Shown here: positions 1-64,000 of the stretch, one piece after another
How the letters are laid out: every line of letters starts with the position of its first letter
Numbering within the stretch: position 1 is the first letter of the stretch
Virus record (IMG/VR): IMGVR_UViG_3300046542_000291
Span: 62,001-126,000 of that record
Length of the DNA stretch: 64,000 nt
Reading direction: 5' to 3' (one strand)
The notes under the pieces: generated by a model
What the model saw: the letters and a program-made list of their open reading frames with translations, nothing else
Database searches by the model: none
Told to the model about the DNA's origin: nothing
Translations under genes and position numbers: made by a program

Positions 1-107
1 GTTGGTGTAGAAAAGGTACTTACGTGTTTGGCTATCCGATGAACCGTTGATCAGGTGGAACACGGTCAACAATCCAATGAACCCCCAAACCGAAAACAGT
101 TGATCAA

Positions 108-416
108 TCACTGCGGGCATTGAGCCTCCCAGACATCTTTCGGAAACCACAGAGTTGCGTAGTTCAGACCGATGGTCATGTGATGCCATCCCGCTTTCTG
201 GAAGCGATCACACACGAGTTCACGCAAGCCTTCATCAGGTACCATGCCTTCGGTCAGCGGGATGTGGATGGAACGCCACTCCCCTTCACGCATGATTCCA
301 GGATAGGCTTCGAGGTGGGTGTTAATGTAAGCAACCACTGCATCGAGGTTGTCGAGCTTGTTGCGTTTCAAGAAGTCCAGAGTGGACATCGGTTGGGTAT
401 GTGAATGATCAGCCAC
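108..416 (-). CDS. hypothetical protein, 'xGW' paralog family
   Basis: ORF in minus-strand gene train; LVCDRFQKAGWHHMTI resembles 409..681, 23650..23973 and the N-terminus of 16804..17343. Confidence 0.75.
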   Translation of the reverse strand: MADHSHTQPMSTLDFLKRNKLDNLDAVVAYINTHLEAYPGIMREGEWRSIHIPLTEGMVPDEGLRELVCDRFQKAGWHHMTIGLNYATLWFPKDVWEAQCPQ

Positions 417-681
417 GGAGCCTCGTTGGAATCATGAACATGATTCGGTCAAAGAATTTGAAGGAGATGTTCTTCCAACCGCGAGGCTCGTAGAGCTCGT
501 CGATCAGAGGTTGCATCCAGTCTTCCGTGCTAACATCAACACGGATGTGTTTGCCATAGCCGTTGCATGGATCGTCAACTATACGACCTCTCTTTAAAGC
601 TTCCTCGATCTTTTCGAGTACGGCCTTAAAGTCAGGGTCATTCATCACGACCTCTTGAGCACTGGTGCGTTCTATTTGCAT
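409..681 (-). CDS. hypothetical protein, 'xGW' paralog family
   Basis: ORF overlapping neighbours; ELYEPRGWKNISF motif. Confidence 0.75.
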   Translation of the reverse strand: MQIERTSAQEVVMNDPDFKAVLEKIEEALKRGRIVDDPCNGYGKHIRVDVSTEDWMQPLIDELYEPRGWKNISFKFFDRIMFMIPTRLRG

Positions 682-917
682 ATTTGATCCTTGAAGCGGA
701 AGAGGTGTTTAGCCCCCACGCCGAAGGCAACACATAGGACCAGGCACAGCACTGCCCACCATGGGGACTGGTCATTCATGCTACTGAACATCGAGCCGAA
801 GCTTATACCCGATGCCAGCGCCAGTAGGATGAAAACCAGCCAGAAGAACACTTCGCGGAGGTACATCCAGATTACTTGTTTGACGGTAACTTCACGGGCC
901 ATATTTACGTCTGCCAT
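672..917 (-). CDS. small membrane protein (2 TM)
   Basis: two hydrophobic segments. Confidence 0.7.
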   Translation of the reverse strand: MADVNMAREVTVKQVIWMYLREVFFWLVFILLALASGISFGSMFSSMNDQSPWWAVLCLVLCVAFGVGAKHLFRFKDQICK

Positions 918-1390
918 ATTGGAGGTTGAAGATGAGTGAACAGGCTCAGCATGTTATCAAGGGTGGCATGGTCCATTTGGTACAGTAGTTTGGCGATACG
1001 AACACCAACGTCCCAGTTCTTTTCAACGATCGTGATTCGCTGATCACCGTCAGAGAGCACAAAACAAAAATTGAACTCTCCGTTCGAAGGTACCATCATG
1101 TGTTTTGCTGTGACGTAACTACCCTGACGGTAGAACTCATCCAACTGGATAAGTGCAGTCATGTCACCAAACACACGCATCAGGTCACCAATAATCGTAT
1201 TGAGTTCGATAAAACGACTGAGTTGGTGATGCCGTGGAGAATGCGTTTCGATGAACTGCTTACGGGTATCGCCATCCAGAACCATCAACTCATTCTGAAA
1301 AGCCTCCGCTTCCTGGGTAAGGTTGTAGACAACGCCATAGACTGCGTGGTACTCATTACCGTCAATACCAACATGATCATCATTCCACAT
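905..1390 (-). CDS. hypothetical protein
   Basis: ORF with AGGTG RBS downstream of terminator. Confidence 0.75.
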   Translation of the reverse strand: MWNDDHVGIDGNEYHAVYGVVYNLTQEAEAFQNELMVLDGDTRKQFIETHSPRHHQLSRFIELNTIIGDLMRVFGDMTALIQLDEFYRQGSYVTAKHMMVPSNGEFNFCFVLSDGDQRITIVEKNWDVGVRIAKLLYQMDHATLDNMLSLFTHLQPPIWQT

Positions 1391-1427
1391 AGATCACCTA
1401 TTTGCCAAAATTAAAGTGGGACATAAT

Positions 1428-1445
1428 GCCTCCCCGAAGGGAGGC
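1428..1445 (-). terminator. GC-rich cUUCGg hairpin terminator (repeat family)
   Basis: GCCTCCC-TTCG-GGGAGGC on minus strand. Confidence 0.8.
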
Positions 1446-1599
1446 AAGAAGCGGACCTAGCAACCTAGGACCAGGGGAAGGTCGATTACAATCCCCAAAG
1501 TGTACGGACTCGAACCGCACGTGTCACACGCTACATTGTTAAAGAGCATCGTAAAGGAGCAGAGGTAACCAGGAACCAATAGCTCTATATAATTACACA
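1446..1599 (-). ncRNA. putative structured non-coding RNA with boxA and T-loop hairpin
   Basis: no credible ORF; minus strand has TGCTCTTTAACA (1537-1548), GTGCGG-TTCGAGT-CCGTAC (1502-1520), further hairpins, then a terminator. Confidence 0.45.
1537..1548 (-). promoter_or_regulatory. boxA antitermination element (rrn-type)
   Basis: 12/12 match to rrn boxA consensus TGCTCTTTAACA in an intergenic region, in the transcribed orientation. Confidence 0.6.
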
Positions 1600-2022
1600 C
1601 TAAACGATTGGATCATGGCCAACGGGTTCAACCGTGGTCCATGCCAGATCAGTCGGTGTAATGAGTGCCTCACCCAAACGGATGAGAGACTCTGTTCGTA
1701 GGTATTGATGATTCACGATATTGAACCGACCACCCACCGCATGTTCATATTGCTTGAACAAACGATTGATAGCCAGATCCCGATCCGATTGGACCTCGTC
1801 GTCTTTCCGAGGAAGCGGCCGTTCATCTTCAGGCCACAGTACAATAAAGCGGTAGTTGTCTACACCGTATTCCACGTGGTATGAATATTGATGCACGTTG
1901 AAATGTTCGCACTCCAGTTCGGTGTACGATTCGATAGTTGTCGTTGACTCACCAGTTAAAGCATTAAACGAGGCAAGCCTACGTCCCTTGGTTGTATCTA
2001 CGATAACCAGGCTGGCCGACAT
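1600..2022 (-). CDS. hypothetical protein
   Basis: TAATG coupling with upstream gene. Confidence 0.75.
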   Translation of the reverse strand: MSASLVIVDTTKGRRLASFNALTGESTTTIESYTELECEHFNVHQYSYHVEYGVDNYRFIVLWPEDERPLPRKDDEVQSDRDLAINRLFKQYEHAVGGRFNIVNHQYLRTESLIRLGEALITPTDLAWTTVEPVGHDPIV

Positions 2023-2678
2023 TACGCGGCCACTGCTTGGCGGTTGTGCTTGTTGCGGGTACGGATCACTTCACGGGTCAGTTGAATCTGCACTTCTTCC
2101 GAGAAGATCTCCGGGAATGCCCGACTCAACGCCACCGCAGCCATTTCTTCAGCTTGCTGGATGTCGATGTAGTTCGTCAGGATGATCCCGCGGTGATAGA
2201 TGAAACAGTGGTGCCAGCTACCGTTCAGGTACAGGTCACCTTCGAAACCACCATAGGTGAGGGTTTCGTCGTTAGGACCGTCGCGGTACACATCCAGCTG
2301 TACGTTGCGATCCATGTGCATTTGCAGCAGGTCATTGCCCGTACCACCGAAGATGGTCGGACGCTTACGGCCGGTTACCACGTCCTGGATGGAATCCATC
2401 AGGCGAGGCAGTTCAGAAACCAGCTCCTGGAGATCACAAGCTTTGCTCATGGCATCCATGAATCGTTTGGCCAGGAAGTCGTACTCCGGGCCAGTCCACT
2501 GCCGTTGTTCGGCAGCGATGATGTGTACGCCGAACCAAGCATAGCCGTTGGCATGCTTTGCCTTCACACAGAGGTGAGGGATGTTGTCTTCACCCGACTG
2601 ATGATTCGTGGTGTAGTTTTCGATGCGTTTGATGACCAGGGTAATCAAACCCTTTTCGTCGATAATTTGAGTAGACAT
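2022..2678 (-). CDS. hypothetical protein (C-terminal -AVAA)
   Basis: 218-aa ORF, AGGA RBS; weakly similar to 33481..34194. Confidence 0.8.
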   Translation of the reverse strand: MSTQIIDEKGLITLVIKRIENYTTNHQSGEDNIPHLCVKAKHANGYAWFGVHIIAAEQRQWTGPEYDFLAKRFMDAMSKACDLQELVSELPRLMDSIQDVVTGRKRPTIFGGTGNDLLQMHMDRNVQLDVYRDGPNDETLTYGGFEGDLYLNGSWHHCFIYHRGIILTNYIDIQQAEEMAAVALSRAFPEIFSEEVQIQLTREVIRTRNKHNRQAVAA

Positions 2679-2772
2679 GGGTGGTTCCTTTTGAACTTAG
2701 AATCTCTGGGTGGAGTTGAGGCCTCTTTTATCTCAACAAATAATAATCGTACGTAGTTCTTTAAAAGGAAAC

Positions 2773-3441
2773 TCAGTCGCGATTGAGACAGTTGCCGAAC
2801 TTTTGTTCTGCTTGGTATTGAATCTTCTTGGTGATGCTGTCCAACGTACTATCGAAGTTGCACACGAAGTCAATGGTGAAGTTGATCCCTTTGAGGATGT
2901 CTTCGCTATTGTCCGTGATGAACTGCGCCAGCTTCTTGTTGGAATGACCTGTATCAGTTGCTGCGTCTTCCTGCATCCGGGTAAGTAAACGTTGGATTAC
3001 AGTTGAGTCAGCCAGATCGGCAATCCGGGTAGTGGTCAGGAAGTAATCGTTGGTGCCCTTATGACGGACAACAAACAAACGACCAGCCCCTTTACTCGAA
3101 TATTCTTTACGATCTAACAGAAGACTTTCATCGATCAGGTCCCCTTCCAGCTCTGCAGCCGAGAAACGATGTGGTTGAGTAAGCATCCACAGTTCCAGCT
3201 CAGCGCCGCGTTCAATATGTTTAGCCAGCTCCCCGCCAAACTGTTTTGGATGACGCCCCATCACCCGACGAATAACGGTGGTCCAATTGTTCGTTTCCGA
3301 CAACCACACATCGCCAGTGTCCTTGACCACGATAGCGTAGAAGCCACCGGGGATCTTGGTCTTTGGTGCGGTGGTCTGGCCGGTCCAGTTAGCCATGTAA
3401 CGCTTCAACACACCACGTGCAGTGTTATAACGGTTGAACAT
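2773..3441 (-). CDS. protein with two degenerate GIY-YIG-like repeats
   Basis: GGFYAIVVKDTGDVWLSET and GRLFVVRHKGTNDYFLTTT follow the GIY-x-YIG spacing but lack the YIG glycine; directly downstream of an early promoter. Confidence 0.55.
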   Translation of the reverse strand: MFNRYNTARGVLKRYMANWTGQTTAPKTKIPGGFYAIVVKDTGDVWLSETNNWTTVIRRVMGRHPKQFGGELAKHIERGAELELWMLTQPHRFSAAELEGDLIDESLLLDRKEYSSKGAGRLFVVRHKGTNDYFLTTTRIADLADSTVIQRLLTRMQEDAATDTGHSNKKLAQFITDNSEDILKGINFTIDFVCNFDSTLDSITKKIQYQAEQKFGNCLNRD

Positions 3442-3507
3442 GTAATACTCCTAGTTCCTATTGTTCTATTGAATGGTGTAGCTGAGTCTTTCTTTATTTA
3501 CACGATT

Positions 3508-3516
3508 GTAATATAG
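3508..3516 (-). promoter_or_regulatory. phiKZ-type early promoter (CTATATTAC)
   Basis: matches phiKZ virion-RNAP consensus TATATTAC; recurs before genes. Confidence 0.8.
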
Positions 3517-3538
3517 CTTTTAAATCACGTCCAATAAG

Positions 3539-3556
3539 GCCTCCCCGAAGGGAGGC
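3539..3556 (-). terminator. cUUCGg hairpin terminator
   Basis: GCCTCCCTTCGGGGAGGC. Confidence 0.8.
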
Positions 3557-3563
3557 GCTTATG

Positions 3564-3821
3564 TCAGTTCTCCTGGCTAGAATCGATCAGGGGTACACAG
3601 TCCAGCTTGTAGTCGTCGTTAAACCCAGGGATCTCGTCTTCTACGAGCCAGCGCTTATCACTGATCCGCTTAACCGAGGGTTCCTTCAGAGTCGAGATGA
3701 AAGCATCACGCACAGCGTAACACTTATCCATCGACGACACTACCTGTACGGTACGGGAACCGATTTCTGCATTACCCGACCCACCACTGAACACCATCAC
3801 GAACAACGCTTCAACTAACAT
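3564..3821 (-). CDS. small exported 2-Cys protein
   Basis: hydrophobic N-terminus, central Cys and C-terminal CVP; similar to 31586 and 35658. Confidence 0.7.
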   Translation of the reverse strand: MLVEALFVMVFSGGSGNAEIGSRTVQVVSSMDKCYAVRDAFISTLKEPSVKRISDKRWLVEDEIPGFNDDYKLDCVPLIDSSQEN

Positions 3822-4669
3822 GCTTTTTCCTTACGCTCATTGCGAGCAGCCAGATAGAGTTCAACCGCTTCGGCAAACTCTTTCCATTCCTGGACGTATG
3901 CTTCACCGAGGACTTGTGGCAAGACACGCCACAGTTCATCGTTAGATGGGAGACCTGCTTCGGCGCAGGAAATCTTCCAGCTGTTGCGAAGCTTACGCAG
4001 ACCGGACCCATAACGGGCTTTGTGCAAGATCACCGACCCGGACATTTCTGCCCCAGCTACCTTACCTAACTTCAAACCACCACCAGGGCCCAGCGAATGC
4101 CGAGAAGCATAGTTGATCAGATCACGGGTTAATGGACCCAGTTCATCAACGAGCTCTTCAAGGGTACGGGTACTGTCGTAGTGAATACCACCTGGGAAGT
4201 GACCCATCCAGAAAGGAAACATCTCTTTCAGATAGACCGCTTGCGCACGACGATGTTCACGGTGCTCTTCTTCACATTGTCGGGTGACGATTTCCTCGAA
4301 CTCTTTGGTCATGCCATTAAAGAATTGACCAGTGGCGTTCACGCTTTGCCACAGAATCGGCTTATACCGATCCGACAAAGCCACCCGGTCGATTACACGA
4401 CAGACTTCGATCATGTAAGCGGAATGAGGTTCTTCCCATTCTTCCAGAGTAGCCTGGTATTCTTCGAAGTTCTTTTTGATGGCCGGTTTGACGAAGTTGA
4501 TCAACGCCGGGAAGTCATGTGGATCTTGCGACCACTGTGCACCCAGCTTCATCATCTCCATGGGAATCAGATTCCCTTCGTTGGTGATGGTGTACGTCTT
4601 ATGGTCATCCGCTCGGCGAACACACCAAATGTAACCGAGCATCACACCGCGTTCTTTTTCAACTGCCAT
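3815..4669 (-). CDS. hypothetical protein, FPxW..PGG family
   Basis: EMFPFWMGHFPGG motif. Confidence 0.8.
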   Translation of the reverse strand: MAVEKERGVMLGYIWCVRRADDHKTYTITNEGNLIPMEMMKLGAQWSQDPHDFPALINFVKPAIKKNFEEYQATLEEWEEPHSAYMIEVCRVIDRVALSDRYKPILWQSVNATGQFFNGMTKEFEEIVTRQCEEEHREHRRAQAVYLKEMFPFWMGHFPGGIHYDSTRTLEELVDELGPLTRDLINYASRHSLGPGGGLKLGKVAGAEMSGSVILHKARYGSGLRKLRNSWKISCAEAGLPSNDELWRVLPQVLGEAYVQEWKEFAEAVELYLAARNERKEKAC

Positions 4670-4678
4670 GAGTCATCC

Positions 4679-5197
4679 TTACTTGAAAGAGTGACGAACC
4701 GTTTTATCCCCATGCTCACGCACCAGCTTAACTGGATCAATGTGAATAGGTGCCCGGGTGAAGGTGAGGTTCTTACCGACGAGGAACTTCTTGAGGTCAA
4801 TGCGTTCAACGGTAATGTTGCGCACGGTCTCCTGAGTCTTCCATTCGGTTTCGATGTTGTTGTGAGGGTTCATGACCTTAACCCAGCCATCATCCCCACG
4901 GAATGGGAAGGTGTACAGGTAGATGGTCATGTCGAAGAACGCCGACAAGTCGATAGGCTTCCGGCAGTAGATGTAGATGTCGTCGCCAATGGTCGCGTAA
5001 CGCTCACTGTCGAATGCTTTCTCCGTACCGCTACCGATGCCGAGACGAATGGCTTCTTCACGCTCAGAAGTCGCATAGAGCCACTGATTGGATTCGGTAA
5101 CGTCCCACTGAACCAACTTCTTGGTGTGATTGAACCCAGGTTGGATCTCGTTTTGCTTAAACAGAGATCCGTGATACAGCGTTGTTGGTTGTTCCAT
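4679..5197 (-). CDS. putative ADP-ribosyltransferase-fold protein (Arr-like)
   Basis: TLYHGS...LYAT...YLY...EWKT arrangement resembles the H-Y-E/D ART core. Confidence 0.5.
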   Translation of the reverse strand: MEQPTTLYHGSLFKQNEIQPGFNHTKKLVQWDVTESNQWLYATSEREEAIRLGIGSGTEKAFDSERYATIGDDIYIYCRKPIDLSAFFDMTIYLYTFPFRGDDGWVKVMNPHNNIETEWKTQETVRNITVERIDLKKFLVGKNLTFTRAPIHIDPVKLVREHGDKTVRHSFK

Positions 5198-5447
5198 GTT
5201 GGTTTTCCACGAAGAAGAAGTCAGGGTGTTCGACCGAAGCAGCCCACCGGCGAATGGTTTTGGTGCTGATGTTTACAGCTGCCGCTGCCCGAGTGAGGTT
5301 CGGATAAACCACACCACGGATAGAAACGTGTTTCCGGATGGTTGCTTCACGAAGCAGAGAGGCAGCACGAATGTTCGCGATCTGTTCTTTGGTACGGACC
5401 TGACCTTCGTTCGGGTGTTCTTTCGGAAAGCTGTAGTGCGTGTTCAA
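5157..5447 (-). CDS. NUMOD-type DNA-binding protein (homing endonuclease C-terminal module only)
   Basis: RTKEQIANIRAA (NUMOD3-like) plus VSIRGVVYPNLTRAAAAVNISTKTIRRW (NUMOD1-like HTH). Confidence 0.6.
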   Translation of the reverse strand: MNTHYSFPKEHPNEGQVRTKEQIANIRAASLLREATIRKHVSIRGVVYPNLTRAAAAVNISTKTIRRWAASVEHPDFFFVENQHGTTNNAVSRISV

Positions 5448-5890
5448 ATCCCTGTTTCCTTGTCACGGTGTGCTTTAATCAATGGCAAAACTTGCTCATT
5501 GAGTGAAGGGTTGTAACTCCAGTCCTTTCCTGTCAAAGGCTGCTTGTCAAACAGTACCCGCTCTAAGCGGTTGAACTGATCGCAATAAGCTTCCAGGTTA
5601 TGGACCATGTGGGTTTCATTCATGAAGTATTCGATCACTTGATAAGCAGTCCAATACTCCATCGAAGGGACCTGGTTGTCGTGGTCAAAGTTCAACCCCG
5701 CTTCCTCAGCCGCCCGCATCATTGTTTGCGTACGCCGAACCAGCAGATCGATTTGCATCGGTTCCACTGGATAGGCCAAGAACCGACCACCTGGCATCCA
5801 ATGGAGCCAATTCAGGAAGGTGCTATAGAAGTACGTGTGTTGATTGCGCTTCTGTGCTTCCGCCTTCTTCTGTTCCTTAGACTTTGCCAC
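5444..5890 (-). CDS. hypothetical protein, FPxW..PGG family
   Basis: TFLNWLHWMPGG...AAEEAGL. Confidence 0.8.
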   Translation of the reverse strand: MAKSKEQKKAEAQKRNQHTYFYSTFLNWLHWMPGGRFLAYPVEPMQIDLLVRRTQTMMRAAEEAGLNFDHDNQVPSMEYWTAYQVIEYFMNETHMVHNLEAYCDQFNRLERVLFDKQPLTGKDWSYNPSLNEQVLPLIKAHRDKETGI

Positions 5891-6530
5891 CGCGATTCTC
5901 CTTGGCGTCTGCGTAGTACTTGGCTTTGGACCCGGTACCTACCACGCGATAATGATCGCGGATAGGCTCGATCCCTTCCGACACACCAGACATGGGGCGT
6001 GGGATGTGTTCAGATGGATGGGGCATACGGGCGGTGATCTGAGAGAACTTCATCTCACCCATTTCCGCCCGAAGTTTATCCCAGTCGTAGATGACCGAAG
6101 CGTTCGCCAAAGCTGGGCTGTCACTGTAGACATCAACCAACTCCTGAGTGTAAGAACTCAGAAGAACGGTTGGACGTTTATCAATGATACCCTGACGGTA
6201 ACACTCGTTCTCGAAATGGTTGATCAACACCATCCGACGGATAGGGCTGGTGATCTTCGATGGAAACGTACCCACCCCGCGAGAACGCAGCCGATCGAGA
6301 TCGTCTTCAGGCCAAGGTTGACCAGTGATACTCACCTGGGCTTCAATGGCGGCTTGAGCCAACTGTGCGGACAACTCAATGAAAGCTTCACTGAGAATAT
6401 CCCCTTGCTCATACGACAGCAGTGCCCACTGCGGGAACAGGTCAGTCATATAAGCTTTGCGCTTCGCGTTAATATCCCCATCGCGTTTGCGCACTGCTAC
6501 TGTAATGGTCGGCTTCAACTTCTTTTTCAT
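5877..6530 (-). CDS. hypothetical protein, FPxW family
   Basis: TDLFPQWALL...AAIEAQV. Confidence 0.8.
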   Translation of the reverse strand: MKKKLKPTITVAVRKRDGDINAKRKAYMTDLFPQWALLSYEQGDILSEAFIELSAQLAQAAIEAQVSITGQPWPEDDLDRLRSRGVGTFPSKITSPIRRMVLINHFENECYRQGIIDKRPTVLLSSYTQELVDVYSDSPALANASVIYDWDKLRAEMGEMKFSQITARMPHPSEHIPRPMSGVSEGIEPIRDHYRVVGTGSKAKYYADAKENRGGKV

Positions 6531-6556
6531 GATTGCATCCAGCTTGTTATTAGTGG

Positions 6557-7000
6557 TTATTCTACAGCGGCATCCAGTTCTTCCAGATAAGGAAGCATAT
6601 CGGTCAGAACAGCACGGAACTCAATCCACTTTTTCTTACCGAACTGATCCGGTACTTCAGGTTGCCATGGAAAGAAGGCATGGAACATCTTGTTATTCGC
6701 CATGACCTCTTTCCAGTGCTTCCGGTCGTTCCGCATCTTGCCTGAGTTCAGGTAACGCGCCATCACCTTGGTAGGGGTGGTCAGTCGACGCCCACGCAGG
6801 CGATCGAGCAACAAGCTGTTACCGGCAACACGGCAGTTGAGCAGCATCATCGCCGCTACCAGTTCCTTGGTCTTGGTGTGTACCACCAGAACACGCTCAC
6901 GCATTGGAATGGTTTCGTCGTAATCGTTACCACCTGGAAACAAAGCCATCCAGTCCGGGAACAACTTAGTGATGTACTCGTGATGGGTTACTTCAGACAT
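6557..7000 (-). CDS. hypothetical protein, FPxW..PGG family
   Basis: TKLFPDWMALFPGG. Confidence 0.8.
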   Translation of the reverse strand: MSEVTHHEYITKLFPDWMALFPGGNDYDETIPMRERVLVVHTKTKELVAAMMLLNCRVAGNSLLLDRLRGRRLTTPTKVMARYLNSGKMRNDRKHWKEVMANNKMFHAFFPWQPEVPDQFGKKKWIEFRAVLTDMLPYLEELDAAVE

Positions 7001-7250
7001 CCGTTGCTTCCTTTTGCGAATTTTGGTATTTACTGCGGCCCATCATGGCGTCCACGAATTCCCGAGGACAGATAGGTACAATGGCGTTGTGCTCGACTCG
7101 AATGATATCGTCATGACGATTACCTTTCTTATCGAAGTAAGCGTAGATGGTCAGCAGGTATTGATTGCCTAACCGATCAACATCGAAAGCTTTGTAAGTC
7201 TCGATGTGTTTGTTAGTGGGAGCCTTGAACCAAGGCGCGTACTTAGCCAT
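6993..7250 (-). CDS. hypothetical protein
   Basis: ORF in gene train. Confidence 0.7.
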   Translation of the reverse strand: MAKYAPWFKAPTNKHIETYKAFDVDRLGNQYLLTIYAYFDKKGNRHDDIIRVEHNAIVPICPREFVDAMMGRSKYQNSQKEATDV

Positions 7251-7590
7251 TGGCTTGATCCGGCGTGTAACATGGAGGGCAATGCTTTACCCATTCCTGT
7301 TTTTCCCACGTGTCGATCGCCATCTGCCGCATACCCGGTAGACTGAGAAGGGCCACAGCCTCGTTTACACTAAGCGCGCGCTCACCCCGGATCATGGTGC
7401 CACTGATATTCAAGCCAAGTCGGCTTGCCTCAGTTGCCAACTCAAGGGTGTACTGCATGTAATCCGGGTGGTCCATACCGACATGGGACCACTCCACGAA
7501 CAACCCACACCGGTATTTCCAGAAATATTCGTAATCCATGGAGCACCTATTTAAAAATGTAAAGGGTGGTTGCCAGTAGGGCACAGCCAA
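7243..7590 (-). CDS. hypothetical protein, divergent FPxW family member
   Basis: GLFVEWSH...EASRLGL; true start may be the downstream MDYEY. Confidence 0.7.
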   Translation of the reverse strand: MAVPYWQPPFTFLNRCSMDYEYFWKYRCGLFVEWSHVGMDHPDYMQYTLELATEASRLGLNISGTMIRGERALSVNEAVALLSLPGMRQMAIDTWEKQEWVKHCPPCYTPDQANG

Positions 7591-7966
7591 TTACTGTGCC
7601 AAGCATTTTATTCATCTGCCGGATAGAGGCTCGACCATGGTCGATAAAGATGCAGAAGAGCAGATACCCCAGCGTCAAAGTGCCAAAGGTGGCTGACCCA
7701 ACAAAGCTAAGTGCCGCAATAGCTTCGAGGTTATCGCGACCAAAGGTGGCGAGGTAGGTGATGATTACACCGATGCAGCAAACGATAGCTGCCCACCACC
7801 AACGATAGCCGTTCTTCACGGCTTTCTTGTTCTCGGGGTCCCAGAGCAAATAAGCCCCGATGACCAAGAAGAAGATGCCGAATAGGGAGAAGCTGGTGAT
7901 CAGTGCTTCCGGTATGGTGATCGGGTCGTATGCTGGGCGGTCACGCATGAGGATCATTACGCTCAT
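7547..7966 (-). CDS. membrane protein (about 4 TM)
   Basis: four hydrophobic segments; ATGA coupling. Confidence 0.75.
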   Translation of the reverse strand: MSVMILMRDRPAYDPITIPEALITSFSLFGIFFLVIGAYLLWDPENKKAVKNGYRWWWAAIVCCIGVIITYLATFGRDNLEAIAALSFVGSATFGTLTLGYLLFCIFIDHGRASIRQMNKMLGTVIGCALLATTLYIFK

Positions 7967-8292
7967 GATTCCACCACAACCAGTGGGTGATAGTCAGGTG
8001 AAGTTTCCCACAGGCGAACAACCCCAGTGAGTTTCTCCGCGATAACATCGGCCACGAAGCCATCACGGTTTTCGTACTTTACGAATTCCGCCAGTTTCTC
8101 TTTCGGAATTTCTTTGGCTTTATCCAACTGAAAGCCATCGGCGTTGTAGTCTTCTACAATCACCAAGTTACCCGATGCCAGAACACTCAGTACAACGAGG
8201 TATGGAACCGAAAAGAGTTCGTGCCAATAGTCACCTGGTTTTGGATCTTCCAGGTGGAGGCGATTTAATGCTTCCTGGTCGGCGTAGTTCAT
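7963..8292 (-). CDS. hypothetical protein
   Basis: GAGGA RBS after terminator. Confidence 0.8.
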   Translation of the reverse strand: MNYADQEALNRLHLEDPKPGDYWHELFSVPYLVVLSVLASGNLVIVEDYNADGFQLDKAKEIPKEKLAEFVKYENRDGFVADVIAEKLTGVVRLWETSPDYHPLVVVES

Positions 8293-8316
8293 AGATTCCT
8301 CTTTGCGTTATAAGGA

Positions 8317-8332
8317 CCGCCCCGAAGGGCGG
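8317..8332 (-). terminator. cUUCGg hairpin terminator
   Basis: CCGCCCTTCGGGGCGG. Confidence 0.7.
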
Positions 8333-8340
8333 CCAGGTTG

Positions 8341-8628
8341 TTAACCTTCGAAGTCAAATGACATTCGAAGTTCTTCGGCCCCACGGGGCATGTTCCACAG
8401 AACGAGAGCGTACTGACCTGCAGGCTTTTCCAGCTTGCGGAGCAGTTTGTACATCCACTCGGGTTCGTTCATGTAGGCATGTGCCGTGTACATGCAGAGA
8501 TCCCAGTCAGCACTGTGCCAGTGGTCGTTGGTTGGTTTCGGAGCCTTCCAGAGAAGGATCTTCGACGCCGTACCCTGACACAGTTGACCGATGACCTCGG
8601 TACCGTCATACAACCGGATGGAGTGCAC
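8341..8628 (-). CDS. hypothetical protein
   Basis: ORF in gene train (GTG start). Confidence 0.7.
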   Translation of the reverse strand: MHSIRLYDGTEVIGQLCQGTASKILLWKAPKPTNDHWHSADWDLCMYTAHAYMNEPEWMYKLLRKLEKPAGQYALVLWNMPRGAEELRMSFDFEG

Positions 8629-8630
8629 GT

Positions 8631-9107
8631 TTATGCGTCCTTCAGGAACTGAGACGAGAACGAACGGTCGGTTTCGTTGACCCAGTGTGGGTCCATCGTT
8701 GCCGACAGCACCGGATCAACACGCAGGTTGAACAACAGTTGATCGATGACATTGCCTTTACGGTTGTGCACGTTCAGGTCACCATTGACGAACATGTACA
8801 CCATGGTCGGGGTGATCAGGAAGAAGTCACCGATGGTCATCATCGAGAAGTCTTTCAGATCGTCAACGCGCTGCAGCTCACGTTTGACCAGATCACGGTA
8901 GACCGCTTCTGCGTGGTGGTTACCCAGGACAGCCAGGCCAGTCAGCTTTTCACCGTTGAACTCGTAGTCAACCGGACGGTTCAGGTAGTTGTGCTCGGAA
9001 CACACGCTTTCTTGGAACAGATTCACACCAGTCGGACGAACCGACAGGATGTAGTTGTGGGCCGATGGGTTGAACACGTACAGTGCTTGGGTTTTCTCTT
9101 GAGGCAT
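8631..9107 (-). CDS. hypothetical protein
   Basis: GGAGAG RBS. Confidence 0.8.
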   Translation of the reverse strand: MPQEKTQALYVFNPSAHNYILSVRPTGVNLFQESVCSEHNYLNRPVDYEFNGEKLTGLAVLGNHHAEAVYRDLVKRELQRVDDLKDFSMMTIGDFFLITPTMVYMFVNGDLNVHNRKGNVIDQLLFNLRVDPVLSATMDPHWVNETDRSFSSQFLKDA

Positions 9108-9119
9108 TGAAGATCTCTC

Positions 9120-9443
9120 CTAGTTTGTGAATGGTACCGTAACCATAAGCTCCTGTTGCCATACGGCGTGGAGCCCGTATAGATAGTTGCCGGCCGGTAG
9201 ATTTTTAACACAGCCAGATGGTGCACTGGCCAGTTGGATGAGCGCTTGTCTTGCAACAAAGAAGTTGTTGAAGATTACACGCTCGTGTTGGTCTTCTGGC
9301 TTGACCCAGTCAGCCTTGTTGGACCCCTTCAGCCTCGAGTACTCGCAGACAAGTCGGCGATCGGGTGAAAGGATAGTAAGGTAGTACTGGGGTTCCGGCT
9401 GGTGGATATGCCACGTTTGCCGTGATTCGTCGAACCCCTCCAT
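9120..9443 (-). CDS. hypothetical protein (module shared with 13732, 15052, 16007)
   Basis: YYLTI...RVIFNNFFVARQAL. Confidence 0.7.
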   Translation of the reverse strand: MEGFDESRQTWHIHQPEPQYYLTILSPDRRLVCEYSRLKGSNKADWVKPEDQHERVIFNNFFVARQALIQLASAPSGCVKNLPAGNYLYGLHAVWQQELMVTVPFTN

Positions 9444-9445
9444 GA

Positions 9446-9688
9446 TTACAGCCCCTGCGGTGTTTCCGGGAATGGAATCGTACCGTGTTCAACAAGGTCG
9501 CCTTCGGCCACCCAGTTCTTTGCAAAGTTTTCGTTGTCTTTGCGAACCAGATACGGACTGGATTTCTCGGGGTAGAACGCCATTACCATGACGCTTTCCC
9601 CTTTGGCCAACGTTCCGGACGGATTAGCGACCTGAACTTGTTGCTTGGTGCGCCATGTACGAATTGGATTAACTGCATCAGGGTGCAT
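9446..9688 (-). CDS. small SH3-like beta-barrel protein
   Basis: TLAKGESVMVM...NWVAEGDL pattern. Confidence 0.6.
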   Translation of the reverse strand: MHPDAVNPIRTWRTKQQVQVANPSGTLAKGESVMVMAFYPEKSSPYLVRKDNENFAKNWVAEGDLVEHGTIPFPETPQGL

Positions 9689-9695
9689 AGGGTCC

Positions 9696-10301
9696 TCAGT
9701 GGTATTTTGGATTGATGAGGTTACTTGCTTTAATACCTACCCCGAAAGGTTCAGTGTCGAACAAGTGTTGCGTGACGCCACATTGGGGATCGTCAGGGAA
9801 GCGACCTTGATAGTCGGACAGGATGATCTGGTAGATCTCTGCCTTCGCCATCGTGTCACGGGTCAGCAACTTACTGGCCATCTTGCCGTAGCCTTCGTAA
9901 TGACGCTGGGTATCCAGCTTTCGCAAACGCACATACGGATGATTGTAAGCGCGTTCTGGGTCATCCTTGCCGTAGTGCAAATGGAGGAAAGTCGCAAAGC
10001 GCTCTTTCCCTTCGTCGTCGTCCAGATTAGTGAAGCCATGGTTGTGCTCGTAAAACTCCAGTACCAACTCAAACAAATCGTTGACACCGCCATTCAGGAT
10101 GTTCCCACCGAACAGCAAATCCGGAAGACCACGTGTCGCAAGGCCAGCGGTGAATTGGAATGGTGGGACGGCTGGATCATGACTGTACGTCACCAGGCTG
10201 AAGCGATGGTGCGACAACACGCTGTGGAACGAATGGACCATTGATTCCAAGTAGTCTTCGACATCGGAACCAGTTGTTGGCCACTGTAGTACGTTGAGCA
10301 T
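9696..10301 (-). CDS. DUF4262-like protein
   Basis: PFQFTAGLATRGLPDLL ... QIILSDYQGRFPDDP recalled as DUF4262-type motifs. Confidence 0.6.
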   Translation of the reverse strand: MLNVLQWPTTGSDVEDYLESMVHSFHSVLSHHRFSLVTYSHDPAVPPFQFTAGLATRGLPDLLFGGNILNGGVNDLFELVLEFYEHNHGFTNLDDDEGKERFATFLHLHYGKDDPERAYNHPYVRLRKLDTQRHYEGYGKMASKLLTRDTMAKAEIYQIILSDYQGRFPDDPQCGVTQHLFDTEPFGVGIKASNLINPKYH

Positions 10302-10315
10302 GGCTTCCTCTTTTT

Positions 10316-10663
10316 CTAGTTAAGCAAACAATAAGGCGTATCGTTTGTCTTGCGGATTTCTTTTTCCAACGCTTTGCTTTCTTTGTCAGAGCTGGTTGGG
10401 AACTCCAACATCCGAAGCTCAGGTTCCCAGTCCCACTGAGCCTGCAGCTTCTTGTTTGGGTGCTTGCCATTAGCGAGCATTGCCAAATGTCGATCTACGT
10501 CATTACTGACGACGCGAGAAGTCCCAACAATAAACTTCCCCGTTGAAATTGTTTCGATCAGGTACACTCCACGCGTCACTGGCGTGGATCGCCCAGACTT
10601 CCCACGCTCACGTCCCCAAATGGTCGTGGTCCACGTGTGGGCCTTTGCTTCTGTTTTAAACAT
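10316..10663 (-). CDS. stand-alone GIY-YIG nuclease domain protein
   Basis: GVYLIETISTGKFIVGTS...HLAMLANGKHPNKKLQAQW...E...N. Confidence 0.75.
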   Translation of the reverse strand: MFKTEAKAHTWTTTIWGRERGKSGRSTPVTRGVYLIETISTGKFIVGTSRVVSNDVDRHLAMLANGKHPNKKLQAQWDWEPELRMLEFPTSSDKESKALEKEIRKTNDTPYCLLN

Positions 10664-10708
10664 GACAATCTCCTAAACCTATAGATTTAGGTCCATAGTA
10701 CTACTTCC

Positions 10709-10912
10709 CTAGCCAGGACTGACCTGACTAGAGGAGCAGTAGAAGTCACACGCTGGATAAGCTTCCGGGTGCACCTTCAGGGATTCAGAACCCCCTTCAA
10801 CGACCGTCAGACGCTCACCAGCAGACGCCATCAACAAAGGAGCCTCGTTATCAGGCCCATTGTTGTAGATGGCTTTCTTGGCGATCACAGTGTCCCCTGA
10901 GGAATAACTCAT
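10709..10912 (-). CDS. small SH3/NifZ-like protein
   Basis: GDTVIAKKAIY...ASAGERLTVV. Confidence 0.65.
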   Translation of the reverse strand: MSYSSGDTVIAKKAIYNNGPDNEAPLLMASAGERLTVVEGGSESLKVHPEAYPACDFYCSSSQVSPG

Positions 10913-11106
10913 TTCTTCACCTCGAACAACGACAGGTCAGACCAGTATTGCTTTTTATCGCGATGGGGTTGGAGCAGAACAAGTTGTTTACCCATCCACA
11001 CATTAAAGCCAACTGCAACCGCCTTAGCATCTTTCTTCAGAACAGTCTTCTCATTCAGATCGACGTCCTGTTTCGCAACAATTACCATACCTGCATGACA
11101 GTACAT
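10909..11106 (-). CDS. small SH3/NifZ-like protein
   Basis: GMVIVAKQDV...LKKDAKAVAV. Confidence 0.65.
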   Translation of the reverse strand: MYCHAGMVIVAKQDVDLNEKTVLKKDAKAVAVGFNVWMGKQLVLLQPHRDKKQYWSDLSLFEVKK

Positions 11107-11118
11107 ACGTTCCCTTAC

Positions 11119-11631
11119 TTAGGCTGTGGCCTCCGTTACCTTCTTGGCATAGGTGGCTAGGTAGAATTCGAAACAATCCAGATCCCTGGAGTAGTTCATC
11201 CAATTGGACCGGATATTGATTTCTTTGGCATAACCATTGATACCATCCTCCACAACGGTCGTGTGAATTGGCTGCAGGGCTTGTTGGAAAGCTTCAGCAG
11301 CCGAGATAGGAGCATCGCCAAACATCTCGATCCACGTAGTTAAACGATCACCCAACCCAGGGGTAGCGTAACGAGAGAACCACAACGCGGAGATCTCATG
11401 ACCGTATTCCCGAGCCATTGCTTCCAGATGAAAGTAGGATGGGTTTAAAGACAATAGATCTTCATGATTGTCGATCAAGCACGGTTGGATGGACATGGTG
11501 AAAGCGTCACGCACTTCAACCTTGACCAGACCTTTATCCCAGCAGATGAATCGAACACGGTCACCGGCTTTTGCAACGCGGATATCGTTGAGGCGTATCT
11601 CACTTCCCAACCGCAACATAATCTTTTTCAA
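11119..11631 (-). CDS. hypothetical protein with N-terminal SH3-like module
   Basis: EIRLNDIRVAKAGDRVRFI. Confidence 0.7.
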   Translation of the reverse strand: MKKIMLRLGSEIRLNDIRVAKAGDRVRFICWDKGLVKVEVRDAFTMSIQPCLIDNHEDLLSLNPSYFHLEAMAREYGHEISALWFSRYATPGLGDRLTTWIEMFGDAPISAAEAFQQALQPIHTTVVEDGINGYAKEINIRSNWMNYSRDLDCFEFYLATYAKKVTEATA

Positions 11632-11927
11632 TTGGTGTAGTCCTTGAATGGGTCTTCCAGGTCACCGGCACGTACCGCACCGATCTCACCATGGTTTTCG
11701 TTGTTCTTGACTGTGAAGAAATCTTCGCCACGGTGAATGTCTTCACCCAGCACTTCGATCTGATCACCTTCGTTCGCGTACTTAACTTCCGTGTAACCGT
11801 TCTCACGGTCGAACAACAGGATGTAGATGTCGCGCGCAGCGGTCAGGATCATCCCCTGACCTACTTCGGATCGAGCGAGTTGACCGAGAAGACTCAGACC
11901 CCCACTCAGGTTTTGCATCATGTTCAT
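11628..11927 (-). CDS. SH3/NifZ-like protein
   Basis: start moved to ATG 11927 (GAGGT RBS, promoter upstream); GQGMILTAARDIY...ANEGDQIEVL. Confidence 0.7.
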   Translation of the reverse strand: MNMMQNLSGGLSLLGQLARSEVGQGMILTAARDIYILLFDRENGYTEVKYANEGDQIEVLGEDIHRGEDFFTVKNNENHGEIGAVRAGDLEDPFKDYTN

Positions 11928-11958
11928 ACGGTGTACCTCTATGTGGTTTGACAGATCT

Positions 11959-11967
11959 GTAATGTAG
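11959..11967 (-). promoter_or_regulatory. early promoter variant (CTACATTAC)
   Basis: one mismatch to CTATATTAC; flank AGATCT as at 24532. Confidence 0.55.
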
Positions 11968-12023
11968 ATCTGAGATCGGTTGAGATGAAGCGACATAAGC
12001 GGACCCAAATGGGCCCACTCAGT

Positions 12024-12479
12024 TTATGCAAAGTGCAGCTTAAGACCGACCACCGGAGACTCTTTGTCCGAGGTGATCTTGCAAAGGCCGGTGTTGATGT
12101 TGAACTCCAGATTGAAGCCCCAACGCAAACCGTTCAGCTTGGTAACGAAACCAGTCTTCACGATGCGTTCATTGCCTACGTTGTAGGCTTTGTCACTCAG
12201 TTCGATGACAGCCATCTTGTTGAGGGGGTGAATCTTGAGGTTGTCGCCGTCATCAACGTAGGCGAGTTCCTTCAAGTACAGCTTGCTCGGGATCTTGCCG
12301 AGTTGGCAGATATCGTAGAGCTTTACACCGGCTTCGGACAGTTTGAGATAACCGGTAAGGGCAATCTCCCCGTTCGATTCCACGCGCTGTGGCATGGACT
12401 GGCTATGCTGAACGAACAGCTCGCCATTGGTGTCCCGGTTAAACACAGGAAACATCCCTGGCATGTGTTTTTCGATCAT
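12024..12479 (-). CDS. hypothetical protein
   Basis: start moved to MIEKH (AGGA RBS). Confidence 0.7.
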   Translation of the reverse strand: MIEKHMPGMFPVFNRDTNGELFVQHSQSMPQRVESNGEIALTGYLKLSEAGVKLYDICQLGKIPSKLYLKELAYVDDGDNLKIHPLNKMAVIELSDKAYNVGNERIVKTGFVTKLNGLRWGFNLEFNINTGLCKITSDKESPVVGLKLHFA

Positions 12480-12575
12480 CAGGATTTTCCTGTAAGGGTT
12501 GATAAAGTAGCCGCACCTAATATCAGCATGAGGCCAAGCAGTAACTGAACTTCGGACCAAGACTGAAACATAGTG

Positions 12576-12992
12576 TCACTCCTTGATGGCCCGTCTCCAA
12601 GTTAACTGGGCATTCAGTCCAGACAGGTTAGTAACGTTCACCCGCGTTATCCGCTCGTGCTGTACCCTAACACTGACCTTCAGTAGCACCACGTCTTCAG
12701 AACCACGTAATATTGGTTTCAGAAGATACGGATCAGACGTGTGGTGCCAACTAGCCTTCTGCTTATCGATGATCAAGTAAAACTGGCTGAGACCATTCAT
12801 CAGTGGAATCAAACCGCTTTCCATTGAAATGGGCCATTTTGAGGTCAGCCTTTGGTTGGCGTATTCCGTATGAACTGTCAGGTGAATTGGTTGGAACCAG
12901 CAAACCGGTTTAGCCAATATCCTGAAAACGACCCAGCCGGCGAGGCAGAGCAGTACTGCCAGCAGCGAACTGTTTATCGGGTTCATGTACAC
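12576..12992 (-). CDS. membrane-anchored hypothetical protein
   Basis: N-terminal TM; AAGGAG RBS. Confidence 0.75.
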   Translation of the reverse strand: MYMNPINSSLLAVLLCLAGWVVFRILAKPVCWFQPIHLTVHTEYANQRLTSKWPISMESGLIPLMNGLSQFYLIIDKQKASWHHTSDPYLLKPILRGSEDVVLLKVSVRVQHERITRVNVTNLSGLNAQLTWRRAIKE

Positions 12993-12999
12993 TCCTTAT

Positions 13000-13269
13000 T
13001 TACGCAGCCGCTTGTCCCACGGCCATCAGCATTGCGAGCTGGCTGTTTTTGGGTATTTCCAGCTCAGTCAGTTCTTCACCGGTTTTGCACAGTGTAAGTG
13101 TTTCCAGGTTTCCCCGGAGATCACAGGTGAACTCCACTGCGCCCTCCGGGTGTAACCCGAACGAGCGCCAGTTGCTATTATCGGAGATGTCAAAGGTAAA
13201 GAGTCGCTCCTTACCGAGAAATTCCGTTACCCAAGCTTCTCCGCGTTTAATCAATCTGACGCTTGCCAT
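13000..13269 (-). CDS. hypothetical protein (C-terminal -QAAA)
   Basis: start moved to MASVR. Confidence 0.75.
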   Translation of the reverse strand: MASVRLIKRGEAWVTEFLGKERLFTFDISDNSNWRSFGLHPEGAVEFTCDLRGNLETLTLCKTGEELTELEIPKNSQLAMLMAVGQAAA

Positions 13270-13273
13270 ATTG

Positions 13274-13735
13274 TTACCCTTCGGCTTTGGTGAGATCCTC
13301 CTTTGTAAGAGAGATCCCAATGGTAGTTGAGGTTTCTTTCTTACCGCCGACGTAATGATCGTGTTCGATCACTTCTTCAGCATTGTTTGCTTCAAACCAT
13401 TGGTGTGCCCGCTCGATAACTTCGGCGTGAGTACGACCGTAAACAGCTACAGTCAGCTTACTCTTCACCTTAGTGGTAGCGCCCCAACGTTTGCCATGTT
13501 CTGGATTAGGTACCATCTGGAACGTATCGAAATATCCGACACAGATGACGCCGTTAGCGAGGATCTCTTTCCAAAGCTCAGGATCTTCAGAGGCGTTATG
13601 AATCGCCCCGAAGGCCATCTTCTGGATACTGGTGATGCGGTCAAAGGACGAATCGGAATCGCAGTCCTTCACCCACATGTGCATGGTTACCCGAGTAACC
13701 CACTTGGTGAGTTGTTTCTCGAGACTGCTCATCAC
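13274..13735 (-). CDS. hypothetical protein
   Basis: GTGA coupling. Confidence 0.75.
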   Translation of the reverse strand: MMSSLEKQLTKWVTRVTMHMWVKDCDSDSSFDRITSIQKMAFGAIHNASEDPELWKEILANGVICVGYFDTFQMVPNPEHGKRWGATTKVKSKLTVAVYGRTHAEVIERAHQWFEANNAEEVIEHDHYVGGKKETSTTIGISLTKEDLTKAEG

Positions 13736-14472
13736 ACGGCTTCCATCTCGCCATGCAGACTGCGCGATTCCAACTGGATGTCGCGCAGGATATCTGCTGG
13801 CATCAGGTTGAAGGCAACGATCAGGATGGAACGGTTCTCACCATTCACCGGGTTGTATTGATGCAGGCAGATGGAGTGCTCATCTTTGTCGATGGCGGTG
13901 ATCCGAGTGCCTTTGTTCTGCATGGAGTGCGCAATCGTCATCATGGTGCTATTGACTTGGATCGCGTCGTCTTCAGGCATGTTGGTAATGTAGTGCCCGA
14001 CTTCTTTCAGCACTTCACCAATCGAGTAATCCCCAGTGCGCCCGACACTTACCGGGGCAAAGGAAACCACCGAAGGCATGCCGATAGCTTGATATGCCTT
14101 TTCCAATTTGATAGCCTTTTCGAGATCTTTGAGGATCTCTGTTTCAGTGGGCCATTGGTGCATGACCCAATCCACAGAACCGATTTGTTCACGACTGTCC
14201 GGATTGACCGGAATCAAGCTAACCAGGAACCGACGACATTGATTGAAGTCGGTATCGCAAATAGCCAGAATGGTCAACTCCATGCTGTCGGCAAGTTGAT
14301 CGAATGCAGCCTTCGCTTTCTCGTACGAGAAAAGCTCACAGTTGTAACGGTCTGCAAAGTACCACTGACTGAAGTTAGTCATGTTGACTTCGGTTTCCCC
14401 ATTGCGTGGAGTAACGAAGCCAACTTCCTGACCGTCGGCCATAATTTGCAGAACGTAATTTTCGTGAGGCAT
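13732..14472 (-). CDS. hypothetical protein
   Basis: start moved to MPHEN; N-terminal module shared with 9120, 15052, 16007. Confidence 0.8.
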   Translation of the reverse strand: MPHENYVLQIMADGQEVGFVTPRNGETEVNMTNFSQWYFADRYNCELFSYEKAKAAFDQLADSMELTILAICDTDFNQCRRFLVSLIPVNPDSREQIGSVDWVMHQWPTETEILKDLEKAIKLEKAYQAIGMPSVVSFAPVSVGRTGDYSIGEVLKEVGHYITNMPEDDAIQVNSTMMTIAHSMQNKGTRITAIDKDEHSICLHQYNPVNGENRSILIVAFNLMPADILRDIQLESRSLHGEMEAV

Positions 14473-14485
14473 GGGTAAATCCCTT

Positions 14486-15067
14486 TTAGATTGTTTTTGG
14501 TGGTGCTGGAGCGATCTTGTAGATATGCTCAAACATCAGTGAGTCAAGGTGAACATCGCTACGCCGAGTGACGTGGTGGATGCAGTTGGTTTGTTCGGTG
14601 AACAGTTGATGAAGGCGATCCCAATGGACCTCCAAGTTATTTGCCCAGGCTGGACCCATCTTGCGACGAGCGTCAGTAAGCCAAGCTTCTTTGAAACCCT
14701 TGCGGGGGTAAACGACCGTGTAGGCGAGATTCATTTCTCGAAGACGGTCAAAGCTTTGTTTACCCCATGCTTCAATGGTAACCAGCCGGTCCATGTTGAC
14801 CCCGCGCCAGATACGCATTTCTTCCGGTGGATGAAAAGCCCAACGCCCGGTGATCGGCACTTGCCCATATTGTGCAGATCCCAAATCCAACCCAGGCATC
14901 ATCACTAAGATTCGATCACACTTAGGTCGAACCTCACCGTCAAAGCTTTCCTTGATGTAACACGCTTTCGAACGGTCTGTACGTTTCAGGATCAAGTCCA
15001 GGTACAGATCGTGGTTTCGGCGATCAGGAAACTCTACTTGTGGAAATGTACTCACAAGATCCCCCAA
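14486..15067 (-). CDS. degenerate P-loop kinase-like protein
   Basis: ILVMMPGL...YTVVYP...W...HWDRL; paralog of the 15052 C-terminus. Confidence 0.55.
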   Translation of the reverse strand: MGDLVSTFPQVEFPDRRNHDLYLDLILKRTDRSKACYIKESFDGEVRPKCDRILVMMPGLDLGSAQYGQVPITGRWAFHPPEEMRIWRGVNMDRLVTIEAWGKQSFDRLREMNLAYTVVYPRKGFKEAWLTDARRKMGPAWANNLEVHWDRLHQLFTEQTNCIHHVTRRSDVHLDSLMFEHIYKIAPAPPKTI

Positions 15068-15993
15068 GACTTCAGATCATCCAACGTGATGGAGGCGTCG
15101 TGAAGTTCAATGTGTTTGCAGTTGTTGGACCGACGGAAGAACTGCTGAAGCTTCTCCCAGTTAACAGCCAGCATACCTTCGTCTACCAGTGAATTGTTTG
15201 CCTTGTAGCGTTGCAGCCATTCAATGAAGAGTTCACGGGTTGGGTAGATAACCGTAAACGGCATCCCCTTTTCGTGAAGGATCGTGGAGACATCGCCAAA
15301 GGTTGTATAAACAACCGTTAACTTGTCTCGTTGAACCAATTGCATTTTGACAATGAACTCGTCTGTGATGGTGCCGTAGCGCGTCGAGAACTCAGGACTG
15401 GTAAGCGCAGTAAAGGTACCCGGGAAACATACGAGAAACTTTGTCTGCTCCCGTTGGGTATCGAGCATCTTGGCCTTATCCAAGGCGTAGTCAACCCACG
15501 AAGTTGGCGTCTTGAGTGCCGGGTCATTCCGCACGTAGGTACGCTTGTCCACTACAGTGAATAGTGGTGGCAAGTTATTCAAATCCACCGGTTCATTACG
15601 GTCAACTTCGTTCAGGTCTTCCGTAAGGATAGCCCGGTGGGGTGTTGGTAGACGACCCTTCGTACCGAGCTCCCAAACATTACCGAATTCCTTGTACTCG
15701 GTGCATGCTGGATTTACCCCAGTGATACGCCCTGACAGCTTTTCAGGAACTTTTTCAACGCCGAGGTAGGCGGCCAGTTTGTCCAATGGCAGACCCTTCA
15801 ACCAGGCCAAGACGCCACACGCTTTCGGCCAGGAAGTGAAGACGTAAGCCTCACTGATACCTTGGACACAGGCCGCATCCACAAGAGCCTTCAGTCCACG
15901 TGAACTGTGGTAGCGATCAGGTTGACCGTACTGTGTGATAACTACAACGAAGCCGCCTGCATTACCTGGGTTTGTTTCAGTTGTCATGTGCAT
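15052..15993 (-). CDS. two-domain protein with degenerate P-loop kinase-like C-terminal domain
   Basis: FLVCFPGT...FTVIYPTRELFIEWLQRY...NWEKL. Confidence 0.6.
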   Translation of the reverse strand: MHMTTETNPGNAGGFVVVITQYGQPDRYHSSRGLKALVDAACVQGISEAYVFTSWPKACGVLAWLKGLPLDKLAAYLGVEKVPEKLSGRITGVNPACTEYKEFGNVWELGTKGRLPTPHRAILTEDLNEVDRNEPVDLNNLPPLFTVVDKRTYVRNDPALKTPTSWVDYALDKAKMLDTQREQTKFLVCFPGTFTALTSPEFSTRYGTITDEFIVKMQLVQRDKLTVVYTTFGDVSTILHEKGMPFTVIYPTRELFIEWLQRYKANNSLVDEGMLAVNWEKLQQFFRRSNNCKHIELHDASITLDDLKSWGIL

Positions 15994-16006
15994 TTTATTT
16001 TCCTGT

Positions 16007-16309
16007 TTACTTAAAGTAGTAGGTGCGGGAAACCATCTTACTGCTGCGGGGGTCATCCCGGTGGAGCGAGTAGCTGAGGAACGCGGGTTTCTTGTCCAAC
16101 TTCAGAAGCGCCAGCTTAACCAGATCTGGATAGTCAAACACGGACGCAAACAATTCACGGGCGCGACTGTAGTCCCGCATACGAAACGCTTTCGCATGAT
16201 CGGGCGTGGTGGTCAGGATCAGTGAATCCACATCAGGGCGAGCAACCGCGATGTAGTGGGCACCTTCCTCTCCAGGAACTTTGATAGTGATGAAGAATGG
16301 GTAGTTCAT
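16007..16309 (-). CDS. hypothetical protein
   Basis: AAGGA RBS; FFITI...HAKAF...ARELF module. Confidence 0.75.
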   Translation of the reverse strand: MNYPFFITIKVPGEEGAHYIAVARPDVDSLILTTTPDHAKAFRMRDYSRARELFASVFDYPDLVKLALLKLDKKPAFLSYSLHRDDPRSSKMVSRTYYFK

Positions 16310-16336
16310 GATAATCCTTATTTACACAAAAAGAAA

Positions 16337-16356
16337 AGGGTCCTTGGTGGGACCCT
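16337..16356 (-). terminator. intrinsic terminator
   Basis: AGGGTCC-CACCAA-GGACCCT followed by TTTTCTTTTTG on minus strand. Confidence 0.7.
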
Positions 16357-16368
16357 ACTCAACACGAC

Positions 16369-16692
16369 TTAATCAACTTCCACGCCAACTTCCGAGATGG
16401 AAGCGGTGGAGATGATTTCGGTCGTACCGAATATGGCTTGGTTAAAACGGTTGAACATGTACTCGTGCATTTCCTCAGAGCGGTCATAAACAATTCCATC
16501 CGCTTTGCCATCAATGTGGACAAACCGGTAGGTGACCAACTCCGGTAGAAGATGATCAATGGTCAGGACGATCTTTTGAAAGCCGCGCATGTCCACCCCA
16601 TAAAGAGGAGAACCTTGCCCGAGAATGGTAGTGACATTCACAACCTTAGCCGTGAGGTCTTTGTTGAACTTACCGGTAGACTGAGATTGCAT
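16369..16692 (-). CDS. hypothetical early protein
   Basis: single gene between early promoter and terminator; AGGAG RBS. Confidence 0.8.
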   Translation of the reverse strand: MQSQSTGKFNKDLTAKVVNVTTILGQGSPLYGVDMRGFQKIVLTIDHLLPELVTYRFVHIDGKADGIVYDRSEEMHEYMFNRFNQAIFGTTEIISTASISEVGVEVD

Positions 16693-16727
16693 ATGTAACT
16701 CCTGTTTTCTGGTTTAGATTCACAAAA

Positions 16728-16736
16728 GTAATATAG
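16728..16736 (-). promoter_or_regulatory. phiKZ-type early promoter
   Basis: CTATATTAC with upstream AT-rich element. Confidence 0.85.
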
Positions 16737-16778
16737 GCTTTTAAATGCTTTGAATGTACAAAAAGAAAATGGCATAAG

Positions 16779-16796
16779 GCCTCCCCGAAGGGAGGC
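16779..16796 (-). terminator. cUUCGg hairpin terminator
   Basis: GCCTCCCTTCGGGGAGGC, CATAA/TTATG flanks, U-tract. Confidence 0.85.
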
Positions 16797-16803
16797 TTTA
16801 TGT

Positions 16804-17343
16804 TTAAGCGGTAACGGTAACAGTCTTGTCGACGCTGTACTTGCCAGCTTCTGCAACAGTGATAACCGAAGTACCAGCAGCAACACCGGTAACCAGACCG
16901 CTCGAAGAGACGGTGGCTTTGGCCGGGGTAGCCGAGGTGTAGGTTGGAGCAGGGGTGTACGCTTCGCCGTTCTTGGTAACGGTCAGGACGAGTTGTACAG
17001 TACCAGCAACAGCAACCGACGGAGTAGCCGGAGCCAGAGTGGCGACGTATACATCAACCTTTGGCTTCACCGAGAAGGCAACGACAACGCGTTTGGCTTC
17101 CTGGATGACTTCCACGTCTTTCCAGCCGGCTGCTTCGATGGCTTCTTTGAGGGAAGCCTGAGCAGCGGTGGTCAGCTGAACGCCATCGGCGATGACGCGC
17201 AGGTTCGGGTTGTCGATTTCGGCGTTGGTGACGTAGTCGACGGTAGTTTGTTTGGTCAGGTGAGCATTGATTGCCGCTTCGATAGGACCAACGTCCAGGG
17301 CGACGCGGGCAGCAATGGCATCAGCTTTGTTCAGTACAGCCAT
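16804..17343 (-). CDS. Ig-like (Big_2) domain protein, probable virion accessory protein
   Basis: TYTSATPAKATVSSSGLVTGVAAGTSVITV is a Big_2 signature; GAGGAG RBS; start moved to MAVLN. Confidence 0.85.
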   Translation of the reverse strand: MAVLNKADAIAARVALDVGPIEAAINAHLTKQTTVDYVTNAEIDNPNLRVIADGVQLTTAAQASLKEAIEAAGWKDVEVIQEAKRVVVAFSVKPKVDVYVATLAPATPSVAVAGTVQLVLTVTKNGEAYTPAPTYTSATPAKATVSSSGLVTGVAAGTSVITVAEAGKYSVDKTVTVTA

Positions 17344-17379
17344 GTTGAAACTCCTCAAATGATGCATTCACAACGAATA

Positions 17380-17383
17380 CATA
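17380..17383 (-). promoter_or_regulatory. possible late promoter (TATG)
   Basis: TCTTATGTA about 37 nt upstream of the Ig gene; phiKZ late consensus is TATG; motif too short for certainty. Confidence 0.35.
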
Positions 17384-17446
17384 AGATCAGGTAAAAGCCG
17401 CTTCAACGTGGTTAACTGACACCGCTAAGACGGGTCACACCCATAT

Positions 17447-17473
17447 AAAAAGTCCCGATGGCTAGCATCGAGA
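17447..17473 (-). terminator. intrinsic terminator ending the IN[ST] cluster
   Basis: TCTCGATG-CTAGC-CATCGGGA then CTTTTT. Confidence 0.65.
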
Positions 17474-17534
17474 GTGGTCCACGGTATTCAAACGCGAGGA
17501 CCGCTATCTTGTAAAACATGTTTCGTTCGATCAC

Positions 17535-17882
17535 CTACGTGTTAATGGATTCAGCGAATGCTTTACCCAGACTACATAAGGTGATATCGGTATCGCTGAA
17601 GTCAGCGTTGATCATGACTTCACCACGGAGCATTACAATCTCGCGTGCGTCTATGACATCGAATACCGTTTGAGCACCTTCCTTCAATCCATCTGCATAA
17701 GCGGCTTTGGCCTCGTCACTTCCACGATCGGTGGATTCTACGGCCGCTTTATCAGTAAGGGAATCGACGACAGCCCCGAGCAACCGGGTTTGCTGTTCAA
17801 GGGACTCTTTCTTCTGTTCTTCTTCCAAGTCATTCAAGATCTTGATAGCCTCTTGAAGACCGTCTGACATCATGAGTGACAT
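17535..17882 (-). CDS. 'IN[ST]-tail' family protein
   Basis: ends SLGKAFAESINT. Confidence 0.85.
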   Translation of the reverse strand: MSLMMSDGLQEAIKILNDLEEEQKKESLEQQTRLLGAVVDSLTDKAAVESTDRGSDEAKAAYADGLKEGAQTVFDVIDAREIVMLRGEVMINADFSDTDITLCSLGKAFAESINT

Positions 17883-17899
17883 GATAATACCGTCCTTCT

Positions 17900-18253
17900 T
17901 TACGTGTTGATTGATTCAGCGAAAGCCTTCGCCAGGCTAATGCGGTGATGATCGTCAGTCGTGTAATCGATGTTGATCAGAGCCTCGCCCTTACCCAGAA
18001 TGATGTCCTGCTCGTCAATGACTTCCAGAGTTTTGATAACCCCTGCACGCAGACCCTCATTATAAGCTATCGCTTCGTATTGGTTAATGAAACCGCCGTT
18101 GTCGTGTTTCCCATCGACGAGTACATTTGACAGTGAACCCAGGAACGTTGTTTTCGCTGCTCCTGCTACAACCATCTGCTCACGCTCTACCCGTTCGAGG
18201 ATGTCCACGGCACGTTGAAGGTCAGCTTTGTTGATTGGGCGCATTAGGCTCAT
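17900..18253 (-). CDS. 'IN[ST]-tail' family protein
   Basis: ends SLAKAFAESINT; start moved to MSLMR (GGAG RBS). Confidence 0.85.
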   Translation of the reverse strand: MSLMRPINKADLQRAVDILERVEREQMVVAGAAKTTFLGSLSNVLVDGKHDNGGFINQYEAIAYNEGLRAGVIKTLEVIDEQDIILGKGEALINIDYTTDDHHRISLAKAFAESINT

Positions 18254-18382
18254 GGTGTTCGTCTCCATAGACAGGTAGGCAATACCTACACTTCTTTTTG
18301 TCGGAGCACACCCCAATGATTTCCATCAAGGGTGCACTTCTATTGAGACGGCTGTCGAGTTTATTCGGCAACCACGCCAGAC

Positions 18383-18643
18383 TCAGCTATTGATTGCGTC
18401 AGCGAACGCTTTGCTGAGTTTGACGCTCTCGTTGATTACACCAGCCGGGGAGACCAGTTGCAGGCCGACGGTGTCGATGACTTCCAGTACATGGTTGACA
18501 CCGAACAGGCTACCAGCAACAAAAGCCGCTTTGTCGTGGTCGCCGTTGTTGTCTGCAGCCGATTCAGTTACAACGCCAACAGCGGCGATGAAAGCAGCTT
18601 GATCGACAGCCTGGTCTTCGGTAGTGGTGATTACGTCGTTCAT
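18383..18643 (-). CDS. 'IN[ST]-tail' family protein
   Basis: ends KLSKAFADAINS; AGGAG RBS. Confidence 0.85.
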   Translation of the reverse strand: MNDVITTTEDQAVDQAAFIAAVGVVTESAADNNGDHDKAAFVAGSLFGVNHVLEVIDTVGLQLVSPAGVINESVKLSKAFADAINS

Positions 18644-18708
18644 GCGGTAAAACTCCTGGGTACTACTGCTAATGGCCTCTCTCGGTAAAATCCGGAGAGT
18701 GATTTGTT

Positions 18709-19194
18709 TTACGTATTGATTGCGTCAGCCCAGCATTGGCCGAGACTGATGAGCGTTTCGTCGTCGTTGTAATCCACGTTGATTGGGGTTTCCCCATCCA
18801 TCGTAGTTACAATGAGTTTTCGTTTGTCGAGTGCGTTGAACACTACACCCGCGCCTTCTTTCAGACCGGCTTTGAAGGCGACGTACGCTTCCGGGTTGCC
18901 TTGAAAGAACGTCCCGGTATTGCCTTTTTCTTGAAGATCTTCGATGACCTGCGTCATCAACCGCGTTCGTTCAACACCTGTGGTTTCGTTGTAAGCTGTT
19001 TCAAGATCACGGAGCTTCTGCTCTATGCGCTTATGCTCATCCGATTTTTCAACAACAACCGTCATCGTTACCTCCGGCTCTGGTTGTATCACGCCTTGCA
19101 TGAGTTGAATGTTAGCCCAGGTTGCCCCGAGCAGTTCTGCGATTGGAAAAGGGGCCGGGGTAGCCGGAACCAAATCCGAACAACTGTAGTTCAT
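18709..19194 (-). CDS. 'IN[ST]-tail' family protein
   Basis: ends SLGQCWADAINT; ATGA-coupled start at 19194. Confidence 0.85.
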   Translation of the reverse strand: MNYSCSDLVPATPAPFPIAELLGATWANIQLMQGVIQPEPEVTMTVVVEKSDEHKRIEQKLRDLETAYNETTGVERTRLMTQVIEDLQEKGNTGTFFQGNPEAYVAFKAGLKEGAGVVFNALDKRKLIVTTMDGETPINVDYNDDETLISLGQCWADAINT

Positions 19195-19682
19195 GTATTG
19201 ATGTCCTCCCACAGATTACTAATTATCCCCCAAACCGGATTATGGTAATCATCGACCAAGTCAAGGTGACCCTGTAGGATTGTTACTGTGTCCGAGATAG
19301 ATGTCTGAATACTTTCCTCGACCAGTGGCATAACCATGGCGTGGAGTTCTTTAGGCAACTGATCCTGGACAAATGTCGCTTGTGACTTGAAGAGGTCTTG
19401 TAACTCATCCCGTATAGGTCCTAAGACCGGTGACACACTTTCGTATGCATACCACGGGGCACTGCCGTCGGACGGGGGAGGTTCTACGCCTAGTTTTTCA
19501 TAGGCCACCCGAATTGCCGGGTCAAGCCACTCATCTGGTTCGAGGTCCTCATCGGGCTCTACCATTACGTGCTCATCCCACGGCAAATCTTCATCACCAA
19601 CGTCGTCTTCAAAGTCCCGACGAAAGTCCTCCTCGTCATCCATGGCATTGCCAAGCATGATCCCATCCAACGACATGTTCAT
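19191..19682 (-). CDS. 'IN[ST]-tail' family protein with acidic N-terminus
   Basis: ends IISNLWEDINT; D/E-rich N-terminus. Confidence 0.85.
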   Translation of the reverse strand: MNMSLDGIMLGNAMDDEEDFRRDFEDDVGDEDLPWDEHVMVEPDEDLEPDEWLDPAIRVAYEKLGVEPPPSDGSAPWYAYESVSPVLGPIRDELQDLFKSQATFVQDQLPKELHAMVMPLVEESIQTSISDTVTILQGHLDLVDDYHNPVWGIISNLWEDINT

Positions 19683-19984
19683 GAATTAATCGCCTCTACA
19701 AACGCGTCTGCGATGTCTTCGAGGAATGGGAAGCAACCCATATCCCCAGGCGATATAAACGCCAGCTGACAGCTGGCCTCTATCGTACTGCAGGTTCCGA
19801 TTACAGCAGAGTGGATGGCGTCTTGTGCACACTCCTTCACCCATTTGGTAGCATCATCGTTGATGTCCCAAAGAGCGCAGATGCGGTCATTGTTGATGAA
19901 CTGTTCCACCGCAGCAGATGCTACGCCTTGCAGTTCACTAACCAAGTCTTTCTTGCCTTGGGCGAGAATTTCATTTTCCATCAT
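19679..19984 (-). CDS. 'IN[ST]-tail' family protein
   Basis: ends DIADAFVEAINS. Confidence 0.85.
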   Translation of the reverse strand: MMENEILAQGKKDLVSELQGVASAAVEQFINNDRICALWDINDDATKWVKECAQDAIHSAVIGTCSTIEASCQLAFISPGDMGCFPFLEDIADAFVEAINS

Positions 19985-19993
19985 TCACCTCTA

Positions 19994-20017
19994 GAGTATC
20001 ACTCTGATAGGTATTTG
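19994..20017 (-). promoter_or_regulatory. possible middle promoter (AAAnTAC-N11-ATACT)
   Basis: same two-box spacing at 22449-22473 and 28162-28187. Confidence 0.35.
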
Positions 20018-20018
20018 T

Positions 20019-20291
20019 TTACAGGGTCAATAGTGGCCCCTTACCGTTGTGGATAGTAATCCCACCTTCACTGAGTTCTACCCGGTTACGTTCCAACCAA
20101 TCCAGGGCATGTTGCACGCCCTGCTTGATCCCTTCGGCAACATCACCATTGGGATCGGGTACTTTGGGCTGTGGTAAAGCCCGCAGTTCGTTTAGCAACG
20201 CTGAACGGCGATTAGATGTTGGTGTCTTTACAGTCACCAATCCATGCGCTTCCAGCGTTGCCAGAAATGGATCATCTTCAACATCCTTCAC
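20019..20291 (-). CDS. tail-less relative of the IN[ST] family
   Basis: core AEGIKQGVQHALDWLE matches family core ADGLKEGAQTVFDVID; no IN[ST] tail. Confidence 0.7.
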   Translation of the reverse strand: MKDVEDDPFLATLEAHGLVTVKTPTSNRRSALLNELRALPQPKVPDPNGDVAEGIKQGVQHALDWLERNRVELSEGGITIHNGKGPLLTL

Positions 20292-20625
20292 GGAGCGCTA
20301 CTCCCGTCACGACTTGAATGAACATCTCCTTGCGTTCCCGTTCGTCCGTTAAAGGACCAACGTAAAACACCAAGTGAGGTTGTCCGGTAAAGTCAGGCTG
20401 CATGTATTCAGTGTACGCAATCCCTGCAGCCACTAAGTGATGCCGACGACGATTGGCTGTGCGGTTAGGGCACATGTCTTCATCGGCCAGCATATAGAAG
20501 CTGTGCTCTCCATAAGAGAACTTCCCTTCCCCCTCACAGGGTTCGGTTGGAGGCAATCGCCACCAATCCTGTTTAACAGAGCCGTCGTTAACGACCCCCA
20601 TGTATCCGACTGAGTTCAATGGCAT
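20278..20625 (-). CDS. hypothetical protein
   Basis: ORF in gene train. Confidence 0.7.
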   Translation of the reverse strand: MPLNSVGYMGVVNDGSVKQDWWRLPPTEPCEGEGKFSYGEHSFYMLADEDMCPNRTANRRRHHLVAAGIAYTEYMQPDFTGQPHLVFYVGPLTDERERKEMFIQVVTGVALREGC

Positions 20626-21145
20626 TGGCCCGTGTTTCCTTTTTCAGCATGTGGTTACTTGAAACCCGCAGATGGTAATGCAACCCACCGTTAACCCAGG
20701 AAGAGATCTTGTCGTCAAACCCAAACGAGTTCAGGACTTGCTCCGCCAATTCGGCATCCACGTAGAACCACACCTGGGCTATCCCTTGTGGAGTCGACCA
20801 GATAATCGAGTTCTCACCGTCGATGACTGTATAACCCGCCACGTGATTACCAGCTACGTAATCTTGACACCACTGGGCAATCAACATTGGTAACTTCGAT
20901 GGTGGGTGGTTTGGATGACGGGGAATGTCACAGGCAGGACCCATGTACGTGTAGTACGTACCATCCGTCAATTGACCATTGGCTTGGTCAAAAATACCAC
21001 GACCTTTCAGTTCACGGATCTTACGGAGACCATCCTCTTTAGTTCGGTAGAGGTATACCGTTCCAGTCATCGGTGACGAGTCGGTAACAGTGACTTGGGT
21101 CAACTGCTCTACTTCGTTCCGAATAGCGATCGCCTGTAGGATCAC
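20588..21145 (-). CDS. hypothetical protein
   Basis: AAGGA RBS, GTG start. Confidence 0.75.
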   Translation of the reverse strand: MILQAIAIRNEVEQLTQVTVTDSSPMTGTVYLYRTKEDGLRKIRELKGRGIFDQANGQLTDGTYYTYMGPACDIPRHPNHPPSKLPMLIAQWCQDYVAGNHVAGYTVIDGENSIIWSTPQGIAQVWFYVDAELAEQVLNSFGFDDKISSWVNGGLHYHLRVSSNHMLKKETRANAIELSRIHGGR

Positions 21146-21176
21146 AGTAGCTTCCTTTTATAGTAGACGGCATAGA

Positions 21177-21196
21177 GCTACTCCCGAAGGAGCAGC
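21177..21196 (-). terminator. cUUCGg hairpin terminator
   Basis: GCTGCTCCTTCGGGAGTAGC. Confidence 0.75.
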
Positions 21197-21208
21197 ACTA
21201 CACGTGGA

Positions 21209-22069
21209 TCAGTTGCCGCCGTTGAAGACTTTGTTGCTCATGCCGGGGGTACCGAACGCTTGGTACGGTGCGAACACCACGTTCTTGTTCTCCGCCATCA
21301 GAGCTTGAACTTTCAGCGCTTCGTACGCCAGCAGATTCGGGCTGATACCCGCCGCCGTGATTTCGTTTTGATCGCGCAGAGTGCGAGCAACAGTCAGATC
21401 GATTTCACGTTGTGCTTGAGCCAGCTTCAGCGAGTTTTCACGCTTGACCATTTCAATGGCCTGCTGGTTTTCTTCGGTCTTGATCGCCAGTTCACGTTCG
21501 GACTGTTTCTCGATCGCCTGCGTGATCACGTCCGGATACTTCAGATTGGCCAGGGTAACGTTGGAGACTTCCAGAGGAGAGTTCGCCATCGCTTCTTTCA
21601 GCTTGATCTGAAGATCTTTGTTGATCTGATCGAAGTTGGTACCGACGTCTTCGGTGCGATATTTTCCAACGACAGAGCGAGCCACGGTTTGAACCATGTC
21701 ACGGCCGTAGACACCGTACACCTGTTGCAGCGATACCAGGTTGTCTTGCACCTTGATGTCGTTGAACATGGAGTTGATGGTCTTGTCACCACCGCCGATA
21801 CGAGTACGGAAACGGATCTCGAACTGGAGATCCATCCGATCGAGCATCTTCACCCGCATCGTTTCCGAAACGGTTTGCGTCGACGTATCGAGCAGAACCA
21901 GTTCTTCACGCATGCCGATGGTGTACTTGCCGGTTTGCTTCACTTCGGTCGAGTAGCCATCAGGCGACAGGATTTTGCCGAGGTGTGCAGGGGGAACGGT
22001 CACGCGGTTGCAACCAGCGACTGCCAGCAGGCACAGCGAAACGATCAGCGCTTTGATTCCGTACTTCAT
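21209..22069 (-). CDS. SPFH/band-7 (prohibitin-like) lipoprotein
   Basis: lipobox LAVAGC; VTVPPAHLG...VARSVVGKY...LEVSNVTLANLKYP...AIE plus coiled coil. Confidence 0.85.
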   Translation of the reverse strand: MKYGIKALIVSLCLLAVAGCNRVTVPPAHLGKILSPDGYSTEVKQTGKYTIGMREELVLLDTSTQTVSETMRVKMLDRMDLQFEIRFRTRIGGGDKTINSMFNDIKVQDNLVSLQQVYGVYGRDMVQTVARSVVGKYRTEDVGTNFDQINKDLQIKLKEAMANSPLEVSNVTLANLKYPDVITQAIEKQSERELAIKTEENQQAIEMVKRENSLKLAQAQREIDLTVARTLRDQNEITAAGISPNLLAYEALKVQALMAENKNVVFAPYQAFGTPGMSNKVFNGGN

Positions 22070-22410
22070 TTAGCATTTTCCTTAACAGCGTTTTCGAGGG
22101 TTTTCTTGAAGCTTTCTTCCGCAGAAGCTTTGTTGGTACCGGTGGTAGCAGACGCCTTTGGTTCAGGCACTGTGTAATCCGGAGCATCAAAGCTTGCCCG
22201 AGGCAGAGAACTTTGCTTGTGACCGATGTTGACGTTCCAGGCAACCAGTACGGCCAGCGCAATCACCGAAATCCATACCCGCTGAGGCTTACCCAGCTGG
22301 ACGATTTTGTTCTTGGTGAAGATGAGCCAACCACTGACCGCCAGGGTAAGTACCAGGTCAATAACGAACTTAACCGGGCTACCGGAGAAGTACATTGCGA
22401 AGAGATCCAT
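22066..22410 (-). CDS. 2-TM membrane protein coupled to the SPFH gene
   Basis: two hydrophobic segments; 4-nt overlap. Confidence 0.75.
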   Translation of the reverse strand: MDLFAMYFSGSPVKFVIDLVLTLAVSGWLIFTKNKIVQLGKPQRVWISVIALAVLVAWNVNIGHKQSSLPRASFDAPDYTVPEPKASATTGTNKASAEESFKKTLENAVKENAK

Positions 22411-22473
22411 GGGATTCCTTAGAGTGTGATGTCAGAGGGCTAGTAACACAGTATGACTAAGCCCAGTATTTTG

Positions 22474-22695
22474 TTACCGTAAAGCTTTTGCCGTAATGAA
22501 CCTTACATTTTTGGTCCTGGCCATGAAACCTTTTACCCGGTCAGCCATAGCCCGTATTTCTTCCTTGGAGGGCTCACATGCTCTCTTTGGCAGAAAGGCG
22601 CTGTCAGGGTAGTCCACAATCACAAAACCGTTCACAATGCTTACAGGGCAGTTACCGAGCAACATAGGCCACCTATGAGTTAATGGAAGCAGCAA
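22474..22695 (-). CDS. hypothetical protein
   Basis: fills gap in gene train; start uncertain. Confidence 0.5.
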   Translation of the reverse strand: MLLPLTHRWPMLLGNCPVSIVNGFVIVDYPDSAFLPKRACEPSKEEIRAMADRVKGFMARTKNVRFITAKALR

Positions 22696-22942
22696 ACGCT
22701 TCCGAGATCAGGCCGCCATCACGAATGATGCCTTCGTTAGCCAGGGTATCCACGGCAGTCCACATGGCCAGACCGATGACGTTGGTCACGATGTTCTCCA
22801 CCCGCTTTTGTACTTCTGGATCATCGAAGCGGAAATGGCACCGGCTGTCTGTGGCGTAGTTCTTAACCAGGTGATCTTTTGCCTTGGTCAATTGCTCAAC
22901 CATTTTAGCACTGTCGTCAACTGGTTCATCGTTGTCGTGCAT
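22673..22942 (-). CDS. 'IN[ST]-tail' family protein
   Basis: ends LISEAFAASINS; start moved to MHDND. Confidence 0.8.
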   Translation of the reverse strand: MHDNDEPVDDSAKMVEQLTKAKDHLVKNYATDSRCHFRFDDPEVQKRVENIVTNVIGLAMWTAVDTLANEGIIRDGGLISEAFAASINS

Positions 22943-22952
22943 GTCGTTCCCC

Positions 22953-23312
22953 TTAGGAATTAACCATTCGGAAGTGTTCGCACAGATTGCCCGCGATACT
23001 GGCGTTCTCTTCAACGAACGGGAGCCAGTTACCACCAGCTTCGATCGCTTCCTGTTTTTCAGTTTCGCCCACATCGGGCATCATGTTGAAGCCTGGGCAA
23101 TTGGGATGATCGCCATCCAGGATCATGAAGATCCGGTCGCACATGCCCGTAGCTACCGCCAGTGCCAGCTCCGCCGAATCATCGATGGCCTGAATGGCCG
23201 GAGAAGCCAACAGGTCGTCGCGTTCTGCTTTCACCGTATCAATGAACAGTTCGGTGACTTCACTGAAAGCAGCTTCACGGGATTGACCATTACCTTCGAA
23301 GTACACAGTCAT
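22953..23312 (-). CDS. 'IN[ST]-tail' family protein (VNS)
   Basis: ends NLCEHFRMVNS; ATGA-coupled start. Confidence 0.8.
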   Translation of the reverse strand: MTVYFEGNGQSREAAFSEVTELFIDTVKAERDDLLASPAIQAIDDSAELALAVATGMCDRIFMILDGDHPNCPGFNMMPDVGETEKQEAIEAGGNWLPFVEENASIAGNLCEHFRMVNS

Positions 23313-23647
23313 GGTTTTGCTCCTTCGGTCCACTGTTTGAAGTAGTCCGAGTTATTGCCTTGGACATCCCGGAGTTTACCGAGAAGGCGTAAATCGCTAA
23401 TGCCACCCAGCGAGTTACGGCAGGAAGCATGGTGCTGTTCTTGTAACACCGCTTTCCGCTCCAAGGTAACGTAGGTAATGGTTACCTTACCGTTGGTGCC
23501 AGTGCGGTTAAGCCCATAAGCCACGTAACCTTCTGCTTCAAGCGCTTTGTTAATAAGTGCATTGAACTCGGTGGTTGCATCGGACATGGTTACATGGTAG
23601 TAACCATCCTCCACCGGGAATTCTTTGTACGAGTCGATGTTAAGCAT
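23309..23647 (-). CDS. hypothetical protein, 'xGW/Y' family
   Basis: INKALEAEGYV motif. Confidence 0.75.
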   Translation of the reverse strand: MLNIDSYKEFPVEDGYYHVTMSDATTEFNALINKALEAEGYVAYGLNRTGTNGKVTITYVTLERKAVLQEQHHASCRNSLGGISDLRLLGKLRDVQGNNSDYFKQWTEGAKP

Positions 23648-23649
23648 CG

Positions 23650-23973
23650 TTATTGCCCCTGTTCTTCTTGCTCTTCCACAAAGCGCTGGTCATCCAGAGC
23701 AATAGTCAACGTGTGGCGGCCACTGTCTTCATCACGCGTCCAGACGTAGTTCCAACCGGCACTCTCCAACAGCAGATTAACCCGATCACGCAGTTTCTGA
23801 CGCATTGGAAAGGTCAGATCGAAACGCCAGGTGGGTTCAACGCGGGCATCGACCCTGTCGTCAGCTACCGTCTCTTTGCAGATACGTGCGATTAACGCTT
23901 GATACTTCAGTTCATCCACGTGTTTTTGGATGTACTCTTTGGTGGGAATCGGGAATGCTACAGCATCGGACAT
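23650..23973 (-). CDS. hypothetical protein, 'xGW' family
   Basis: VNLLLESAGWNY motif; AGGAG RBS. Confidence 0.8.
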   Translation of the reverse strand: MSDAVAFPIPTKEYIQKHVDELKYQALIARICKETVADDRVDARVEPTWRFDLTFPMRQKLRDRVNLLLESAGWNYVWTRDEDSGRHTLTIALDDQRFVEEQEEQGQ

Positions 23974-23985
23974 TACATACTCCTG

Positions 23986-24504
23986 TTATGACTGTTGAGG
24001 GCCAGGTTTAATAGTTTTGAGTTTCTTGATGAGGTCCTGTTCAATGCCTTCTTCGGCATCGTCCATTAACTCGTCAAGCGTATAAGCGAACATTGACTTG
24101 TCGTAGGTGCCTTCCGGCACACGGACGGTATTGGGTACGAACAACATCACATCAAACAAATCGTGCTCATCTCGGAACTCGCCTAGATTATGAGCGGTCA
24201 GAGTAGAAGAGTGCATCTCACCGTATTTCAGTTCAAAGGTCGGGCCATCCTTATTGAAGTCTAAGCTCCAATCCTGAAAGGCGAAACCGTAACGATCTGG
24301 ATCAGCGCGTGCTGTCGTAACGTCAGCATCAGATACGTTCTTGTAGCTGGCGTATCGATCGAAGAATTCTTTACTGAATGCTGAGACGTAGGCTAATTTT
24401 CCATCACCTCCGAAAACATACATCTCTGGGTACACACGTAACTCAAGCGGACCGTCGTTGGTTGCCCATACTCCTTTTATGACGACAAGCTTTTGGTAGC
24501 TCAT
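23986..24504 (-). CDS. hypothetical early protein
   Basis: first gene after early promoter. Confidence 0.8.
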   Translation of the reverse strand: MSYQKLVVIKGVWATNDGPLELRVYPEMYVFGGDGKLAYVSAFSKEFFDRYASYKNVSDADVTTARADPDRYGFAFQDWSLDFNKDGPTFELKYGEMHSSTLTAHNLGEFRDEHDLFDVMLFVPNTVRVPEGTYDKSMFAYTLDELMDDAEEGIEQDLIKKLKTIKPGPQQS

Positions 24505-24531
24505 AGGAAGTTCCTTTTTGGTTGCCTGGTA

Positions 24532-24540
24532 GTAATATAG
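24532..24540 (-). promoter_or_regulatory. phiKZ-type early promoter
   Basis: CTATATTAC. Confidence 0.85.
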
Positions 24541-24578
24541 ATCTGAAATAAAATGGAGTAAAAAAGAAAAAAGTAAAG

Positions 24579-24596
24579 GCCTCCCCGAAGGGAGGC
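24579..24596 (-). terminator. cUUCGg hairpin terminator
   Basis: GCCTCCCTTCGGGGAGGC plus U-tract. Confidence 0.85.
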
Positions 24597-24605
24597 TTTA
24601 TGTGG

Positions 24606-25058
24606 TTATGGGGCTTTAGCAAAGTTACGTTTCATTGCCTTAGCGGGTTTACCCACCATACCGGCACAGCCAATCTTAGTTGCCCTGTTAACAGCATCGG
24701 GGTAAGACACGCCAGCCTGAACTTGTTTAGCGATGACTGGGTTACCGAGCATGGAAACAATGTTGGCATCAAAACGCATTGCCATGTTAGTAGCTGCCCA
24801 TCGGTCATCGTTGGCCGCTTCCGCCGCGGTGAGGTCAACCAACGCGGTAGTTCTTTCGTCAGCGTTTTTACCGTCCATGTACCATCGAGTGATTAATGTA
24901 GTCAACTCGGTGTAACGCTTGCAGGTTAGTGGGGTGATAGTGAGGTCGACGTCAACTTCAGTATCGAGACTTTGTACGACCCGTGGAGTGTCGTTAGCCG
25001 AAGCCAGACCCGTGAGGAACAACAGTCCTACGATCATGAGTGTAATTACGTTTTTCAT
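24606..25058 (-). CDS. secreted/periplasmic protein (signal peptide, Cys pair)
   Basis: MKNVITLMIVGLLFLTGLASA signal; paralog of 25096. Confidence 0.8.
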   Translation of the reverse strand: MKNVITLMIVGLLFLTGLASANDTPRVVQSLDTEVDVDLTITPLTCKRYTELTTLITRWYMDGKNADERTTALVDLTAAEAANDDRWAATNMAMRFDANIVSMLGNPVIAKQVQAGVSYPDAVNRATKIGCAGMVGKPAKAMKRNFAKAP

Positions 25059-25095
25059 GTCTTGCCTTTTGGTTTGTATTGAAAGGGGCGTAGTT

Positions 25096-25530
25096 TTATT
25101 CGCTAACGCGTAAAGGTACAGCGTACTTCGAGTTTTCGTTGAGAGCGCAGCGATTCTGCATTTCCAGGCCGAAAGCTTCTGGGGTTTTGTAACCAGCCTT
25201 CACCCGTTCCTTGACATTCTTATCAGTCAGAATCGTGTAGAAGTTATCGACCGCTGCAACCAACATGGCGTGTGCCAGGTATTGTGGATCGTCGTTCAGT
25301 ACTTCGACCGAGTTGGTGGCTGTTTGCAGTTGCTCACTGATTGACTCCAGTGGAACTTCTTCCACCAGTTGCCCACCGATAGTAACCGCCATGTCACGTA
25401 CGACCGCACAGACTGGAGCCGTTACCAGCATCTCCGTTCTTTCGGTCGGTGAGATACCCGTGTAGATCTTTACTTCAGCGTGCGCAGGTTGCATGGTAAG
25501 TGCAGCTGCCATTACGAGACTAAGCATCAT
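25096..25530 (-). CDS. secreted/periplasmic protein (signal peptide, Cys pair)
   Basis: MMLSLVMAAALTMQPAHA signal. Confidence 0.8.
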   Translation of the reverse strand: MMLSLVMAAALTMQPAHAEVKIYTGISPTERTEMLVTAPVCAVVRDMAVTIGGQLVEEVPLESISEQLQTATNSVEVLNDDPQYLAHAMLVAAVDNFYTILTDKNVKERVKAGYKTPEAFGLEMQNRCALNENSKYAVPLRVSE

Positions 25531-25978
25531 GTTCAGTACTCTCTTCTTTGGGGACGTACACGAAGGCATCCAGGTTAAAGCAGATAGCTTGGATGTCCAT
25601 TCTTTTGGCCTCAATCTGGCGAGCTTCATGCTCAATCTGAGACCGGTTGGGGTTTCCCTTGAACAGGGTCATTTCAATGTGCCACCCCATTTGTTTCAGG
25701 CGGAACACCAGATGACGTGGCCCGTTGTACGGATCGATCTTTTGTGGCTGACCTGTTTCCAGTTCAATCACCTTCAGGTAGTGCTCGTAATGGGCACGAA
25801 CCAGATCCTGACCACCAACTTCGTGACCATTGATGATTACCCACAGGCAAGGCTTGCAGTTGTTGAACGGTGTTTCTGCTTTCACACACAGCGAACGTGT
25901 AAACAGATCCGTTGAACTGAGGAACTTGTCGCCGTACAGCTCGCCCAAGATCTTTGGGGTATTGATGAAGTTCTTCAT
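25520..25978 (-). CDS. hypothetical protein
   Basis: coupled ORF. Confidence 0.75.
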   Translation of the reverse strand: MKNFINTPKILGELYGDKFLSSTDLFTRSLCVKAETPFNNCKPCLWVIINGHEVGGQDLVRAHYEHYLKVIELETGQPQKIDPYNGPRHLVFRLKQMGWHIEMTLFKGNPNRSQIEHEARQIEAKRMDIQAICFNLDAFVYVPKEESTEHDA

Positions 25979-26283
25979 TGTACTTCCTTCTTTGCGGATA
26001 TCAATACTTCGTTTTTCACTTGAAGCTCTTTGTTCTCGGTGACCAGCATCGCCACAAAGAAAAGAACCGTGAGTGCTGCAACAGGCTTAAGTACGGTCAT
26101 CCCCACCCGGACGAATGACATTGACTTCTTAATGGGACGTTCAGCCTCCAGCCCATCGAAGTTGTACTTGAAAAGCTTATGTCGTAAAATCACAGCGTCA
26201 ATGAGCAAGCCCGCCACAAAGATCAGGGTGATCAAACCGAAGCTGATAAAGAACACTTGTGCATACGGGATTTGGTCACTCAT
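25975..26283 (-). CDS. 2-TM membrane protein with C-terminal coiled coil
   Basis: tandem paralog of 26280..26639. Confidence 0.75.
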   Translation of the reverse strand: MSDQIPYAQVFFISFGLITLIFVAGLLIDAVILRHKLFKYNFDGLEAERPIKKSMSFVRVGMTVLKPVAALTVLFFVAMLVTENKELQVKNEVLISAKKEVQ

Positions 26284-26639
26284 TTTGGGCAGATATCCTT
26301 GAGGTTAATAGCAGCTGGCTTTTCCACACCCACCAGTTGGGAGGTCAGGAGCTGGTTACTTTCGAGCAGACGTTCGTTTTTCTCGATAAGCCCCCGAACA
26401 TACAGCATGTTGAAAGTCACCAATCCGAAGAACAACATGAACGAGGCGGCAATCGTACAAGTGCGGCCCAAGTCAATCATGGACTGCCAACGTTCTTCAA
26501 GAAGGTTGAATGTGTAATTAACCTTCTTACCCTGCGATCTGGTGTGGGATAGCTGGAGCTTAGCGTAGAACCACATCACCCCACCGAAGAAAAAGATAAG
26601 GCATGCAACGGTAAAAGCAATTGCAAACAAAAGAGGCAT
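26280..26639 (-). CDS. 2-TM membrane protein with C-terminal coiled coil
   Basis: tandem paralog of 25975..26283. Confidence 0.75.
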   Translation of the reverse strand: MPLLFAIAFTVACLIFFFGGVMWFYAKLQLSHTRSQGKKVNYTFNLLEERWQSMIDLGRTCTIAASFMLFFGLVTFNMLYVRGLIEKNERLLESNQLLTSQLVGVEKPAAINLKDICPK

Positions 26640-26666
26640 AACGCATTCCTATTAGACGGTTAGAAA

Positions 26667-26686
26667 GGGTTCCCCGAAGGGAACCC
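26667..26686 (-). terminator. cUUCGg hairpin terminator
   Basis: GGGTTCCCTTCGGGGAACCC-TTTC. Confidence 0.8.
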
Positions 26687-26694
26687 AGTATAGA

Positions 26695-28071
26695 TCAATC
26701 GATTGGGGTACCTTCGTCATCGTTGTCAGGTTCACCAGCAACGACGTAGTCCAGATGGATGGCCACCTTAGACCCGTACGGTGATTGACGGCACAGTTCC
26801 CAAGCCCCATTACAGGTGGGTTTGTCACTGACAAACTTGAAACCCAGATCGTAGAGGTACTTCACAACCGGATCTTCCAGTTGCTTCTCGTGGATAGGTT
26901 TCAGGTTAATCCACCACGTGCGGTTGTTACGCCCTTCCGGCAAACGGAACTCCAAAAGAGTGTGGGCCAATGGAGCAGTGATCTCAATCACTTCGCCATT
27001 CCGCAGGGTAGTGCCTTGACGCTTCACGTGATCAGCCAGCCCGGTAGGAACAACGTTGCGGGTCATCAGGTAACCCTGAGTGATCGATGCAATGTCATTG
27101 GCTACGTAGCTGTGGAACTCCTCCGATTGGAACATGTCGCAGATACTGAGACGAACCATATCGGTGGACAGACGTTCGAAGTCAGAGTCGTAGTTCATGC
27201 GAATCTCATTAAGACGATTCTCCATGTACTCGATTTCGACGTCGGTTTGACTTTCTTCGTGAAGCTTCCGCAACCAGTTAGGCATTTCACCGTAGCGGCG
27301 AGAGATGAGGTGTGTCAACAAACGTAACGGACCGATATGAGAGACGCCGCCGGTCGACTTGTGGATCACGCGCAACATGCTCAGCAACTTGTCTTCAGTG
27401 ATACCGAGATGATCGGCTACGCAGTTGAAACGCACCGAGACACTGAACGCAGCGCGCTCAACCAGGTAGTTGTGCAGTTGCATGAACAAGTTCTGGTTCC
27501 GTGACATGGCTTCAGCATGAGCCATGGTGTCGACTTCGATGATCGGATCTTCAACACGATCCCAGCCATCACCAGGAATGTCATCAAGCGAAGTACCAAA
27601 ACTGTCATCCTCTGGAGGAGCGTCAGTCAGTTGTGGCGTACCGCCACTGGCGAGTACGTGACGAACATCCCAGAGAGGCTGGTGAAGCATGTCGTGGAGA
27701 TCCTTTGGGTCAGGAATAGCCATTGCCTGAACTTGAAGGATCTTTAGCGAGTTGATGAGTTGGGTGTAGAAGCCCCCGTCAGTCAAGCTTTCTGGCAAGA
27801 GACGGGCTACCCAACCAGGGCGCTGGTCAGTACCGGTACGGTAACCGATGAGCGCCAAAGCGGCGCATGTACTGGTGAAACGACTTGCACTGAAGTATTG
27901 GAACATTTCCTGCACTGTCGTTTCGACTGTGAGGATAGACAAATCAACCTGGTTGGCAAGCTCATCCATGGTGATTGGTGACAATGTCTTGACCCGGGGT
28001 GCCAGGATGGTGATAATGGCGATAGCGGTTTGTGTAAGCTTGCCAAGGTGTTCATTAGACAGCATGTGCAT
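26695..28071 (-). CDS. hypothetical protein with duplicated HTH-like domain
   Basis: AGGAG RBS at MHMLS; two related helical repeats. Confidence 0.8.
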   Translation of the reverse strand: MHMLSNEHLGKLTQTAIAIITILAPRVKTLSPITMDELANQVDLSILTVETTVQEMFQYFSASRFTSTCAALALIGYRTGTDQRPGWVARLLPESLTDGGFYTQLINSLKILQVQAMAIPDPKDLHDMLHQPLWDVRHVLASGGTPQLTDAPPEDDSFGTSLDDIPGDGWDRVEDPIIEVDTMAHAEAMSRNQNLFMQLHNYLVERAAFSVSVRFNCVADHLGITEDKLLSMLRVIHKSTGGVSHIGPLRLLTHLISRRYGEMPNWLRKLHEESQTDVEIEYMENRLNEIRMNYDSDFERLSTDMVRLSICDMFQSEEFHSYVANDIASITQGYLMTRNVVPTGLADHVKRQGTTLRNGEVIEITAPLAHTLLEFRLPEGRNNRTWWINLKPIHEKQLEDPVVKYLYDLGFKFVSDKPTCNGAWELCRQSPYGSKVAIHLDYVVAGEPDNDDEGTPID

Positions 28072-28175
28072 TTGAAACTCCTGCCCGTTGGGGCTCAGGG
28101 TATAAAAGAAAAGCAGTTGTGCCTTTCTTTGAAATGTAGCCAAGCTGTTGAGCTATGGCTACAGTATTACGGATC

Positions 28176-28619
28176 TCAGTAGAATTTACCTATGGTAATG
28201 CGATTGAGGATGTTTTCAAATAACTCCTCTTTGATGTCCAGTAACCAGACAGCCCGGTATCGGAAACCTGGGCGAGGTTCCAACTCGATCTTGATGAAAT
28301 CAATATCAAGCACTTCAGGTGGAACACGGCAATGATGCCGGACAACCGAGAGAGGTGGCAAGTCTTCGTTGGTGTAGAAGAGACGCCACGTTCCATCCGT
28401 TGCCATGGTTTGCGACAGCGTTGTAGATAACTGCCCTTTCTTCCAACCTGGAATCTGACAGTTCATTGTTTTGTAACCATCCCCTGTTGAAAGAGGATGT
28501 ATCCGACGAATGGTAGCGATTGCAGCTATCGCTTCGTTCTGGAAGTGGTACTCTACAGCCTTAGCCCCGAGTAGCATCTTCTTCAACCAATCCTCGGTTC
28601 GCTTATCGAGATGGTCCAT
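28176..28619 (-). CDS. hypothetical protein
   Basis: start moved to MDHLD. Confidence 0.7.
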   Translation of the reverse strand: MDHLDKRTEDWLKKMLLGAKAVEYHFQNEAIAAIATIRRIHPLSTGDGYKTMNCQIPGWKKGQLSTTLSQTMATDGTWRLFYTNEDLPPLSVVRHHCRVPPEVLDIDFIKIELEPRPGFRYRAVWLLDIKEELFENILNRITIGKFY

Positions 28620-28635
28620 GTGTGTAGCCCTAGTT

Positions 28636-28839
28636 TCAAGAAAAGAAAGAACACGGTACAGTACCCAGCCGGTATGAAACGATTTGTGTAACAACCCACG
28701 AACCCAAGATTGCCCAGCTTGCATTCTTGTAGTTTTCTTTCGATGGGTTTTTGCTGAACAGGTAGCAAACAAAGAACAGCACGAGCATCGACCACACCCA
28801 AAGGATGAGACCGATATCAGACAACAGTGTAGGGTTCAA
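28636..28839 (-). CDS. small membrane protein
   Basis: two hydrophobic segments. Confidence 0.6.
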   Translation of the reverse strand: MNPTLLSDIGLILWVWSMLVLFFVCYLFSKNPSKENYKNASWAILGSWVVTQIVSYRLGTVPCSFFS

Positions 28840-28868
28840 TTTAGATTGGACCTATAAAGGGTGAGGGT

Positions 28869-29291
28869 TTATGCAGCGGTCCAGCGTTTATACGTGCTGA
28901 CTGGGTAAGCATCGCCAGCCCAGGTCATGTCGCTTTGCATCTTTTCAACCAGCGCACAGATACGCGTGGCCACCATACGCTTGCTGATTGGACGGATACG
29001 ATCTGGATTGTCCAGAACTTCCATCCCAGTAACAGTAGTGCGGGCCATTACGTGGAAACGGAAAGTCTCCAGCTCAGCACTTGCCGTGCTTTTAATGGTG
29101 ATGTCGACGTGCTTCAAGTTATCGGTGTCTTTGAACACCGACTGAACCACAAACGTCAATACCGTTTTGTTGATGGTGAAGGTTGTGTTGAACAGCTGAT
29201 GTTTCTCCAACGCTGCGGAATAGCCTTCACGCAGCAGCGCCTCTAAAGCAGTCATTGCAATGGAGGTGAACATCTTGTTAGTAAACGACAT
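28869..29291 (-). CDS. hypothetical protein, 'L..GY' family (C-terminal -TAA)
   Basis: ALEALLREGYSAALEKHQLFNT similar to 31822 and 29322. Confidence 0.8.
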   Translation of the reverse strand: MSFTNKMFTSIAMTALEALLREGYSAALEKHQLFNTTFTINKTVLTFVVQSVFKDTDNLKHVDITIKSTASAELETFRFHVMARTTVTGMEVLDNPDRIRPISKRMVATRICALVEKMQSDMTWAGDAYPVSTYKRWTAA

Positions 29292-29321
29292 AACTCTTTT
29301 CCTTGGATTGTGGGTAGTGCT

Positions 29322-29822
29322 TTACAGCGGTAGGTTTCGTACAACAAGTTCAGTTGGAACCGTCTTGCCGGGTTTGAGTGAACCGTCAGTTTCATAACGG
29401 TCCATGATTTCCATCATGTAGTACTGGAACGCCAGTTGGGTAGACATCATCCAACCTGCACCTTTGTCGCCAAACCAGGCCGATTCGGCATGCTGGACAA
29501 TGAAGTTAGCATCGACTTGAAAGCGAACAGTGTGACTGAGCTTGCTACCTCGACGACCGGTACGGGTGAAGTCAAAGAAGTGTCCGTGCTCATTACTGAA
29601 CGCCACGCTGAAACGGAACGACTCAGCTGACTCCGAGGTTTCACGATCCAACACAGGCATCAACCCACCCAGCATGACCAGGTAACCATGCTGGAGAACA
29701 ATGTCCAACGTAGCCCTCATGTTTGCCAGGACCATGTTTTGTACCGGGTTGGAAGCGAGCATTTCTTTGTACTCGAGTTCCGTTCCTTTGAAGCCACAGG
29801 CTACCGCTTTTACATAGTCCAT
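29322..29822 (-). CDS. hypothetical protein, 'L..GY' family
   Basis: TLDIVLQHGYLVML. Confidence 0.8.
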   Translation of the reverse strand: MDYVKAVACGFKGTELEYKEMLASNPVQNMVLANMRATLDIVLQHGYLVMLGGLMPVLDRETSESAESFRFSVAFSNEHGHFFDFTRTGRRGSKLSHTVRFQVDANFIVQHAESAWFGDKGAGWMMSTQLAFQYYMMEIMDRYETDGSLKPGKTVPTELVVRNLPL

Positions 29823-30034
29823 GTCAACCCCTTTTCTGCAATGATTTCTTTGAAGTACGACATCATTTTTTCGTCGTACACGTCGAATCGGTCGGCGATG
29901 TGCAGTGCAGCCATCGTAACGCTCATGCCGTCATTCTTGACGTACTTGCGGATGAGGTCGTATTTGAAGATTTGGCACGCGGCATTCCATGGTATCTCGA
30001 TACCTTTCTCGGGAACAACTTTGTTATTGCTCAT
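29810..30034 (-). CDS. hypothetical protein
   Basis: ORF in gene train. Confidence 0.7.
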   Translation of the reverse strand: MSNNKVVPEKGIEIPWNAACQIFKYDLIRKYVKNDGMSVTMAALHIADRFDVYDEKMMSYFKEIIAEKGLTWTM

Positions 30035-30035
30035 A

Positions 30036-30428
30036 TCAACCTTCTGCTGGGTAGATTATTTCAGTAACGTAGTCGGCGAAGAGTTCAGGGATAAACTTCA
30101 GGAAGTCCCAGTCTTCATCAGCCACTTCGTCAACTTCTTTGAAATCATGGAACTTGACGTTACGGCATTGGTTGTTACCCACCACGTCGAAGTCAAACGA
30201 GAAGCCGTGACCGGTTTCATCATCCAGTACAATTACCTTGATGATGCGGCGAATCAAACGACCCACGCCATTGATGGCGCTGATCGAGATGTGGTAACCG
30301 TCGGTGTGTTCGAAGATTGGGGTATCGTTGATTGCGTCGGTGTTCTTGTCACCCAGACGAGCACCGATTGCAGCAATGGAATCTTTGATCAGCATGAAGC
30401 GAGTACGGCGATGAGAATTCAGGTCCAT
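30036..30428 (-). CDS. hypothetical protein
   Basis: AAGGAG RBS. Confidence 0.8.
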   Translation of the reverse strand: MDLNSHRRTRFMLIKDSIAAIGARLGDKNTDAINDTPIFEHTDGYHISISAINGVGRLIRRIIKVIVLDDETGHGFSFDFDVVGNNQCRNVKFHDFKEVDEVADEDWDFLKFIPELFADYVTEIIYPAEG

Positions 30429-30471
30429 GGTGTTGCTCCTTGTTTATGAATTAAGTATAACAGCTTTTCAG

Positions 30472-30789
30472 TTAGATAGCACTATCTACTGCGCCGTTTG
30501 TGTTGAAGTCCAGAATGAACTGCATGTCAGGCATTACGTGGGTGAAAGCCCAATCGGGTTCGGTGCCTTCTGGGAAGCGGCTGAAGGTAAACGTCCCAGC
30601 CTCTTTATTCGGCTCGACCAGTTCGCCGGTAACCAACCAGAGGCGATCTTTCTTGTCGTCACCCTGAACAGTGTACGCGTGTGCGAAGATAGGTTCAAGC
30701 CAGTTCACAGCAATTTCAGTGATGTTGTTACCCAACACCAAGGATACGAATTTGAGATGCTCAGCAAGGATTTCGGGATCTTTGTTCAT
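30472..30789 (-). CDS. hypothetical protein
   Basis: start moved to MNKDP, after terminator. Confidence 0.7.
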   Translation of the reverse strand: MNKDPEILAEHLKFVSLVLGNNITEIAVNWLEPIFAHAYTVQGDDKKDRLWLVTGELVEPNKEAGTFTFSRFPEGTEPDWAFTHVMPDMQFILDFNTNGAVDSAI

Positions 30790-30806
30790 GTTGTTCTCAA
30801 AGAAAA

Positions 30807-30822
30807 GGGCCCCGAAGGGCCC
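30807..30822 (-). terminator. cUUCGg hairpin terminator
   Basis: GGGCCCTTCGGGGCCC-TTTTC. Confidence 0.8.
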
Positions 30823-30827
30823 GTAGA

Positions 30828-31196
30828 TTAATCGTCGCAGAGAATGCCGATGGAATCGTAGAAGCAAGCGGATGCAGAGCTCCACGATGTACCGTAGAAG
30901 CTCTCCAGATCCTCTTCAGAGGCGTTCTTTGTCAGCTCGGCATACATTGCCTTACCCAGACCAGTACGGCGCGCCTCTGGGCTTACGTAAGACATTACCC
31001 AGTAACGGCAGTGAAGCATTACAGCTACCGGTTTGCCATCCTTCATGGCCAACACGCTGTCTGTCGAAGGGATGTGAAAGTCGTCAGCTAATACCCGGCG
31101 AAGAATGAAGCTACGACCCGGGGTGTCTTTGCAGTGCAAGCCAGCTTCCAGTGCCAGCTGAAGTTTCTCTTCATGAGAGCCTTGATGAAATTCCAT
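30828..31196 (-). CDS. GNAT-family acetyltransferase
   Basis: motif A YVSPEARRTGLGKAMY and C-terminal ACFYDSIG. Confidence 0.8.
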   Translation of the reverse strand: MEFHQGSHEEKLQLALEAGLHCKDTPGRSFILRRVLADDFHIPSTDSVLAMKDGKPVAVMLHCRYWVMSYVSPEARRTGLGKAMYAELTKNASEEDLESFYGTSWSSASACFYDSIGILCDD

Positions 31197-31227
31197 GTTG
31201 ATTTCCTAGTTGCGTTTTGATGTGGTG

Positions 31228-31256
31228 ATTATACGGGTGTAACAAACAGTCGTCAA
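31228..31256 (-). promoter_or_regulatory. host sigma70-type promoter
   Basis: TTGACG-N17-TATAAT upstream of GNAT gene. Confidence 0.75.
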
Positions 31257-31278
31257 GCTTTTTATTGCTCCAAGAAAA

Positions 31279-31294
31279 GCCCCCTTTCGGAGGC
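31279..31294 (-). terminator. intrinsic terminator
   Basis: GCCTCC-GAAA-GGGGGC-TTTTC. Confidence 0.7.
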
Positions 31295-31303
31295 CTTCCT
31301 TAG

Positions 31304-31504
31304 TTACGCACTACGAAGAAGAGCTTCTTCCCGGAGAGCGTCCCGTTCCTTATCGGAGAGGCTAAATGCAGCCAGTACACGATCAACGGTTTCTTCGGCG
31401 GTGTCCTCGGATTCCCCGACTTCACCAACAGCCGCGCTGACGATGGAGACCAGATACGAAACACGTACCTGAGTGGACTTGAACAGCAGCTCTTCGTATT
31501 TCAT
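31304..31504 (-). CDS. small acidic hypothetical protein
   Basis: 66 aa, AGGA RBS, own promoter and terminator. Confidence 0.75.
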   Translation of the reverse strand: MKYEELLFKSTQVRVSYLVSIVSAAVGEVGESEDTAEETVDRVLAAFSLSDKERDALREEALLRSA

Positions 31505-31537
31505 TTACTTCTTCCTGTTTGCTTGTTTGGAGATTAG

Positions 31538-31566
31538 ATTTTAAGGCATAGCTCAAGGGGAGTCAA
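31538..31566 (-). promoter_or_regulatory. host sigma70-type promoter
   Basis: TTGACT-N17-TAAAAT upstream of 31304..31504. Confidence 0.7.
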
Positions 31567-31585
31567 CCCTTTTCTTCAACTATTT

Positions 31586-31825
31586 TTATTCCTTACTGAT
31601 AATGACGCATGAAGTTTCACGGCGGAGACGACCGTCTTCAGATACGCTCCGATTGCCAATGAGCTTCGTAGGCAAGCCTGCGTGTTGACCACGAGCGTAG
31701 TCTTGACACATAGGCAAGGCATCAGGTCCTTCGAACTGCAAGGTACCTGTCGCTACCATTCCCGGCGGGGGACTGGCCATGTTTCCGATTGTGGTGAGAA
31801 CGGTGAAGAATGCAACCTTGATCAT
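31586..31825 (-). CDS. small exported 2-Cys protein
   Basis: similar to 3564 and 35658. Confidence 0.7.
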   Translation of the reverse strand: MIKVAFFTVLTTIGNMASPPPGMVATGTLQFEGPDALPMCQDYARGQHAGLPTKLIGNRSVSEDGRLRRETSCVIISKE

Positions 31826-32307
31826 CGTCTGGTTCCTTTACGGCTGACATTCCCACGGTCAGTGAGAATCTGGGTTAGAATGGATGAGGAGTAATACTGT
31901 ATCTCTGTGTTGCGTGGTTCACCGTCGACGGTAAAGTCCTCGTAGATTTTGATGACCAGGTGAGTGAGTACCCGACTGATACGGGCGTAGTTGACCGGGT
32001 ATGGCTTGAAGGAATCCTGTTGGATCGACAAGACAAACACGTTATTGCTTTCTTGTGGGAAGTCCAGCTTTACAATTTCACTCCAACCACTGGTGTGTGC
32101 CAGTTGAATGGTAAGGAAGCGAAGGTTGTCTGTGTCATCGGCCTTTGCATCAGCCAGGATGGTGATCGAATAGTTAGCCTTGCCATCAGGCACGATAGTG
32201 TTGAACTTACCATGACGCAGGAACATATCTGCGTAGCCAGCCAACAGGATCTTTTGCAGAGCAAATTGTAGTTGCCCTAAGTGAATTTCTTTGCTAAACT
32301 CTTTCAT
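31822..32307 (-). CDS. hypothetical early protein, 'L..GY' family
   Basis: ALQKILLAGYADMFLRHGKFNT. Confidence 0.8.
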   Translation of the reverse strand: MKEFSKEIHLGQLQFALQKILLAGYADMFLRHGKFNTIVPDGKANYSITILADAKADDTDNLRFLTIQLAHTSGWSEIVKLDFPQESNNVFVLSIQQDSFKPYPVNYARISRVLTHLVIKIYEDFTVDGEPRNTEIQYYSSSILTQILTDRGNVSRKGTRR

Positions 32308-32339
32308 ACTGCTTTATTTCCTGGGTTAGATTCACGAAA

Positions 32340-32348
32340 GTAATATAG
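32340..32348 (-). promoter_or_regulatory. phiKZ-type early promoter
   Basis: CTATATTAC. Confidence 0.85.
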
Positions 32349-32390
32349 GCTTTTAAAACGTTTGAATAGACAAAAAGAAAACGGCATACA

Positions 32391-32408
32391 CCAGCCCCGA
32401 AGGGCTGG
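32391..32408 (-). terminator. cUUCGg hairpin terminator
   Basis: CCAGCCCTTCGGGGCTGG. Confidence 0.8.
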
Positions 32409-32419
32409 CTTATGTGAGC

Positions 32420-32764
32420 TTAACCTTCGACTGTTTCAACATCCAGGAAAAGCTTGACAGCATCACCGACTACGGGTAACATCTTGTCACTCACCAGAAT
32501 GATGACATCGCCCGGGTAGAGCAAAGTGGTGTACTGGTGGTTGTCGCCATGGGTCAACTGCCAGACGACGTAGTCAACAGCGGCATCAGCCCGGAAGAAG
32601 ACTTTATCCCGCGTCAGGACACGTTGAAAGTTTTCGAGATCCAGACCAACTGTTGGGTAGAACTGTTGCCCGTCGGTCTCCCCATCCCCGCACACTTCGG
32701 CATGGCCGACTTGAAGACCAGAGTGGGTAGTACCGAATTTGTCTTTGATGATTACTTTAGTCAC
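32420..32764 (-). CDS. hypothetical protein (domain shared with 44001..45344)
   Basis: IIKDKFGTTHSG...LYPGDVIILVS vs KITDALEHSYEG...MEAGDLILLYS. Confidence 0.7.
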   Translation of the reverse strand: MTKVIIKDKFGTTHSGLQVGHAEVCGDGETDGQQFYPTVGLDLENFQRVLTRDKVFFRADAAVDYVVWQLTHGDNHQYTTLLYPGDVIILVSDKMLPVVGDAVKLFLDVETVEG

Positions 32765-32776
32765 GACAACACTTCC

Positions 32777-33202
32777 TTACATTACGCGGAATTCACCGCT
32801 AGCCAGTTCAACGATCTTGATTTGCTCACCGCCACGGATCTGATGGTCCGCTGAAGCCGTTAGCATTTGGGTACTGCCATTGAAGCTGACCAGCAGGTTA
32901 CACCCCCAGGTTTCTTTGCCCATGGAGTTACCAACCGCACCGCCAGCCAAACCACCTGCGATACCACCCAGCAGGCCACCAGCACCTTTGCCGAATAACA
33001 TCTTGCCAACGATAGCGCCACCCACAGCACCAACACCACCACCCACTACCGTTTTGCCAGTAGTGTCTTCTTTGTTTACCAGTTGACACGATGCCGTATC
33101 AACGGTAGCATGAGTTACCGATTTGACGCCTTCTGCTTTGGCGCAGGCAGACAGCAACATTGCAGCAGTGGCTACCGCAACCAGCAGTACACGATTTTTC
33201 AT
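32777..33202 (-). CDS. glycine-zipper 2TM lipoprotein (SlyB-like)
   Basis: lipobox LLSAC; GGGVGAVGGAIVG...GGIAGGLAGGAVG. Confidence 0.85.
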   Translation of the reverse strand: MKNRVLLVAVATAAMLLSACAKAEGVKSVTHATVDTASCQLVNKEDTTGKTVVGGGVGAVGGAIVGKMLFGKGAGGLLGGIAGGLAGGAVGNSMGKETWGCNLLVSFNGSTQMLTASADHQIRGGEQIKIVELASGEFRVM

Positions 33203-33211
33203 TTCAGTTCC

Positions 33212-33481
33212 TTAGTAGAGGATGAGTTTGACTTTTACAGCGTTGTAGGTGAACGTCCAGACTTCCCCTTCCGTTGTCCAGTGAGGACGCATGGTGATAT
33301 CGACAGGTTGGTTAGGACGGGTAACGTTTCGGATATGCCGAAGCATTTCCTTCACGGAGGAATCGAAGAACAGATTCTCGTTTTCCACCGTACACTTCCA
33401 GTGCTTGGTACGGGTGAACGGAATTTTGATTGCATGACACAACCAGATCCAGAAGATGTAAGGAATCGCCCAGAGACTCAT
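33212..33481 (-). CDS. hypothetical protein
   Basis: TAATG-coupled; resembles 43677..43997. Confidence 0.7.
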   Translation of the reverse strand: MSLWAIPYIFWIWLCHAIKIPFTRTKHWKCTVENENLFFDSSVKEMLRHIRNVTRPNQPVDITMRPHWTTEGEVWTFTYNAVKVKLILY

Positions 33482-34194
33482 TAGCGTTCCCCGGCAGCGT
33501 CACACACATCGAAACGTTCAACACCCGTTTCATCGGGTAGTTCTTCACGCACAACCACCGGTTTTAGTGGTGGTAGTTCGGGAGCTTTACCGAAACCTTC
33601 GATGGCAGCTGCTTTGAGCGCAGCGCTCTCCATCTCCGATTCACCCTGGAAGTTGCTGAAGGTGATGGTCTTCGTTACTTCATTGTTACGGAAGACGAAA
33701 TCTTTCATGCCCAGACCTGGATGCCCACCAGTGGCATGAGCCAACAAGCAATGCATAGCCTGGACGCGGGACAACTTGTCAGGGGTGGCCTCGAACTTAT
33801 AGATGAGGGGTTCCCCGTAGAATTCTCCACGGTCATTCTGGGAGTGTAGATGAACCACACCAGTAGCGACGCCATTGATCATCAAGATCTCAGCGAAGGT
33901 GTGGCGCCAGAAGTCACCACCTGGCCAGTGGTAGTGGGGCCAGCTGTTATCACCGAACAGCGAGTTGAACGCACCCGTCAAAGTGTCACGGGTTCCGTAA
34001 TGACCACTGCCACGACCGAAGACGGTTTCACGAGCATGGGCCAGAATGCCGATGTTGATCCCGTGAACATCACCTGTAGGGCCGACGATGTGAATATCAG
34101 GTTGAAGGTGCCCGGCATCATTGACCAACTGATCAATTACGAGGGCAAGTTTCTCACGCGATTCACCTTTAATATCCGCTGTGTTGCGTTGCAT
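33481..34194 (-). CDS. hypothetical protein
   Basis: 237-aa ORF after terminator. Confidence 0.8.
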   Translation of the reverse strand: MQRNTADIKGESREKLALVIDQLVNDAGHLQPDIHIVGPTGDVHGINIGILAHARETVFGRGSGHYGTRDTLTGAFNSLFGDNSWPHYHWPGGDFWRHTFAEILMINGVATGVVHLHSQNDRGEFYGEPLIYKFEATPDKLSRVQAMHCLLAHATGGHPGLGMKDFVFRNNEVTKTITFSNFQGESEMESAALKAAAIEGFGKAPELPPLKPVVVREELPDETGVERFDVCDAAGER

Positions 34195-34219
34195 GTTATT
34201 CTACCTGTTGTCAAAAGCA

Positions 34220-34233
34220 GGCCCCGAAGGGCC
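34220..34233 (-). terminator. cUUCGg hairpin terminator
   Basis: GGCCCTTCGGGGCC. Confidence 0.7.
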
Positions 34234-34240
34234 CACTTGA

Positions 34241-35641
34241 TTATTCTTCGTCGTCTTTCTTCTTTTCCAAATACTGAGTACTTACAGCTTTAAAGCTGAA
34301 CACTCGGTCGGTGCACTTGAACACCAGTCCTTCGCGGTAAGTTTTCTTCGGTTGTTTCGGATCGACATTGAACGCACGCGGACCTTCAGCCATCAGGAGA
34401 ATATCCTGAATAGTAGTGCCCACCGGAATAACAAACTTCTCATGCATGACCGGGACGTAAGGAAGGCCGATGGCAGCACATACACCACGAGCTTCTTCCG
34501 GCAACAACTCCTGGCTACCATTGCGGTATACGCTGTAGACATGGTATTCAACATCTTCCACGCCTTCGAAGCCAGACTGGATATCTGGACCGATCAGCTC
34601 GCCTTGAACAGTGATGTATTCACCTGTCTCTTCCTGGTACGCCTTCAGCTTCTCAACCACCTTGTTCTTGGTGACGTAGCGGGTGAAGTTCCGGGAGGTG
34701 CTGTCGCCAATACCGGTGTTGGCTTTCCATTCAGGGACGTGAAGGTTGTTCATACGGAACGCCCATTTGCCATCTTCGTCCTTGAAGAACCACGACTTCG
34801 GTTTTAGGAAGTTGCGGTTGCGCGCCAGGAGGGTACCGATCCAGTAACGGATCTGATCTGGTTTGGACCATTCCTCGTCACCGATAACCAACTCGTAGTT
34901 ACGCGAGCAAACGCCAGTACGAACACCACCATCATCCAGGCAGAATACCGTCATGGAGCTACCGTCGAGTTTCCAGGTAACTTCGAATTCAGTGCCTTCC
35001 GCCTTTGCCGCTTCGAACGCGACTGTCTTGTTCTGGATACGATCCTGATCAGACTTGAGCAGTTGCTTCGGCCATGGCAGGAGAGCATTACCCACGTTAC
35101 CGAGGATCTTACGTACCAGACGCATGTACCAGCCAGAACCAGCTGCAGCCTGTTGCGCCGGCGACATGAGTGGCTTGGCTGCAAACTTCAGGATGCCCAG
35201 CTCCAACGTCATGTTGGTTTCAGCTGGAAGGTCTTTGTATTTCTCTGGGAGTGGTACAACCAACCCCTGGGCCAGCTCCTTACGAAGACGGAGCGTGCGC
35301 AAACGGTGATAAGCCTTACCGTTGATCAGGCGGTTATCGGAACGGCGTGCCTCGAGGAACCCGAACAGTGGGTTATCGATTGGCAACAGCGAGTCGATCT
35401 CGCAGTACACCACACGGTCACCCTTCTTGTATTCGTCCAGCTTGACCACGCACTGCCAGCCGCCGATGATTGCCAGAGACAAGGCATCAGCATTTGGATG
35501 TTTGATCACGTCGTCAAGTACGACGATACGCGCCAGTTTGCGGTCGGTTTCAACCACCCCGTTCCCCTCACGGATTGGTTTGAGTTCAGCAGCTACATCG
35601 GGGGTAGCGGTTGCGACTTCGATCTTTTCTACGACAGACAT
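34241..35641 (-). CDS. ATP-dependent RNA ligase, DRB0094/Rnl5-like
   Basis: N-terminal OB-type HPNADAL...GW...YCEIDS; motif I TWKLDGSS; CSRN; VQGELIGP; EGLVFK; SFKAVS. Confidence 0.9.
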   Translation of the reverse strand: MSVVEKIEVATATPDVAAELKPIREGNGVVETDRKLARIVVLDDVIKHPNADALSLAIIGGWQCVVKLDEYKKGDRVVYCEIDSLLPIDNPLFGFLEARRSDNRLINGKAYHRLRTLRLRKELAQGLVVPLPEKYKDLPAETNMTLELGILKFAAKPLMSPAQQAAAGSGWYMRLVRKILGNVGNALLPWPKQLLKSDQDRIQNKTVAFEAAKAEGTEFEVTWKLDGSSMTVFCLDDGGVRTGVCSRNYELVIGDEEWSKPDQIRYWIGTLLARNRNFLKPKSWFFKDEDGKWAFRMNNLHVPEWKANTGIGDSTSRNFTRYVTKNKVVEKLKAYQEETGEYITVQGELIGPDIQSGFEGVEDVEYHVYSVYRNGSQELLPEEARGVCAAIGLPYVPVMHEKFVIPVGTTIQDILLMAEGPRAFNVDPKQPKKTYREGLVFKCTDRVFSFKAVSTQYLEKKKDDEE

Positions 35642-35657
35642 GTTTCTTCCTTAGGTC

Positions 35658-35906
35658 TTATTGCAAAGGTTTGCAGGTTACAGTGATTTTTGCCATACGG
35701 CTCGACAGTGCGCCACCATCGACTCTCGATTCAACGTAGTCTTTGGTTTCTTTGACGAGGTAAGGCTTCATGCCGTATGTCTCTACGACTTGTTCAATTG
35801 CGGCTGGACACGTGTTGGCATCTGACAGTTCTGTGACTGTTGGTGCACCACCAGGTCCTGCGCCTGTATTGAACGCAAATGCGATAACAAGTAACGCTTT
35901 CATCAT
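35658..35906 (-). CDS. small exported 2-Cys protein
   Basis: hydrophobic N-terminus, TCPAA...TCKP. Confidence 0.7.
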   Translation of the reverse strand: MMKALLVIAFAFNTGAGPGGAPTVTELSDANTCPAAIEQVVETYGMKPYLVKETKDYVESRVDGGALSSRMAKITVTCKPLQ

Positions 35907-37186
35907 TACCCCTTAACGCAGAGAACCTGCTTCAGCGTGTGGACGATCTCGACGAGTTCAGCCTGAGCTGCCATCACGTCTTCGATGTTCTTGTACGCCT
36001 TCGGGGTCTCATCGAGCACACCTTCATCTTTACGGCATTCAACACCAGCCGTATCGCGGATGTGATCTTCGATGGTGAAGTTACGGTTAGCCGCTTTACG
36101 CGACATCACACGACCAGCACCATGCGAACAGGAGCAGAACGACTCACGGTTGCCCTTACCACGAACGATGAACGACTTCGCACCCATCGACCCTGGGATA
36201 ATACCCAGAGTACCTTCCTCGGCGTTTACGGCACCTTTACGGGTAACCAGAACGTTCTCACCGAAGTGACGTTCCTGGGACACGTAGTTGTGGTGGCAAT
36301 TGATTGCCGCCATGTCGGTGTCGATTGGCAGGTTCAGGGTTTTGTGGATCGCCCCCAGAACAGCCTTCATCATGAGCGTACGATTCAGTGCTGCGAAACG
36401 CTGTGCCCACGATACCGCCTGCAGGTAGTCGTCGTAGTACTTGGTACCGTGTGGCAGGTAAGCCAGATCTTGGTCTGGTAGATGGATAAAGAAACGACCC
36501 ATCTCTTCCTTTGCCTTGTTGATGAAGTACTGACCGATCGCATTCCCGATACCACGGGAACCAGAGTGCAGCATTACCCACACACGCTGTTCCTCGTCCA
36601 AGCACAGCTCAACGAAGTGGTTACCGGTACCGAGAGTACCCACATGGTTCCACGCCCGTTGTGCAGCCTTGGTGAGCTTCGGGTGTTTCTCAACGATTTG
36701 GTTCAGTTGCGTTCGCAACTTCTCCGCTTCAGCAGCGATCATGATGTCCTTGTTATCGAACACAGTCACCTTACCGAAAGCACCACGGTCGTTTGGACCA
36801 CCGTTGTCAGTACGGCCATGTGGTACTACCGCTTCGATAGCTGCCCGCAGATGGCCGAGGCTATCTGGCAGTTGGTCTGCACCGAACGTCAAGCGACGAG
36901 CGGCCATTCCGCACCCGATATCGACCCCCACCGCAGCGGGAATGATTGCACCTTTAGTAGCAATGACGCTACCGACAGTGGCACCCAACCCGAAGTGTAC
37001 GTCCGGCATTACTGCAACGTGCGAATGGATGAACGGCAACGACGCCAGGTTCTTCAACTGCTTGACTGCGGTCTCTTCGACTGGAACCCCCACGGTCCAG
37101 CCTTTAATCGGCTTCGAACCCGGTTCAGGTTCGCCACCAATGATTTCGAAAGACTTATCTTGCTGCTGGGATTTCTTTTGTTTCAT
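35906..37186 (-). CDS. rtcB: RtcB RNA ligase (3'-phosphate/5'-OH)
   Basis: MPDVH, GVDIGCG, GTLGTGNHF, HSGSRG, HHNY, SHGAGR, DETPKAYK. Confidence 0.97.
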   Translation of the reverse strand: MKQKKSQQQDKSFEIIGGEPEPGSKPIKGWTVGVPVEETAVKQLKNLASLPFIHSHVAVMPDVHFGLGATVGSVIATKGAIIPAAVGVDIGCGMAARRLTFGADQLPDSLGHLRAAIEAVVPHGRTDNGGPNDRGAFGKVTVFDNKDIMIAAEAEKLRTQLNQIVEKHPKLTKAAQRAWNHVGTLGTGNHFVELCLDEEQRVWVMLHSGSRGIGNAIGQYFINKAKEEMGRFFIHLPDQDLAYLPHGTKYYDDYLQAVSWAQRFAALNRTLMMKAVLGAIHKTLNLPIDTDMAAINCHHNYVSQERHFGENVLVTRKGAVNAEEGTLGIIPGSMGAKSFIVRGKGNRESFCSCSHGAGRVMSRKAANRNFTIEDHIRDTAGVECRKDEGVLDETPKAYKNIEDVMAAQAELVEIVHTLKQVLCVKG

Positions 37187-37218
37187 AACTACCTCACGCG
37201 GATGGAAAGAGGGTGTAG

Positions 37219-37470
37219 CTAAACGTTGTTTATTTCTTTGATGTAAGCAAAGGCCTCATCACGGTAGAAGACATGACCATTATGGTTACCCATGTCCGCT
37301 ACCGCTTCATTGAGTTCCCTTTCGAACCACCAGTACCACTCCGGCCCCTTTGGTTGATAACGGGCACACCACTTAGCGTATTCCAGCAAGTTGCATGCAC
37401 AGTTACCACGAGGGACCTGGGGCTCTTTAGGTGGAGTCTTACCAAAGACTCGGCGTAACCATTCGACCAT
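37219..37470 (-). CDS. hypothetical protein
   Basis: TAATG-coupled. Confidence 0.7.
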   Translation of the reverse strand: MVEWLRRVFGKTPPKEPQVPRGNCACNLLEYAKWCARYQPKGPEWYWWFERELNEAVADMGNHNGHVFYRDEAFAYIKEINNV

Positions 37471-37850
37471 TACGCCACTGCCGCCTCACCAAACGTCAGC
37501 TCTTTGTAAAGCTGCGGTTTCGGAGGCATCAGGGTGATACCACTGCAAGCACTGAAATGGGCCTGAATGGTTTCGTTGCGTTCCTGGCGGATGTAATCGT
37601 AGTTGAACAGGAACCCGTCCAACTCAACTTGATTAATCGCCTTGGTCGGATCGATGTAACTGGTTTCCCACGGACCAACCTCATGGTTAACCGAATGGAA
37701 CAGCACACCGGCTGTTTTCTCAGCCAGGGATTGCATCCCGGTCATGACCTTGGAATAGAAGCGTTCGATCAACAAGCGTTGCTGCTTAGGAGAACTGGCA
37801 CTCCAGATAGCCGAGCCATAATGTTCTACAACCTGTTCTGTACGTTCCAT
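37470..37850 (-). CDS. hypothetical protein
   Basis: GAGGT RBS. Confidence 0.75.
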   Translation of the reverse strand: MERTEQVVEHYGSAIWSASSPKQQRLLIERFYSKVMTGMQSLAEKTAGVLFHSVNHEVGPWETSYIDPTKAINQVELDGFLFNYDYIRQERNETIQAHFSACSGITLMPPKPQLYKELTFGEAAVA

Positions 37851-37865
37851 CGGATACCTCTTGAG

Positions 37866-39182
37866 TTATGCCGCTTTGAGAAGGGGCAATGTGGGGATGG
37901 ATGCAATAAAGGCATCCGGGTCACGGCGATGTTCAAGGAACAACGCTTGCAGGTCACAGCCCGCTATGTCCTCGAAACACCCACTGAATTCGTAGGTATG
38001 CTCCGGGAACACAACATGGATGTACTCGCGTACTTCTACATCGGTCAAGTAACCGATTTCCATCAGGTGGTCCACTCGACCTTTACGAACTACCGCATCA
38101 TCGATCTTGTCGATGTGGTTGGTAGTCATGAAGATCACCGTGCCGTTCAGCGAAACCACCCCGTCCAACACGTTGAGCACTTTGCTCAGGGTCAACCGGG
38201 AGAACTCTTCGTTCAGGGCTTCGAAGATGTTTGCTTCCGCAACTTTCTTCTTGGCTGGCGCCGCCGGTAAAGCACCGAGTGTTTCCACCGGTTCAACCTT
38301 TGGCTTCTTCGGTGTACGCGCCTTGAAGGCAGCCGAACTGTCGAAGTCTTCGATCAACACCACCGAGTTCGGGGGCAGGTGACTGAGGGCTTTCTCGAAT
38401 GACGTATCGTCCATCGAGTTGATGTTGATGGTGCAGATGTTCTTGCCGAAGTGGGCAGCCAGTGCCTTGATGATACTGGTCTTGCCTGTACCTGGCTTAC
38501 CGTGGATAACAAACGTCGACTTGTAAGCCATGCCACGTTCGTTGTACCACTCTTCACTTTCGTAGAACTGTTCCAGCTCGAAGATCAACTTATCCTTCGT
38601 AGCTTTGTTCATCGCTACCGTCTTGAGAGGACGCTTCTTGATCTCACACAGGTACTGCCAGCCTTGATCACCGGTGTACGTATAGATGCGGGACTTCAGT
38701 GAGTTCTCTTTCGGCATGAACGAACTGACCAGGTCCTTCAACACTTGTTGATTACGACCCCAGGTGAAAATCGTGACGCGTTCTTTCTCGTTGGTTGACC
38801 CTTGACTGTTCAATGCTTCTTTCTTGAACCAGTACAGGCGTCTCTTATAAACGAAGAAGTGTGTGCCGAAACCAGGGCCTATAATTGTCCGGCTGTTGGG
38901 TGACTCCAAGCTGATGTTCCGCGAGTAGCGTGACCAGGGTTGTTCACAGAACCACTGCATGAAGGACGTGAAGTGAACACGGTCTTCTGACCAAGCGGTG
39001 GCGTTGTTGAACGTCAGGCTGGTCATGCATTGTTTCAGTGTGGCCGAGTACACCGTTTTGGGCACCTGCCGCAGTATCGCGTACAGGAACCCCATTAGGC
39101 CAGCAAGGACGATGCCTGCTGCCCAGGGGGAAACCTTGTTGAATGTCAGGTATTGCTGCTGAAGCCAATCAATAAATTCCAT
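37866..39182 (-). CDS. BCS1-like membrane-anchored AAA+ ATPase
   Basis: N-terminal TM, PGFGTHFFVY (BCS1_N-like), WYNERG, Walker A GKPGTGKT, Walker B VLIEDFD, LNVLDG, MTTNH, RKGRVD. Confidence 0.9.
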   Translation of the reverse strand: MEFIDWLQQQYLTFNKVSPWAAGIVLAGLMGFLYAILRQVPKTVYSATLKQCMTSLTFNNATAWSEDRVHFTSFMQWFCEQPWSRYSRNISLESPNSRTIIGPGFGTHFFVYKRRLYWFKKEALNSQGSTNEKERVTIFTWGRNQQVLKDLVSSFMPKENSLKSRIYTYTGDQGWQYLCEIKKRPLKTVAMNKATKDKLIFELEQFYESEEWYNERGMAYKSTFVIHGKPGTGKTSIIKALAAHFGKNICTININSMDDTSFEKALSHLPPNSVVLIEDFDSSAAFKARTPKKPKVEPVETLGALPAAPAKKKVAEANIFEALNEEFSRLTLSKVLNVLDGVVSLNGTVIFMTTNHIDKIDDAVVRKGRVDHLMEIGYLTDVEVREYIHVVFPEHTYEFSGCFEDIAGCDLQALFLEHRRDPDAFIASIPTLPLLKAA

Positions 39183-39250
39183 GTCACATAGCTCTCTGTG
39201 TTAAACCGGCATAGATCGCCCCTTCCCTGGAGCGGTTCTATGTTGGGGTG

Positions 39251-41032
39251 TTATGCAGCTTCGCGCAGGGTTGCACGAACTTCTTCGAAGGTCACTTCGT
39301 TCGGGAACGTGCCGTCTTTGTAGATCGGACGCAGTTCACCCGAGTGAGTGTCGAGGTCAGCGATTTCGAACTTCTGCTCTTGGAGCAGCTCAAAGTCACC
39401 GGCTTCGTTCTTCACAACCTTCAGGAAGCCCTTGGCCGACTTCTTGTTGGTTTCGCCTTCGGTCTTCGGCGCCTTGAACAGCTCAACGAACACGTCGTCC
39501 ACTTGAACGGCGGTAGCCTTGATGGCGTAGCCGAAGGTGTCACGAGTGTTGTGCTGATAGGTGTACGAACCGATACCCAGAACCCAGTTGCACGAAGCGA
39601 AGCCTTTCTTCATCAGGCGACGCATGATTTCCTGGGTACGTTCCACAGTGATCGAATCACCGTAGATCAGGCCAACACGTTCGTGCAGCACTTTGAAGCC
39701 CTTGTCGGTCATGGTGCCACCGAAAGTGTTCCACAGGCATTCCACCGCACCGATCTGTTCGGCGTTCAGTTCTACCGGAGCCCACAGGTAGCCCAGAGCC
39801 GTGTAGTACTTCTCGGCGTCTTCAGCACTGATCGGATTTTCGTAGCGGGTTGCTTTGTACGTCATGCCGTTCAACAGAACGTACTCGACGTCTTTCGCTT
39901 TGCCGTTGTTGACCAGTTCGCTGAATTCCAGCGAGTTGTGAACTTCCACACCGCAGATGACTTCAACAGGATCACCGGAATCCGGACGGAACACCACTTT
40001 GGCCAGGCCGTTGGCGTCTGGTTGACGAGCCAGGATTTCTTCCTTCAGGGAAGGGGCAACAATGGTCAGGACACCCCAGAAGTCGAAGCTGTCGCAGACC
40101 AGGCTGATGATGCCAGTAGGACACTTGACGGTAATGGCATCCAGGATGAACTGACGCTCGGCCAGCAGTTGCGCTTTGCCGTATGCATCGGGATCGAGGT
40201 CACCACCAGTCAGGCCTTTTTCCAGCAGCCACTTGGTCATGTTGTACAGGATGTTCGAAGTAGCAACGGCGTGTTCGGTAGCACGCACCGATACAGCCAG
40301 GAACTCGACGTCGCTGTTGGCGAAGTACATGTCTTCGGCGTAGTCGATGGCCGGCAGGGTATCGGTACCCACGAAGCTGGTCAGGTGACCGGCGCCAGTA
40401 CGAGCAGCATCTTCAGGACCGGACAGGCCACGGAAGGCGAAGTCATGCCCTTGCAACGCAACGAAGTCACGAGGCGAACCAGTCAGGTCAGCGAAGTGTT
40501 CCAGGATGCGACGGTATTCGTAAGCGATGGTGGCGTTGCAGACCATTTTCCAGATCAGCGACGACATCAGGGTTTCCAGGTAGTTCACTACCCAGAAGAA
40601 TTCCGGTACGGTGTTGTAGATCACGTAGCCCGGAACGTTCATGTTCAGGCGAGAGCCTTCCGGTACCGACAGGATGGTAACCGGTAAGTAACCCAGGTCA
40701 TGCAGTGCTGCCATGGCTTCGATGTCAACCATACCTTCACCGAGGTAGTTCTTCATGCGGCGAGCGTAGCGACGGATCACTTGCTCTTTCGGCTTGCTGA
40801 AGAACGAATCGTGCCACAGGCCGTGAACTTCACGCATCACGCCTTGGATACCGAACCAGACGACTTTGCTATCCCAGAGGTAGGACTGGGACTTGCTGCC
40901 CTTGAACAGACGGTCTGCACGTGGAGTGCCGTTACCGTAGGCGAAGTTGGTGCCGTTCGGGTACAGAGGGCCGTGACCCATTTTGTAACCGTCTGCTGCA
41001 GTCGGGCCAAACAGTTTGAAAGAAGTGCTCAT
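39251..41032 (-). CDS. NAMPT-family phosphoribosyltransferase (probable NARP1 Namat)
   Basis: ADGYKMGH, HDFAFRG, GTDT, ATEH, RPDSGDP, IYGDSIT, GIGSYTYQ, TRDT, KKSAKG; start moved to MSTSF. Confidence 0.9.
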   Translation of the reverse strand: MSTSFKLFGPTAADGYKMGHGPLYPNGTNFAYGNGTPRADRLFKGSKSQSYLWDSKVVWFGIQGVMREVHGLWHDSFFSKPKEQVIRRYARRMKNYLGEGMVDIEAMAALHDLGYLPVTILSVPEGSRLNMNVPGYVIYNTVPEFFWVVNYLETLMSSLIWKMVCNATIAYEYRRILEHFADLTGSPRDFVALQGHDFAFRGLSGPEDAARTGAGHLTSFVGTDTLPAIDYAEDMYFANSDVEFLAVSVRATEHAVATSNILYNMTKWLLEKGLTGGDLDPDAYGKAQLLAERQFILDAITVKCPTGIISLVCDSFDFWGVLTIVAPSLKEEILARQPDANGLAKVVFRPDSGDPVEVICGVEVHNSLEFSELVNNGKAKDVEYVLLNGMTYKATRYENPISAEDAEKYYTALGYLWAPVELNAEQIGAVECLWNTFGGTMTDKGFKVLHERVGLIYGDSITVERTQEIMRRLMKKGFASCNWVLGIGSYTYQHNTRDTFGYAIKATAVQVDDVFVELFKAPKTEGETNKKSAKGFLKVVKNEAGDFELLQEQKFEIADLDTHSGELRPIYKDGTFPNEVTFEEVRATLREAA

Positions 41033-41045
41033 TACTTTGTTTTCC

Positions 41046-41921
41046 TTACGCATTGATCCAGGTGAGTTTGTTATCGACAACACCGTCTGGGCGAGTACTG
41101 CCCTGTGCTGTCGGATGGAACGAGTTGGTGGTGTAGACGTGGTCGTACTTTTCAGTAACCAGGTCGAAACCGTACGAGAAGATCCCGTGCGTTACCAACA
41201 GTTCCAATCGTGCTGGATTATGCTTGCGGATTTCTTCAGCCAGTTGGATGAAGGTCCGTCCACCATCACAGATGTCGTCACAGACCAGCAGTCGTTTGCC
41301 AGTTACATCGGCATCGAACTTGGTCTTGGTGATTTCCATCGTTTCCAGGTCACGCTCTTTAGTAGCCGTGATGTAACCAGCGCAGCCCAGGTGAGCAGCC
41401 AACGCTTTCACTTTCTTGACAGCCCCTGCATCAGGAGCCACCAGCCAGGTATCGTGCAGTTCGTTTGCCGTAGCATCCAACATGTGCACGATGTCAGCCT
41501 GGGTCTTGACGATCACGCGGTTGATCAACGCCGGCGTAGTGTCGCTGTGCGGGTCCAAAATGGTCACACTGACGAACTCACAGAGGTTGATCAACTTCGC
41601 TGCTACCGCAATACCCAACGACTCCCCGGGGTTACACACGCGGTCCTGCCGGGCGTAAGGGACATAAGGGATATATGCGCTTACCGGTACGTCGGGACGA
41701 ATGCGACGGATCGCATCGGTAACGTGCAGTAAAGCGAGGAAGTCAGTTGGGGTACGGAGGTTGGCCATGACTTGAATGTCCATGCAACCGCGGATTTTGT
41801 TGTGGAACTCTTTCGGAATAAGTGGGTTAACTTCCCCACCTTTGAACGTGCTCACGTCAACGATAGTCTGCGCCACTCCCCAGTGGTCGCCATTGCCGCG
41901 TCGGATACTTAAACGAATCAT
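41046..41921 (-). CDS. ribose-phosphate pyrophosphokinase family (probable NARP1 Adps)
   Basis: FKGGE, PYVPYARQDR, DPHS, APDAGA, DDICDGGRTF, VTHGIFS. Confidence 0.9.
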   Translation of the reverse strand: MIRLSIRRGNGDHWGVAQTIVDVSTFKGGEVNPLIPKEFHNKIRGCMDIQVMANLRTPTDFLALLHVTDAIRRIRPDVPVSAYIPYVPYARQDRVCNPGESLGIAVAAKLINLCEFVSVTILDPHSDTTPALINRVIVKTQADIVHMLDATANELHDTWLVAPDAGAVKKVKALAAHLGCAGYITATKERDLETMEITKTKFDADVTGKRLLVCDDICDGGRTFIQLAEEIRKHNPARLELLVTHGIFSYGFDLVTEKYDHVYTTNSFHPTAQGSTRPDGVVDNKLTWINA

Positions 41922-41972
41922 TACGGTAGCCTTTTGCTATGGTCTTGTATTATTCGGGACGCAGGTATTCCT

Positions 41973-42203
41973 TTACGCTGCGACCTGTAACAATGCTGGG
42001 TTCCATGGAATACGGCCTTCGAACATCTGTTCACGTTCAGAGAGTTCGGCCACAGGTTTACGGCCTTCCAGCTTACGCCAGGCCTTATCAAGGTCAGCCA
42101 TGTGCTTGTCCAGTTCTTTGGTTTTCTTGAGTGTTGCCAACTCATAACCACCCGAACCAGGCATCATCATGGTGCCGTCTTTATAGCGGATTGGCTTAGC
42201 CAT
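41973..42203 (-). CDS. small hypothetical protein (C-terminal -QVAA)
   Basis: TGATG-coupled ORF. Confidence 0.7.
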   Translation of the reverse strand: MAKPIRYKDGTMMMPGSGGYELATLKKTKELDKHMADLDKAWRKLEGRKPVAELSEREQMFEGRIPWNPALLQVAA

Positions 42204-42556
42204 CAGTAACCCACCGAGCGTTGGATGAAGGCGATGAATGCCGGGAAGTTCTCTTCCATTACTTTAACGATAGTATCGGGATCAGTTTCAATCCCCATGT
42301 CGTTATCGTAAAGGGAAGGATCTTTGTAGGTGAAGTGACTACCGGAATTGTCAATCCGGAACTCCAGGGTAAGCTTACCCTTCTTCAATGTGTAGGCGGC
42401 ATAAGCGGTAGATTGACTACCATAATCCAAACGACGGCATTGGATGGTTACACCCGAATGCATTTGTGGTTCGGATTGGATCTTGTCCGCTTCTTCCCGG
42501 TGGTGAATGATAGCCGCTTTGTAGAGAGCAGCCCACAATCTGAGTTTATAGTGCAT
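42203..42556 (-). CDS. hypothetical early protein
   Basis: first gene after early promoter; GAGGA RBS. Confidence 0.75.
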   Translation of the reverse strand: MHYKLRLWAALYKAAIIHHREEADKIQSEPQMHSGVTIQCRRLDYGSQSTAYAAYTLKKGKLTLEFRIDNSGSHFTYKDPSLYDNDMGIETDPDTIVKVMEENFPAFIAFIQRSVGY

Positions 42557-42588
42557 TACATTTTCCTCTTGGTTTTAGACACAAAGTA

Positions 42589-42597
42589 GTAATATAG
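42589..42597 (-). promoter_or_regulatory. phiKZ-type early promoter (drives Prs/NAMPT operon)
   Basis: CTATATTAC. Confidence 0.85.
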
Positions 42598-42635
42598 ATT
42601 TCAAATAAAATGGAGTAAAAAAGAAACGGAATAAA

Positions 42636-42655
42636 GCCTCTCCCGAAGGAGAGGC
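42636..42655 (-). terminator. cUUCGg hairpin terminator
   Basis: GCCTCTCCTTCGGGAGAGGC. Confidence 0.8.
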
Positions 42656-42685
42656 AATATCTTTAGATGTCAGGACGAACGTCCA

Positions 42686-43027
42686 TCACACCCAATCTTC
42701 TTCGCGACCAGCACCGGTGCCAATATCTTGACTACCGATCTCTTCGCAGCCGATACCTTCACCGACTCCATGATCCATCTCTTTCATGTTACACTCCCAT
42801 GCCTCATCGGCTTTTAATTCAGCAACAGTAATCAAACCCCATTGCCGTCGTGGATTCCCCCACAACCGACACCGAAAGCAACTGCAGTTAAAGGCATTAC
42901 GTTTCCGTAAGCGCCCAGGCACTGCAACGACCTCCCCAACACGGGCTTTGTAAATCTGCATGTGTTTATGCACAACCCGATCATTGTGGTGTTGGCGCAG
43001 TTGTGCGAGAGATTTGTTACTTGACAT
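42686..43027 (-). CDS. basic protein with CxCxxC-GNPRR motif
   Basis: NCSCFRCRLWGNPRR; GAGGA RBS. Confidence 0.75.
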   Translation of the reverse strand: MSSNKSLAQLRQHHNDRVVHKHMQIYKARVGEVVAVPGRLRKRNAFNCSCFRCRLWGNPRRQWGLITVAELKADEAWECNMKEMDHGVGEGIGCEEIGSQDIGTGAGREEDWV

Positions 43028-43075
43028 GCTTGTTCCTCAACACGAGCCTACAGCACAACGCTGTAGGCTATCGTA

Positions 43076-43543
43076 TCAAGAAGCTTTGCCCCATTGCGAG
43101 ATGTTCCATACTGCGAGCTCCTCGGCGGTCATGTCGATGGTTTCATAAGGTTTGTCAACCATCTCCGTCCAAAGGGTTGGGTTCAGCCAAATCCCCCGGT
43201 CTTCGAAGACGTTGTTCCCTTTATCGGCCCAGTTCTGAAGAAGCCGTTTGCGGTATTGCCACGGCATCAACTTGTACCAGACCTTGTTGAACCATTCCAC
43301 AGTAATAGGCCATTCATCAAGGCGATCCCGTGGAATAGCTAACATCACCTGGGTGTGCCAACTCAAGTTGATACTCGCGCGAACTGGCCCGGGTTGTGCC
43401 CCAATCAACTTACGGCACATTCTCTGGACAACGTACATGAACTTGTTCAACCGCACTTCATCGAGGAAGATGAAATTGGAGAGATCCCCGACACCACGTT
43501 CCCGTACGATTGCTGTCAACCTTTCCCGTTCGGTCAGTTGCAT
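43076..43543 (-). CDS. hypothetical protein
   Basis: ORF with RBS. Confidence 0.75.
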   Translation of the reverse strand: MQLTERERLTAIVRERGVGDLSNFIFLDEVRLNKFMYVVQRMCRKLIGAQPGPVRASINLSWHTQVMLAIPRDRLDEWPITVEWFNKVWYKLMPWQYRKRLLQNWADKGNNVFEDRGIWLNPTLWTEMVDKPYETIDMTAEELAVWNISQWGKAS

Positions 43544-43557
43544 CTTAGACCTTTCCT

Positions 43558-43680
43558 TTATTCAGCTTTGTGGTTTTGAACAACCACGTTATTGAGGGTG
43601 ACCCCAATACCCGCTGTGACGAACGTACCTACCACCAGAGCGACGGTAAAGAATGCAGCGCGAACTACTTTCCGGTTCAT
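43558..43680 (-). CDS. 40-aa single-TM peptide (below ORF-track cutoff)
   Basis: MNRKVVRAAFFTVALVVGTFVTAGIGV...; ATGA-coupled, GAGGT RBS. Confidence 0.6.
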   Translation of the reverse strand: MNRKVVRAAFFTVALVVGTFVTAGIGVTLNNVVVQNHKAE

Positions 43681-43997
43681 ACGTAAATCACCTCGAGCTT
43701 GTTGCCACCCCATTTAGCACGAAAGACATGCCGTCCGTACTTCCACGGGTGTGGGTAGTTCTCGATCGTGATGGAGATAGTTGGTTCATCTTCCACCAGT
43801 TCTTGAACTTTCTGCAACACCTCACCGATTGCTCGGTGAGGATACACAGGTACGTAATTGCTCAGGTCTTCCTTGTGACGAATCACGACGGTGTTTTTGC
43901 CCAGGTAAAGGTGGTACGGAAACATCAGTCCCCATACCAAACTACCCAAGGTCATTGCCGCCACTTCTTCCCACAGTGGTCTTTTAGGGCGATGCAT
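43677..43997 (-). CDS. hypothetical protein
   Basis: ORF in gene train. Confidence 0.7.
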   Translation of the reverse strand: MHRPKRPLWEEVAAMTLGSLVWGLMFPYHLYLGKNTVVIRHKEDLSNYVPVYPHRAIGEVLQKVQELVEDEPTISITIENYPHPWKYGRHVFRAKWGGNKLEVIYV

Positions 43998-44000
43998 GGT

Positions 44001-45344
44001 TTAGATCCCGTTGGCACCACACGACTTCAGTACGGACTGAAGGGTGGCATTGGTGGTTGACCCGCGTTCAAAGATTGCAATGCGGAAGTGTTTGCTCAGC
44101 TCGGTGAGTACATCATCCAGCTTGGTAGCCGGATAGAGATTGTTGCCACCGTCTGGGAGTTGCTGCATGAACACGGCGTCCTCTTTGATCCCCACGCCGC
44201 CGACCAGATAATTACAGATCTGTTGCACGAGGGCCGTTTTACCGGAGTGAGGAGCCGCGACGATTGCGATGTTGGTGACGCCATGTGCGAGGTCGCGGAC
44301 GGGGGCTGGATAGACGCGCATGGCTTCGTCCAAAGGGAGTGGGCGTGCCGGATCTACCGAGAATCGCTGAACGATACGGTGCTCACTCACAATGTACTCT
44401 TTGGTGGGAACATAGTTCTTCACCGATTCCATCAGAGCATCACGACCCATCAAGCCAATGTCAGCTTGCAGATCCTGGGCCACTACTTCAAAACCAGCGT
44501 CGCTCAGCATGTGTGCCAGCTTCGCCGACAAAGCCGTTTTACCCGAACCCGTTTCACCGGTGATGATGATAGCCACTTGTTGCTTTTCTTTTGGCTTCTC
44601 TTCAACCACACGTCGCGCCACTGGAGCAGCCAACGCACGGATTTGCATCCGACTGACCTGAACAAGGCCAGCCGACATGACGAACGGATCGCTACCACTG
44701 TAGAGCAGGATCAAATCACCCGCTTCCATCTTGCGCCCACGGGGCTCACCACCTGGATGACTCGCCGGTGGATGCCCACCATTGAAGTACCACACACCTT
44801 CCCATTGTGTCAACGTTTTCGAATCGACCCAGTTGGTAAATGTAGCCACAGCGTTGGTAGTAACACCAATACCCACATGGCCTTCTTCGTCGTTGAAGTA
44901 GACACCTTCATAGGAATGCTCCAGTGCGTCAGTGATTTTGATAGCCGTGTGATTAGCACGCTTGTCTTCTGGCGAAGTGATCGAGAACTTGGCGTTAGCC
45001 CTTGAACGACTGTAGTGTTCTGGATCACCGTCGGGCTCACTGAGGATCAACACATCCCCAACATAAACCTGGATGTTTCGGGTGGACCCCTGACTGTTGA
45101 TGAGGCGGGCGTATACGCTGAACTCACGCCCGCCATGGAGGGCAAAGAACTCCAGACGATAGACTTTCTGCAACACAGCAAACAGCGCTTCAGCCGCAGC
45201 GCTGGTGTATGCCAGTTCCACCACCGCTTTACCCTCAAACACCGAGACGGCTTTGATGAGTGCCCCTTCCATCGTTACAGCTTTGGCGTCAGATGGACGA
45301 TGCTGTTCGATGCGGATACACGGAAACTTAATTGGGTTTTGCAT
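44001..45344 (-). CDS. multidomain protein with two short P-loop domains
   Basis: GETGSGKT and AAPHSGKT. Confidence 0.8.
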   Translation of the reverse strand: MQNPIKFPCIRIEQHRPSDAKAVTMEGALIKAVSVFEGKAVVELAYTSAAAEALFAVLQKVYRLEFFALHGGREFSVYARLINSQGSTRNIQVYVGDVLILSEPDGDPEHYSRSRANAKFSITSPEDKRANHTAIKITDALEHSYEGVYFNDEEGHVGIGVTTNAVATFTNWVDSKTLTQWEGVWYFNGGHPPASHPGGEPRGRKMEAGDLILLYSGSDPFVMSAGLVQVSRMQIRALAAPVARRVVEEKPKEKQQVAIIITGETGSGKTALSAKLAHMLSDAGFEVVAQDLQADIGLMGRDALMESVKNYVPTKEYIVSEHRIVQRFSVDPARPLPLDEAMRVYPAPVRDLAHGVTNIAIVAAPHSGKTALVQQICNYLVGGVGIKEDAVFMQQLPDGGNNLYPATKLDDVLTELSKHFRIAIFERGSTTNATLQSVLKSCGANGI

Positions 45345-45370
45345 GGATCACCTTGTTAAGGAATGAATGG

Positions 45371-46174
45371 TTACTCGGCAGCTTTCAATTCACTACCAGG
45401 TTCGATTATGAGCCATCCGAACGTGTCCGTGCGGAGATCTTCTGTGTCGCGTCTTGCGCCATTGAATGGATTGTAGAACCAGGCAACCGTAGGGAATGTG
45501 CACCGGAAGATATCTACGGTCCAGCCACTGTCCATCTTCGATCCAGTGTGTGGATGAAAGGCAAGCTTAGCCCCATGGATATCGCGCTTCTCCGGATAGA
45601 TCTTACCGCCGTTGGCAACGATTTCCTCACGCTTGCATTTCTTCATGAGGTCGTTGAAAGGCATGCCCGAGTCGGCGGCGCAGATACGTACGTCGACAAC
45701 AATACCGCGTTCCACCAGGCGTTGAATTTGATCAACCACACGCACTTCGGTGTAGTCGATATTCAAATCATCGTCAAGTGAAGTAATGATGATGCGTGCT
45801 GGATCAACGTCGAGTTTCATCAACTCCAGCTTAACGTACTCCATAAGAGTACTCTTGCCAGTATTTGGTAATCCGATCGAGAAGAGACTCATCTGACTGC
45901 GAACTGACGGCTGCAACACCACCGATGGACGGATACGGTGATCCGGTTTGTCAACGTCAGCCTGGAACAGCCCCATCGACAAACCATGTTCGCTGAACCG
46001 GAAGTTCATCCCGCGCAAACGACCCATGTCAGCGATGTTCTCATCCCCGATCGCAGTTACGCCGAAATTGACGGTCAAACCTGCTTCACGCAGCTTCTTG
46101 GTGATCCAGGCAGCGAAGTGACCTTTACCATGGCCAACATGTGCGCTAATGATCAACGTTACTTTATTTTCCAT
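45371..46174 (-). CDS. protein with two short P-loop domains
   Basis: AHVGHGKG and GLPNTGKS. Confidence 0.8.
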   Translation of the reverse strand: MENKVTLIISAHVGHGKGHFAAWITKKLREAGLTVNFGVTAIGDENIADMGRLRGMNFRFSEHGLSMGLFQADVDKPDHRIRPSVVLQPSVRSQMSLFSIGLPNTGKSTLMEYVKLELMKLDVDPARIIITSLDDDLNIDYTEVRVVDQIQRLVERGIVVDVRICAADSGMPFNDLMKKCKREEIVANGGKIYPEKRDIHGAKLAFHPHTGSKMDSGWTVDIFRCTFPTVAWFYNPFNGARRDTEDLRTDTFGWLIIEPGSELKAAE

Positions 46175-46193
46175 TTTGTATCTCCGACATAAG

Positions 46194-46211
46194 GCCTCCC
46201 CGAAGGGAGGC
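46194..46211 (-). terminator. cUUCGg hairpin terminator
   Basis: GCCTCCCTTCGGGGAGGC. Confidence 0.8.
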
Positions 46212-46218
46212 GGTACGT

Positions 46219-47592
46219 TTAAACTGCCACTGGAGCAGGGATATGGGGATGGCTATCGTAACCGACCAATTTAAAGTCGTTGATATCCATGTCCAGAACA
46301 TCACGCTTATTCGGATTTATCCAAATAGTGCACGGCTGTTTTGGTGTACGGGTTTGTTGCAGAGCCACCTGGTCCATGTGGTCCAGATAGATGTGGGCAT
46401 CACCAACTTGATGAATCAGTTCTTCAGCCCAGTAGTTGCACTCATGAGCCAACAGGTGAGTGAGAATCGAGTACTGGGTGAGATTGAAGGGCGCGCCCAA
46501 AAAGATGTCATTGGAACGCATCCAGAACAAACACTTCAATGCACGACGTGGAACCTTCATGCTGTCGAGGTCGAGGTGTTGTTCCTCTTCGGTGCGGTCA
46601 GGAAAGCGGAGCATCTTGCTGAGGTTCATGTACATACCGTACAGAGGCTCCTCAGGATGGTCTGCTGCCTGTTTGTAGATCTCGGCCTGGTGACGATCAT
46701 GGATCTTGTCGTAGATCGCCCAGCGCTCTTCCAGGGACAGCACACGGGTCCAGAACTGAACCATGGCATGGCATGGCGGCAGGGCTTGTTGATCCACGTA
46801 AGCCGGATTCCAGAAACACAGAATGTGACGTCGGGAGTCAGGGCTGTTCTTCAGCGAGTGCTGCAGATCTTTAAACTGGTCGATGGTTCGGGTAATGATG
46901 AACTTACCCTTGTTCCGGCAAAGCTTCTTGTAACCCAGCTTCTGCATCTCCGGCCATTCTTTTGGCGAGATAACGCGGGTGTCTTCCAGGTTACGGATCA
47001 TCTTGCCGTAAACGTGACCCAGAGGACCTTCAGTCACTTCCTGGTCGGAAATACCAATGTGGCGGAAGAAGTCCTTCCACAACGGATGTTCCTTGTCATC
47101 GTGCATTGCCTGGGCATTGTCCGTCGACGTCTCGATCAAATAGTTCGGGATCATCTTGTCGCTACCAGGCACTTCAGTGTAGTTGACGTAAGAATGAAAC
47201 TTCTCGCCAACATTACCAAAGTGAATACCCGCAGGATAACCCTTCAGTTCGATCTCACCCCAACCGAAGTGCTTGCGCTTGTATTGCTTGCGCATTTCAG
47301 CCGCAGTACGAGGACGGTACTTGGCCCCTTCTGGCTTGACCCAGTCATCCCAGATGCCACAGTTGTTGTCTTTCAGGTACTTGACGTTGGTGTCGCCGGA
47401 GAGCACCCACTTGAGTTCGACCTTGTTGTCGTTCTCAGGTACGAACTTTGTCGTTGGTCTGGCTACGGTCCAGTCGGAGATGTCGTAGCGATGCATGGCG
47501 CCGAAGCTGGAGATCGTTCCTGTATTGGTCCGGTCCCCCTTGGCCACGCCGTGCTTCAAAGTGTTTTCCTGGTACTGAAGGTATTGATGCAT
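46219..47592 (-). CDS. thyA: thymidylate synthase (ThyA) with large insertions
   Basis: DRTNTGT, IWDDW, LGHVYG, PDSRR, ALPPCH, RSNDIFLGAPFN, GDAHIYLDH, C-terminal PVAV. Confidence 0.95.
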   Translation of the reverse strand: MHQYLQYQENTLKHGVAKGDRTNTGTISSFGAMHRYDISDWTVARPTTKFVPENDNKVELKWVLSGDTNVKYLKDNNCGIWDDWVKPEGAKYRPRTAAEMRKQYKRKHFGWGEIELKGYPAGIHFGNVGEKFHSYVNYTEVPGSDKMIPNYLIETSTDNAQAMHDDKEHPLWKDFFRHIGISDQEVTEGPLGHVYGKMIRNLEDTRVISPKEWPEMQKLGYKKLCRNKGKFIITRTIDQFKDLQHSLKNSPDSRRHILCFWNPAYVDQQALPPCHAMVQFWTRVLSLEERWAIYDKIHDRHQAEIYKQAADHPEEPLYGMYMNLSKMLRFPDRTEEEQHLDLDSMKVPRRALKCLFWMRSNDIFLGAPFNLTQYSILTHLLAHECNYWAEELIHQVGDAHIYLDHMDQVALQQTRTPKQPCTIWINPNKRDVLDMDINDFKLVGYDSHPHIPAPVAV

Positions 47593-47899
47593 CGTATTTC
47601 CCTAGTAGTTCTGTAACAGCAAAATTGGAATTGCGGAGGCTATACGAATTGATGAGTGCACCCAAGGCAGCAGCCATCGACACTTGATCCGGTAGCCCAA
47701 TGAAACCTTTTGGTGCCTCCATCAACCAAGGCCTGACGCGCCTGAAAGGAGGCATGCAATAAAAGCCATCGATGTCTGTGTAAGGCTTAGGGGCCTCAAG
47801 GCAACGATAACTGATAAGGTACTTCTTTACAGGACCAGGTAAGGCCCACGGGGTTTGTCGCCGTTCATAGCACATCGCGGCACCTTTAAACGAAGCCAC
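47435..47899 (-). CDS. hypothetical protein (overlaps thyA 5' end)
   Basis: only ORF covering 47593-47885; 158-nt overlap makes its 3' part doubtful. Confidence 0.45.
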   Translation of the reverse strand: MASFKGAAMCYERRQTPWALPGPVKKYLISYRCLEAPKPYTDIDGFYCMPPFRRVRPWLMEAPKGFIGLPDQVSMAAALGALINSYSLRNSNFAVTELLGKYDASIPSVPGKHFEARRGQGGPDQYRNDLQLRRHASLRHLRLDRSQTNDKVRT

Positions 47900-48458
47900 C
47901 TACCTGCAGGACGGCGTAGGGGATGATGATTGCTTCTGGGTCCATACCCGAACGCTCGAAGTACAACAGCGCTGGGAAGTCATGGTCCTTCGGAATCGTA
48001 GCCAAACTACCCGGCAGATTAGCGTCGTCAAACGCTTGGTCCAGACCAATACGGTCATTGACCCGATAAGTCCATGGAGCCATCTTGATGAAGTGGACTT
48101 TCTTTGGAGTTTCCACTTCCAGGTCCATCGCCAGGGTTGCCCCTTTTGGCAGTGGCCGAAGCTTGGTCAGCAACCAGGTACCCAGATGAAGATCCAGGGT
48201 CAGGTAAGCTGCCATCTGATCACCGTCAGCGAAACGCTGGAAGATGGTCACAGTAAAGCGTCCGTCGGCGCTTGTAGTGCCACCACGGACGTAATAGTCA
48301 TTGGAGGCCAGTGGCATGCCACGAAGATAAACGCCAGCCTCTGAGAGCTTCACAGACTTGTCACGGATACCATCAACACCAGCGGACGCATCCAGTGGCA
48401 TAGAAACTTGTAAAGTGCGCGCTTTGGTAGTGGCGTCGCATTCAGTGCAGCAAGCCAT
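47886..48458 (-). CDS. hypothetical protein, beta-rich paralog family
   Basis: start moved to MACCT (AGGAGG RBS); MAAYLTLDLHLGTW. Confidence 0.75.
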   Translation of the reverse strand: MACCTECDATTKARTLQVSMPLDASAGVDGIRDKSVKLSEAGVYLRGMPLASNDYYVRGGTTSADGRFTVTIFQRFADGDQMAAYLTLDLHLGTWLLTKLRPLPKGATLAMDLEVETPKKVHFIKMAPWTYRVNDRIGLDQAFDDANLPGSLATIPKDHDFPALLYFERSGMDPEAIIIPYAVLQVGGFV

Positions 48459-48512
48459 TGGGGCCTCCTTGCTAAAAGAAAAGGATGAAAGGGGGAGCCA
48501 GGCTCCCCGCAT

Positions 48513-49253
48513 TCAATATTTGCCGTGGATGTGGAAGATCAAGCTGATGTTCTCATCGTGACGCAGAGCGATCAGGCCGTGTTCCAGTTCGTAGGTTTGC
48601 TTGTCCATGTCGAATGTGATGAACGTGTGGTCCATCGCAGCGTCGATACGGAAGCGCGCTTTACGTGCATCATCGCTGGCAACCGGAACAACCTGGATGT
48701 CATTGATCAGCGTGGTGCCTTCAAAGACACCTGTCGCCGTAACACGTTCGATAGTAGCTTGCTCATGGGGCTCGATGAAACGAGTTTCCCCCACCAGCAC
48801 ACTGCCGTCGATGGTGAGCTGCCGACGCAGTTCGTCATTGCCGCGATTCTCTGGCAACCGCATGGGTTCCAGGATGAGGTTGACCTGTGCGGTCTTTGGT
48901 CCGTTGTGCATTTGGTTGATGTTCTCGCTTGGTTCCACTTCTACCAACTTTTCCGGGAAGCATGCGCTAACACTAATGCACATCTCGACACCATGTATAT
49001 TGAATACATAGTTGTCTTTTGCAAACCAGGCACTCTCCGACTTATGAATCACATCGGGGTAAATTGGATCGTCGAACATGTTCAGGAAGGTGACTCCCGA
49101 AAGGCCGGTAATGATCCAGCCCTCGGGAATGTTACTGGTGTTGACAACGGCACCGTCACGGGTAATGTCTACCGGGTAGGTGACCAACTGAGCCAGCAGG
49201 TTGGTGTGTGGGTGATACACAACATCAAGACGGTGGTTCTCGGGCTCTTGCAT
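48513..49253 (-). CDS. hypothetical protein, beta-rich paralog family
   Basis: TFITFDMDKQTYEL. Confidence 0.8.
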   Translation of the reverse strand: MQEPENHRLDVVYHPHTNLLAQLVTYPVDITRDGAVVNTSNIPEGWIITGLSGVTFLNMFDDPIYPDVIHKSESAWFAKDNYVFNIHGVEMCISVSACFPEKLVEVEPSENINQMHNGPKTAQVNLILEPMRLPENRGNDELRRQLTIDGSVLVGETRFIEPHEQATIERVTATGVFEGTTLINDIQVVPVASDDARKARFRIDAAMDHTFITFDMDKQTYELEHGLIALRHDENISLIFHIHGKY

Positions 49254-49963
49254 CAGTCGAGTCTCGGTTTGAGGAAGATGGCTTTCGCCGCCCCCACGGC
49301 TTGAATGTGATCGAACAGAGCGCTGTTGCCAACGTTCTGCAAGACCTGCAGTTGTTCTTCGTTGATGGGTGAACCATTCCAGTTGAACCCAGCACGATCC
49401 TTGATGTCCCAGAAGGTTTCCAGGAGACGGTTAGGGATCAAATGCACACAGTGAATAGTAAGCACTTTCTCCGTGGTCGGAAAACGACGAAGGTAGTTGG
49501 TATCCTGCGCATGGAGCGTAGTCCCCACAACAATGGTTTCTACGTTCTCTTCCAACACATTAAGAGGAGTCTCGTAAAACTCCCCACCGCGTGTTTCGTA
49601 CCGACAGCGATAACTGGCCAAAACGTCTTTGTTAACGTAACGGATGTAGTCCTGGATCGGGGTTCCCGTTCCGTCATCCATGGTGCTCTTGGCCTGGATT
49701 TCTTCGGTCGTGTTCAGCGCCATGCGCAGCACGTCGAATGTGTCTTGGCCGGTCATGGTGATAGCCGTGAAGGCGAACTGAATTTTGACGAGTTCCTTGG
49801 AATCTTTGAACGCATCTTCCGGCGCATACAGAATGTGCTGGGCGAAGGTGTCTTGGATTTCGTAGATTTCGCTATCGTTCATCGACACCTCCTTCGTCAG
49901 GCGTGCCAAGTTCAGGAATTCACCAACAGGATTATTGCGAATCCCAGCGAAGAGTTCAATCAT
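49253..49963 (-). CDS. hypothetical protein
   Basis: coupled ORF. Confidence 0.8.
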   Translation of the reverse strand: MIELFAGIRNNPVGEFLNLARLTKEVSMNDSEIYEIQDTFAQHILYAPEDAFKDSKELVKIQFAFTAITMTGQDTFDVLRMALNTTEEIQAKSTMDDGTGTPIQDYIRYVNKDVLASYRCRYETRGGEFYETPLNVLEENVETIVVGTTLHAQDTNYLRRFPTTEKVLTIHCVHLIPNRLLETFWDIKDRAGFNWNGSPINEEQLQVLQNVGNSALFDHIQAVGAAKAIFLKPRLD

Positions 49964-50727
49964 TGTTTACCGCCTTGAAGGAGGGTGAGTTTAGGGGGAC
50001 CCTTATAACGCGAAGGGCCTTTGAATACAGGGGTGGTTGGAAGATCACCGAAGTCCAGCAATGGGCTTGGCATTTCCAGAGCCGCGGAGAGGAAGTCTTC
50101 TTCCGTCCCAGTGAAGCCTTTTGCACGGGCCAGGTCGTAAGCCGACATGTGGTCACCCTTCGAGGCAACCTGCGTAGTGCGTTCTTCGAGCGATGGACGC
50201 TTCATCAACGCATCCCGCACCTGACCAGCCTTTTCACGGAAAGTCGCAGTGAACTTTTTCGGATAAACGTCGTTCGCTGCACCCGGTCCCATGAACGGTG
50301 GGTTACCAATGTCGTCTTTCTGCTCCGGGGTGAATACCGGAAACAGGTCCAGCGGAATACCACCGTTGTTAGCCATCATCTCCAGTTCCGCTTCCACCCC
50401 AGGGAACGGCGCCAGAGTTGTGTGCATTTCGTCCAGTGGAACTTGAACGGCCAGCAGAGAATGCCAAGGGGCTTCCACCTGTTGTACGACACCACCAGAT
50501 TTGCAGCTGAAACTGAAACCTTCGTCGGTGTACTTCAGGTCACGAATGGCCTGCATCGACATGTTGATTACAGAAACCCCGGTGTCATCACAGACGGAGT
50601 TCAGGTATGCGTTGTCGGAATCCCAGGCACGAATCACTACGTTCATGCGCCCGAAACCGTTCTCACCAAACCACTCGTAAAAAGCGTTCAGGATGACGTG
50701 GTTCAGCGAGGTCAAAGGCTTGCTCAT
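49960..50727 (-). CDS. sspB: SspB-like ClpXP adaptor
   Basis: ILNAFYEWFGEN...VINMSMQAIRDL...FSFSCKSGGV...PWHSLLAV parallels SspB LRAFYEWLLDN...VLNIAPRAVGNL...FNARFGG...PLAAVLAI; low-complexity linker; C-terminal PKLTLLQGGK. Confidence 0.75.
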   Translation of the reverse strand: MSKPLTSLNHVILNAFYEWFGENGFGRMNVVIRAWDSDNAYLNSVCDDTGVSVINMSMQAIRDLKYTDEGFSFSCKSGGVVQQVEAPWHSLLAVQVPLDEMHTTLAPFPGVEAELEMMANNGGIPLDLFPVFTPEQKDDIGNPPFMGPGAANDVYPKKFTATFREKAGQVRDALMKRPSLEERTTQVASKGDHMSAYDLARAKGFTGTEEDFLSAALEMPSPLLDFGDLPTTPVFKGPSRYKGPPKLTLLQGGKQ

Positions 50728-50739
50728 GTTTACTCCTAG

Positions 50740-50988
50740 TTAGTTATGTTCTTCAACTGTAGGCTCAAGAATCCACTTGAAGGGAATACCGAGTCTATCG
50801 ACGTACCCCAAAAGGGTTTCCAAACGTACAGCCCCGTCTTCGCGGTTTACTTTGAGGCGGCTATAAGTCTCCCTGCTAATGCAGAGAAGACTGGCCATTT
50901 GCTTGCCGTACAGGCGGTGCTTCTTTTGGTAACTAAACACGGCATCGATCAGCATCTGCTTCACTGCCGGGATTTGGTCACTCAACAT
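50740..50988 (-). CDS. XRE-type helix-turn-helix protein
   Basis: GKQMASLLCISRETYSRL...LETLLGYVDRLG. Confidence 0.7.
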   Translation of the reverse strand: MLSDQIPAVKQMLIDAVFSYQKKHRLYGKQMASLLCISRETYSRLKVNREDGAVRLETLLGYVDRLGIPFKWILEPTVEEHN

Positions 50989-51029
50989 ATTTGGAACCCC
51001 AGTATATTTACGAGATTGTATTCAACGTT

Positions 51030-51038
51030 GTAATGTAG
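51030..51038 (-). promoter_or_regulatory. early promoter variant (CTACATTAC)
   Basis: one mismatch; upstream TTCAAG context; precedes HTH-sspB operon. Confidence 0.6.
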
Positions 51039-51055
51039 ACTTGAAACTTTTTGCG

Positions 51056-51151
51056 TTAATTCTTGCGGAACAGGCCCAACATACCGGCGACAGCGCCGAG
51101 CATAATGAGGCTACCGATAGCCATCAGACCGTATTGAAAGAAGTCGTGCAT
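51056..51151 (-). CDS. 31-aa single-TM peptide
   Basis: MHDFFQYGLMAIGSLIMLGAVAGMLGLFRKN. Confidence 0.5.
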   Translation of the reverse strand: MHDFFQYGLMAIGSLIMLGAVAGMLGLFRKN

Positions 51152-51154
51152 TGT

Positions 51155-51316
51155 TCACCCGATTGGATAATGGAAGAGGCCGAAGATACCGGCCAAGGTT
51201 AGGACAACCCCGAGAACGTAAACGTCACCGCCGGGGTATTTGTATGGGTTAAAGCAGCCATTCAGGACGACACACAGTACACCCGCAAAGAAGCAGACCA
51301 ATGAAAGCTGGAACAT
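51155..51316 (-). CDS. 53-aa 2-TM peptide
   Basis: MFQLSLVCFFAGVLCVVL...VLGVVLTLAGIFGLF. Confidence 0.5.
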   Translation of the reverse strand: MFQLSLVCFFAGVLCVVLNGCFNPYKYPGGDVYVLGVVLTLAGIFGLFHYPIG

Positions 51317-51510
51317 TCGATATTCACCAAGTAGCCCGAGATAGCGAAGAGGGCAACAGCCGCCCCCATCAAGTAATAAGAGAACGTTCGTAATTCTTTT
51401 AGTTCGTTACGCCCATCATCTCCGTGAGAAGTTACTACCCAGAAGACCATCCCGAAACACAGGCAGATTACCCCGGTGGAAAACATTAGAGCTGTCCAGT
51501 TAATATCCAT
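51262..51510 (-). CDS. small 2-TM membrane protein
   Basis: AGGAG RBS; two hydrophobic segments. Confidence 0.7.
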   Translation of the reverse strand: MDINWTALMFSTGVICLCFGMVFWVVTSHGDDGRNELKELRTFSYYLMGAAVALFAISGYLVNIECSSFHWSASLRVYCVSS

Positions 51511-51536
51511 GTTTAGTCTCTAATAAGCGACATAAC

Positions 51537-51554
51537 GCCTCCCCGGAGGGAGGC
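51537..51554 (-). terminator. hairpin terminator (UCCG loop variant)
   Basis: GCCTCCCTCCGGGGAGGC. Confidence 0.8.
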
Positions 51555-51561
51555 TTATGTT

Positions 51562-51909
51562 TCAGTATGTCAAAACCACAGCCTTGCCGTAGTCGTTCAT
51601 CATGCAGGAATTGTACGACGCCATGTAGGTGTCCATTGGGGAAAGTTTGTTATTCCACACTGGATCGACGTCTTGGATTACTTTAGGAAGAACACTGTAA
51701 AGAACGTTATCTTTATTCTTCACAACGTAGCCCTTGAGAGCCTGGAGATTTTTACGCCAAGACTCTTCAGTCTCGCCGCGCTGCTTTGCTTCCGTGGTAG
51801 CCTTGGTCATTAGCGCCAAGCCTTCACAGTAGTTCAGATCAGCCATCACCGCTGTAGCCATTGCTTGCATTGGAACTGAGAACAGAACCAGTACAACCAA
51901 AAGCCGCAT
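51562..51909 (-). CDS. secreted protein (signal peptide, Cys pair)
   Basis: MRLLVVLVLFSVPMQAMA; similar layout to 24606 and 25096; start uncertain. Confidence 0.7.
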   Translation of the reverse strand: MRLLVVLVLFSVPMQAMATAVMADLNYCEGLALMTKATTEAKQRGETEESWRKNLQALKGYVVKNKDNVLYSVLPKVIQDVDPVWNNKLSPMDTYMASYNSCMMNDYGKAVVLTY

Positions 51910-51968
51910 TACGTGTGTTAAACATTGCATCACGTTGTACCTTGGTTGAGGGATCAGAATATAGGACA

Positions 51969-52469
51969 CTACTCGGAGTCTTCACCGGACATATAGAAGA
52001 GAGCATTGTTGTGATTAAACCCATCGGTAGCGACACGGAAGATGTAACTCAACCGACTTATTCCGTCACCAATGTAGTCGTATGCGCTGATGCCACAATA
52101 GAGCCGGTTAGGGTTCTTGGCATCCAATGTACTCACCAACGAGTCGATGTACTCCATGGCGGGCACAAAGCCAAACGTTTTCTCGTCCTGTCTCCAAGAG
52201 TCATTCGTTAGGCTGGTAATGTACCGTTCCGTGACGTCATCGCTTTGATCTTGACAGAAGCCTGCAACCGCAGACAAGATGTATAGATCGGGATCGAGGT
52301 CCATGTGTGCATACGTTTCATTAAACGCGTACAACCACTCACCTTTCTCAGCAATGATCTTTTCTAACCACCCGTGTTCAGCCGTACCATTAACGACAAC
52401 GTCTGTAAAGAGCTCAGGGCAAGCTGCCGCAAGATACTCTTTACGAATAATGCGAAACCGTTGAGCCAT
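51969..52469 (-). CDS. hypothetical protein
   Basis: ORF in gene train. Confidence 0.75.
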   Translation of the reverse strand: MAQRFRIIRKEYLAAACPELFTDVVVNGTAEHGWLEKIIAEKGEWLYAFNETYAHMDLDPDLYILSAVAGFCQDQSDDVTERYITSLTNDSWRQDEKTFGFVPAMEYIDSLVSTLDAKNPNRLYCGISAYDYIGDGISRLSYIFRVATDGFNHNNALFYMSGEDSE

Positions 52470-52471
52470 TA

Positions 52472-52630
52472 TTATTGTCCCAGTGAACAGAGTTGTTTAC
52501 ACTCCGACACTTGTTTAGCCAGCTTCTGCAAAAGATCAGCCTGGTTGTTCGTGAGTTCCTTAAGTTCAAGGACCTCTTCTTCCAACTTGGCAATACGCTC
52601 TTCTTTCTTTGCTTTCTCTGGACAGCCCAT
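52472..52630 (-). CDS. 52-aa coiled-coil protein
   Basis: MGCPEKAKKEERIAKLEEEVLELKEL...; GGAG RBS. Confidence 0.6.
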   Translation of the reverse strand: MGCPEKAKKEERIAKLEEEVLELKELTNNQADLLQKLAKQVSECKQLCSLGQ

Positions 52631-52643
52631 AGGGATTCTCCGA

Positions 52644-53060
52644 CTAGATATTTAACCGATAATTCCAGTCCCCGTGATGGGTACCGTTATTAAAGGCTTC
52701 GATCTGATGCGGCTCCATACCTGTCGCGTGCAGGTGGAACGTCATGTTCAAGCGACGGGTCATGTACCGCTCCGACAACTCTACCGCATAAGTGTCGTCA
52801 TTGCAGTTAATGGTTACCTTCGCCACGTGGATGGGTTTCATCTTGCACGACTTATCCCAGATGTCAAAAACCTTAATGTCCTCGTACCGATCCAACTTGG
52901 GAACAATACGAAAAGCAAAAATGGGAACTTCGTTCACACCACTCACTCGGTCTGGTGTAATCCAAACCGGATGGCCAATGTGCTTCTGACAGAATCCACG
53001 GATACTGTCATTGAGGTCTCCCTTCACCCCACTGTACAAGGGAAGATGAACGACGATCAT
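52644..53060 (-). CDS. hypothetical protein, beta-rich paralog family
   Basis: VFDIWD...HVAKVTINCNDDTYAV. Confidence 0.75.
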   Translation of the reverse strand: MIVVHLPLYSGVKGDLNDSIRGFCQKHIGHPVWITPDRVSGVNEVPIFAFRIVPKLDRYEDIKVFDIWDKSCKMKPIHVAKVTINCNDDTYAVELSERYMTRRLNMTFHLHATGMEPHQIEAFNNGTHHGDWNYRLNI

Positions 53061-53452
53061 ACAGCGATACTCCCTTGATACTGTTGCTTACCGAGTTCTT
53101 GAGTAATCTCCAAGACAGCGGTAAATGGGCGGGTCTTCTGGTTAGCCTTGGGTTTAACCCACCAATACTTTTTCTTCTGCATGTCGAACTCGAGTTCAAC
53201 CACAGGGGCATTGTCTTCCTCGTCGAAGAAGGTGAACACTGTACGGGCGGGTCGTTCAATAGGGACTTCCCGGTACCACTGAACCTTACTGACTTGTTGC
53301 ATGTCAGGTGGGTAAGCGGTAGCCAGGATGTCTACGGATTCAAAACTGGATAGCTTGTCCCCGTAATGGGCGAGGCTGATCGGGTACCCGGACTTGGAGA
53401 AGTCCAAGAGGTAGTTCAACGTCACCAGCGTTTTGAGAATCTTCGGTTCCAT
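53057..53452 (-). CDS. hypothetical protein, beta-rich paralog family
   Basis: VFTFFD...VVELEFDMQKKKYW. Confidence 0.75.
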   Translation of the reverse strand: MEPKILKTLVTLNYLLDFSKSGYPISLAHYGDKLSSFESVDILATAYPPDMQQVSKVQWYREVPIERPARTVFTFFDEEDNAPVVELEFDMQKKKYWWVKPKANQKTRPFTAVLEITQELGKQQYQGSIAV

Positions 53453-53876
53453 CTGGCAGTTTCTCTCGAATGAAGAACATCATATCGATAGGCCAGGTTT
53501 CACTTGGATCAGTCCAGGTCAGGACAATACGCTTGTTGATACGGCTGGTACGAACAAACGCCACTTCCCGTCCTTCACGAACAACGGAGATGAGTTCAGA
53601 CTTCTCACCTTCACCACGTGTAATGGTGAATGTAAAGCCCTCAGCTGGCCCCAGAGAGTGGCGATGGTTCAATCCACCCAGATCTTCCGGTGTCCAGTAG
53701 ATCGCGGTAGGAGTCAACGCCAGGATCTCTCCAAGGATCTTCTCCCCTAGCTCCTCAATCCGAGTATCCCCGATTTGGGTAGCAAAGGCGTACTCCTTGA
53801 TATTGGCAGGTTGCCCCTTTAACGGAGGCATGGCTGCCAATGAGGCTGGGAGCTCGGTGATGATCATATCGGTCAT
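53340..53876 (-). CDS. hypothetical protein
   Basis: ATGA-coupled; EVAFVRT. Confidence 0.7.
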   Translation of the reverse strand: MTDMIITELPASLAAMPPLKGQPANIKEYAFATQIGDTRIEELGEKILGEILALTPTAIYWTPEDLGGLNHRHSLGPAEGFTFTITRGEGEKSELISVVREGREVAFVRTSRINKRIVLTWTDPSETWPIDMMFFIREKLPDGTEDSQNAGDVELPLGLLQVRVPDQPRPLRGQAIQF

Positions 53877-54511
53877 TTGTAAATTACCAAGTATCGGATT
53901 GAAGTGTTGGGTGCTTCGTTCAGCGCTTGGGTGATGATAACCTCACCCGTCTTGGCTGAATAAGCATGGGACCACGGACTCATTCCATCGATCATGAGGT
54001 TGACAATGTTGTAAGTCTCGTTCAGTGGGATACTGCCATGTGGATTGAACTTGTGAGTCAGTTGATGACGCACATCTTTGAACAGGGGGAACACTACCAG
54101 GATTGGGATGATCCGTTCGATCTCACGGTTCTGGAAAGGCGTGAACGTTCCGGCCACGTTTGCTACATCAACGTACTCATGATTCATCTTCTCGCCATCA
54201 GCCCCGAACTGTAAGGTGAGGGTGACATCGGGAATACCGAGTACTGTGTTGTTACACACTTCGTATTTCCCGGTATGCGGGTTGATCCGCACGTAGGCCA
54301 CACAGGTATCATCATGATCCCCGTAAGCCCACAGTTCAATGACTTGCCAGCCTTCACGGAACTTGTATGGCTTGACGACAGCATGGTAGGTGTTAACGAC
54401 ACCAGCTACGTTGGAATCTACGCGGGTAACCTTCAAGTTGATAAGCCCCAGATCACACGTTTGGATCTGACCGTCTTTAGTACGACGCAGGTTGATAGTT
54501 GCGATACGCAT
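53873..54511 (-). CDS. hypothetical protein, beta-rich paralog family
   Basis: VIELWAY...CVAYVRINPHTGKYEV; GAGGAG RBS. Confidence 0.8.
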   Translation of the reverse strand: MRIATINLRRTKDGQIQTCDLGLINLKVTRVDSNVAGVVNTYHAVVKPYKFREGWQVIELWAYGDHDDTCVAYVRINPHTGKYEVCNNTVLGIPDVTLTLQFGADGEKMNHEYVDVANVAGTFTPFQNREIERIIPILVVFPLFKDVRHQLTHKFNPHGSIPLNETYNIVNLMIDGMSPWSHAYSAKTGEVIITQALNEAPNTSIRYLVIYK

Positions 54512-54570
54512 AATAAAACTCCTCTTCTATTTAATAGGGTACGTCAGTACAAAAAAGAAATTGAACAGCT

Positions 54571-54592
54571 GCCCCTCTCCGAAGAAAGGGGC
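54571..54592 (-). terminator. cUUCGg hairpin terminator
   Basis: GCCCCTTTCTTCGGAGAGGGGC. Confidence 0.7.
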
Positions 54593-54599
54593 TCGCGTT

Positions 54600-54965
54600 C
54601 TAGGCAAGTGTGATACGAAGTTTGTAGTTGCCAGCCTTCGTACGGTCACCTCCCACTTTGATCAAGCATTTGCCACCCTGGTTTTGGTAATACTTCAGTT
54701 CCAGTTCATCGAACGGGAACTTTTCAAGCACCCAGCCCCAGAAGCGCTTCCACGCGCTGCCCTCTCTGACAAAGCGAATCGTATTGATGGGGGATTTCCC
54801 ATTATGCGATTCTTCCAAGGTAGAACGCACCAACGAGTGCGCTACAATTTGGCCTGCCTTATCCAGTACCTCCACTTTTAAGTGTTGGGGTTTGGTGTTC
54901 AAAAACATCGAGCTAAATACACGATCTTCATTTAGCCCAATGATCAGGGTGTGTTCAAAACTCAT
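54600..54965 (-). CDS. hypothetical protein
   Basis: ORF adjacent to upstream stop. Confidence 0.7.
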   Translation of the reverse strand: MSFEHTLIIGLNEDRVFSSMFLNTKPQHLKVEVLDKAGQIVAHSLVRSTLEESHNGKSPINTIRFVREGSAWKRFWGWVLEKFPFDELELKYYQNQGGKCLIKVGGDRTKAGNYKLRITLA

Positions 54966-55349
54966 TTACTTGAACTCCACTTCGAAGACAACCGCAGGAA
55001 TCACATCACGGTAGGACGGCATAACAAACGTTTCGTAACGGCCTTCGTCGATCGACATCTCCAAGTAGGCGATGGTGTTCAACTCCGGGTGGTTACGGTC
55101 ATGCAGGTACATGGTGAGGACTTCGCCACGACGCAGCTTGCTTTTGGTCATGGTAACACGGTAGTTCTCGTCCGGAGTACCATGGACGGTGTTTACGGAT
55201 TTCGCAGTCACTGTCATCACTTCGCCGAGAGTGTTTGGCTTGTGAGTAGGGATTGCGAACAACGTGTCGATGTAACCACGTTTGGCAGGCAGCAGGTTTA
55301 CAATAACTTCCATTTGAGTCACCTCGAGATGATAAGATAGAGGAGGCAA
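54966..55349 (-). CDS. hypothetical protein, beta-rich paralog family
   Basis: LTMYLHD...TIAYLEMSIDEGRYE; likely start at MEVIV. Confidence 0.75.
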   Translation of the reverse strand: MPPLSYHLEVTQMEVIVNLLPAKRGYIDTLFAIPTHKPNTLGEVMTVTAKSVNTVHGTPDENYRVTMTKSKLRRGEVLTMYLHDRNHPELNTIAYLEMSIDEGRYETFVMPSYRDVIPAVVFEVEFK

Positions 55350-55369
55350 CTGGTTAACTAACTATTGAG

Positions 55370-55702
55370 TTAGGCCAGCCCTCCAATTTCCACACGGCGT
55401 AAGCCATGCAGCACAACTGTTAAGCGGGCATCGCTGCCCATTTGTGGATCGTTTTTGTGATGGTCGAATTGAGCCCCTAGTTGCCAGGTGATCGATTCGA
55501 GTACATGCAGTGCGGATTCCCTTACGTTGGGGTCCATTACCAGTTCCACGTTGTAGACATGGTTCAGGTGTTGGACACATTGGCGGAGGACAGGTTTGTA
55601 ATGGGAGGTGTCGGCCCCCAAGTACAGGCGGGCTAACAACTTCACGGCTTCGGTCCAACAATGCAATGTTGACACGATAGCTACCTCTACAGTAGACGGC
55701 AT
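55370..55702 (-). CDS. hypothetical protein
   Basis: ORF after terminator; start uncertain. Confidence 0.6.
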   Translation of the reverse strand: MPSTVEVAIVSTLHCWTEAVKLLARLYLGADTSHYKPVLRQCVQHLNHVYNVELVMDPNVRESALHVLESITWQLGAQFDHHKNDPQMGSDARLTVVLHGLRRVEIGGLA

Positions 55703-55705
55703 AAA

Positions 55706-55725
55706 GCCCCTCCCGAAGGAGAGGC
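55706..55725 (-). terminator. cUUCGg hairpin terminator
   Basis: GCCTCTCCTTCGGGAGGGGC. Confidence 0.8.
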
Positions 55726-55743
55726 CTTATGCCGGTTAGGCGC

Positions 55744-56199
55744 TTAGAGCGCAACAGCCAGACGGAGCTGACCAGAGTTTTGTACGAATACCAGTTCGTT
55801 GTGTTCAACGATGGCATCGAACGCGAAGATACGTCGGAACGTATCGATGAAACGTGCCATGGTAGTAGCACCTGGCACGAGGTTTTCTTTACGAGTCAAA
55901 GCACACTCGTCTTCTGCAGTTTTCCACTGGTGCAACCAGAGTGCTTTGTCACCCTTGAAGCCAGCTTCTTGTGCAACTGCCAACGAGGTGTCGACAGCCA
56001 GATCGCGGAGGCGTTGAACGTCCAGTTTGAACAGTTCCATCTCAGCGATGTTTTCTGCGGTCATGCCCATGCTACCGGACATAACGGCGGTAATGCCTTC
56101 GTTACGGCGCCAGTTGCAGATGCGATCAGCCATTGCATCATCACAGTTGAGCATGATCTGCTTCAATGCGTTAACCGGGGTGGTCTTTTTTGCTTGCAT
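55744..56199 (-). CDS. hypothetical early protein
   Basis: single gene between early promoter and terminator. Confidence 0.8.
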   Translation of the reverse strand: MQAKKTTPVNALKQIMLNCDDAMADRICNWRRNEGITAVMSGSMGMTAENIAEMELFKLDVQRLRDLAVDTSLAVAQEAGFKGDKALWLHQWKTAEDECALTRKENLVPGATTMARFIDTFRRIFAFDAIVEHNELVFVQNSGQLRLAVAL

Positions 56200-56233
56200 A
56201 ATTGCCTCTTGGGTTTAGGGTAGATTCACAGAA

Positions 56234-56242
56234 GTAATATAG
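56234..56242 (-). promoter_or_regulatory. phiKZ-type early promoter
   Basis: CTATATTAC. Confidence 0.85.
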
Positions 56243-56256
56243 CGTTTAAAACGCTT

Positions 56257-57504
56257 TCAATACTTCGGTTCGGTGTTCCAGGATTTGAACTCAGCGTCCA
56301 TCTCCGACAACACATTGGTGTAGTACATGTAATCGTACTGCCGGTGCTCTCCATGGGATTTATTGGCAGTAGAATGCAGCAAGGTTTCCTTCTTGATTGC
56401 ATCCGACATCCAGTGAAGGTCTACTCCTTCAACCGCCATTTTCACATCGAACGGTTCATCGGTAGTATGGGGCTTCCAGTCAACATCACACACTTCAATC
56501 TTGTCGACATGGAAGTTCACCTTTACCTTGTCTGCCACCTCACCATAGCGGATAAGTTCGTCACGGAAGCGATCCAGGAAACGGGACACTTCAATGACAG
56601 AACCCGCTTCGAAGTAACGAGCTGGCGAAAGCACCAGACGGTAAGAGCGACGCAGATACGTTTTCGGATCGGTTGGGTTTGGACGCAGGAAAACGATGGC
56701 TCCATTCTCAACCGGTTTTTCGTCACGGATCAATGAGAACCAGGTACGGTCAAGTGCAGGCTCCCCGGTTTCCATGTTGACGATCACTGGCGCAATCGTG
56801 TTGTCCAGTACCCATGGCTCGACTCGCACTTCGGCCCAGAGGAAATCACACCAGCGGTAGCAGTGAGCGGTAGTCCCGTCTGCCGACACTAGCGCCATGT
56901 TTTCCATCCGATCAACATGCATCTTTTTGTTGATCTGTTTAACGTACAGCTTAACGTCAACTTCGTTGATAGTCACGGTAACTGCGTGAATACCTTCATC
57001 TGGACGTTTGAACTGGAAATGACGCGGCAGTTGATAAGCCATTTTCGTCGCCACGTCTTGGTCGAACCGTTCTACCGGTACGTCGAAGATGGTGGTTGAT
57101 TGACCTTCACGAACTTCCGTGGTACGCCAGTGTTTAACCAGCGTAATATTTTCCAACATTGCTACATTAAGCTCTGTTGGTTTGGCTGGATTGTCTTTCT
57201 CATGGATCAAACCAGCGAAGACTTTATCCTTCCCCTCGTGCCGATGAGGGTAGCTGCTCGACACGCGGTCCTTCACCCAACGGACCAGAACAGTACGCCC
57301 ATGGAATATCGCTTCAGTCTGGACAACATCCATGTTGACGATGTTGTCCATGATCAGCTCCCAGTTATACTTCAGGCTCGCTAACTTATCCGCTTTCTCC
57401 TTGGCCAATCGGCGATCGGACAGTTCCTTACGAGCAACCTTGTCCTGCTCGACAGCTAGCTCTTCGTTTTCTTTCCAGTTGCGAATCCAGTTAAACGGCC
57501 ACAT
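56257..57504 (-). CDS. hypothetical protein, tandem paralog of 57518
   Basis: RYFEAGSVIEVSRFLDRFRDELIRYG. Confidence 0.85.
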   Translation of the reverse strand: MWPFNWIRNWKENEELAVEQDKVARKELSDRRLAKEKADKLASLKYNWELIMDNIVNMDVVQTEAIFHGRTVLVRWVKDRVSSSYPHRHEGKDKVFAGLIHEKDNPAKPTELNVAMLENITLVKHWRTTEVREGQSTTIFDVPVERFDQDVATKMAYQLPRHFQFKRPDEGIHAVTVTINEVDVKLYVKQINKKMHVDRMENMALVSADGTTAHCYRWCDFLWAEVRVEPWVLDNTIAPVIVNMETGEPALDRTWFSLIRDEKPVENGAIVFLRPNPTDPKTYLRRSYRLVLSPARYFEAGSVIEVSRFLDRFRDELIRYGEVADKVKVNFHVDKIEVCDVDWKPHTTDEPFDVKMAVEGVDLHWMSDAIKKETLLHSTANKSHGEHRQYDYMYYTNVLSEMDAEFKSWNTEPKY

Positions 57505-57517
57505 GCAGCTTTTCCTT

Positions 57518-58618
57518 TTAGTAAGCGGTGGAGGTAAAGTTAATACCGGTTGTGTCGAAGGCTACAACAAAGTCATTGTAGGTGTGTTGGGATTGGTCGG
57601 TACCAGAGAAGTAGATCTTCTTGTCCTGACTGAGCTTGGACCATTGTTCCATGTTGTAGATAATGACTTTCACTTCACGCCCAGTCATGATGGCGATGTT
57701 GCGAAGGTACAGTGTTCCACGGACGCTATGGCCATCCTCTTTAAGACTCTCAGTTAGCTTCTTCGCGAAACCCGCGAGTTCCAAGTGACTGCCATCCCGC
57801 ATGTACTCATCCATGTTTATCCGGATGCGTAACTGCGAAAGGGATTTTACCCCCTCTGGACTTTCATCATTGACAACTACGTAGGCAGCTGTTTCTGGGC
57901 GACCCACATGCGTATCAATGATCACATAGCGGTCATCGTCAATATTGCACGGCGTGGCAGCTAAGTAGTCCACAGGAACGAACTGGGAAAACCGACTACA
58001 TTTCGGTACCGAAGCCACGTTCCACAAGTAGACCAGGTCTTTTACTTTCACTTCGAGTAAGTTAGCCTTTGACATCAGGCACAACTCACCATCCAGCTCT
58101 GGCTTCACACCCCGGAAAGAGCCCAAGGTCAGATAGAACTCTTCACCCAGTACATTCTTCCAGATTGGAACACCTGAACGAACATTCCACTTCTGCATGC
58201 GGTTGTACCAGTCTTGCAGTACTTTCACTTGCGTTTCAGCACGATCCCGATACGTTTGGCTTTGTTTATGCCACTTGTAAATCGTACCATCAATCTTTGG
58301 GTACTGGTGATCGTAAAGATCTTTATCGAGTCCGACGTAGTTGAAAGAGATCTCACCCTCGATAACCAGCGACGCCAGTGGAACAGTGTGCCAGTTACCA
58401 CGAGCCGTGGCCTGGAATTCACCCATGCCCCCCATGTAGACATCGTCGTACTGTGGGGTCTTGTCAATGATGTAGTTTTCGCCGCCGGCGGTGACGAGGG
58501 CGTAGGTGTAACCGCGATCAAACAGTTTATTGAGGTCTTCCAGGAGACGTTCCCGGACAGACATTTTTGCAACTCGACGTTTTTCGAACCACGCCAGAAT
58601 GTAGTGAAAGAAATACAT
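57518..58618 (-). CDS. hypothetical early protein, tandem paralog of 56257
   Basis: EYMRDGSHLELAGFAKKLTESLKEDG; start moved to MYFFH (GGAG RBS). Confidence 0.85.
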   Translation of the reverse strand: MYFFHYILAWFEKRRVAKMSVRERLLEDLNKLFDRGYTYALVTAGGENYIIDKTPQYDDVYMGGMGEFQATARGNWHTVPLASLVIEGEISFNYVGLDKDLYDHQYPKIDGTIYKWHKQSQTYRDRAETQVKVLQDWYNRMQKWNVRSGVPIWKNVLGEEFYLTLGSFRGVKPELDGELCLMSKANLLEVKVKDLVYLWNVASVPKCSRFSQFVPVDYLAATPCNIDDDRYVIIDTHVGRPETAAYVVVNDESPEGVKSLSQLRIRINMDEYMRDGSHLELAGFAKKLTESLKEDGHSVRGTLYLRNIAIMTGREVKVIIYNMEQWSKLSQDKKIYFSGTDQSQHTYNDFVVAFDTTGINFTSTAY

Positions 58619-58653
58619 ATTTACTCCGAATTGTAGGGATGAATTACACTGTT

Positions 58654-58662
58654 GTAATATAG
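58654..58662 (-). promoter_or_regulatory. phiKZ-type early promoter
   Basis: CTATATTAC. Confidence 0.85.
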
Positions 58663-58705
58663 GCTTTAAAAAGCTTTGAAATGACAAAAAGAAAAACAAC
58701 ATAGT

Positions 58706-58723
58706 GCCTCCCCGAAGGGAGGC
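58706..58723 (-). terminator. cUUCGg hairpin terminator
   Basis: GCCTCCCTTCGGGGAGGC plus U-tract. Confidence 0.85.
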
Positions 58724-58732
58724 CTTATGTCG

Positions 58733-58885
58733 TCAACAAACCAAGCGAATCCCTTTCTCTTCGAGTTCCTTCAGACCCACCAGAGCTTCCTCCAGTTGTT
58801 TCTTCCGGACAGCGATTTCTTCAGGAGTTGCTTTCTTTCCGCTACGGAGCTTTTGCAGTTCCGTAGTCGACCATTGCTTGATCAT
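58733..58885 (-). CDS. 50-aa basic protein
   Basis: MIKQWSTTELQKLRSGKK...; ATGA-coupled, AGGAG RBS. Confidence 0.6.
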   Translation of the reverse strand: MIKQWSTTELQKLRSGKKATPEEIAVRKKQLEEALVGLKELEEKGIRLVC

Positions 58886-59310
58886 CGGAAGTACTCCTTT
58901 CTCGACAACGAATACAACGAAGCATCCAGTTTAGTGAATGCCGCTGTGGTCCGTTCTTCATAGGTATCGATGCGTCGAGCGATCAGGGGATCGGTACAAC
59001 ACACCATACACGTGTTACACAGGACCGTGACCTTGTCAGCATGGAACGAGAGTTTGTGTTCCTCGCATTCCATATCAAAGACAATGTTGGCCATGGTCTT
59101 GCGATGAGCATCGTAGATAGCCGCACGGTCTCGCCGACGTTGCCACCGGACTAGCCAACCATCAAGCCACCCAAGAGGCAGCATGACGTTAAAGGCTGCC
59201 CGTACGTACTCGTAGCACCCCCCAGCGCTATGCTTACGTCTCCACGACTGATACATCTGTTCCCGCTGATACACCCTGCGGGCTATGAAGTTGTTCAGGA
59301 CTTGCGACAT
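58882..59310 (-). CDS. hypothetical protein with Cys/His cluster
   Basis: CEEH...CNTCMVCC; AGGAG RBS. Confidence 0.7.
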   Translation of the reverse strand: MSQVLNNFIARRVYQREQMYQSWRRKHSAGGCYEYVRAAFNVMLPLGWLDGWLVRWQRRRDRAAIYDAHRKTMANIVFDMECEEHKLSFHADKVTVLCNTCMVCCTDPLIARRIDTYEERTTAAFTKLDASLYSLSRKEYFR

Positions 59311-61354
59311 TCACAATCTCCTTCAGGCCGTTTGCATCAAACAGCAAGATGCCCAGGTTAAGTTCCTGAGCTGTTTCTAGTTTGTGTGCAGCGTATTTCG
59401 TACCGAGGACAACCAGGTGCGTTCCTTTCGTAGGCAGACTGGTAATCTTAGCCCCTAAGCTCTTGTAGCCCGCTTCAACCTGCTTGCGAGTAAGCTCCCC
59501 GAACTTACTACCACTTACAACTACCGTCTTACCCTCGAGCTCTGCGGAGACTCGAGGGGGCGGAGCGATCATGGTCTTGATGCAGGTCTTCACGGTTTCG
59601 CACAACAACCGATTACGTGATTCATTGAACCAGGTAATAATAGCTGCTGCTTTTACCTTGCCGATATCCTTAATGGCTTCCAGTTCCTCGAACGATGACT
59701 TTGTGAACGCATCGAAGTTCTGGAAGTACACCGCTAACCGTTCAGCTGTGCCTTCCCCTACCTCGGGAATACACAGCGCTGCGATCACGCGTTCCAATGG
59801 CTGGGTTTCTGCTTTGCGTAGCTCTTTATAAAGCTTATGCCCCATACGCTCGGAATCTAGGAACTGAGCACATTGTCCTTCAGTCCAACCGAACATATCC
59901 CAGAACGGGGTGGAAGAGATACTGGATTGATAGCCCACCAGGCTCTTCGCATTCTCCACGCCGAAGTCACGGATATCCAGAACGTTACGACCCCCTTGGT
60001 AATAGAAGGTCATTGCCAACCGACCAGGACACTGTTCGTTAACGCACGTCAACGTAGTGGCCTTCTTCGGTTGCTTGTCCCGAACGAGTTCCTTCTTACA
60101 GCATGGGCAGTGGGTTGGGATCTCGATGGGCTTAGCCGTCGATGGACGTAATGCCACCAAAGCCTTGATCACCTTCGGAATCACATCCCCCGCACGTTTG
60201 ATGACTATCGTGTCACCGTAGTGCAGATCCAAACGCAACACTTCATCCACCCCATGCAACGTCGGGGAGGAAATGGTAGTGCCGTGAATGAATACCGGGT
60301 CAGTTGCACCCACCGGCGTGATTTGCCCCGTCCGCCCTACCTGCCATTCAACATCATGGAGGATAGTCGGACCTTCCGAGGCTGGGAACTTATAAGCCGT
60401 TGCCCATCGTGGACTACGGTTACGCGAACCCAATTCATCACGGTGCCGTTGGAGGTCAACCTTGAACACAATACCGTCGATCTCGTATTCATCGAAAGAC
60501 GCACGTAGCGCCTTGAAATGATCAAGCATCGTCTGTACTGATTTCTCATCGTGTGACTCAAAGGAATGCAGTCCACACAACTCAGCTACTTCAAAACCGA
60601 AGTCCTGAAGTCTGTTCATCGCGGCACCCCAACCAAAGGGGTCGTCCGCATTGTTGTAGTCGGTGTCGTAAGCCACGAAGGACAACTCACGCGTGCCGGT
60701 TACGGCTGCGTCTTTCTGACGCAAAGAACCAGCTGCGTAATTACGGCAGTTGACAAACGTCTTCTCGCCATCTTTTGCCAACTTGGCATTGATTGCATCG
60801 AAGACATCTTTCTTGACTACTACTTCCCCGCGAACGGAGATTTCTTCTGGGTCACCTTTCTTCCAAGGAATAACCCGAGGAACGAAAGCCACGTGATAGA
60901 TGTTCATTGTAACGTCTTCACCGACGCTACCATCACCACGCGTAGCAGCACGCTTCAGTCGACCATGGTCATATAACAGTTCAACCGCCAGACCGTCAAC
61001 CTTCACTTGCCCCCAGATATTGACCCAACCAACAACATCCGCTACCGACATTGCCCATGCCAATACTTCAGCCGCGTTGAAGGTGTTACCCAACGACAAC
61101 ATTGGAGCTGTGTGCTTTACACGACGGAAGTGGTTTGCTGGAGCATGACCCACCAGGTCGGTAGGTGATTTGTTGTCCCCGTAGAGTTCTTTCAACTCAG
61201 GGTGAGCTGCTTCAATCTCTATCAGCCGACGACGCATTTGATCGTAGACTGGATCTTCCACATCACTCTGGTCGAGGATATAGTAGCTGTAGTCCAGCTT
61301 ACCGATAAAGAGCCGCAGTTTGGCGTACTCTTCTTCGATCTCTTTGGTAGCCAT
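59234..61354 (-). CDS. ligA: NAD-dependent DNA ligase
   Basis: YY..D...DPVYD, PMLSLGN, KVDGLA, TRGDG, RGE, DGIVFK, GRTG, RAGDVIP, Zn finger, HhH, BRCT. Confidence 0.97.
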   Translation of the reverse strand: MATKEIEEEYAKLRLFIGKLDYSYYILDQSDVEDPVYDQMRRRLIEIEAAHPELKELYGDNKSPTDLVGHAPANHFRRVKHTAPMLSLGNTFNAAEVLAWAMSVADVVGWVNIWGQVKVDGLAVELLYDHGRLKRAATRGDGSVGEDVTMNIYHVAFVPRVIPWKKGDPEEISVRGEVVVKKDVFDAINAKLAKDGEKTFVNCRNYAAGSLRQKDAAVTGTRELSFVAYDTDYNNADDPFGWGAAMNRLQDFGFEVAELCGLHSFESHDEKSVQTMLDHFKALRASFDEYEIDGIVFKVDLQRHRDELGSRNRSPRWATAYKFPASEGPTILHDVEWQVGRTGQITPVGATDPVFIHGTTISSPTLHGVDEVLRLDLHYGDTIVIKRAGDVIPKVIKALVALRPSTAKPIEIPTHCPCCKKELVRDKQPKKATTLTCVNEQCPGRLAMTFYYQGGRNVLDIRDFGVENAKSLVGYQSSISSTPFWDMFGWTEGQCAQFLDSERMGHKLYKELRKAETQPLERVIAALCIPEVGEGTAERLAVYFQNFDAFTKSSFEELEAIKDIGKVKAAAIITWFNESRNRLLCETVKTCIKTMIAPPPRVSAELEGKTVVVSGSKFGELTRKQVEAGYKSLGAKITSLPTKGTHLVVLGTKYAAHKLETAQELNLGILLFDANGLKEIVNVASPEQLHSPQGVSAGTDVSVVET

Positions 61355-61385
61355 GAGGACTCCTTACCGAAACAAAAAATAAGCA

Positions 61386-61401
61386 TGGCCCCGAAGGGCC
61401 A
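61386..61401 (-). terminator. cUUCGg hairpin terminator
   Basis: TGGCCCTTCGGGGCCA plus U-tract. Confidence 0.75.
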
Positions 61402-61404
61402 GAC

Positions 61405-61623
61405 TCACAGCACCGATTCCGCAACCCTTTTCAGGTTCACGTACAGTGCTTCGACGCCGTTGCCCCGAGAATTCGCTTTGAAAGGAATCCCCACCATTTC
61501 GTAACCCGCTGAATCCCAGTCTGCCAAATCACCGGCATGAACATGGGAAGCATGTGGGTGCATCACCGTAACGAACTGATTGGCTACGGACTGAATAGTC
61601 CAGTTGCCGATTTTGTCTGCCAT
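61405..61623 (-). CDS. hypothetical protein
   Basis: ORF directly after dcd. Confidence 0.65.
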   Translation of the reverse strand: MADKIGNWTIQSVANQFVTVMHPHASHVHAGDLADWDSAGYEMVGIPFKANSRGNGVEALYVNLKRVAESVL

Positions 61624-61625
61624 GT

Positions 61626-62249
61626 TTACACCATTGGAAGAACGATCTGTTTGGCCTGGTTCTGATACTTACCACCACGGTCAGCATAGGACACAGCGCA
61701 GGCTTGGTCGAGTTCCAGGAAGACCAGTTGCAGCACACCTTCATTTGCGTAGAAGGTGTTAGGCTGGTTCGTGGTGTTGTGGAACTCGAATGTGATGTAG
61801 CCTTCCCAACCTGGTTCGATCGGTGTACATAGGCAGTTCCAACCAACGCGTGCGATGGTGGACTTACCGATGCAGAGCGCGATCAGGTCGCGTGGCATCT
61901 TCACGTATTCCTTACTCCGGGTCAGCAAGAAGCCGCCTGGTGGAACAACGATCTTACTGCCGGTTACCGAATGGAACTGATCTTCACGGATGTTCTTGTA
62001 GTCCAAAGCTTCGTGCTCTGGAATAGCTCCCGTGATGAGGTACTTCAGGCGTTGCCAGAATGTAGTCTTCGGTGGAATGAAGAGCTTGAACTCTGGGGCC
62101 GCCCGAAGGTCGTAACCGCCCGACGAAACGCCATACGAAGCAATGCGCTCATCGTCGTCGCCTGTCTTGACAGACGTAGGTGAGAACGGTTGGATCATCT
62201 TTTCGTTTTCGCAACGGTCGAGGATCGACTTGTCAGAAAGAAGGGACAT
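61626..62249 (-). CDS. dcd: dCTP deaminase
   Basis: SYGVSSGGYDLR, GKSTIARVG, TPIEPGWEG, YANEG, SYADRGGKYQNQ. Confidence 0.95.
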   Translation of the reverse strand: MSLLSDKSILDRCENEKMIQPFSPTSVKTGDDDERIASYGVSSGGYDLRAAPEFKLFIPPKTTFWQRLKYLITGAIPEHEALDYKNIREDQFHSVTGSKIVVPPGGFLLTRSKEYVKMPRDLIALCIGKSTIARVGWNCLCTPIEPGWEGYITFEFHNTTNQPNTFYANEGVLQLVFLELDQACAVSYADRGGKYQNQAKQIVLPMV

Positions 62250-62316
62250 TGAAAGAGCCTATTCGAATTGTCAGTATTACATTGGGGGAGTGAGTGATTT
62301 TTCCCCCAACAGTAGG

Positions 62317-63168
62317 CTACAGCTTAAGGATATCCTTGCTCACGACTCGTTGCCCATCGAACATAGCCGCTGTGACTGGTTCTGCACCTTCGTACATAAC
62401 GTCGGAGCGGTTTACCACGGTGGTGATCGGCGGCATGGCCAGGATCTTAACAATCGAACGCCGTACAACCAGATCAGGATTACTGAAGTAGTTGTGCTTT
62501 GGTGGCAGCTCGCTGATCTCTTCTGGAGTGAACGGCCGAGTAACCGTAGACCGCTGGATGTACGTGCCCCGTTTAAATGCTACGGGGAAACGATTCCAGT
62601 TGATACCCTTGTCCATGAGCATGTCTTTGATCTGTTTGCCGTTCTTCCGGTAGATACCACTGTGTCCGAACTCAGCGTGGCCGACCATCTGAAGAGAGTT
62701 CTTGGTAGCATCCCATTCACGCCAAACAAACGTGTTGGTCCCTTCTGCCCGATTGGGTACATTGTAAACCCGGGCATCGAACTCAGGATCACGGTCTGCG
62801 TATTCCGGCATGAACTTGAGCACTTCTTGATAGAAGATACGGGTAGCCTTAGCCGCCAACCGAGAGATCATCTTCGACACACGGCCATCGAACCACACTT
62901 GATACTTCAGTGAGGTGGAGTGCCAGGTGAGAGTGATCTCATCAGACTGGGTAAAGCCCATTGAAGCCCCAGTCTCCTCTACCAACTTACGGCAAGTCTC
63001 AATCATGCATTGCTGCATCATCAAGTCGTAAGGTCGGTCCATACCACGGGTGAACTTACTGAAGCCCGCGCCGTCAATACGGGCCACGATTGGTAATAAC
63101 GGCATGAAGCGCTGTTGCAGGAAGTCCTGCTCATACATCTTCATCCGATCGCCGAGTTTGTCAGTCAT
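62317..63168 (-). CDS. tRNA(His) guanylyltransferase / Thg1-like 3'-5' polymerase
   Basis: RMKMYE, ARIDGAGFSKFT, QSDEI, FDGRVSK, FDAR, WREWDATKNS, KRGT. Confidence 0.93.
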   Translation of the reverse strand: MTDKLGDRMKMYEQDFLQQRFMPLLPIVARIDGAGFSKFTRGMDRPYDLMMQQCMIETCRKLVEETGASMGFTQSDEITLTWHSTSLKYQVWFDGRVSKMISRLAAKATRIFYQEVLKFMPEYADRDPEFDARVYNVPNRAEGTNTFVWREWDATKNSLQMVGHAEFGHSGIYRKNGKQIKDMLMDKGINWNRFPVAFKRGTYIQRSTVTRPFTPEEISELPPKHNYFSNPDLVVRRSIVKILAMPPITTVVNRSDVMYEGAEPVTAAMFDGQRVVSKDILKL

Positions 63169-63860
63169 TTAGATTCCCCAAGATGCTTTGTCAAAGCGAT
63201 CCATGCGTCGCTTCCGTACCCGCCGATCGAGGATAACCAATCGGGAAGCCTCACGTCGCTCTCGTTTACAACTCTTCGGAGGTTCTCGGCGAACCCATAT
63301 TTCCGGTACGCTGACCACCTTACCCCGCCGAATGCGTTCCACTGTGTCCATTGTAGTTCTCCACGAATTGCCAGCAACAGCAGCGGCTCGTTTTTATCCA
63401 GGGGTTGGGTATGGTCAGCTTCTGGAATGTACCATACCAAGTCAGCACGGCGATGCCATCGCTGATGGCGCTCGACCTTCTCCGCGATATCTTTGAGCAC
63501 ACGTGCCATTACGTCGGCAAAGGTGTTCTTCTTGTTTTGTTGGATTGGCTTTTTGGTATAGGGGTTGACTTCATCCTTACCGCCGTAACAGGTAGCGCTG
63601 GCGAACAACTCAAAAGGCCGATGGTAAAGATCGAACCTATCGTATCTGTCACTGGACAGGTCAGCTTCAAAATCAAAGAACGTTCTCTGACTCAACATAA
63701 GGTCAGCGATATGGCGCTCACCCCGCATCCAGTACGGTTGTAGTTTGTGACGGGTATCAGATGGAAAAACGGGAAGTACCCCTGAATCAAACCAATTCAG
63801 TTGAGGCTCAGTGATTTGTAGAAACGCATCACCTGGCAGAAAAACGATTTTCGGTTCCAT
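63165..63860 (-). CDS. hypothetical protein
   Basis: start moved to MEPKI (GGAG RBS). Confidence 0.8.
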   Translation of the reverse strand: MEPKIVFLPGDAFLQITEPQLNWFDSGVLPVFPSDTRHKLQPYWMRGERHIADLMLSQRTFFDFEADLSSDRYDRFDLYHRPFELFASATCYGGKDEVNPYTKKPIQQNKKNTFADVMARVLKDIAEKVERHQRWHRRADLVWYIPEADHTQPLDKNEPLLLLAIRGELQWTQWNAFGGVRWSAYRKYGFAENLRRVVNESDVRLPDWLSSIGGYGSDAWIALTKHLGESK

Positions 63861-64000
63861 GTTTACTCCAAAGGTTGGATTGTAGTGCAACGTCTCCAGT
63901 TCGGAATCTCTACCGATAACGGGCAGTGATTCGTGGTGTGTTGCTGGCGGCTTCTTTTGAGGGCCGTCTTATGGATCTGTCTGTAGAGACGTTTATAACC

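Follow-up and report, generated by a model that had tools for sequence, protein, structure and literature searches.

A fast-diversifying family of small acidic proteins with a conserved C-terminal tail in Pseudomonas phiKZ-like jumbo phages

The closest described relatives of the proteins considered here stand in the databases as clusters of hypothetical proteins: the phrog_11061 group (phiKZ gp258, PhiPA3 gp306 and 201phi2-1 gp369), the gp376-like proteins, and phiKZ gp257 (phrog_27353). In phiKZ TnSeq, PHIKZ257 tolerates 21/36 and PHIKZ258 8/28 transposon insertions, and orf184–304 of this phage has been described as a largely non-essential arm. GFP fusions of PhiPA3 placed gp308 in cytoplasmic puncta and gp313 diffusely in the cytoplasm (the fusion side is not stated, and a C-terminal tag would mask the tail), and both proteins were detected by proximity-labelling mass spectrometry with the nuclear bait RecA-miniTurboID. 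The proteins gp369–378 of 201phi2-1 are not annotated as virion proteins; gp382, next to them, was detected in virions by mass spectrometry. Non-essential in phiKZ, cytoplasmic in PhiPA3 and not annotated as virion in 201phi2-1, the tested relatives have an accessory, cytosolic, non-virion character.

The window, the whole stretch of 64,000 nucleotides analysed here, belongs to the genome of a 310-kb phiKZ-like jumbo phage of the nucleus-forming type (IMG/VR contig UViG_3300046542_000291). A preliminary description had claimed eight genes with a common C-terminal tail, and a scan of every stop-to-stop ORF of at least 50 aa confirmed them: of the 563 ORFs in the window exactly eight end in [IV]N[ST]-stop, each of them on the minus strand, where 0.45 would be expected from the internal frequency of the tripeptide (binomial P=2.6e-8, ~3e-8). 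The eight lie within 5.8 kb and fill the minus-strand blocks 17535–19984 and 22673–23312 (Table 1). They form one family, so far undescribed, of small and very acidic proteins that diversify fast. Searches of family members against Pfam, PDB and PADLOC gave no match, nor did W1–W6 and W8 against PHROGs; the literature searched contains no family that fits the tail-bearing proteins and no description of the tail motif, of a link between the subfamilies or of any function. The earlier remark that no described family was recognised thus stands.

Table 1. Tail genes and neighbouring features of the cluster, with ORFs as called mechanically and starts as corrected from Shine-Dalgarno sequences, public gene calls and orthologues.
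Feature	Coordinates	Strand	Mechanical ORF and its end	Remarks
W1, subfamily A	17535..17882	-	17535-17882, ..KAFAESINT	115 aa, pI 4.2; tail ..SLGKAFAESINT
W2, subfamily A	17900..18253	-	17900-18316, ..KAFAESINT	117 aa; tail ..SLAKAFAESINT; start corrected to ATG at 18253; public call P0002 is 117 aa
W3, subfamily A, short form	18383..18643	-	18383-18643, ..KAFADAINS	86 aa; tail ..KLSKAFADAINS
W4, subfamily A	18709..19194	-	18709-19212, ..QCWADAINT	161 aa; tail ..SLGQCWADAINT; start corrected to 19194; ATGA overlap with W5 stop
W5	19191..19682	-	19191-19682, ..NLWEDINT	163 aa; acidic Asp/Glu-rich N-terminal part; tail ..GIISNLWEDINT
W6	19679..19984	-	19679-19984, ..DAFVEAINS	101 aa; tail ..DIADAFVEAINS; ATGA overlap with W5
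W7, probable tail-less paralogue	20019..20291	-		90 aa; end ..ITIHNGKGPLLTL; core-helix pattern VAEGIKQGVQHALDWLE kept
SPFH/Band_7 protein	21209..22069	-		inside cluster, non-member; neighbour kept in PA1C and contig L006
Small hydrophobic, membrane-like protein (phrog_32239)	22066..22410	-		directly upstream of, and overlapping, SPFH gene
W8	22673..22942	-	22673-23074, ..EAFAASINS	89 aa; tail ..GGLISEAFAASINS; public call P0007; start corrected to ATG at 22942, preceded by AAGGGGAA
W9	22953..23312	-	22953-23333, ..EHFRMVNS	119 aa; tail ..NLCEHFRMVNS; phrog_11061 match; start 23312 agrees with the preliminary description
Terminator-like hairpin (24596-24579), then promoter-like site (24562-24534)	24534..24596	-		consensus scan only; possible start of the cluster's transcription unit
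Terminator-like hairpin and T-run	17453..17473	-		just downstream of W1; consensus scan only; possible end of the cluster's transcription unit

The terminator- and promoter-like sites found by the consensus scan show no enrichment over shuffles. Within the window the tail codons vary (ATT/ATC, AAC/AAT and ACG/ACA/AGC/TCA/TCC), all three types of stop codon follow the tails, and the spacing to the next gene runs from a 4-nt ATGA overlap up to ~66 nt. Among 47 relatives all four Val codons occur at position -3 and both AGY and TCN Ser codons at -2. What is constrained is therefore the peptide, rather than a repeat or signal in the DNA, and the choice of codons and stops bears out the earlier view that selection acts on the protein terminus.

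Relatives were found in a syntenic block that carries from one to ~10 tandem tail genes in PhiPA3 (gp306–313), 201phi2-1 (gp369–378), Phabio, PA1C and uncultured relatives; the members in phiKZ are gp257 and gp258. W9, in tblastn and PHROG searches, is homologous over its full length (31–46% identity; phrog_11061, E=4e-22), its homologues being phiKZ gp258, PhiPA3 gp306, 201phi2-1 gp369 and PA1C QBX32466. W5 is a homologue of PhiPA3 gp308 (tail ..GITEQLFNDISN; E=2e-11). A close relative of W6 was looked for and none found; a tail-stripped HMM ranks it above every non-member (E=0.036). Members are 80–210 aa long, vary in copy number from 1–2 to ~10, and have a median pI of 4.3, whereas the remaining ORFs of these loci have 5.9 (P=4e-18). 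The motif stands exactly at the end of 47 of the 561 coding-strand ORFs, where 0.67 would be expected. To judge from these sequences the family is already present in other phages and not unique to this one, and the eight window genes are best explained as a local expansion within a multigene family specific to the lineage of Pseudomonas phiKZ-like jumbo phages.

How far the proteins resemble one another outside the tail differs among them. An alignment (A7) shows helices common to members. The core helix AY..GL+EG...V.D.ID, which had been proposed as shared by all, is solid in the four genes at 17535–19212 (30–39% identical, with G65 and G69 invariant), weak in 20019–20291 and a pattern resemblance only in the remaining four tail genes; the member bodies are variable, as had been described for the N-termini. 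The gene at 20019–20291 (W7), said earlier to keep the core and lack the tail, is plausibly a tail-less paralogue on sequence grounds, although its core match is weak (BLASTP against W1, E=0.007; in a second comparison E=0.25, the third-best non-self match). An iterated HMM from which the last 12 residues had been removed recovered 34 ORFs at E<1e-3, with 12 further tail-bearing ORFs outranking the first non-member, and it shows the gp258-like and gp376-like bodies to be demonstrably homologous. Subfamily A (W1–W4), at the centre of the finding, has no significant link to these bodies, hhalign covering the core helix alone (E=0.35) or the tail alone. That W1–W4 share a scaffold with the rest would be supported by their architecture, position, size, charge and tail.

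The best-conserved element of the family is a C-terminal amphipathic helix, L-x3-[YFL]-[WF/A]-[DE]-x-[VI]-[NS]-[NST], usually with the stop codon directly after it and with hydrophobic residues at -11, -7/-6 and -3. In the tandem genes of PhiPA3, 201phi2-1, Phabio, PA1C and the uncultured relatives the tail reads [YFL][WF][DE]x[VI][NS][NST]-COOH, and the family-wide short form is aromatic-x-x-[I/V]-N-[S/T]-stop. The preliminary description had taken the tail for a docking peptide that might drive filament or sponge-like assembly, bind a receptor or act as a targeting signal. On a docking reading the last 7–12 residues would be a short linear motif, its free carboxylate and N-[ST] end recognised in trans by a single hub or by an adjacent member of the family, and hetero-oligomers or filaments with variable subunits would result. 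The conserved and mostly exact terminus speaks for this: eight of eight window genes, all 24 aligned gp376-like sequences and 27 of the 34 homologues detected independently of the tail (~80%) stop at the same place, so that the question whether homologues commonly carry C-terminal extensions is answered mostly in favour of that description. The ATGA coupling of the W6, W5 and W4 genes and the puncta of PhiPA3 gp308-GFP point the same way. Against it, bona fide homologues run past the motif by one residue (two of the 34) or by three to eight (five), among them phiKZ gp258 (..VNRG), phiKZ gp257 (..DDISRIMR), PhiPA3 gp309 (..QEISDEQ) and 201phi2-1 gp370 (..IVNDPNVVMHES); the family can therefore do without a free carboxylate at one set position. 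In one 201phi2-1 ORF the final two residues are missing (..KYWDDV). A scan of ~40 of the larger window proteins showed no reader of PDZ, TPR or protease type.

Structure predictions bear on the same point. Both AF2 models reach moderate confidence (pLDDT 63 for W1 and 75 for W9, from MSAs of 4 and 8 sequences). That of W1 has helices at 7–25, 28–49 and 56–79 and a tail helix at 105–114. That of W9 (pLDDT 74.6), with core helices above 90, predicts a confident terminal helix (117–125, ~85) after a disordered linker (<50). The low-confidence linker would suit a docking peptide, but a tail helix of higher local confidence than its linker, in a monomer, agrees better with a helix that packs on the fold, and from pLDDT we infer such packing in cis. 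The hydrophobic positions at -11, -7/-6 and -3 and the existence of homologues with extensions also favour a tail that belongs to the fold. A pure docking-peptide role we consider possible but unlikely.

Also unlikely, in our estimate, is that these are ordinary divergent paralogues in which the terminal helix, a hydrophobic face with an Asn/Ser cap, is merely the best-conserved element of a small fold, with no shared partner and with functions unrelated or unimportant. The amphipathic tail pattern, the tolerated extensions, the dispensable phiKZ members and the homology of gp258-like and gp376-like bodies would all agree with it, as would the cap, Asn and Ser being common helix C-cap residues. 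Structural helices normally keep only their hydrophobic pattern, however, and in the 24 gp376-like sequences (mean identity 59%) the run S-T-L-Y-F-E-E-V shows little or no variation and forms the longest conserved block, its polar and presumably exposed residues S, T, E and E included. This invariance of polar residues speaks for the tail as a functional surface and counts at the same time for docking. Between subfamilies, moreover, similarity persists longer in the tail than anywhere else in the protein, and all Pseudomonas phiKZ-like lineages examined have kept the family and expanded it repeatedly.

Two further roles for the tail seem more remote. As an address tag it would send diverse cargo to one destination, which could be the capsid or inner body (with injection to follow), the early infection vesicle or the phage nucleus. 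The model for this is the T4 internal-protein locus, where small, hypervariable tandem proteins likewise carry a conserved terminal peptide. The labelling of gp308 and gp313 by the nuclear bait is in its favour, yet their GFP fusions are neither nuclear nor shell-bound, the 201phi2-1 proteins are not annotated as virion beside a neighbour that virion mass spectrometry did find, and the tail appears to have no S/A/G-x-E, the prohead-protease site motif. A virion or nuclear targeting role is disfavoured by these published data on relatives, and the tag is quite improbable. Most improbable is a C-terminal degron, by which a host or phage protease or adaptor would recognise the tail and remove the protein at a set time of infection. 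The extreme C-terminal position and an SspB-like adaptor reported in the related Erwinia phage RAY would suit it; the tail ends (-INT, -VSN) are polar, which sets them apart from LAA-type signals and from the non-polar signals of tail-specific proteases, the W9 tail helix is predicted to be structured, and neither a protease nor an adaptor gene was found among the same ~40 window proteins.

The reading we prefer, with a probability of roughly 0.4, is that these are accessory proteins of host takeover or counter-defence, each built as a helical scaffold that carries a variable insert. The common scaffold would begin with an N-terminal helix and the core helix, one face of which is made of small residues (GxxxG in subfamily A, A-I-x-G in others). 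An insert that differs in length and sequence would follow, and then the terminal helix, which would fold back on the core helix and close the scaffold. Core and terminal helices together would make up the one invariant surface of the family and serve a common interaction, be it self- or hetero-association or the binding of one shared phage or host partner, while the insert and N-terminus would set the target of each paralogue. Such proteins may act in the manner of acidic decoys or inhibitors, with host variation driving the birth and death of copies. Their likely role would be accessory host takeover or counter-defence, the latter judged from context.

Among known systems the phrog_11061 group comes nearest, sharing syntenic position, tail, size and charge with W9. 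The internal proteins of T4-like phages, some of which act against host defence, are likewise small products of a tandem polymorphic cluster that keep one short terminal peptide. Theirs is an N-terminal capsid-targeting sequence, cleaved by the prohead protease, which directs packaging into the virion. The present peptide, by contrast, is a C-terminal helix, and its bearers in related phages are cytoplasmic and carry no virion annotation. The SSB C-terminal peptide and clamp-binding motifs resemble the tail as short acidic/aromatic motifs at the extreme C-terminus, conserved above the rest of the protein. In such hub-docking cases a disordered tail on a single protein recruits many partners, whereas here many proteins carry one predicted helical tail of another sequence. 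The phiKZ inner-body and head paralogues gp92–97, gp153, gp162 and gp163 share a PF12699 C-terminal domain, so that they too are a paralogous family with a conserved C-terminal part, several copies being individually dispensable (10.1101/2025.11.23.690004); unlike the tail family, which has no Pfam match and is not annotated as virion, they are large, belong to the virion and undergo processing by the head protease. Finally, and by analogy only, since XVIPCD belongs to a bacterial secretion system and has no sequence or structural relation to the tail, the effectors of the Xanthomonas type IV secretion system likewise join variable bodies to one conserved C-terminal recognition module, the ~120-residue XVIPCD domain read by VirD4 (10.64898/2026.08.23.746524).

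A scan of all stop-to-stop ORFs of at least 50 aa over the whole window revealed exactly eight that end in [IV]N[ST], all on the minus strand and together spanning 5.8 kb. The C-termini of these genes (W1–W6, W8 and W9; see the table) match those quoted in the preliminary description, whose eight genes with a common tail are confirmed. The tripeptide occurs 48 times at the 60,192 internal positions of the window ORFs, a frequency which predicts 0.45 terminal occurrences among 563 ORFs, against the 8 observed (binomial P=2.6e-8). The last codons of the eight genes vary synonymously and TAG, TAA and TGA are all used as stops, which upholds the further claim that selection acts on the protein terminus and not on a DNA repeat. 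Among 47 motif-bearing ORFs from ten loci the codons at tail positions are fully degenerate: all four for Val, those of either Ser family and the three stops are in use. A DNA repeat finder showed the four closest tail genes to be 62–82% alike over 39 nt, no more than paralogue similarity. Given this codon usage and the variable spacing to the next gene, a DNA repeat or regulatory element behind the conserved ends is excluded.

The starts of W2, W4, W8 and W9 were corrected using Shine-Dalgarno sequences, public gene calls and orthologues. The window members contain 86–167 aa and have pI values of 4.1–5.1, the value of 8.6 for W8 belonging to an over-long 133-aa ORF and not to the 89-aa form. 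ATGA overlaps join W6 to W5 and W5 to W4, and a consensus scan (weak) for promoter- and terminator-like sites suggests that the cluster may form one transcription unit. The N-terminal half of W5 contains, before the conserved C-terminal part, a long stretch of low complexity that is extremely acidic (..DDEEDFRRDFEDDVGDEDLPWDEH..EPDEDLEPDEW..).

Features of the window discussed in the text, with corrected starts where these were revised
Feature	ORF or site	Strand	Corrected form	Remarks
W1	17535-17882	minus		tail gene
W2	17900-18316	minus	17900-18253	tail gene; 117 aa
W3	18383-18643	minus		tail gene
W4	18709-19212	minus	18709-19194	tail gene; 161 aa
W5	19191-19682	minus		tail gene
W6	19679-19984	minus		tail gene
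W7	20019-20291			candidate tail-less paralogue
W8	22673-23074	minus	22673-22942	tail gene; 89 aa
W9	22953-23333	minus	22953-23312	tail gene; 119 aa
SPFH/Band_7 protein	21209-22069	minus		phrog_200, 'lipoprotein'
Small hydrophobic membrane-like protein	22066-22410	minus		phrog_32239
Big_2 protein	16804-17367	minus		C-terminal Ig-like domain
Promoter-like site	24562-24534			consensus scan; weak
Terminator-like hairpin	17473-17453			consensus scan; weak
RNA-repair set and NAD+ salvage pair	34241-37186, 39251-41921, 62317-63168	minus		
P-loop protein	44001-45344	minus		447 aa
Thymidylate synthase	46219-47592	minus		457 aa

The window is part of a 310,396 bp IMG/VR contig (UViG_3300046542_000291) to which no near-identical DNA was found among GenBank phages. 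W9 matches the profile of phrog_11061 (E=3.7e-22; residues 9-126 of the query ORF 22953-23333 on positions 1-123 of 123), and in tblastn it shows 31–46% identity to 63 Pseudomonas jumbo-phage records. Its homologs include phiKZ gp258, PhiPA3 gp306, 201phi2-1 gp369 and proteins of Phabio and the PA1C/PS119XW group. By this homology the window is assigned to a phiKZ-like jumbo phage, a group known for the phage nucleus; nucleus formation is assumed here, and Pseudomonas is the likely host. The remaining seven tail genes match no catalogued family: W1–W6 and W8 gave no match to phrog_11061 at E<=1, and tblastn of W2 and W6 against phage records gave none.

Small minus-strand genes, mostly orphans, make up the window. 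Among its other products are an NAD-dependent DNA ligase, a dCTP-deaminase-like protein and, in the same arm as the tail genes, an RNA-repair set (RNA ligase, RtcB and a Thg1-like tRNA-His guanylyltransferase) and an NAD+ salvage pair (NAMPT and a PRPP-synthetase-like protein). Such modules are typically tied to the countering of tRNA-cleaving and NAD-depleting host defences. The full length of the thymidylate synthase spans only about 275 profile positions (phrog_160, 33-308), so that large insertions are implied; we take it to be comparable to the long phiKZ gp235. The P-loop of a further protein matches STAND/AAA-type NTPase models around residues 250-297 only.

The gene order is W9, W8, SPFH, W7–W1 and then the Big_2 protein. 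The same layout, from a gp258-like gene to just before an Ig-like or virion-protein gene, is found in PA1C, PhiPA3, 201phi2-1 and contig L006. The SPFH gene lies inside the tail-gene cluster and overlaps that of the small membrane-like protein, also inside it. PA1C has an SPFH gene at the equivalent place, and L006 a Band_7 gene; PhiPA3 and 201phi2-1 are apparently without one in the block examined. The Big_2 protein, directly downstream of the cluster and in the same position as 201phi2-1 gp382, possibly decorates the head or tail. A putative acetyltransferase gene stands among the tail genes of PA1C (L001:6375-6875) and 201phi2-1 (gp374), and no equivalent was detected in the cluster of the window.

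All eight window genes fit the pattern [YFLW][WFA][DE..]x[VI][NS][NSTG] at the exact C-terminus, the consensus being L(-11), [Y/L/F](-7), [W/F/A](-6), [E/D/N](-5), x, [V/I](-3), [N/S](-2) and [N/S/T](-1). Over the ten loci the motif ends 47 of 561 coding-strand ORFs, against 0.67 expected from its internal frequency. In blocks located by the gp258 homolog, the tails are ..DYFKLVNS, ..TYFESVNT, ..YHYDRVNT, ..SLFEGVNT, ..QYFKHVNQ and ..SYWATVNN in PA1C, and ..EYWNLISS, ..KYWEDLTSG, ..QLFNDISN, ..ELWDKVSG, ..AFWNAVSN and ..SFFDEISN in PhiPA3. Phabio has seven tail genes in a syntenic block. The exact tail occurs in four proteins of 201phi2-1 (gp369, gp376, gp377 and gp378), to which an extended (gp370) and a truncated (gp372) form are added. 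Of two uncultured contigs, L013 encodes six that satisfy the strict motif and two with variant ends (..EEVAS and ..EAVGS), and L015 encodes five; phiKZ and PA7 possess gp258 (..YFIFVNRG) and gp257. By sequence, the tail is a family signature not confined to this phage. In tblastn the gp258-like group and the group named after 201phi2-1 gp376 were found only in Pseudomonas phages.

An exhaustive HMMER scan of 1.84 billion representatives with a profile of the eight C-terminal halves yielded a single genuine relative, P0008, besides a repeat protein judged spurious; P0008 is the only outside relative found for W1–W4 (subfamily A). Apart from the proteins of the window itself, word-indexed protein searches with subfamily A and with W9 gave no hits, and a JGI metagenome scan for subfamily A gave no matches. 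The Logan metagenome contig encoding P0008 carries five tail genes (..QSINS, ..EQVNS, ..ETVNS, ..SHINS and ..DLVNS), which flank an SPFH gene and precede an Ig-like gene, as in the window.

Pairwise BLAST grouped the proteins into W1–W4 with P0008, W9 with the gp258 group, W5 with PhiPA3 gp308, the gp376-like group, and W6 and W8, each alone. Because profile–profile comparison of these small subfamily alignments aligned the 13-residue tail alone, an iterated HMM was run with the last 12 residues cut from all 561 ORFs, using gp258-like and gp376-like bodies as seeds and the neighbouring ORFs as internal controls. It converged with 34 ORFs at E<1e-3, and 12 more tail-bearing ORFs, W6 and W5 included, outranked the first non-member. 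The E-values were 3e-21 for W9, 0.036 for W6, 0.14 for W5 and 0.82 for W8, the last three standing ahead of or among the first non-members. On this convergence and ranking, the bodies are taken to be homologous across most of the family. Two helices are common to the family alignment, an N-terminal one (F-I-x-A-V-K-x-K-R-D-E) and the core helix (A-[IV]-D-x-A-I-x-G-x-L-x-V-[VL]-[ED]), alongside the tail and an insert that varies. The body profile of subfamily A gave no significant matches among the tail-stripped ORFs, and hhalign aligned just its GLKEGxxxVFxVID helix with the core helix of the other members (E=0.35); among its 11 best non-self hits, however, 8 belong to the family or are variants of the tail. 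Common descent of W1–W4 with the rest is likely by these comparisons. W7, earlier proposed as a tail-less relative, shows only a weak match to subfamily A (BLASTP E=0.007, HMM E=0.25).

One subgroup has a further match: 201phi2-1 gp370 (L014:10372-10644), whose relatives are PhiPA3 gp307, L013:9607-9861 and L010:10366-10611, aligns with positions 122-216 of phrog_3008 (E=2.5e-21), labelled 'DNA methyltransferase' in PHROGs. Either this label is a mis-annotation or the domain is fused to another module in some phages.

The stop stands at the canonical position in 27 of 34 homologs recognised independently of the tail, two variants (..EEVAS and ..EAVGS) counted. One residue is added in two, phiKZ/PA7 gp258 (..VNRG) and PhiPA3 gp307 (..LTSG), and three to eight in five: phiKZ gp257 (..DDISRIMR), PhiPA3 gp309 (..QEISDEQ), 201phi2-1 gp370 (..IVNDPNVVMHES), its homolog in L015, and L013_10402. 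One 201phi2-1 ORF ends two residues short (..KYWDDV). A further 32 database relatives, retrieved with the family alignment, have the canonical end in all but PhiPA3 gp307 (+1 residue), and in 24 aligned gp376-like sequences (40–96% pairwise identity, mean 59%) the longest invariant stretch is S-T-L-Y-F-E-E-V. The preliminary description had regarded the tail as a free docking peptide, read in trans, which common C-terminal extensions in homologs would refute. On this point the outcome is in its favour, extensions being the exception (7/34), but they do occur in genuine homologs. This reading is plausible, although some evidence speaks against it, and we regard it as unlikely.

Ligands of PDZ domains and tail-specific proteases, and ssrA-type degrons, have a hydrophobic last residue (phi-COOH, LAA-COOH) and strictly need an unextended terminus. 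The tail differs in both respects: every member of the tail-motif set has S, T, N or G as its last residue, and 7 of the 34 homologs carry 1–8 extra residues. A degron, which would likewise put the signal at the very end of the protein, is thus most improbable.

The family comprises strikingly acidic proteins of 77–218 aa; their median pI is 4.3, that of the remaining ORFs in these loci 5.9 (P=4e-18). No Pfam family was found at E<=0.01 for the window members or ten relatives, PADLOC gave no match at E<=0.01 for nine proteins and the SPFH neighbour, and hmmsearch of PDB sequences with three subfamily profiles returned nothing below E=0.2. Hints at or above E=0.01 in Pfam and PHROG (DUF2960, AgrD, DRE2_N, Mu Gam) were set aside as noise. 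The AlphaFold2 model of W9 (8-sequence MSA; pLDDT 74.6, pTM 0.63) begins with a pair of short N-terminal strands and helices 23-42 and 53-72 (pLDDT >90), continues with a small strand and helix and then a disordered segment (100-112), and closes with a terminal helix (117-125) at pLDDT ~85. That of W1 (4-sequence MSA; pLDDT 63) has the same order of elements, the tail being helix 105-114. In Foldseek searches of both models against PDB the best E-value was 1 or worse; the models are of moderate confidence, so that a distant fold match could have been missed, and from the weaker W1 model (pLDDT 63) no meaningful result was to be expected or obtained. The ESM Atlas was uninformative (pentapeptide-repeat hits scoring only 0.6 for W1, unnamed clusters for W9), and BFVD gave uncharacterised phage proteins only, namely the Phabio orthologue and weak matches in Ralstonia phage RP12 and others. 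Since the W9 model weakly resembles RP12 protein A0A1L7N105 (293 aa; E=5e-3, 23% identity), and W9 and phiKZ gp257 show weak hits to the 293-position phrog_29367, the fold may extend to Ralstonia jumbo phages, inside a larger protein.

All database relatives are annotated 'hypothetical protein', without a Pfam domain, and no description of the motif or family was found in the searchable literature on phiKZ-like gene products, C-terminal motifs and Chimalliviridae paralogues. That the genes belong to no described family holds as regards Pfam, PDB and PADLOC; W9 falls in phrog_11061, catalogued with function unknown. The tail signature is real, statistically solid and previously undescribed; what is new is a family that cannot be placed in any characterised one, and not a demonstrated new mechanism.

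Some data exist for relatives. In PhiPA3, miniTurboID mass spectrometry detected gp308, the W5 homolog, and the gp376-like gp313; as GFP fusions, the side of the tag being unstated, they formed 'cytoplasmic puncta' and were 'diffuse cytoplasmic', respectively (PMC10643120). In 201phi2-1 none of gp369–378 is annotated as a virion protein, while the adjacent gp382 was identified by virion mass spectrometry. One terminal peptide on diverse bodies could be an address tag to the virion, vesicle or nucleus; the cytoplasmic localisations disfavour a nuclear import signal, and an address tag of any kind is improbable. Two phiKZ data sets show PHIKZ257 and PHIKZ258 to tolerate transposon insertions (21/36 and 8/28), and the orf184-304 arm in which they lie is described as largely non-essential and probably host-interacting (10.1101/2025.11.23.690004).

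What the evidence establishes is a family of small acidic proteins, arranged in tandem, variable in copy number and restricted in lineage, in which a C-terminal amphipathic helix is under the strongest constraint; the tested relatives are cytosolic, dispensable and not annotated as virion components. We favour a composite model, at a probability of roughly 0.4. The terminal helix would pack back onto the core helix, since it has a hydrophobic face (-11, -7/-6, -3) and the core helix a face of small residues (GxxxG in subfamily A), and since AF2 confidence is higher in the tail than in the preceding linker and short extensions are tolerated. Such packing would close a scaffold that displays the variable insert. 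Because the exposed polar residues of the tail are invariant and the tail is the part best kept from one subfamily to another, core and tail may present a common interaction site, serving self-association, hetero-association or the binding of a single common partner, with the insert and N-terminus providing paralogue-specific binding. Acidity, accessory-arm position, dispensability and birth-and-death dynamics point to a possible role in host takeover or counter-defence. A purely structural conservation, with no common partner, would leave the invariant exposed residues to be explained and is unlikely; in that case the family would still be a useful marker of the accessory arm, and an example of how a terminal helix can persist while the body of the protein evolves fast.

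Should one partner bind the invariant tail surface, a single tail-peptide pull-down could give the function of the whole family, and the variable inserts would be a natural library of specificities. A bolder proposal, and a rather unlikely one, is that the tail is a portable C-terminal 'plug' by which diversifying acidic effector bodies dock, through one helix, onto a single conserved machine. That machine would belong to the Pseudomonas phiKZ-like (nucleus-forming) phages or to the host, and as a hub would take interchangeable specificity subunits, copy number tracking the repertoire of host defences or targets. This would be a new organising principle for jumbo-phage accessory genes, with the tail peptide as a handle on the hub.

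A simple signature here joins more than 40 orphan genes, drawn from at least six phage lineages, into one family, with expansion from 1–2 copies in phiKZ to 8 or more in the window. The phiKZ-like phages are a model for the phage nucleus and are under development against Pseudomonas. In the laboratory phiKZ can do without about 70% of its genes, most of them without known function (10.1101/2025.11.23.690004). The family is a concrete and cheaply testable lead within this heavily studied group.

In the PDB sequence and fold searches no similarity was seen to anti-defence proteins of solved structure (signal sponges, DNA mimics). As an analogy and no more, the design resembles the phiKZ PF12699 head paralogues and hub-docking C-terminal tails, for instance the SSB tail, whose defining features are lacking. 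The head paralogues, inner-body proteins, have a PF12699 C-terminal domain, whereas the window members and ten relatives have no Pfam match at E<=0.01. The prohead-protease site motif is S/A/G-x-E, which AFAES and YFEEV do not fit. The T4 internal proteins also come to mind, again by analogy only, since they share a common targeting peptide. They are found in virions, whereas the 201phi2-1 homologs of the tail genes are not annotated as virion proteins (an annotation of relatives, not of this phage); and their capsid-targeting peptide is N-terminal with a protease site, whereas the tail described here is C-terminal.

What the first reader, a model, noticed from the sequence alone, without database searches (positions are those of the whole stretch)
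30807..31566. Two consensus host sigma70 promoters driving single-gene cassettes
TTGACG-17-TATAAT precedes the GNAT and TTGACT-17-TAAAAT precedes a 66-aa acidic gene; each gene has its own terminator. PhiKZ-like phages transcribe with their own RNAPs and shield their DNA from host proteins (established for phiKZ). These are either recently captured morons or genes expressed only when host RNAP reaches the DNA, e.g. on shell failure or in a carrier state. A GNAT could acetylate host defence or translation factors (inference).
Basis: partly seen in the sequence, partly recalled or inferred. Interest (0 to 1): 0.6.

Follow-up and report, generated by a model that had tools for sequence, protein, structure and literature searches.

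The report
Host-type promoters in a nucleus-forming phage
A giant phage that carries its own RNA polymerases and a DNA-shielding "nucleus" nevertheless keeps two near-perfect host (sigma-70) promoters. One of them has been conserved in front of the same tiny gene in at least 13 related phages, so host RNA polymerase may read this DNA at some stage.

Summary
On the minus strand, TTGACT-17-TAAAAT lies 33 nt before a 66-aa gene (31304-31504). TTGACG-17-TATAAT lies 31 nt before a 122-aa GNAT gene (30828-31196). Each gene is followed by a GC hairpin with a T-run. These two sites are the two best sigma-70 matches in the whole 310-kb genome.

The genome is a chimallivirus: it encodes chimallin, split multisubunit RNAPs, and 18 exact copies of the phiKZ-type early promoter core TATATTAC.

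The "recently captured moron" reading fails for the small gene. Its family has 16 members. In all 13 phage genomes or contigs examined, the gene is preceded by a sigma-70-type promoter and followed by a hairpin. One copy is a perfect TTGACA-17-TATAAT. The flanks have diverged, but the most conserved promoter positions, including A-11 and T-7, have not.

The gene also sits in a native early operon, so it is not host-only.

The GNAT is a rare accessory gene. Its one relative lies at the same position in another phage and has no promoter of its own.

Best reading: these are selected host-RNAP promoters that add host control to phage control. When they fire is unknown, and no expression data exist. 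Interest 0.6.

The parts
31561..31566 (-). -35 hexamer TTGACT of the small-gene promoter. An A-rich tract lies just upstream (31567-31590).
   Evidence: TTGAC is invariant in the four-way alignment. Across the 13 orthologous promoters the hexamer is TTGACN in 11, TTTACA in L049 and TTAACA in L050.
31538..31543 (-). -10 hexamer TAAAAT, 17 nt after the -35 and 33 nt before the ATG.
   Evidence: A at position 2 and T at position 6 are invariant in all 13 orthologous promoters.
31304..31504 (-). 66-aa acidic protein, predicted four-helix bundle, function unknown.
   Evidence: Family of 16 members, all on jumbo-phage-sized or short metagenomic contigs. AF2 pLDDT 97. No Pfam, PHROG, PADLOC or NCBIfam family. 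No informative fold match.
31270..31303 (-). Intrinsic-terminator-like hairpin: 15-bp stem, GAAA loop, T-run in and after the 3' arm.
   Evidence: dG -23.9, z -4.7. A GC hairpin follows the orthologous gene in all 13 loci.
31257..31266 (-). A-tract AATAAAAAGC abutting the -35 of the GNAT promoter, resembling an UP element.
   Evidence: Read. The same A-tract + GC motif precedes the -35 in L048 and L049, and similar A-tracts precede it in RVTF4 and D6. The comparison with UP elements is from my own knowledge.
31251..31256 (-). -35 hexamer TTGACG of the GNAT promoter.
31228..31233 (-). -10 hexamer TATAAT, 17-nt spacer, 31 nt before the ATG.
   Evidence: Best sigma-70 PWM score in the genome (17.3 bits).
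30828..31196 (-). 122-aa mini-GNAT (acetyl-CoA-binding fold) carrying the RRTGLG motif.
   Evidence: The one relative, P0002 (44% identity), is on phage contig L009 at the same position.
30807..30822 (-). Terminator hairpin GGGCCC-TTCG-GGGCCC followed by TTTTCTTT.
32340..32347 (-). Native phage early-promoter core TATATTAC, heading the operon that runs into the 66-aa gene.
   Evidence: The motif equals the published phiKZ and 201phi2-1 early-promoter core (PMC7058600, Table 2).
31586..32307 (-). Two upstream genes of that operon (161 aa at 31822-32307, 79 aa at 31586-31825). No hairpin lies between them and the small-gene promoter.
   Evidence: The fold of 31560-31600 shows no structure.

Best explanation
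These are genuine sigma-70-type promoters, kept by selection, that allow the host RNA polymerase holoenzyme to transcribe two short monocistronic units in a chimallivirus genome. Each unit is promoter, Shine-Dalgarno, ORF, intrinsic terminator.

The unit for the 66-aa four-helix protein is an old, conserved feature of a clade of plant- and soil-Pseudomonas chimalliviruses (this phage, Psa21, D6, RVTF4 and metagenomic relatives). That gene is under dual control. Phage virion RNAP can reach it by read-through from the native TATATTAC early promoter at 32347. Host sigma-70 RNAP can start about 7 nt after the -10, giving a leader of about 25 nt.

The GNAT unit is a lineage-specific accessory gene placed in the same slot, directly behind the small gene's terminator. 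In this phage it has its own near-consensus promoter and terminator.

Shown:
- the sequence anatomy;
- its statistical exceptionality within the genome;
- conservation of the promoter architecture across about nine independent lineages;
- its distinctness from the phage's own promoters;
- the absence of any phage sigma-factor domain.

Inferred:
- that this matters when phage DNA is accessible to it, for example before or outside full enclosure, after damage to the EPI vesicle or shell, or in a persistent state;
- what the two proteins do. My guess is that the small protein binds a host or phage partner, and that the GNAT acetylates a target or senses acetyl-CoA.
For: 1. The two sites rank first and second of about 620,000 positions scanned. 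0.014 such sites are expected in promoter-appropriate positions.
2. Orthologous promoters in 13 genomes or contigs:
   - TTGACA-17-TATAAT (12 of 12) in L047
   - TTGACA-16-TAGAAT in L045 and L046
   - TTGACA-17-TAAACT in Psa21
   - TTGACG-17-TATTAT in D6 and L044
   - TTGACT-17-TAAACT in L009
   - TTGACG-17-CATAAT in L048
   - TTTACA-17-CATAAT in L049
   - TTAACA-17-TACAAT in L050
   - TTGACA-17-CATAAT in L051 and RVTF4
   The spacer is 16-17 nt. The -10 ends 27-34 nt before the ATG (68-71 nt in D6 and L044). Spacers and flanks are diverged, and the proteins are only 36-50% identical to the window's.
3. The invariant positions are T-T-x-A-C in the -35 and A-11 and T-7 in the -10. A-11 and T-7 are the bases that sigma region 2 flips out (PMC7598289).
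4. The site is the top-scoring sigma-70 match in 8 of 11 relatives' loci on both strands, and second or third in the other three.
5. It is not a native phage promoter. A PWM built from 74 native early sites gives the window's genome 28 sites above 25 bits and nothing between 5 and 25 bits. The three sigma-70-type sites score -22.7, -2.0 and -5.4 bits. The hairpin + TTATGYCG motif is absent from these regions.
6. No sigma70_r2 or sigma70_r4 domain is found in the genome, while the control genomes ring.
7. A third unit of the same design lies at genome 12604-12243. It has a positional counterpart in Psa21 with a conserved promoter.
8. A-tracts abut the -35 in many copies.
9. Published hints that some phiKZ-like phages need host RNAP: RSL2 and RSF1 are rifampicin-sensitive (PMC7598289), and 32 phiKZ transcription start sites have no phage motif (PMC10914365).
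Against: - There are no expression data. No RNA run holds this DNA.
- Chimallivirus DNA is enclosed first in the EPI vesicle and then in the nucleus. phiKZ infection is rifampicin-insensitive (PMC13282480, PMC10612078, PMC10914365), so host RNAP is not expected to meet this DNA in a normal cycle.
- The small gene can be expressed without this promoter, by read-through from the early promoter.
- The GNAT promoter cannot be tested by conservation: the only other GNAT (L009) has none.
- In 10 of 13 relatives an inverted repeat with covarying arms straddles the -10. This shows a second constraint on this DNA that I cannot explain.
- The PWM frequencies come from my memory of E. coli promoter compilations, and the gene calls are my own heuristic.
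Confidence: 0.6

Rival explanations
1. A phage RNA polymerase reads these sites. vRNAP, or nvRNAP with an unknown specificity factor, would use them as a minor promoter class that merely resembles sigma-70 promoters.
For: - Some native early promoters of the clade carry a -35-like TTTACT, TTGACT or ACTCC element 17 nt before TATATT.
- phiKZ nvRNAP has a sigma-like fifth subunit (PMC13282480).
- phiKZ middle promoters need an unidentified factor (PMC10612078).
- 32 phiKZ transcription start sites lack a known motif (PMC10914365).
Against: - All 74 exact-core native early promoters share the flanking C (CTATATTAC) in at least 70% of sites per genome. The sigma-70-type sites lack the TATATTAC core and score negative on the early PWM.
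- Only three such sites exist per genome, far fewer than a temporal class would need.
- The published middle and late motifs are described as distinct from host consensus (PMC10612078).
- The invariant bases are exactly those recognised by sigma-70.
Confidence: 0.15
2. The conserved DNA serves another purpose, and the promoter resemblance is a by-product. Candidates are an RNA hairpin in read-through transcripts (processing or stability), a cruciform, or an operator.
For: An inverted repeat with covarying arms encloses the -10 in 10 of 13 relatives, with z from -2.2 to -5.6 in 7.
Against: - The window's own copy and L048 lack the dyad yet keep the hexamers.
- A hairpin does not explain an invariant TTGAC at a fixed 16-17 nt from TAnnnT, nor the A-tract upstream.
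- The GNAT promoter and the third unit have no dyad.
Confidence: 0.1
3. The GNAT promoter alone is a neutral relic or a chance match. In this reading the GNAT cassette is a moron that brought a promoter from its donor, and the promoter has no role in this phage.
For: - The GNAT is present in only 2 of 13 loci.
- The L009 copy has no promoter or terminator of its own.
Against: - It is the best sigma-70 match in 310 kb, correctly placed between a terminator and a Shine-Dalgarno sequence. 0.004 such sites are expected.
- GC and GC3 equal the genome average.
- No bacterial donor family is detectable. The closest relatives are phage proteins.
- It sits next to a demonstrably selected promoter of the same type.
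Confidence: 0.1
4. The pair is a toxin-antitoxin-like module, with a small upstream antitoxin and a downstream GNAT toxin as in TacAT or AtaRT.
For: - The gene order is small protein, then GNAT.
- The pair is adjacent in two diverged phages.
Against: - The small protein occurs without the GNAT in 11 of 13 loci.
- It has no RHH or DUF1778 match.
- A strong terminator and separate promoters divide the two genes.
- The GNAT has 122 aa and its nearest feature neighbours are PanZ/PanM-size GNATs, not tRNA-acetylating toxins.
- No PADLOC hit.
Confidence: 0.04

Closest known systems
Phage morons (autonomous promoter-ORF-terminator units, first defined in lambdoid phages such as HK97; discussed for lytic Pseudomonas phages in PMC10914365)
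   Same: A single gene flanked by its own host-type promoter and an intrinsic terminator, embedded between genes of a longer operon. The GNAT unit has the patchy distribution typical of morons.
   Different: The host phage is a strictly lytic, nucleus-forming phage with its own RNAPs. Base composition is not atypical. The small-gene unit is core to a clade rather than sporadic, and it lies on the same strand inside an early operon.
Host-RNAP early promoters of T4 and T7 (A1-A3), and phage N4's use of host RNAP for late genes despite an injected vRNAP
   Same: Near-consensus -35 and -10 hexamers, a 17-nt spacer and an upstream A-tract. N4 shows that a phage with a virion RNAP can still assign a gene class to host RNAP (PMC10612078).
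   Different: Those phages depend on host RNAP and carry many such promoters. Here there are three in 310 kb, and the DNA is thought to be physically inaccessible to host RNAP.
Native phiKZ-type early promoters (TATATTAC core, read by vRNAP)
   Same: Located upstream of early-region genes on the same strand. A few native sites also carry a TTGACT or TTTACT element 17 nt upstream.
   Different: The native core TATATTAC is absent from the sigma-70-type sites (it defines all 74 native sites used for the PWM), and they score negative on the native PWM.
Small GNAT-fold proteins of the PanZ/PanM type and phage GNATs
   Same: Size of about 120-130 aa, the acetyl-CoA-binding motif, and the GNAT fold. 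GNATs in RNAP-encoding jumbo phages have been noted as possible host-takeover factors (PMC13282480).
   Different: No PanZ Pfam hit at the thresholds used. Only one sequence relative is known. The substrate, and whether it is catalytic at all, are unknown.

Membership tests
Sigma-70-dependent bacterial promoter | -35 hexamer close to TTGACA | tested here: met
   TTGACT and TTGACG, 5 of 6 each. TTGAC is kept in 11 of 13 orthologues.
Sigma-70-dependent bacterial promoter | -10 hexamer close to TATAAT, with A at position 2 and T at position 6 | tested here: met
   TAAAAT (5 of 6) and TATAAT (6 of 6). A-11 and T-7 are invariant in all 13 orthologues.
Sigma-70-dependent bacterial promoter | Spacer of 17 +/- 1 nt | tested here: met
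   17 nt in both window sites. 16-17 nt in all orthologues.
Sigma-70-dependent bacterial promoter | Placement giving a plausible leader with a ribosome-binding site | tested here: met
   The -10 ends 33 and 31 nt before the ATG, and AGGAAG and AGGAAA sit in between.
Sigma-70-dependent bacterial promoter | Initiation by host sigma-70 holoenzyme, sensitive to rifampicin | not testable with these tools
   No RNA run holds the sequence. No published transcriptome of Psa21 or D6 was found.
Intrinsic (factor-independent) terminator | GC-rich hairpin followed by a T/U-run directly after a stop codon | tested here: met
   hairpins at 31303-31270 and 30822-30807. Such hairpins are general punctuation in this genome (CCTTCGGG occurs in 50 intergenic regions), so they are not special to these units.
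GNAT acetyltransferase superfamily | Sequence match to GNAT models above the curated cut-off | tested here: met
   PF13673 at 23.9 bits (cut-off 23.6) and PF00583 at 23.5 bits (cut-off 20.7), which is marginal. PDB acetyltransferases at E 0.002.
GNAT acetyltransferase superfamily | Acetyl-CoA pyrophosphate-binding motif R/Q-x-x-G-x-G/A | tested here: met
   R76-R-T-G-L-G81, conserved as R-R-K-G-Y-G in the L009 homologue. The motif definition is from my own knowledge.
GNAT acetyltransferase superfamily | GNAT fold | tested here: met
   Atlas model: TM 0.68-0.76 by the query to ten GNAT clusters. All feature neighbours are GNAT. My own AF2 model is only pLDDT 67.5.
GNAT acetyltransferase superfamily | Acetyl transfer to a defined substrate | not testable with these tools
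Phage moron | Own promoter and terminator | tested here: met
Phage moron | Sporadic distribution among related phages | tested here: not met
   The small-gene unit is present in all 13 loci. The feature is met only for the GNAT (2 of 13).
Phage moron | Atypical base composition indicating recent acquisition | tested here: not met
   GNAT: GC 0.52, GC3 0.57. Small gene: GC 0.53, GC3 0.52. Genome genes: GC 0.506 +/- 0.026, GC3 0.579 +/- 0.056.
Chimalliviridae (nucleus-forming phiKZ-like phages) | Chimallin (nuclear shell protein) | tested here: met
   A 634-aa ORF at genome 308450-310240, 51% identical to PhiPA3 gp053, E 2e-188.
Chimalliviridae (nucleus-forming phiKZ-like phages) | Split multisubunit RNAP beta and beta' genes | tested here: met
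   73-77% identical to RVTF4, D6, Psa21 and PhiPA3.
Chimalliviridae (nucleus-forming phiKZ-like phages) | PhuZ tubulin | tested here: inconclusive
   A 322-aa ORF with a sub-threshold tubulin match (15.8 bits, E 0.002).
GNAT-RHH toxin-antitoxin module | Upstream RHH/DUF1778 antitoxin that co-occurs and is co-transcribed with the GNAT | tested here: not met
   No such domain. The small gene occurs alone in 11 of 13 loci. A terminator lies between the two genes.

The most novel reading that the evidence does not exclude
In this clade of chimalliviruses, host sigma-70 RNA polymerase gains access to the phage genome under a defined condition. That condition could be the first moments of injection, a leaky or attacked EPI vesicle or shell (for example under Juk- or Avs5-type defence), or a persistent carrier state. 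A conserved 66-aa four-helix protein would be kept under a host promoter as a sentinel or fail-safe made exactly then. In this phage it would be joined by a GNAT and by a third small protein under the same kind of promoter. This would be the first host-RNAP-dependent gene class in a phage family defined as transcriptionally autonomous.
Probability: 0.25. Interest if true: 0.85.

Novelty: new variant of a known kind. Interest (0 to 1): 0.6.

Why it matters
Chimalliviridae are the textbook case of host-independent transcription and of physical shielding of phage DNA. A host-type promoter held by selection across many such phages is unexpected. It implies that host RNA polymerase does meet this DNA often enough to matter.

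This turns a general question into a concrete test with named nucleotides and culturable phages (Psa21, D6, RVTF4). The question is whether the compartments are ever open to host proteins, and what the phage does when they fail.

It also singles out a conserved, confidently folded small protein of unknown function as the likely payload. Finally, it gives a rule for finding further such genes: scan chimallivirus genomes for top-scoring sigma-70 sites that lack the native TATATTAC core.

Tried and rejected
- Chance: rejected.
- Native early promoter variant: rejected by the PWM.
- A phage-encoded sigma factor: none found with Pfam r2 and r4 models.
- Known RNA family in the region: none; two sub-threshold Rfam matches at E 0.3-0.7.
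- Recent capture: GC and GC3 are normal.
- Homologues of the GNAT:
  - tblastn of INPHARED phages found nothing.
  - The word search found only the protein itself.
  - The exhaustive search found one real relative, P0002, plus two weak hits. P0003 is a 302-aa tandem GNAT on a 1.2-kb contig and is uninformative.
- Function of the small protein:
  - Pfam, PHROGs, PADLOC and NCBIfam were empty or noise.
  - Foldseek against PDB gave no hit (best E 2.9).
  - VIA-align gave a best Z of 7.1 to archaeal-virus coat helices, within the noise for helical bundles.
  - Atlas structure rows include NusB-like bundles at TM 0.54-0.65 by the query. This is a lead only.
- Third unit:
  - Its 89-aa protein has no hit in phages.
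  - A degenerate promoter pattern found only Psa21 in IMG/VR.
  - blastn found only spurious Lactococcus hits.
  - D6 has other genes at that site.
- The PhiPA3 syntenic region has no such promoter or gene.
- Expression data: the look-up of sequencing runs returned only two DNA runs (a rhizosphere metagenome that may be the source, and a 0.05-share hit).
- Complex prediction was not run. I do not claim that the small protein and the GNAT bind.
- My hairpin counter misses terminators whose T-run lies in the stem, so its figure of 61 of 307 junctions is a lower bound.
- Ceyssens 2014 (PMC4178840) is not held. The phiKZ promoter consensus is cited through PMC7058600, PMC8244752 and PMC10612078.
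Full report
**What is there.**
All genes in this part of the window run on the minus strand. Reading that strand, the order is as follows.
- A 161-aa gene (31822-32307) and a 79-aa gene (31586-31825).
- An A-rich stretch.
- TTGACT, 17 nt, TAAAAT (31566-31538).
- A 33-nt leader with AGGAAG.
- A 66-aa ORF (31504-31304).
- A 15-bp hairpin directly after the stop codon (31303-31270; dG -23.9, z -4.7).
- The A-tract AATAAAAAGC.
- TTGACG, 17 nt, TATAAT (31256-31228).
- A 31-nt leader with AGGAAA.
- A 122-aa ORF (31196-30828).
- GGGCCC-TTCG-GGGCCC plus a T-run (30822-30807).
- The next gene, starting at 30792.

**More than chance.**
The window is bases 62,001-126,000 of a 310,396-bp virus record with direct terminal repeats. 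I scanned the whole genome on both strands with a sigma-70 position weight matrix. Its hexamer frequencies come from my memory of the E. coli compilations, with spacers of 15-19 nt.
- The GNAT site (17.3 bits) and the small-gene site (16.1 bits) are the two best matches in the genome.
- By simple counting, 17 sites reach 10 of 12. Only these two are both intergenic and about 30 nt upstream of a same-strand start.
- I simulated 6 Mb under a first-order Markov model trained on the genome's own intergenic DNA. It predicts 0.014 sites of at least 16.1 bits in the 8,277 positions lying 15-80 nt upstream of starts. Two are observed. For at least 15.0 bits, 0.09 are expected and three are observed.

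**The genome is a chimallivirus.**
- It encodes split RNAP beta and beta' fragments. The beta' piece is 73-77% identical to those of Pseudomonas phages RVTF4, D6, Psa21 and PhiPA3.
- It has a chimallin homologue: a 634-aa ORF, 51% identical to PhiPA3 gp053, E 2e-188.
- It has a weak tubulin match.
- No sigma70 region 2 or region 4 domain is detectable.

Its own promoters are easy to see.
- The 8-mer TATATTAC occurs 18 times. All copies are intergenic and all are on the minus strand.
- It sits in a longer consensus, ATTGAAAGC ... TTTAAA .. CTATATTAC ... GTG. This matches the published early-promoter motifs of phiKZ and 201phi2-1 (PMC7058600, Table 2; PMC8244752).
- A second motif, TTATGYCG, lies directly after terminator hairpins. 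It has 50 copies, 42 of them intergenic. It resembles the TATG late promoters of phiKZ nvRNAP (PMC10612078).

A PWM built from 74 native early sites splits the window's genome cleanly: 28 sites score above 25 bits and nothing lies between 5 and 25 bits. The sigma-70-type sites score -22.7, -2.0 and -5.4 bits. They are therefore not variants of the phage's own early promoter.

**The small-gene unit is conserved.**
tblastn found homologues of the 66-aa protein in Psa21 and D6. A profile search found 16 family members, 66-80 aa long, several on contigs of 305-318 kb.

I fetched the context of eleven of them, plus RVTF4 by synteny with the RNA ligase gene. Every one of the 13 loci has three features:
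- a sigma-70-type promoter, whose variants are listed in the For line;
- a -10 ending 27-34 nt before the ATG (68-71 nt in D6 and L044);
- a GC hairpin right after the stop codon.

In 8 of 11 relatives' loci this is the best sigma-70 match on either strand, and in the rest it is second or third.

The loci fall into about nine lineages with unrelated spacer and flank sequences. Proteins are 36-50% identical to the window's. The conserved bases are T, T, A and C of the -35 and A-11 and T-7 of the -10. A-11 and T-7 are the two bases that sigma region 2 captures (PMC7598289). This pattern is what purifying selection on a sigma-70 promoter would leave, so the "recent moron" reading fails for this gene.

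The syntenic 10 kb of PhiPA3 has neither the gene nor such a site. The unit therefore belongs to the Psa21/D6/RVTF4 branch.

**Dual control.**
- The nearest upstream native early promoter is at 32347-32340. No hairpin lies between it and the 66-aa gene.
- In contig L009 the TATATTAC core lies about 30 nt upstream of the -35.
- The small gene is therefore an early gene that phage vRNAP can reach. The host-type promoter is an addition, not the sole driver.

**The GNAT.**
- Pfam matches are marginal but over the cut-off.
- The R-R-T-G-L-G acetyl-CoA motif is conserved.
- PDB acetyltransferases match at E 0.002.
- All Atlas feature and structure neighbours are GNATs. These include PanZ/PanM-size proteins and phage GNAT clusters, at TM 0.68-0.76.
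- My own model is poor, at pLDDT 67.5.
- An exhaustive search of 1.8 billion representatives found one real relative, P0002 (117 aa, 44% identity). It lies on a 35.5-kb contig of the same phage clade, directly behind the small gene's terminator. It has no promoter of its own and no terminator after it.
- The other eleven loci have no GNAT in this slot.
- GC and GC3 are at the genome average.
- The GNAT is an accessory gene of a hotspot behind the small gene. Its near-perfect promoter is specific to this phage and cannot be tested by conservation.

**The small protein.**
- AlphaFold2 with the 16-member alignment gives a very confident four-helix bundle, pLDDT 97.1.
- Neither Foldseek nor the exhaustive VIA-align search (best Z 7.1) gives a match above what short helical bundles reach by chance.
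- Atlas rows with NusB-like bundles are only a lead.
- No family library knows it.
- Its function stays open. Its size, acidity and fold suit a protein-binding role. That last point is inference.

**A third unit.**
The fourth-best sigma-70 site of the genome lies at genome 12604-12576 and reads TTGACA-17-TAAACT. It sits behind a terminator, 36 nt before an 89-aa ORF with AGGAGA, and another terminator follows. Psa21 has a positional counterpart: TTGACA-17-TATACT, a 68-aa ORF and a terminator. Its promoter DNA is recognisably conserved, and a TATATTAC promoter lies just upstream. D6 lacks it.

**How it most likely works.**
Host sigma-70 holoenzyme binds these sites and makes short monocistronic mRNAs ended by the hairpins.
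- Shown: the architecture, its rarity, its conservation, and its distinctness from phage promoters.
- Inferred: The difficulty is biological. Chimallivirus DNA sits first in the EPI vesicle and then in the nucleus, and phiKZ is rifampicin-insensitive (PMC13282480, PMC10612078, PMC10914365). Selection nevertheless implies use. Candidate situations are incomplete enclosure early on, breach of the vesicle or shell by defences such as Juk or Avs5 (PMC13282480), or a persistent state. Pseudolysogeny of phiKZ-like phages is something I recall from the literature, not something I checked.

The literature leaves some room. RSL2 and RSF1 are rifampicin-sensitive (PMC7598289). 32 phiKZ start sites have no phage motif (PMC10914365). 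Neither the D6 nor the Psa21 paper mentions promoters, and I found no paper describing host-type promoters in these phages.

**An unexplained extra.**
In 10 of 13 relatives a 6-12-bp inverted repeat with covarying arms encloses the -10. The window's copy lacks it. It may be an RNA hairpin in read-through transcripts or a DNA structure that modulates the promoter. It is the main reason I keep a rival in which the DNA has another role.

**Verdict.**
- The elements themselves are ordinary: a sigma-70 promoter, an intrinsic terminator and a GNAT.
- Their conserved presence in a nucleus-forming phage is not ordinary, and as far as I could find it is not described.

Noticed in passing
L011:2243-2604 (= genome G000:C1:12243-12604, outside the window), minus strand: A third unit of the same design. 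In order: terminator, TTGACA-17-TAAACT, AGGAGA, an 89-aa orphan ORF (L011 2539-2270), terminator. Psa21 has a positional counterpart at 27522-27830 (TTGACA-17-TATACT plus a 68-aa ORF) with conserved promoter DNA. D6 has none.
   Followed up: partly
relatives' loci: L008 about 2950-2990, L045-L047 and L049-L051 about 1940-1985, L052 about 4575-4605: An inverted repeat of 6-12 bp straddles the -10 hexamer of the small-gene promoter in 10 of 13 phages. Arm sequences differ between phages (covariation), and z reaches -5.6. It is absent from the window's copy (31520-31560) and from L048. Its meaning is unknown.
   Followed up: partly
window 3515, 16735, 24539, 32347, 42596, 56241, 58661 (minus strand): Seven of the genome's 18 exact TATATTAC early-promoter cores lie in the window. 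All are intergenic and fall into two subtypes: ATTGAAAGC..TTTAAA..CTATATTAC and AAAAAATCTCAGATCTATATTAC. The second subtype often has TTTACT or TTGACT 17 nt upstream, which is why three native sites score 12.4 bits on the sigma-70 matrix.
   Followed up: yes
genome-wide; in the window at 11998, 29293, 42404, 46192, 51535, 55024, 55704 (minus strand): The motif TTATGYCG directly follows GC tetraloop hairpins (GCCTCCCTTCGGGGAGGC type). It has 50 copies, 42 of them intergenic. These are probably combined terminator and nvRNAP (TATG-type) promoter punctuation.
   Followed up: partly
window 32454-32482 and 33083-33111, plus strand: Two further strong sigma-70-type matches, TTGACA-17-TAACAT and TTGACA-17-TAGCAT (15.1 bits each, ranks 5 and 6 in the genome). 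They lie antisense inside coding sequence within 1.9 kb of the two promoters. The clustering is unexpected, but conservation could not be tested and it may be chance.
   Followed up: partly
window 32777-33202, minus strand: A 141-aa ORF with a signal peptide and lipobox (LLSAC) and a glycine-zipper-rich middle. It is a likely phage-encoded lipoprotein. Only one partial phage homologue was found (pPa_SNUABM_DT01).
   Followed up: partly
window 34241-41083 and 46219-47592, 59234-61354, minus strand: A cluster of nucleic-acid repair and NAD genes: RNA ligase, RtcB, an AAA-type ATPase, nicotinamide phosphoribosyltransferase, NAD-dependent DNA ligase, and a 457-aa thymidylate synthase. The thymidylate synthase match spans positions 33-308 of a 335-position profile, which suggests an insertion (an intein or other inserted domain?).
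   Followed up: no
D6 genome 51.6-56.7 kb (L007 and neighbours): Five of the seven best sigma-70 matrix scores of phage D6 fall in the 5 kb syntenic with this locus. At least one of them is clearly a native TATATTAC promoter carrying a TTGACT -35-like element. One (TTGACT-17-TAGACT) lies 21 nt before a 230-aa gene.
   Followed up: no
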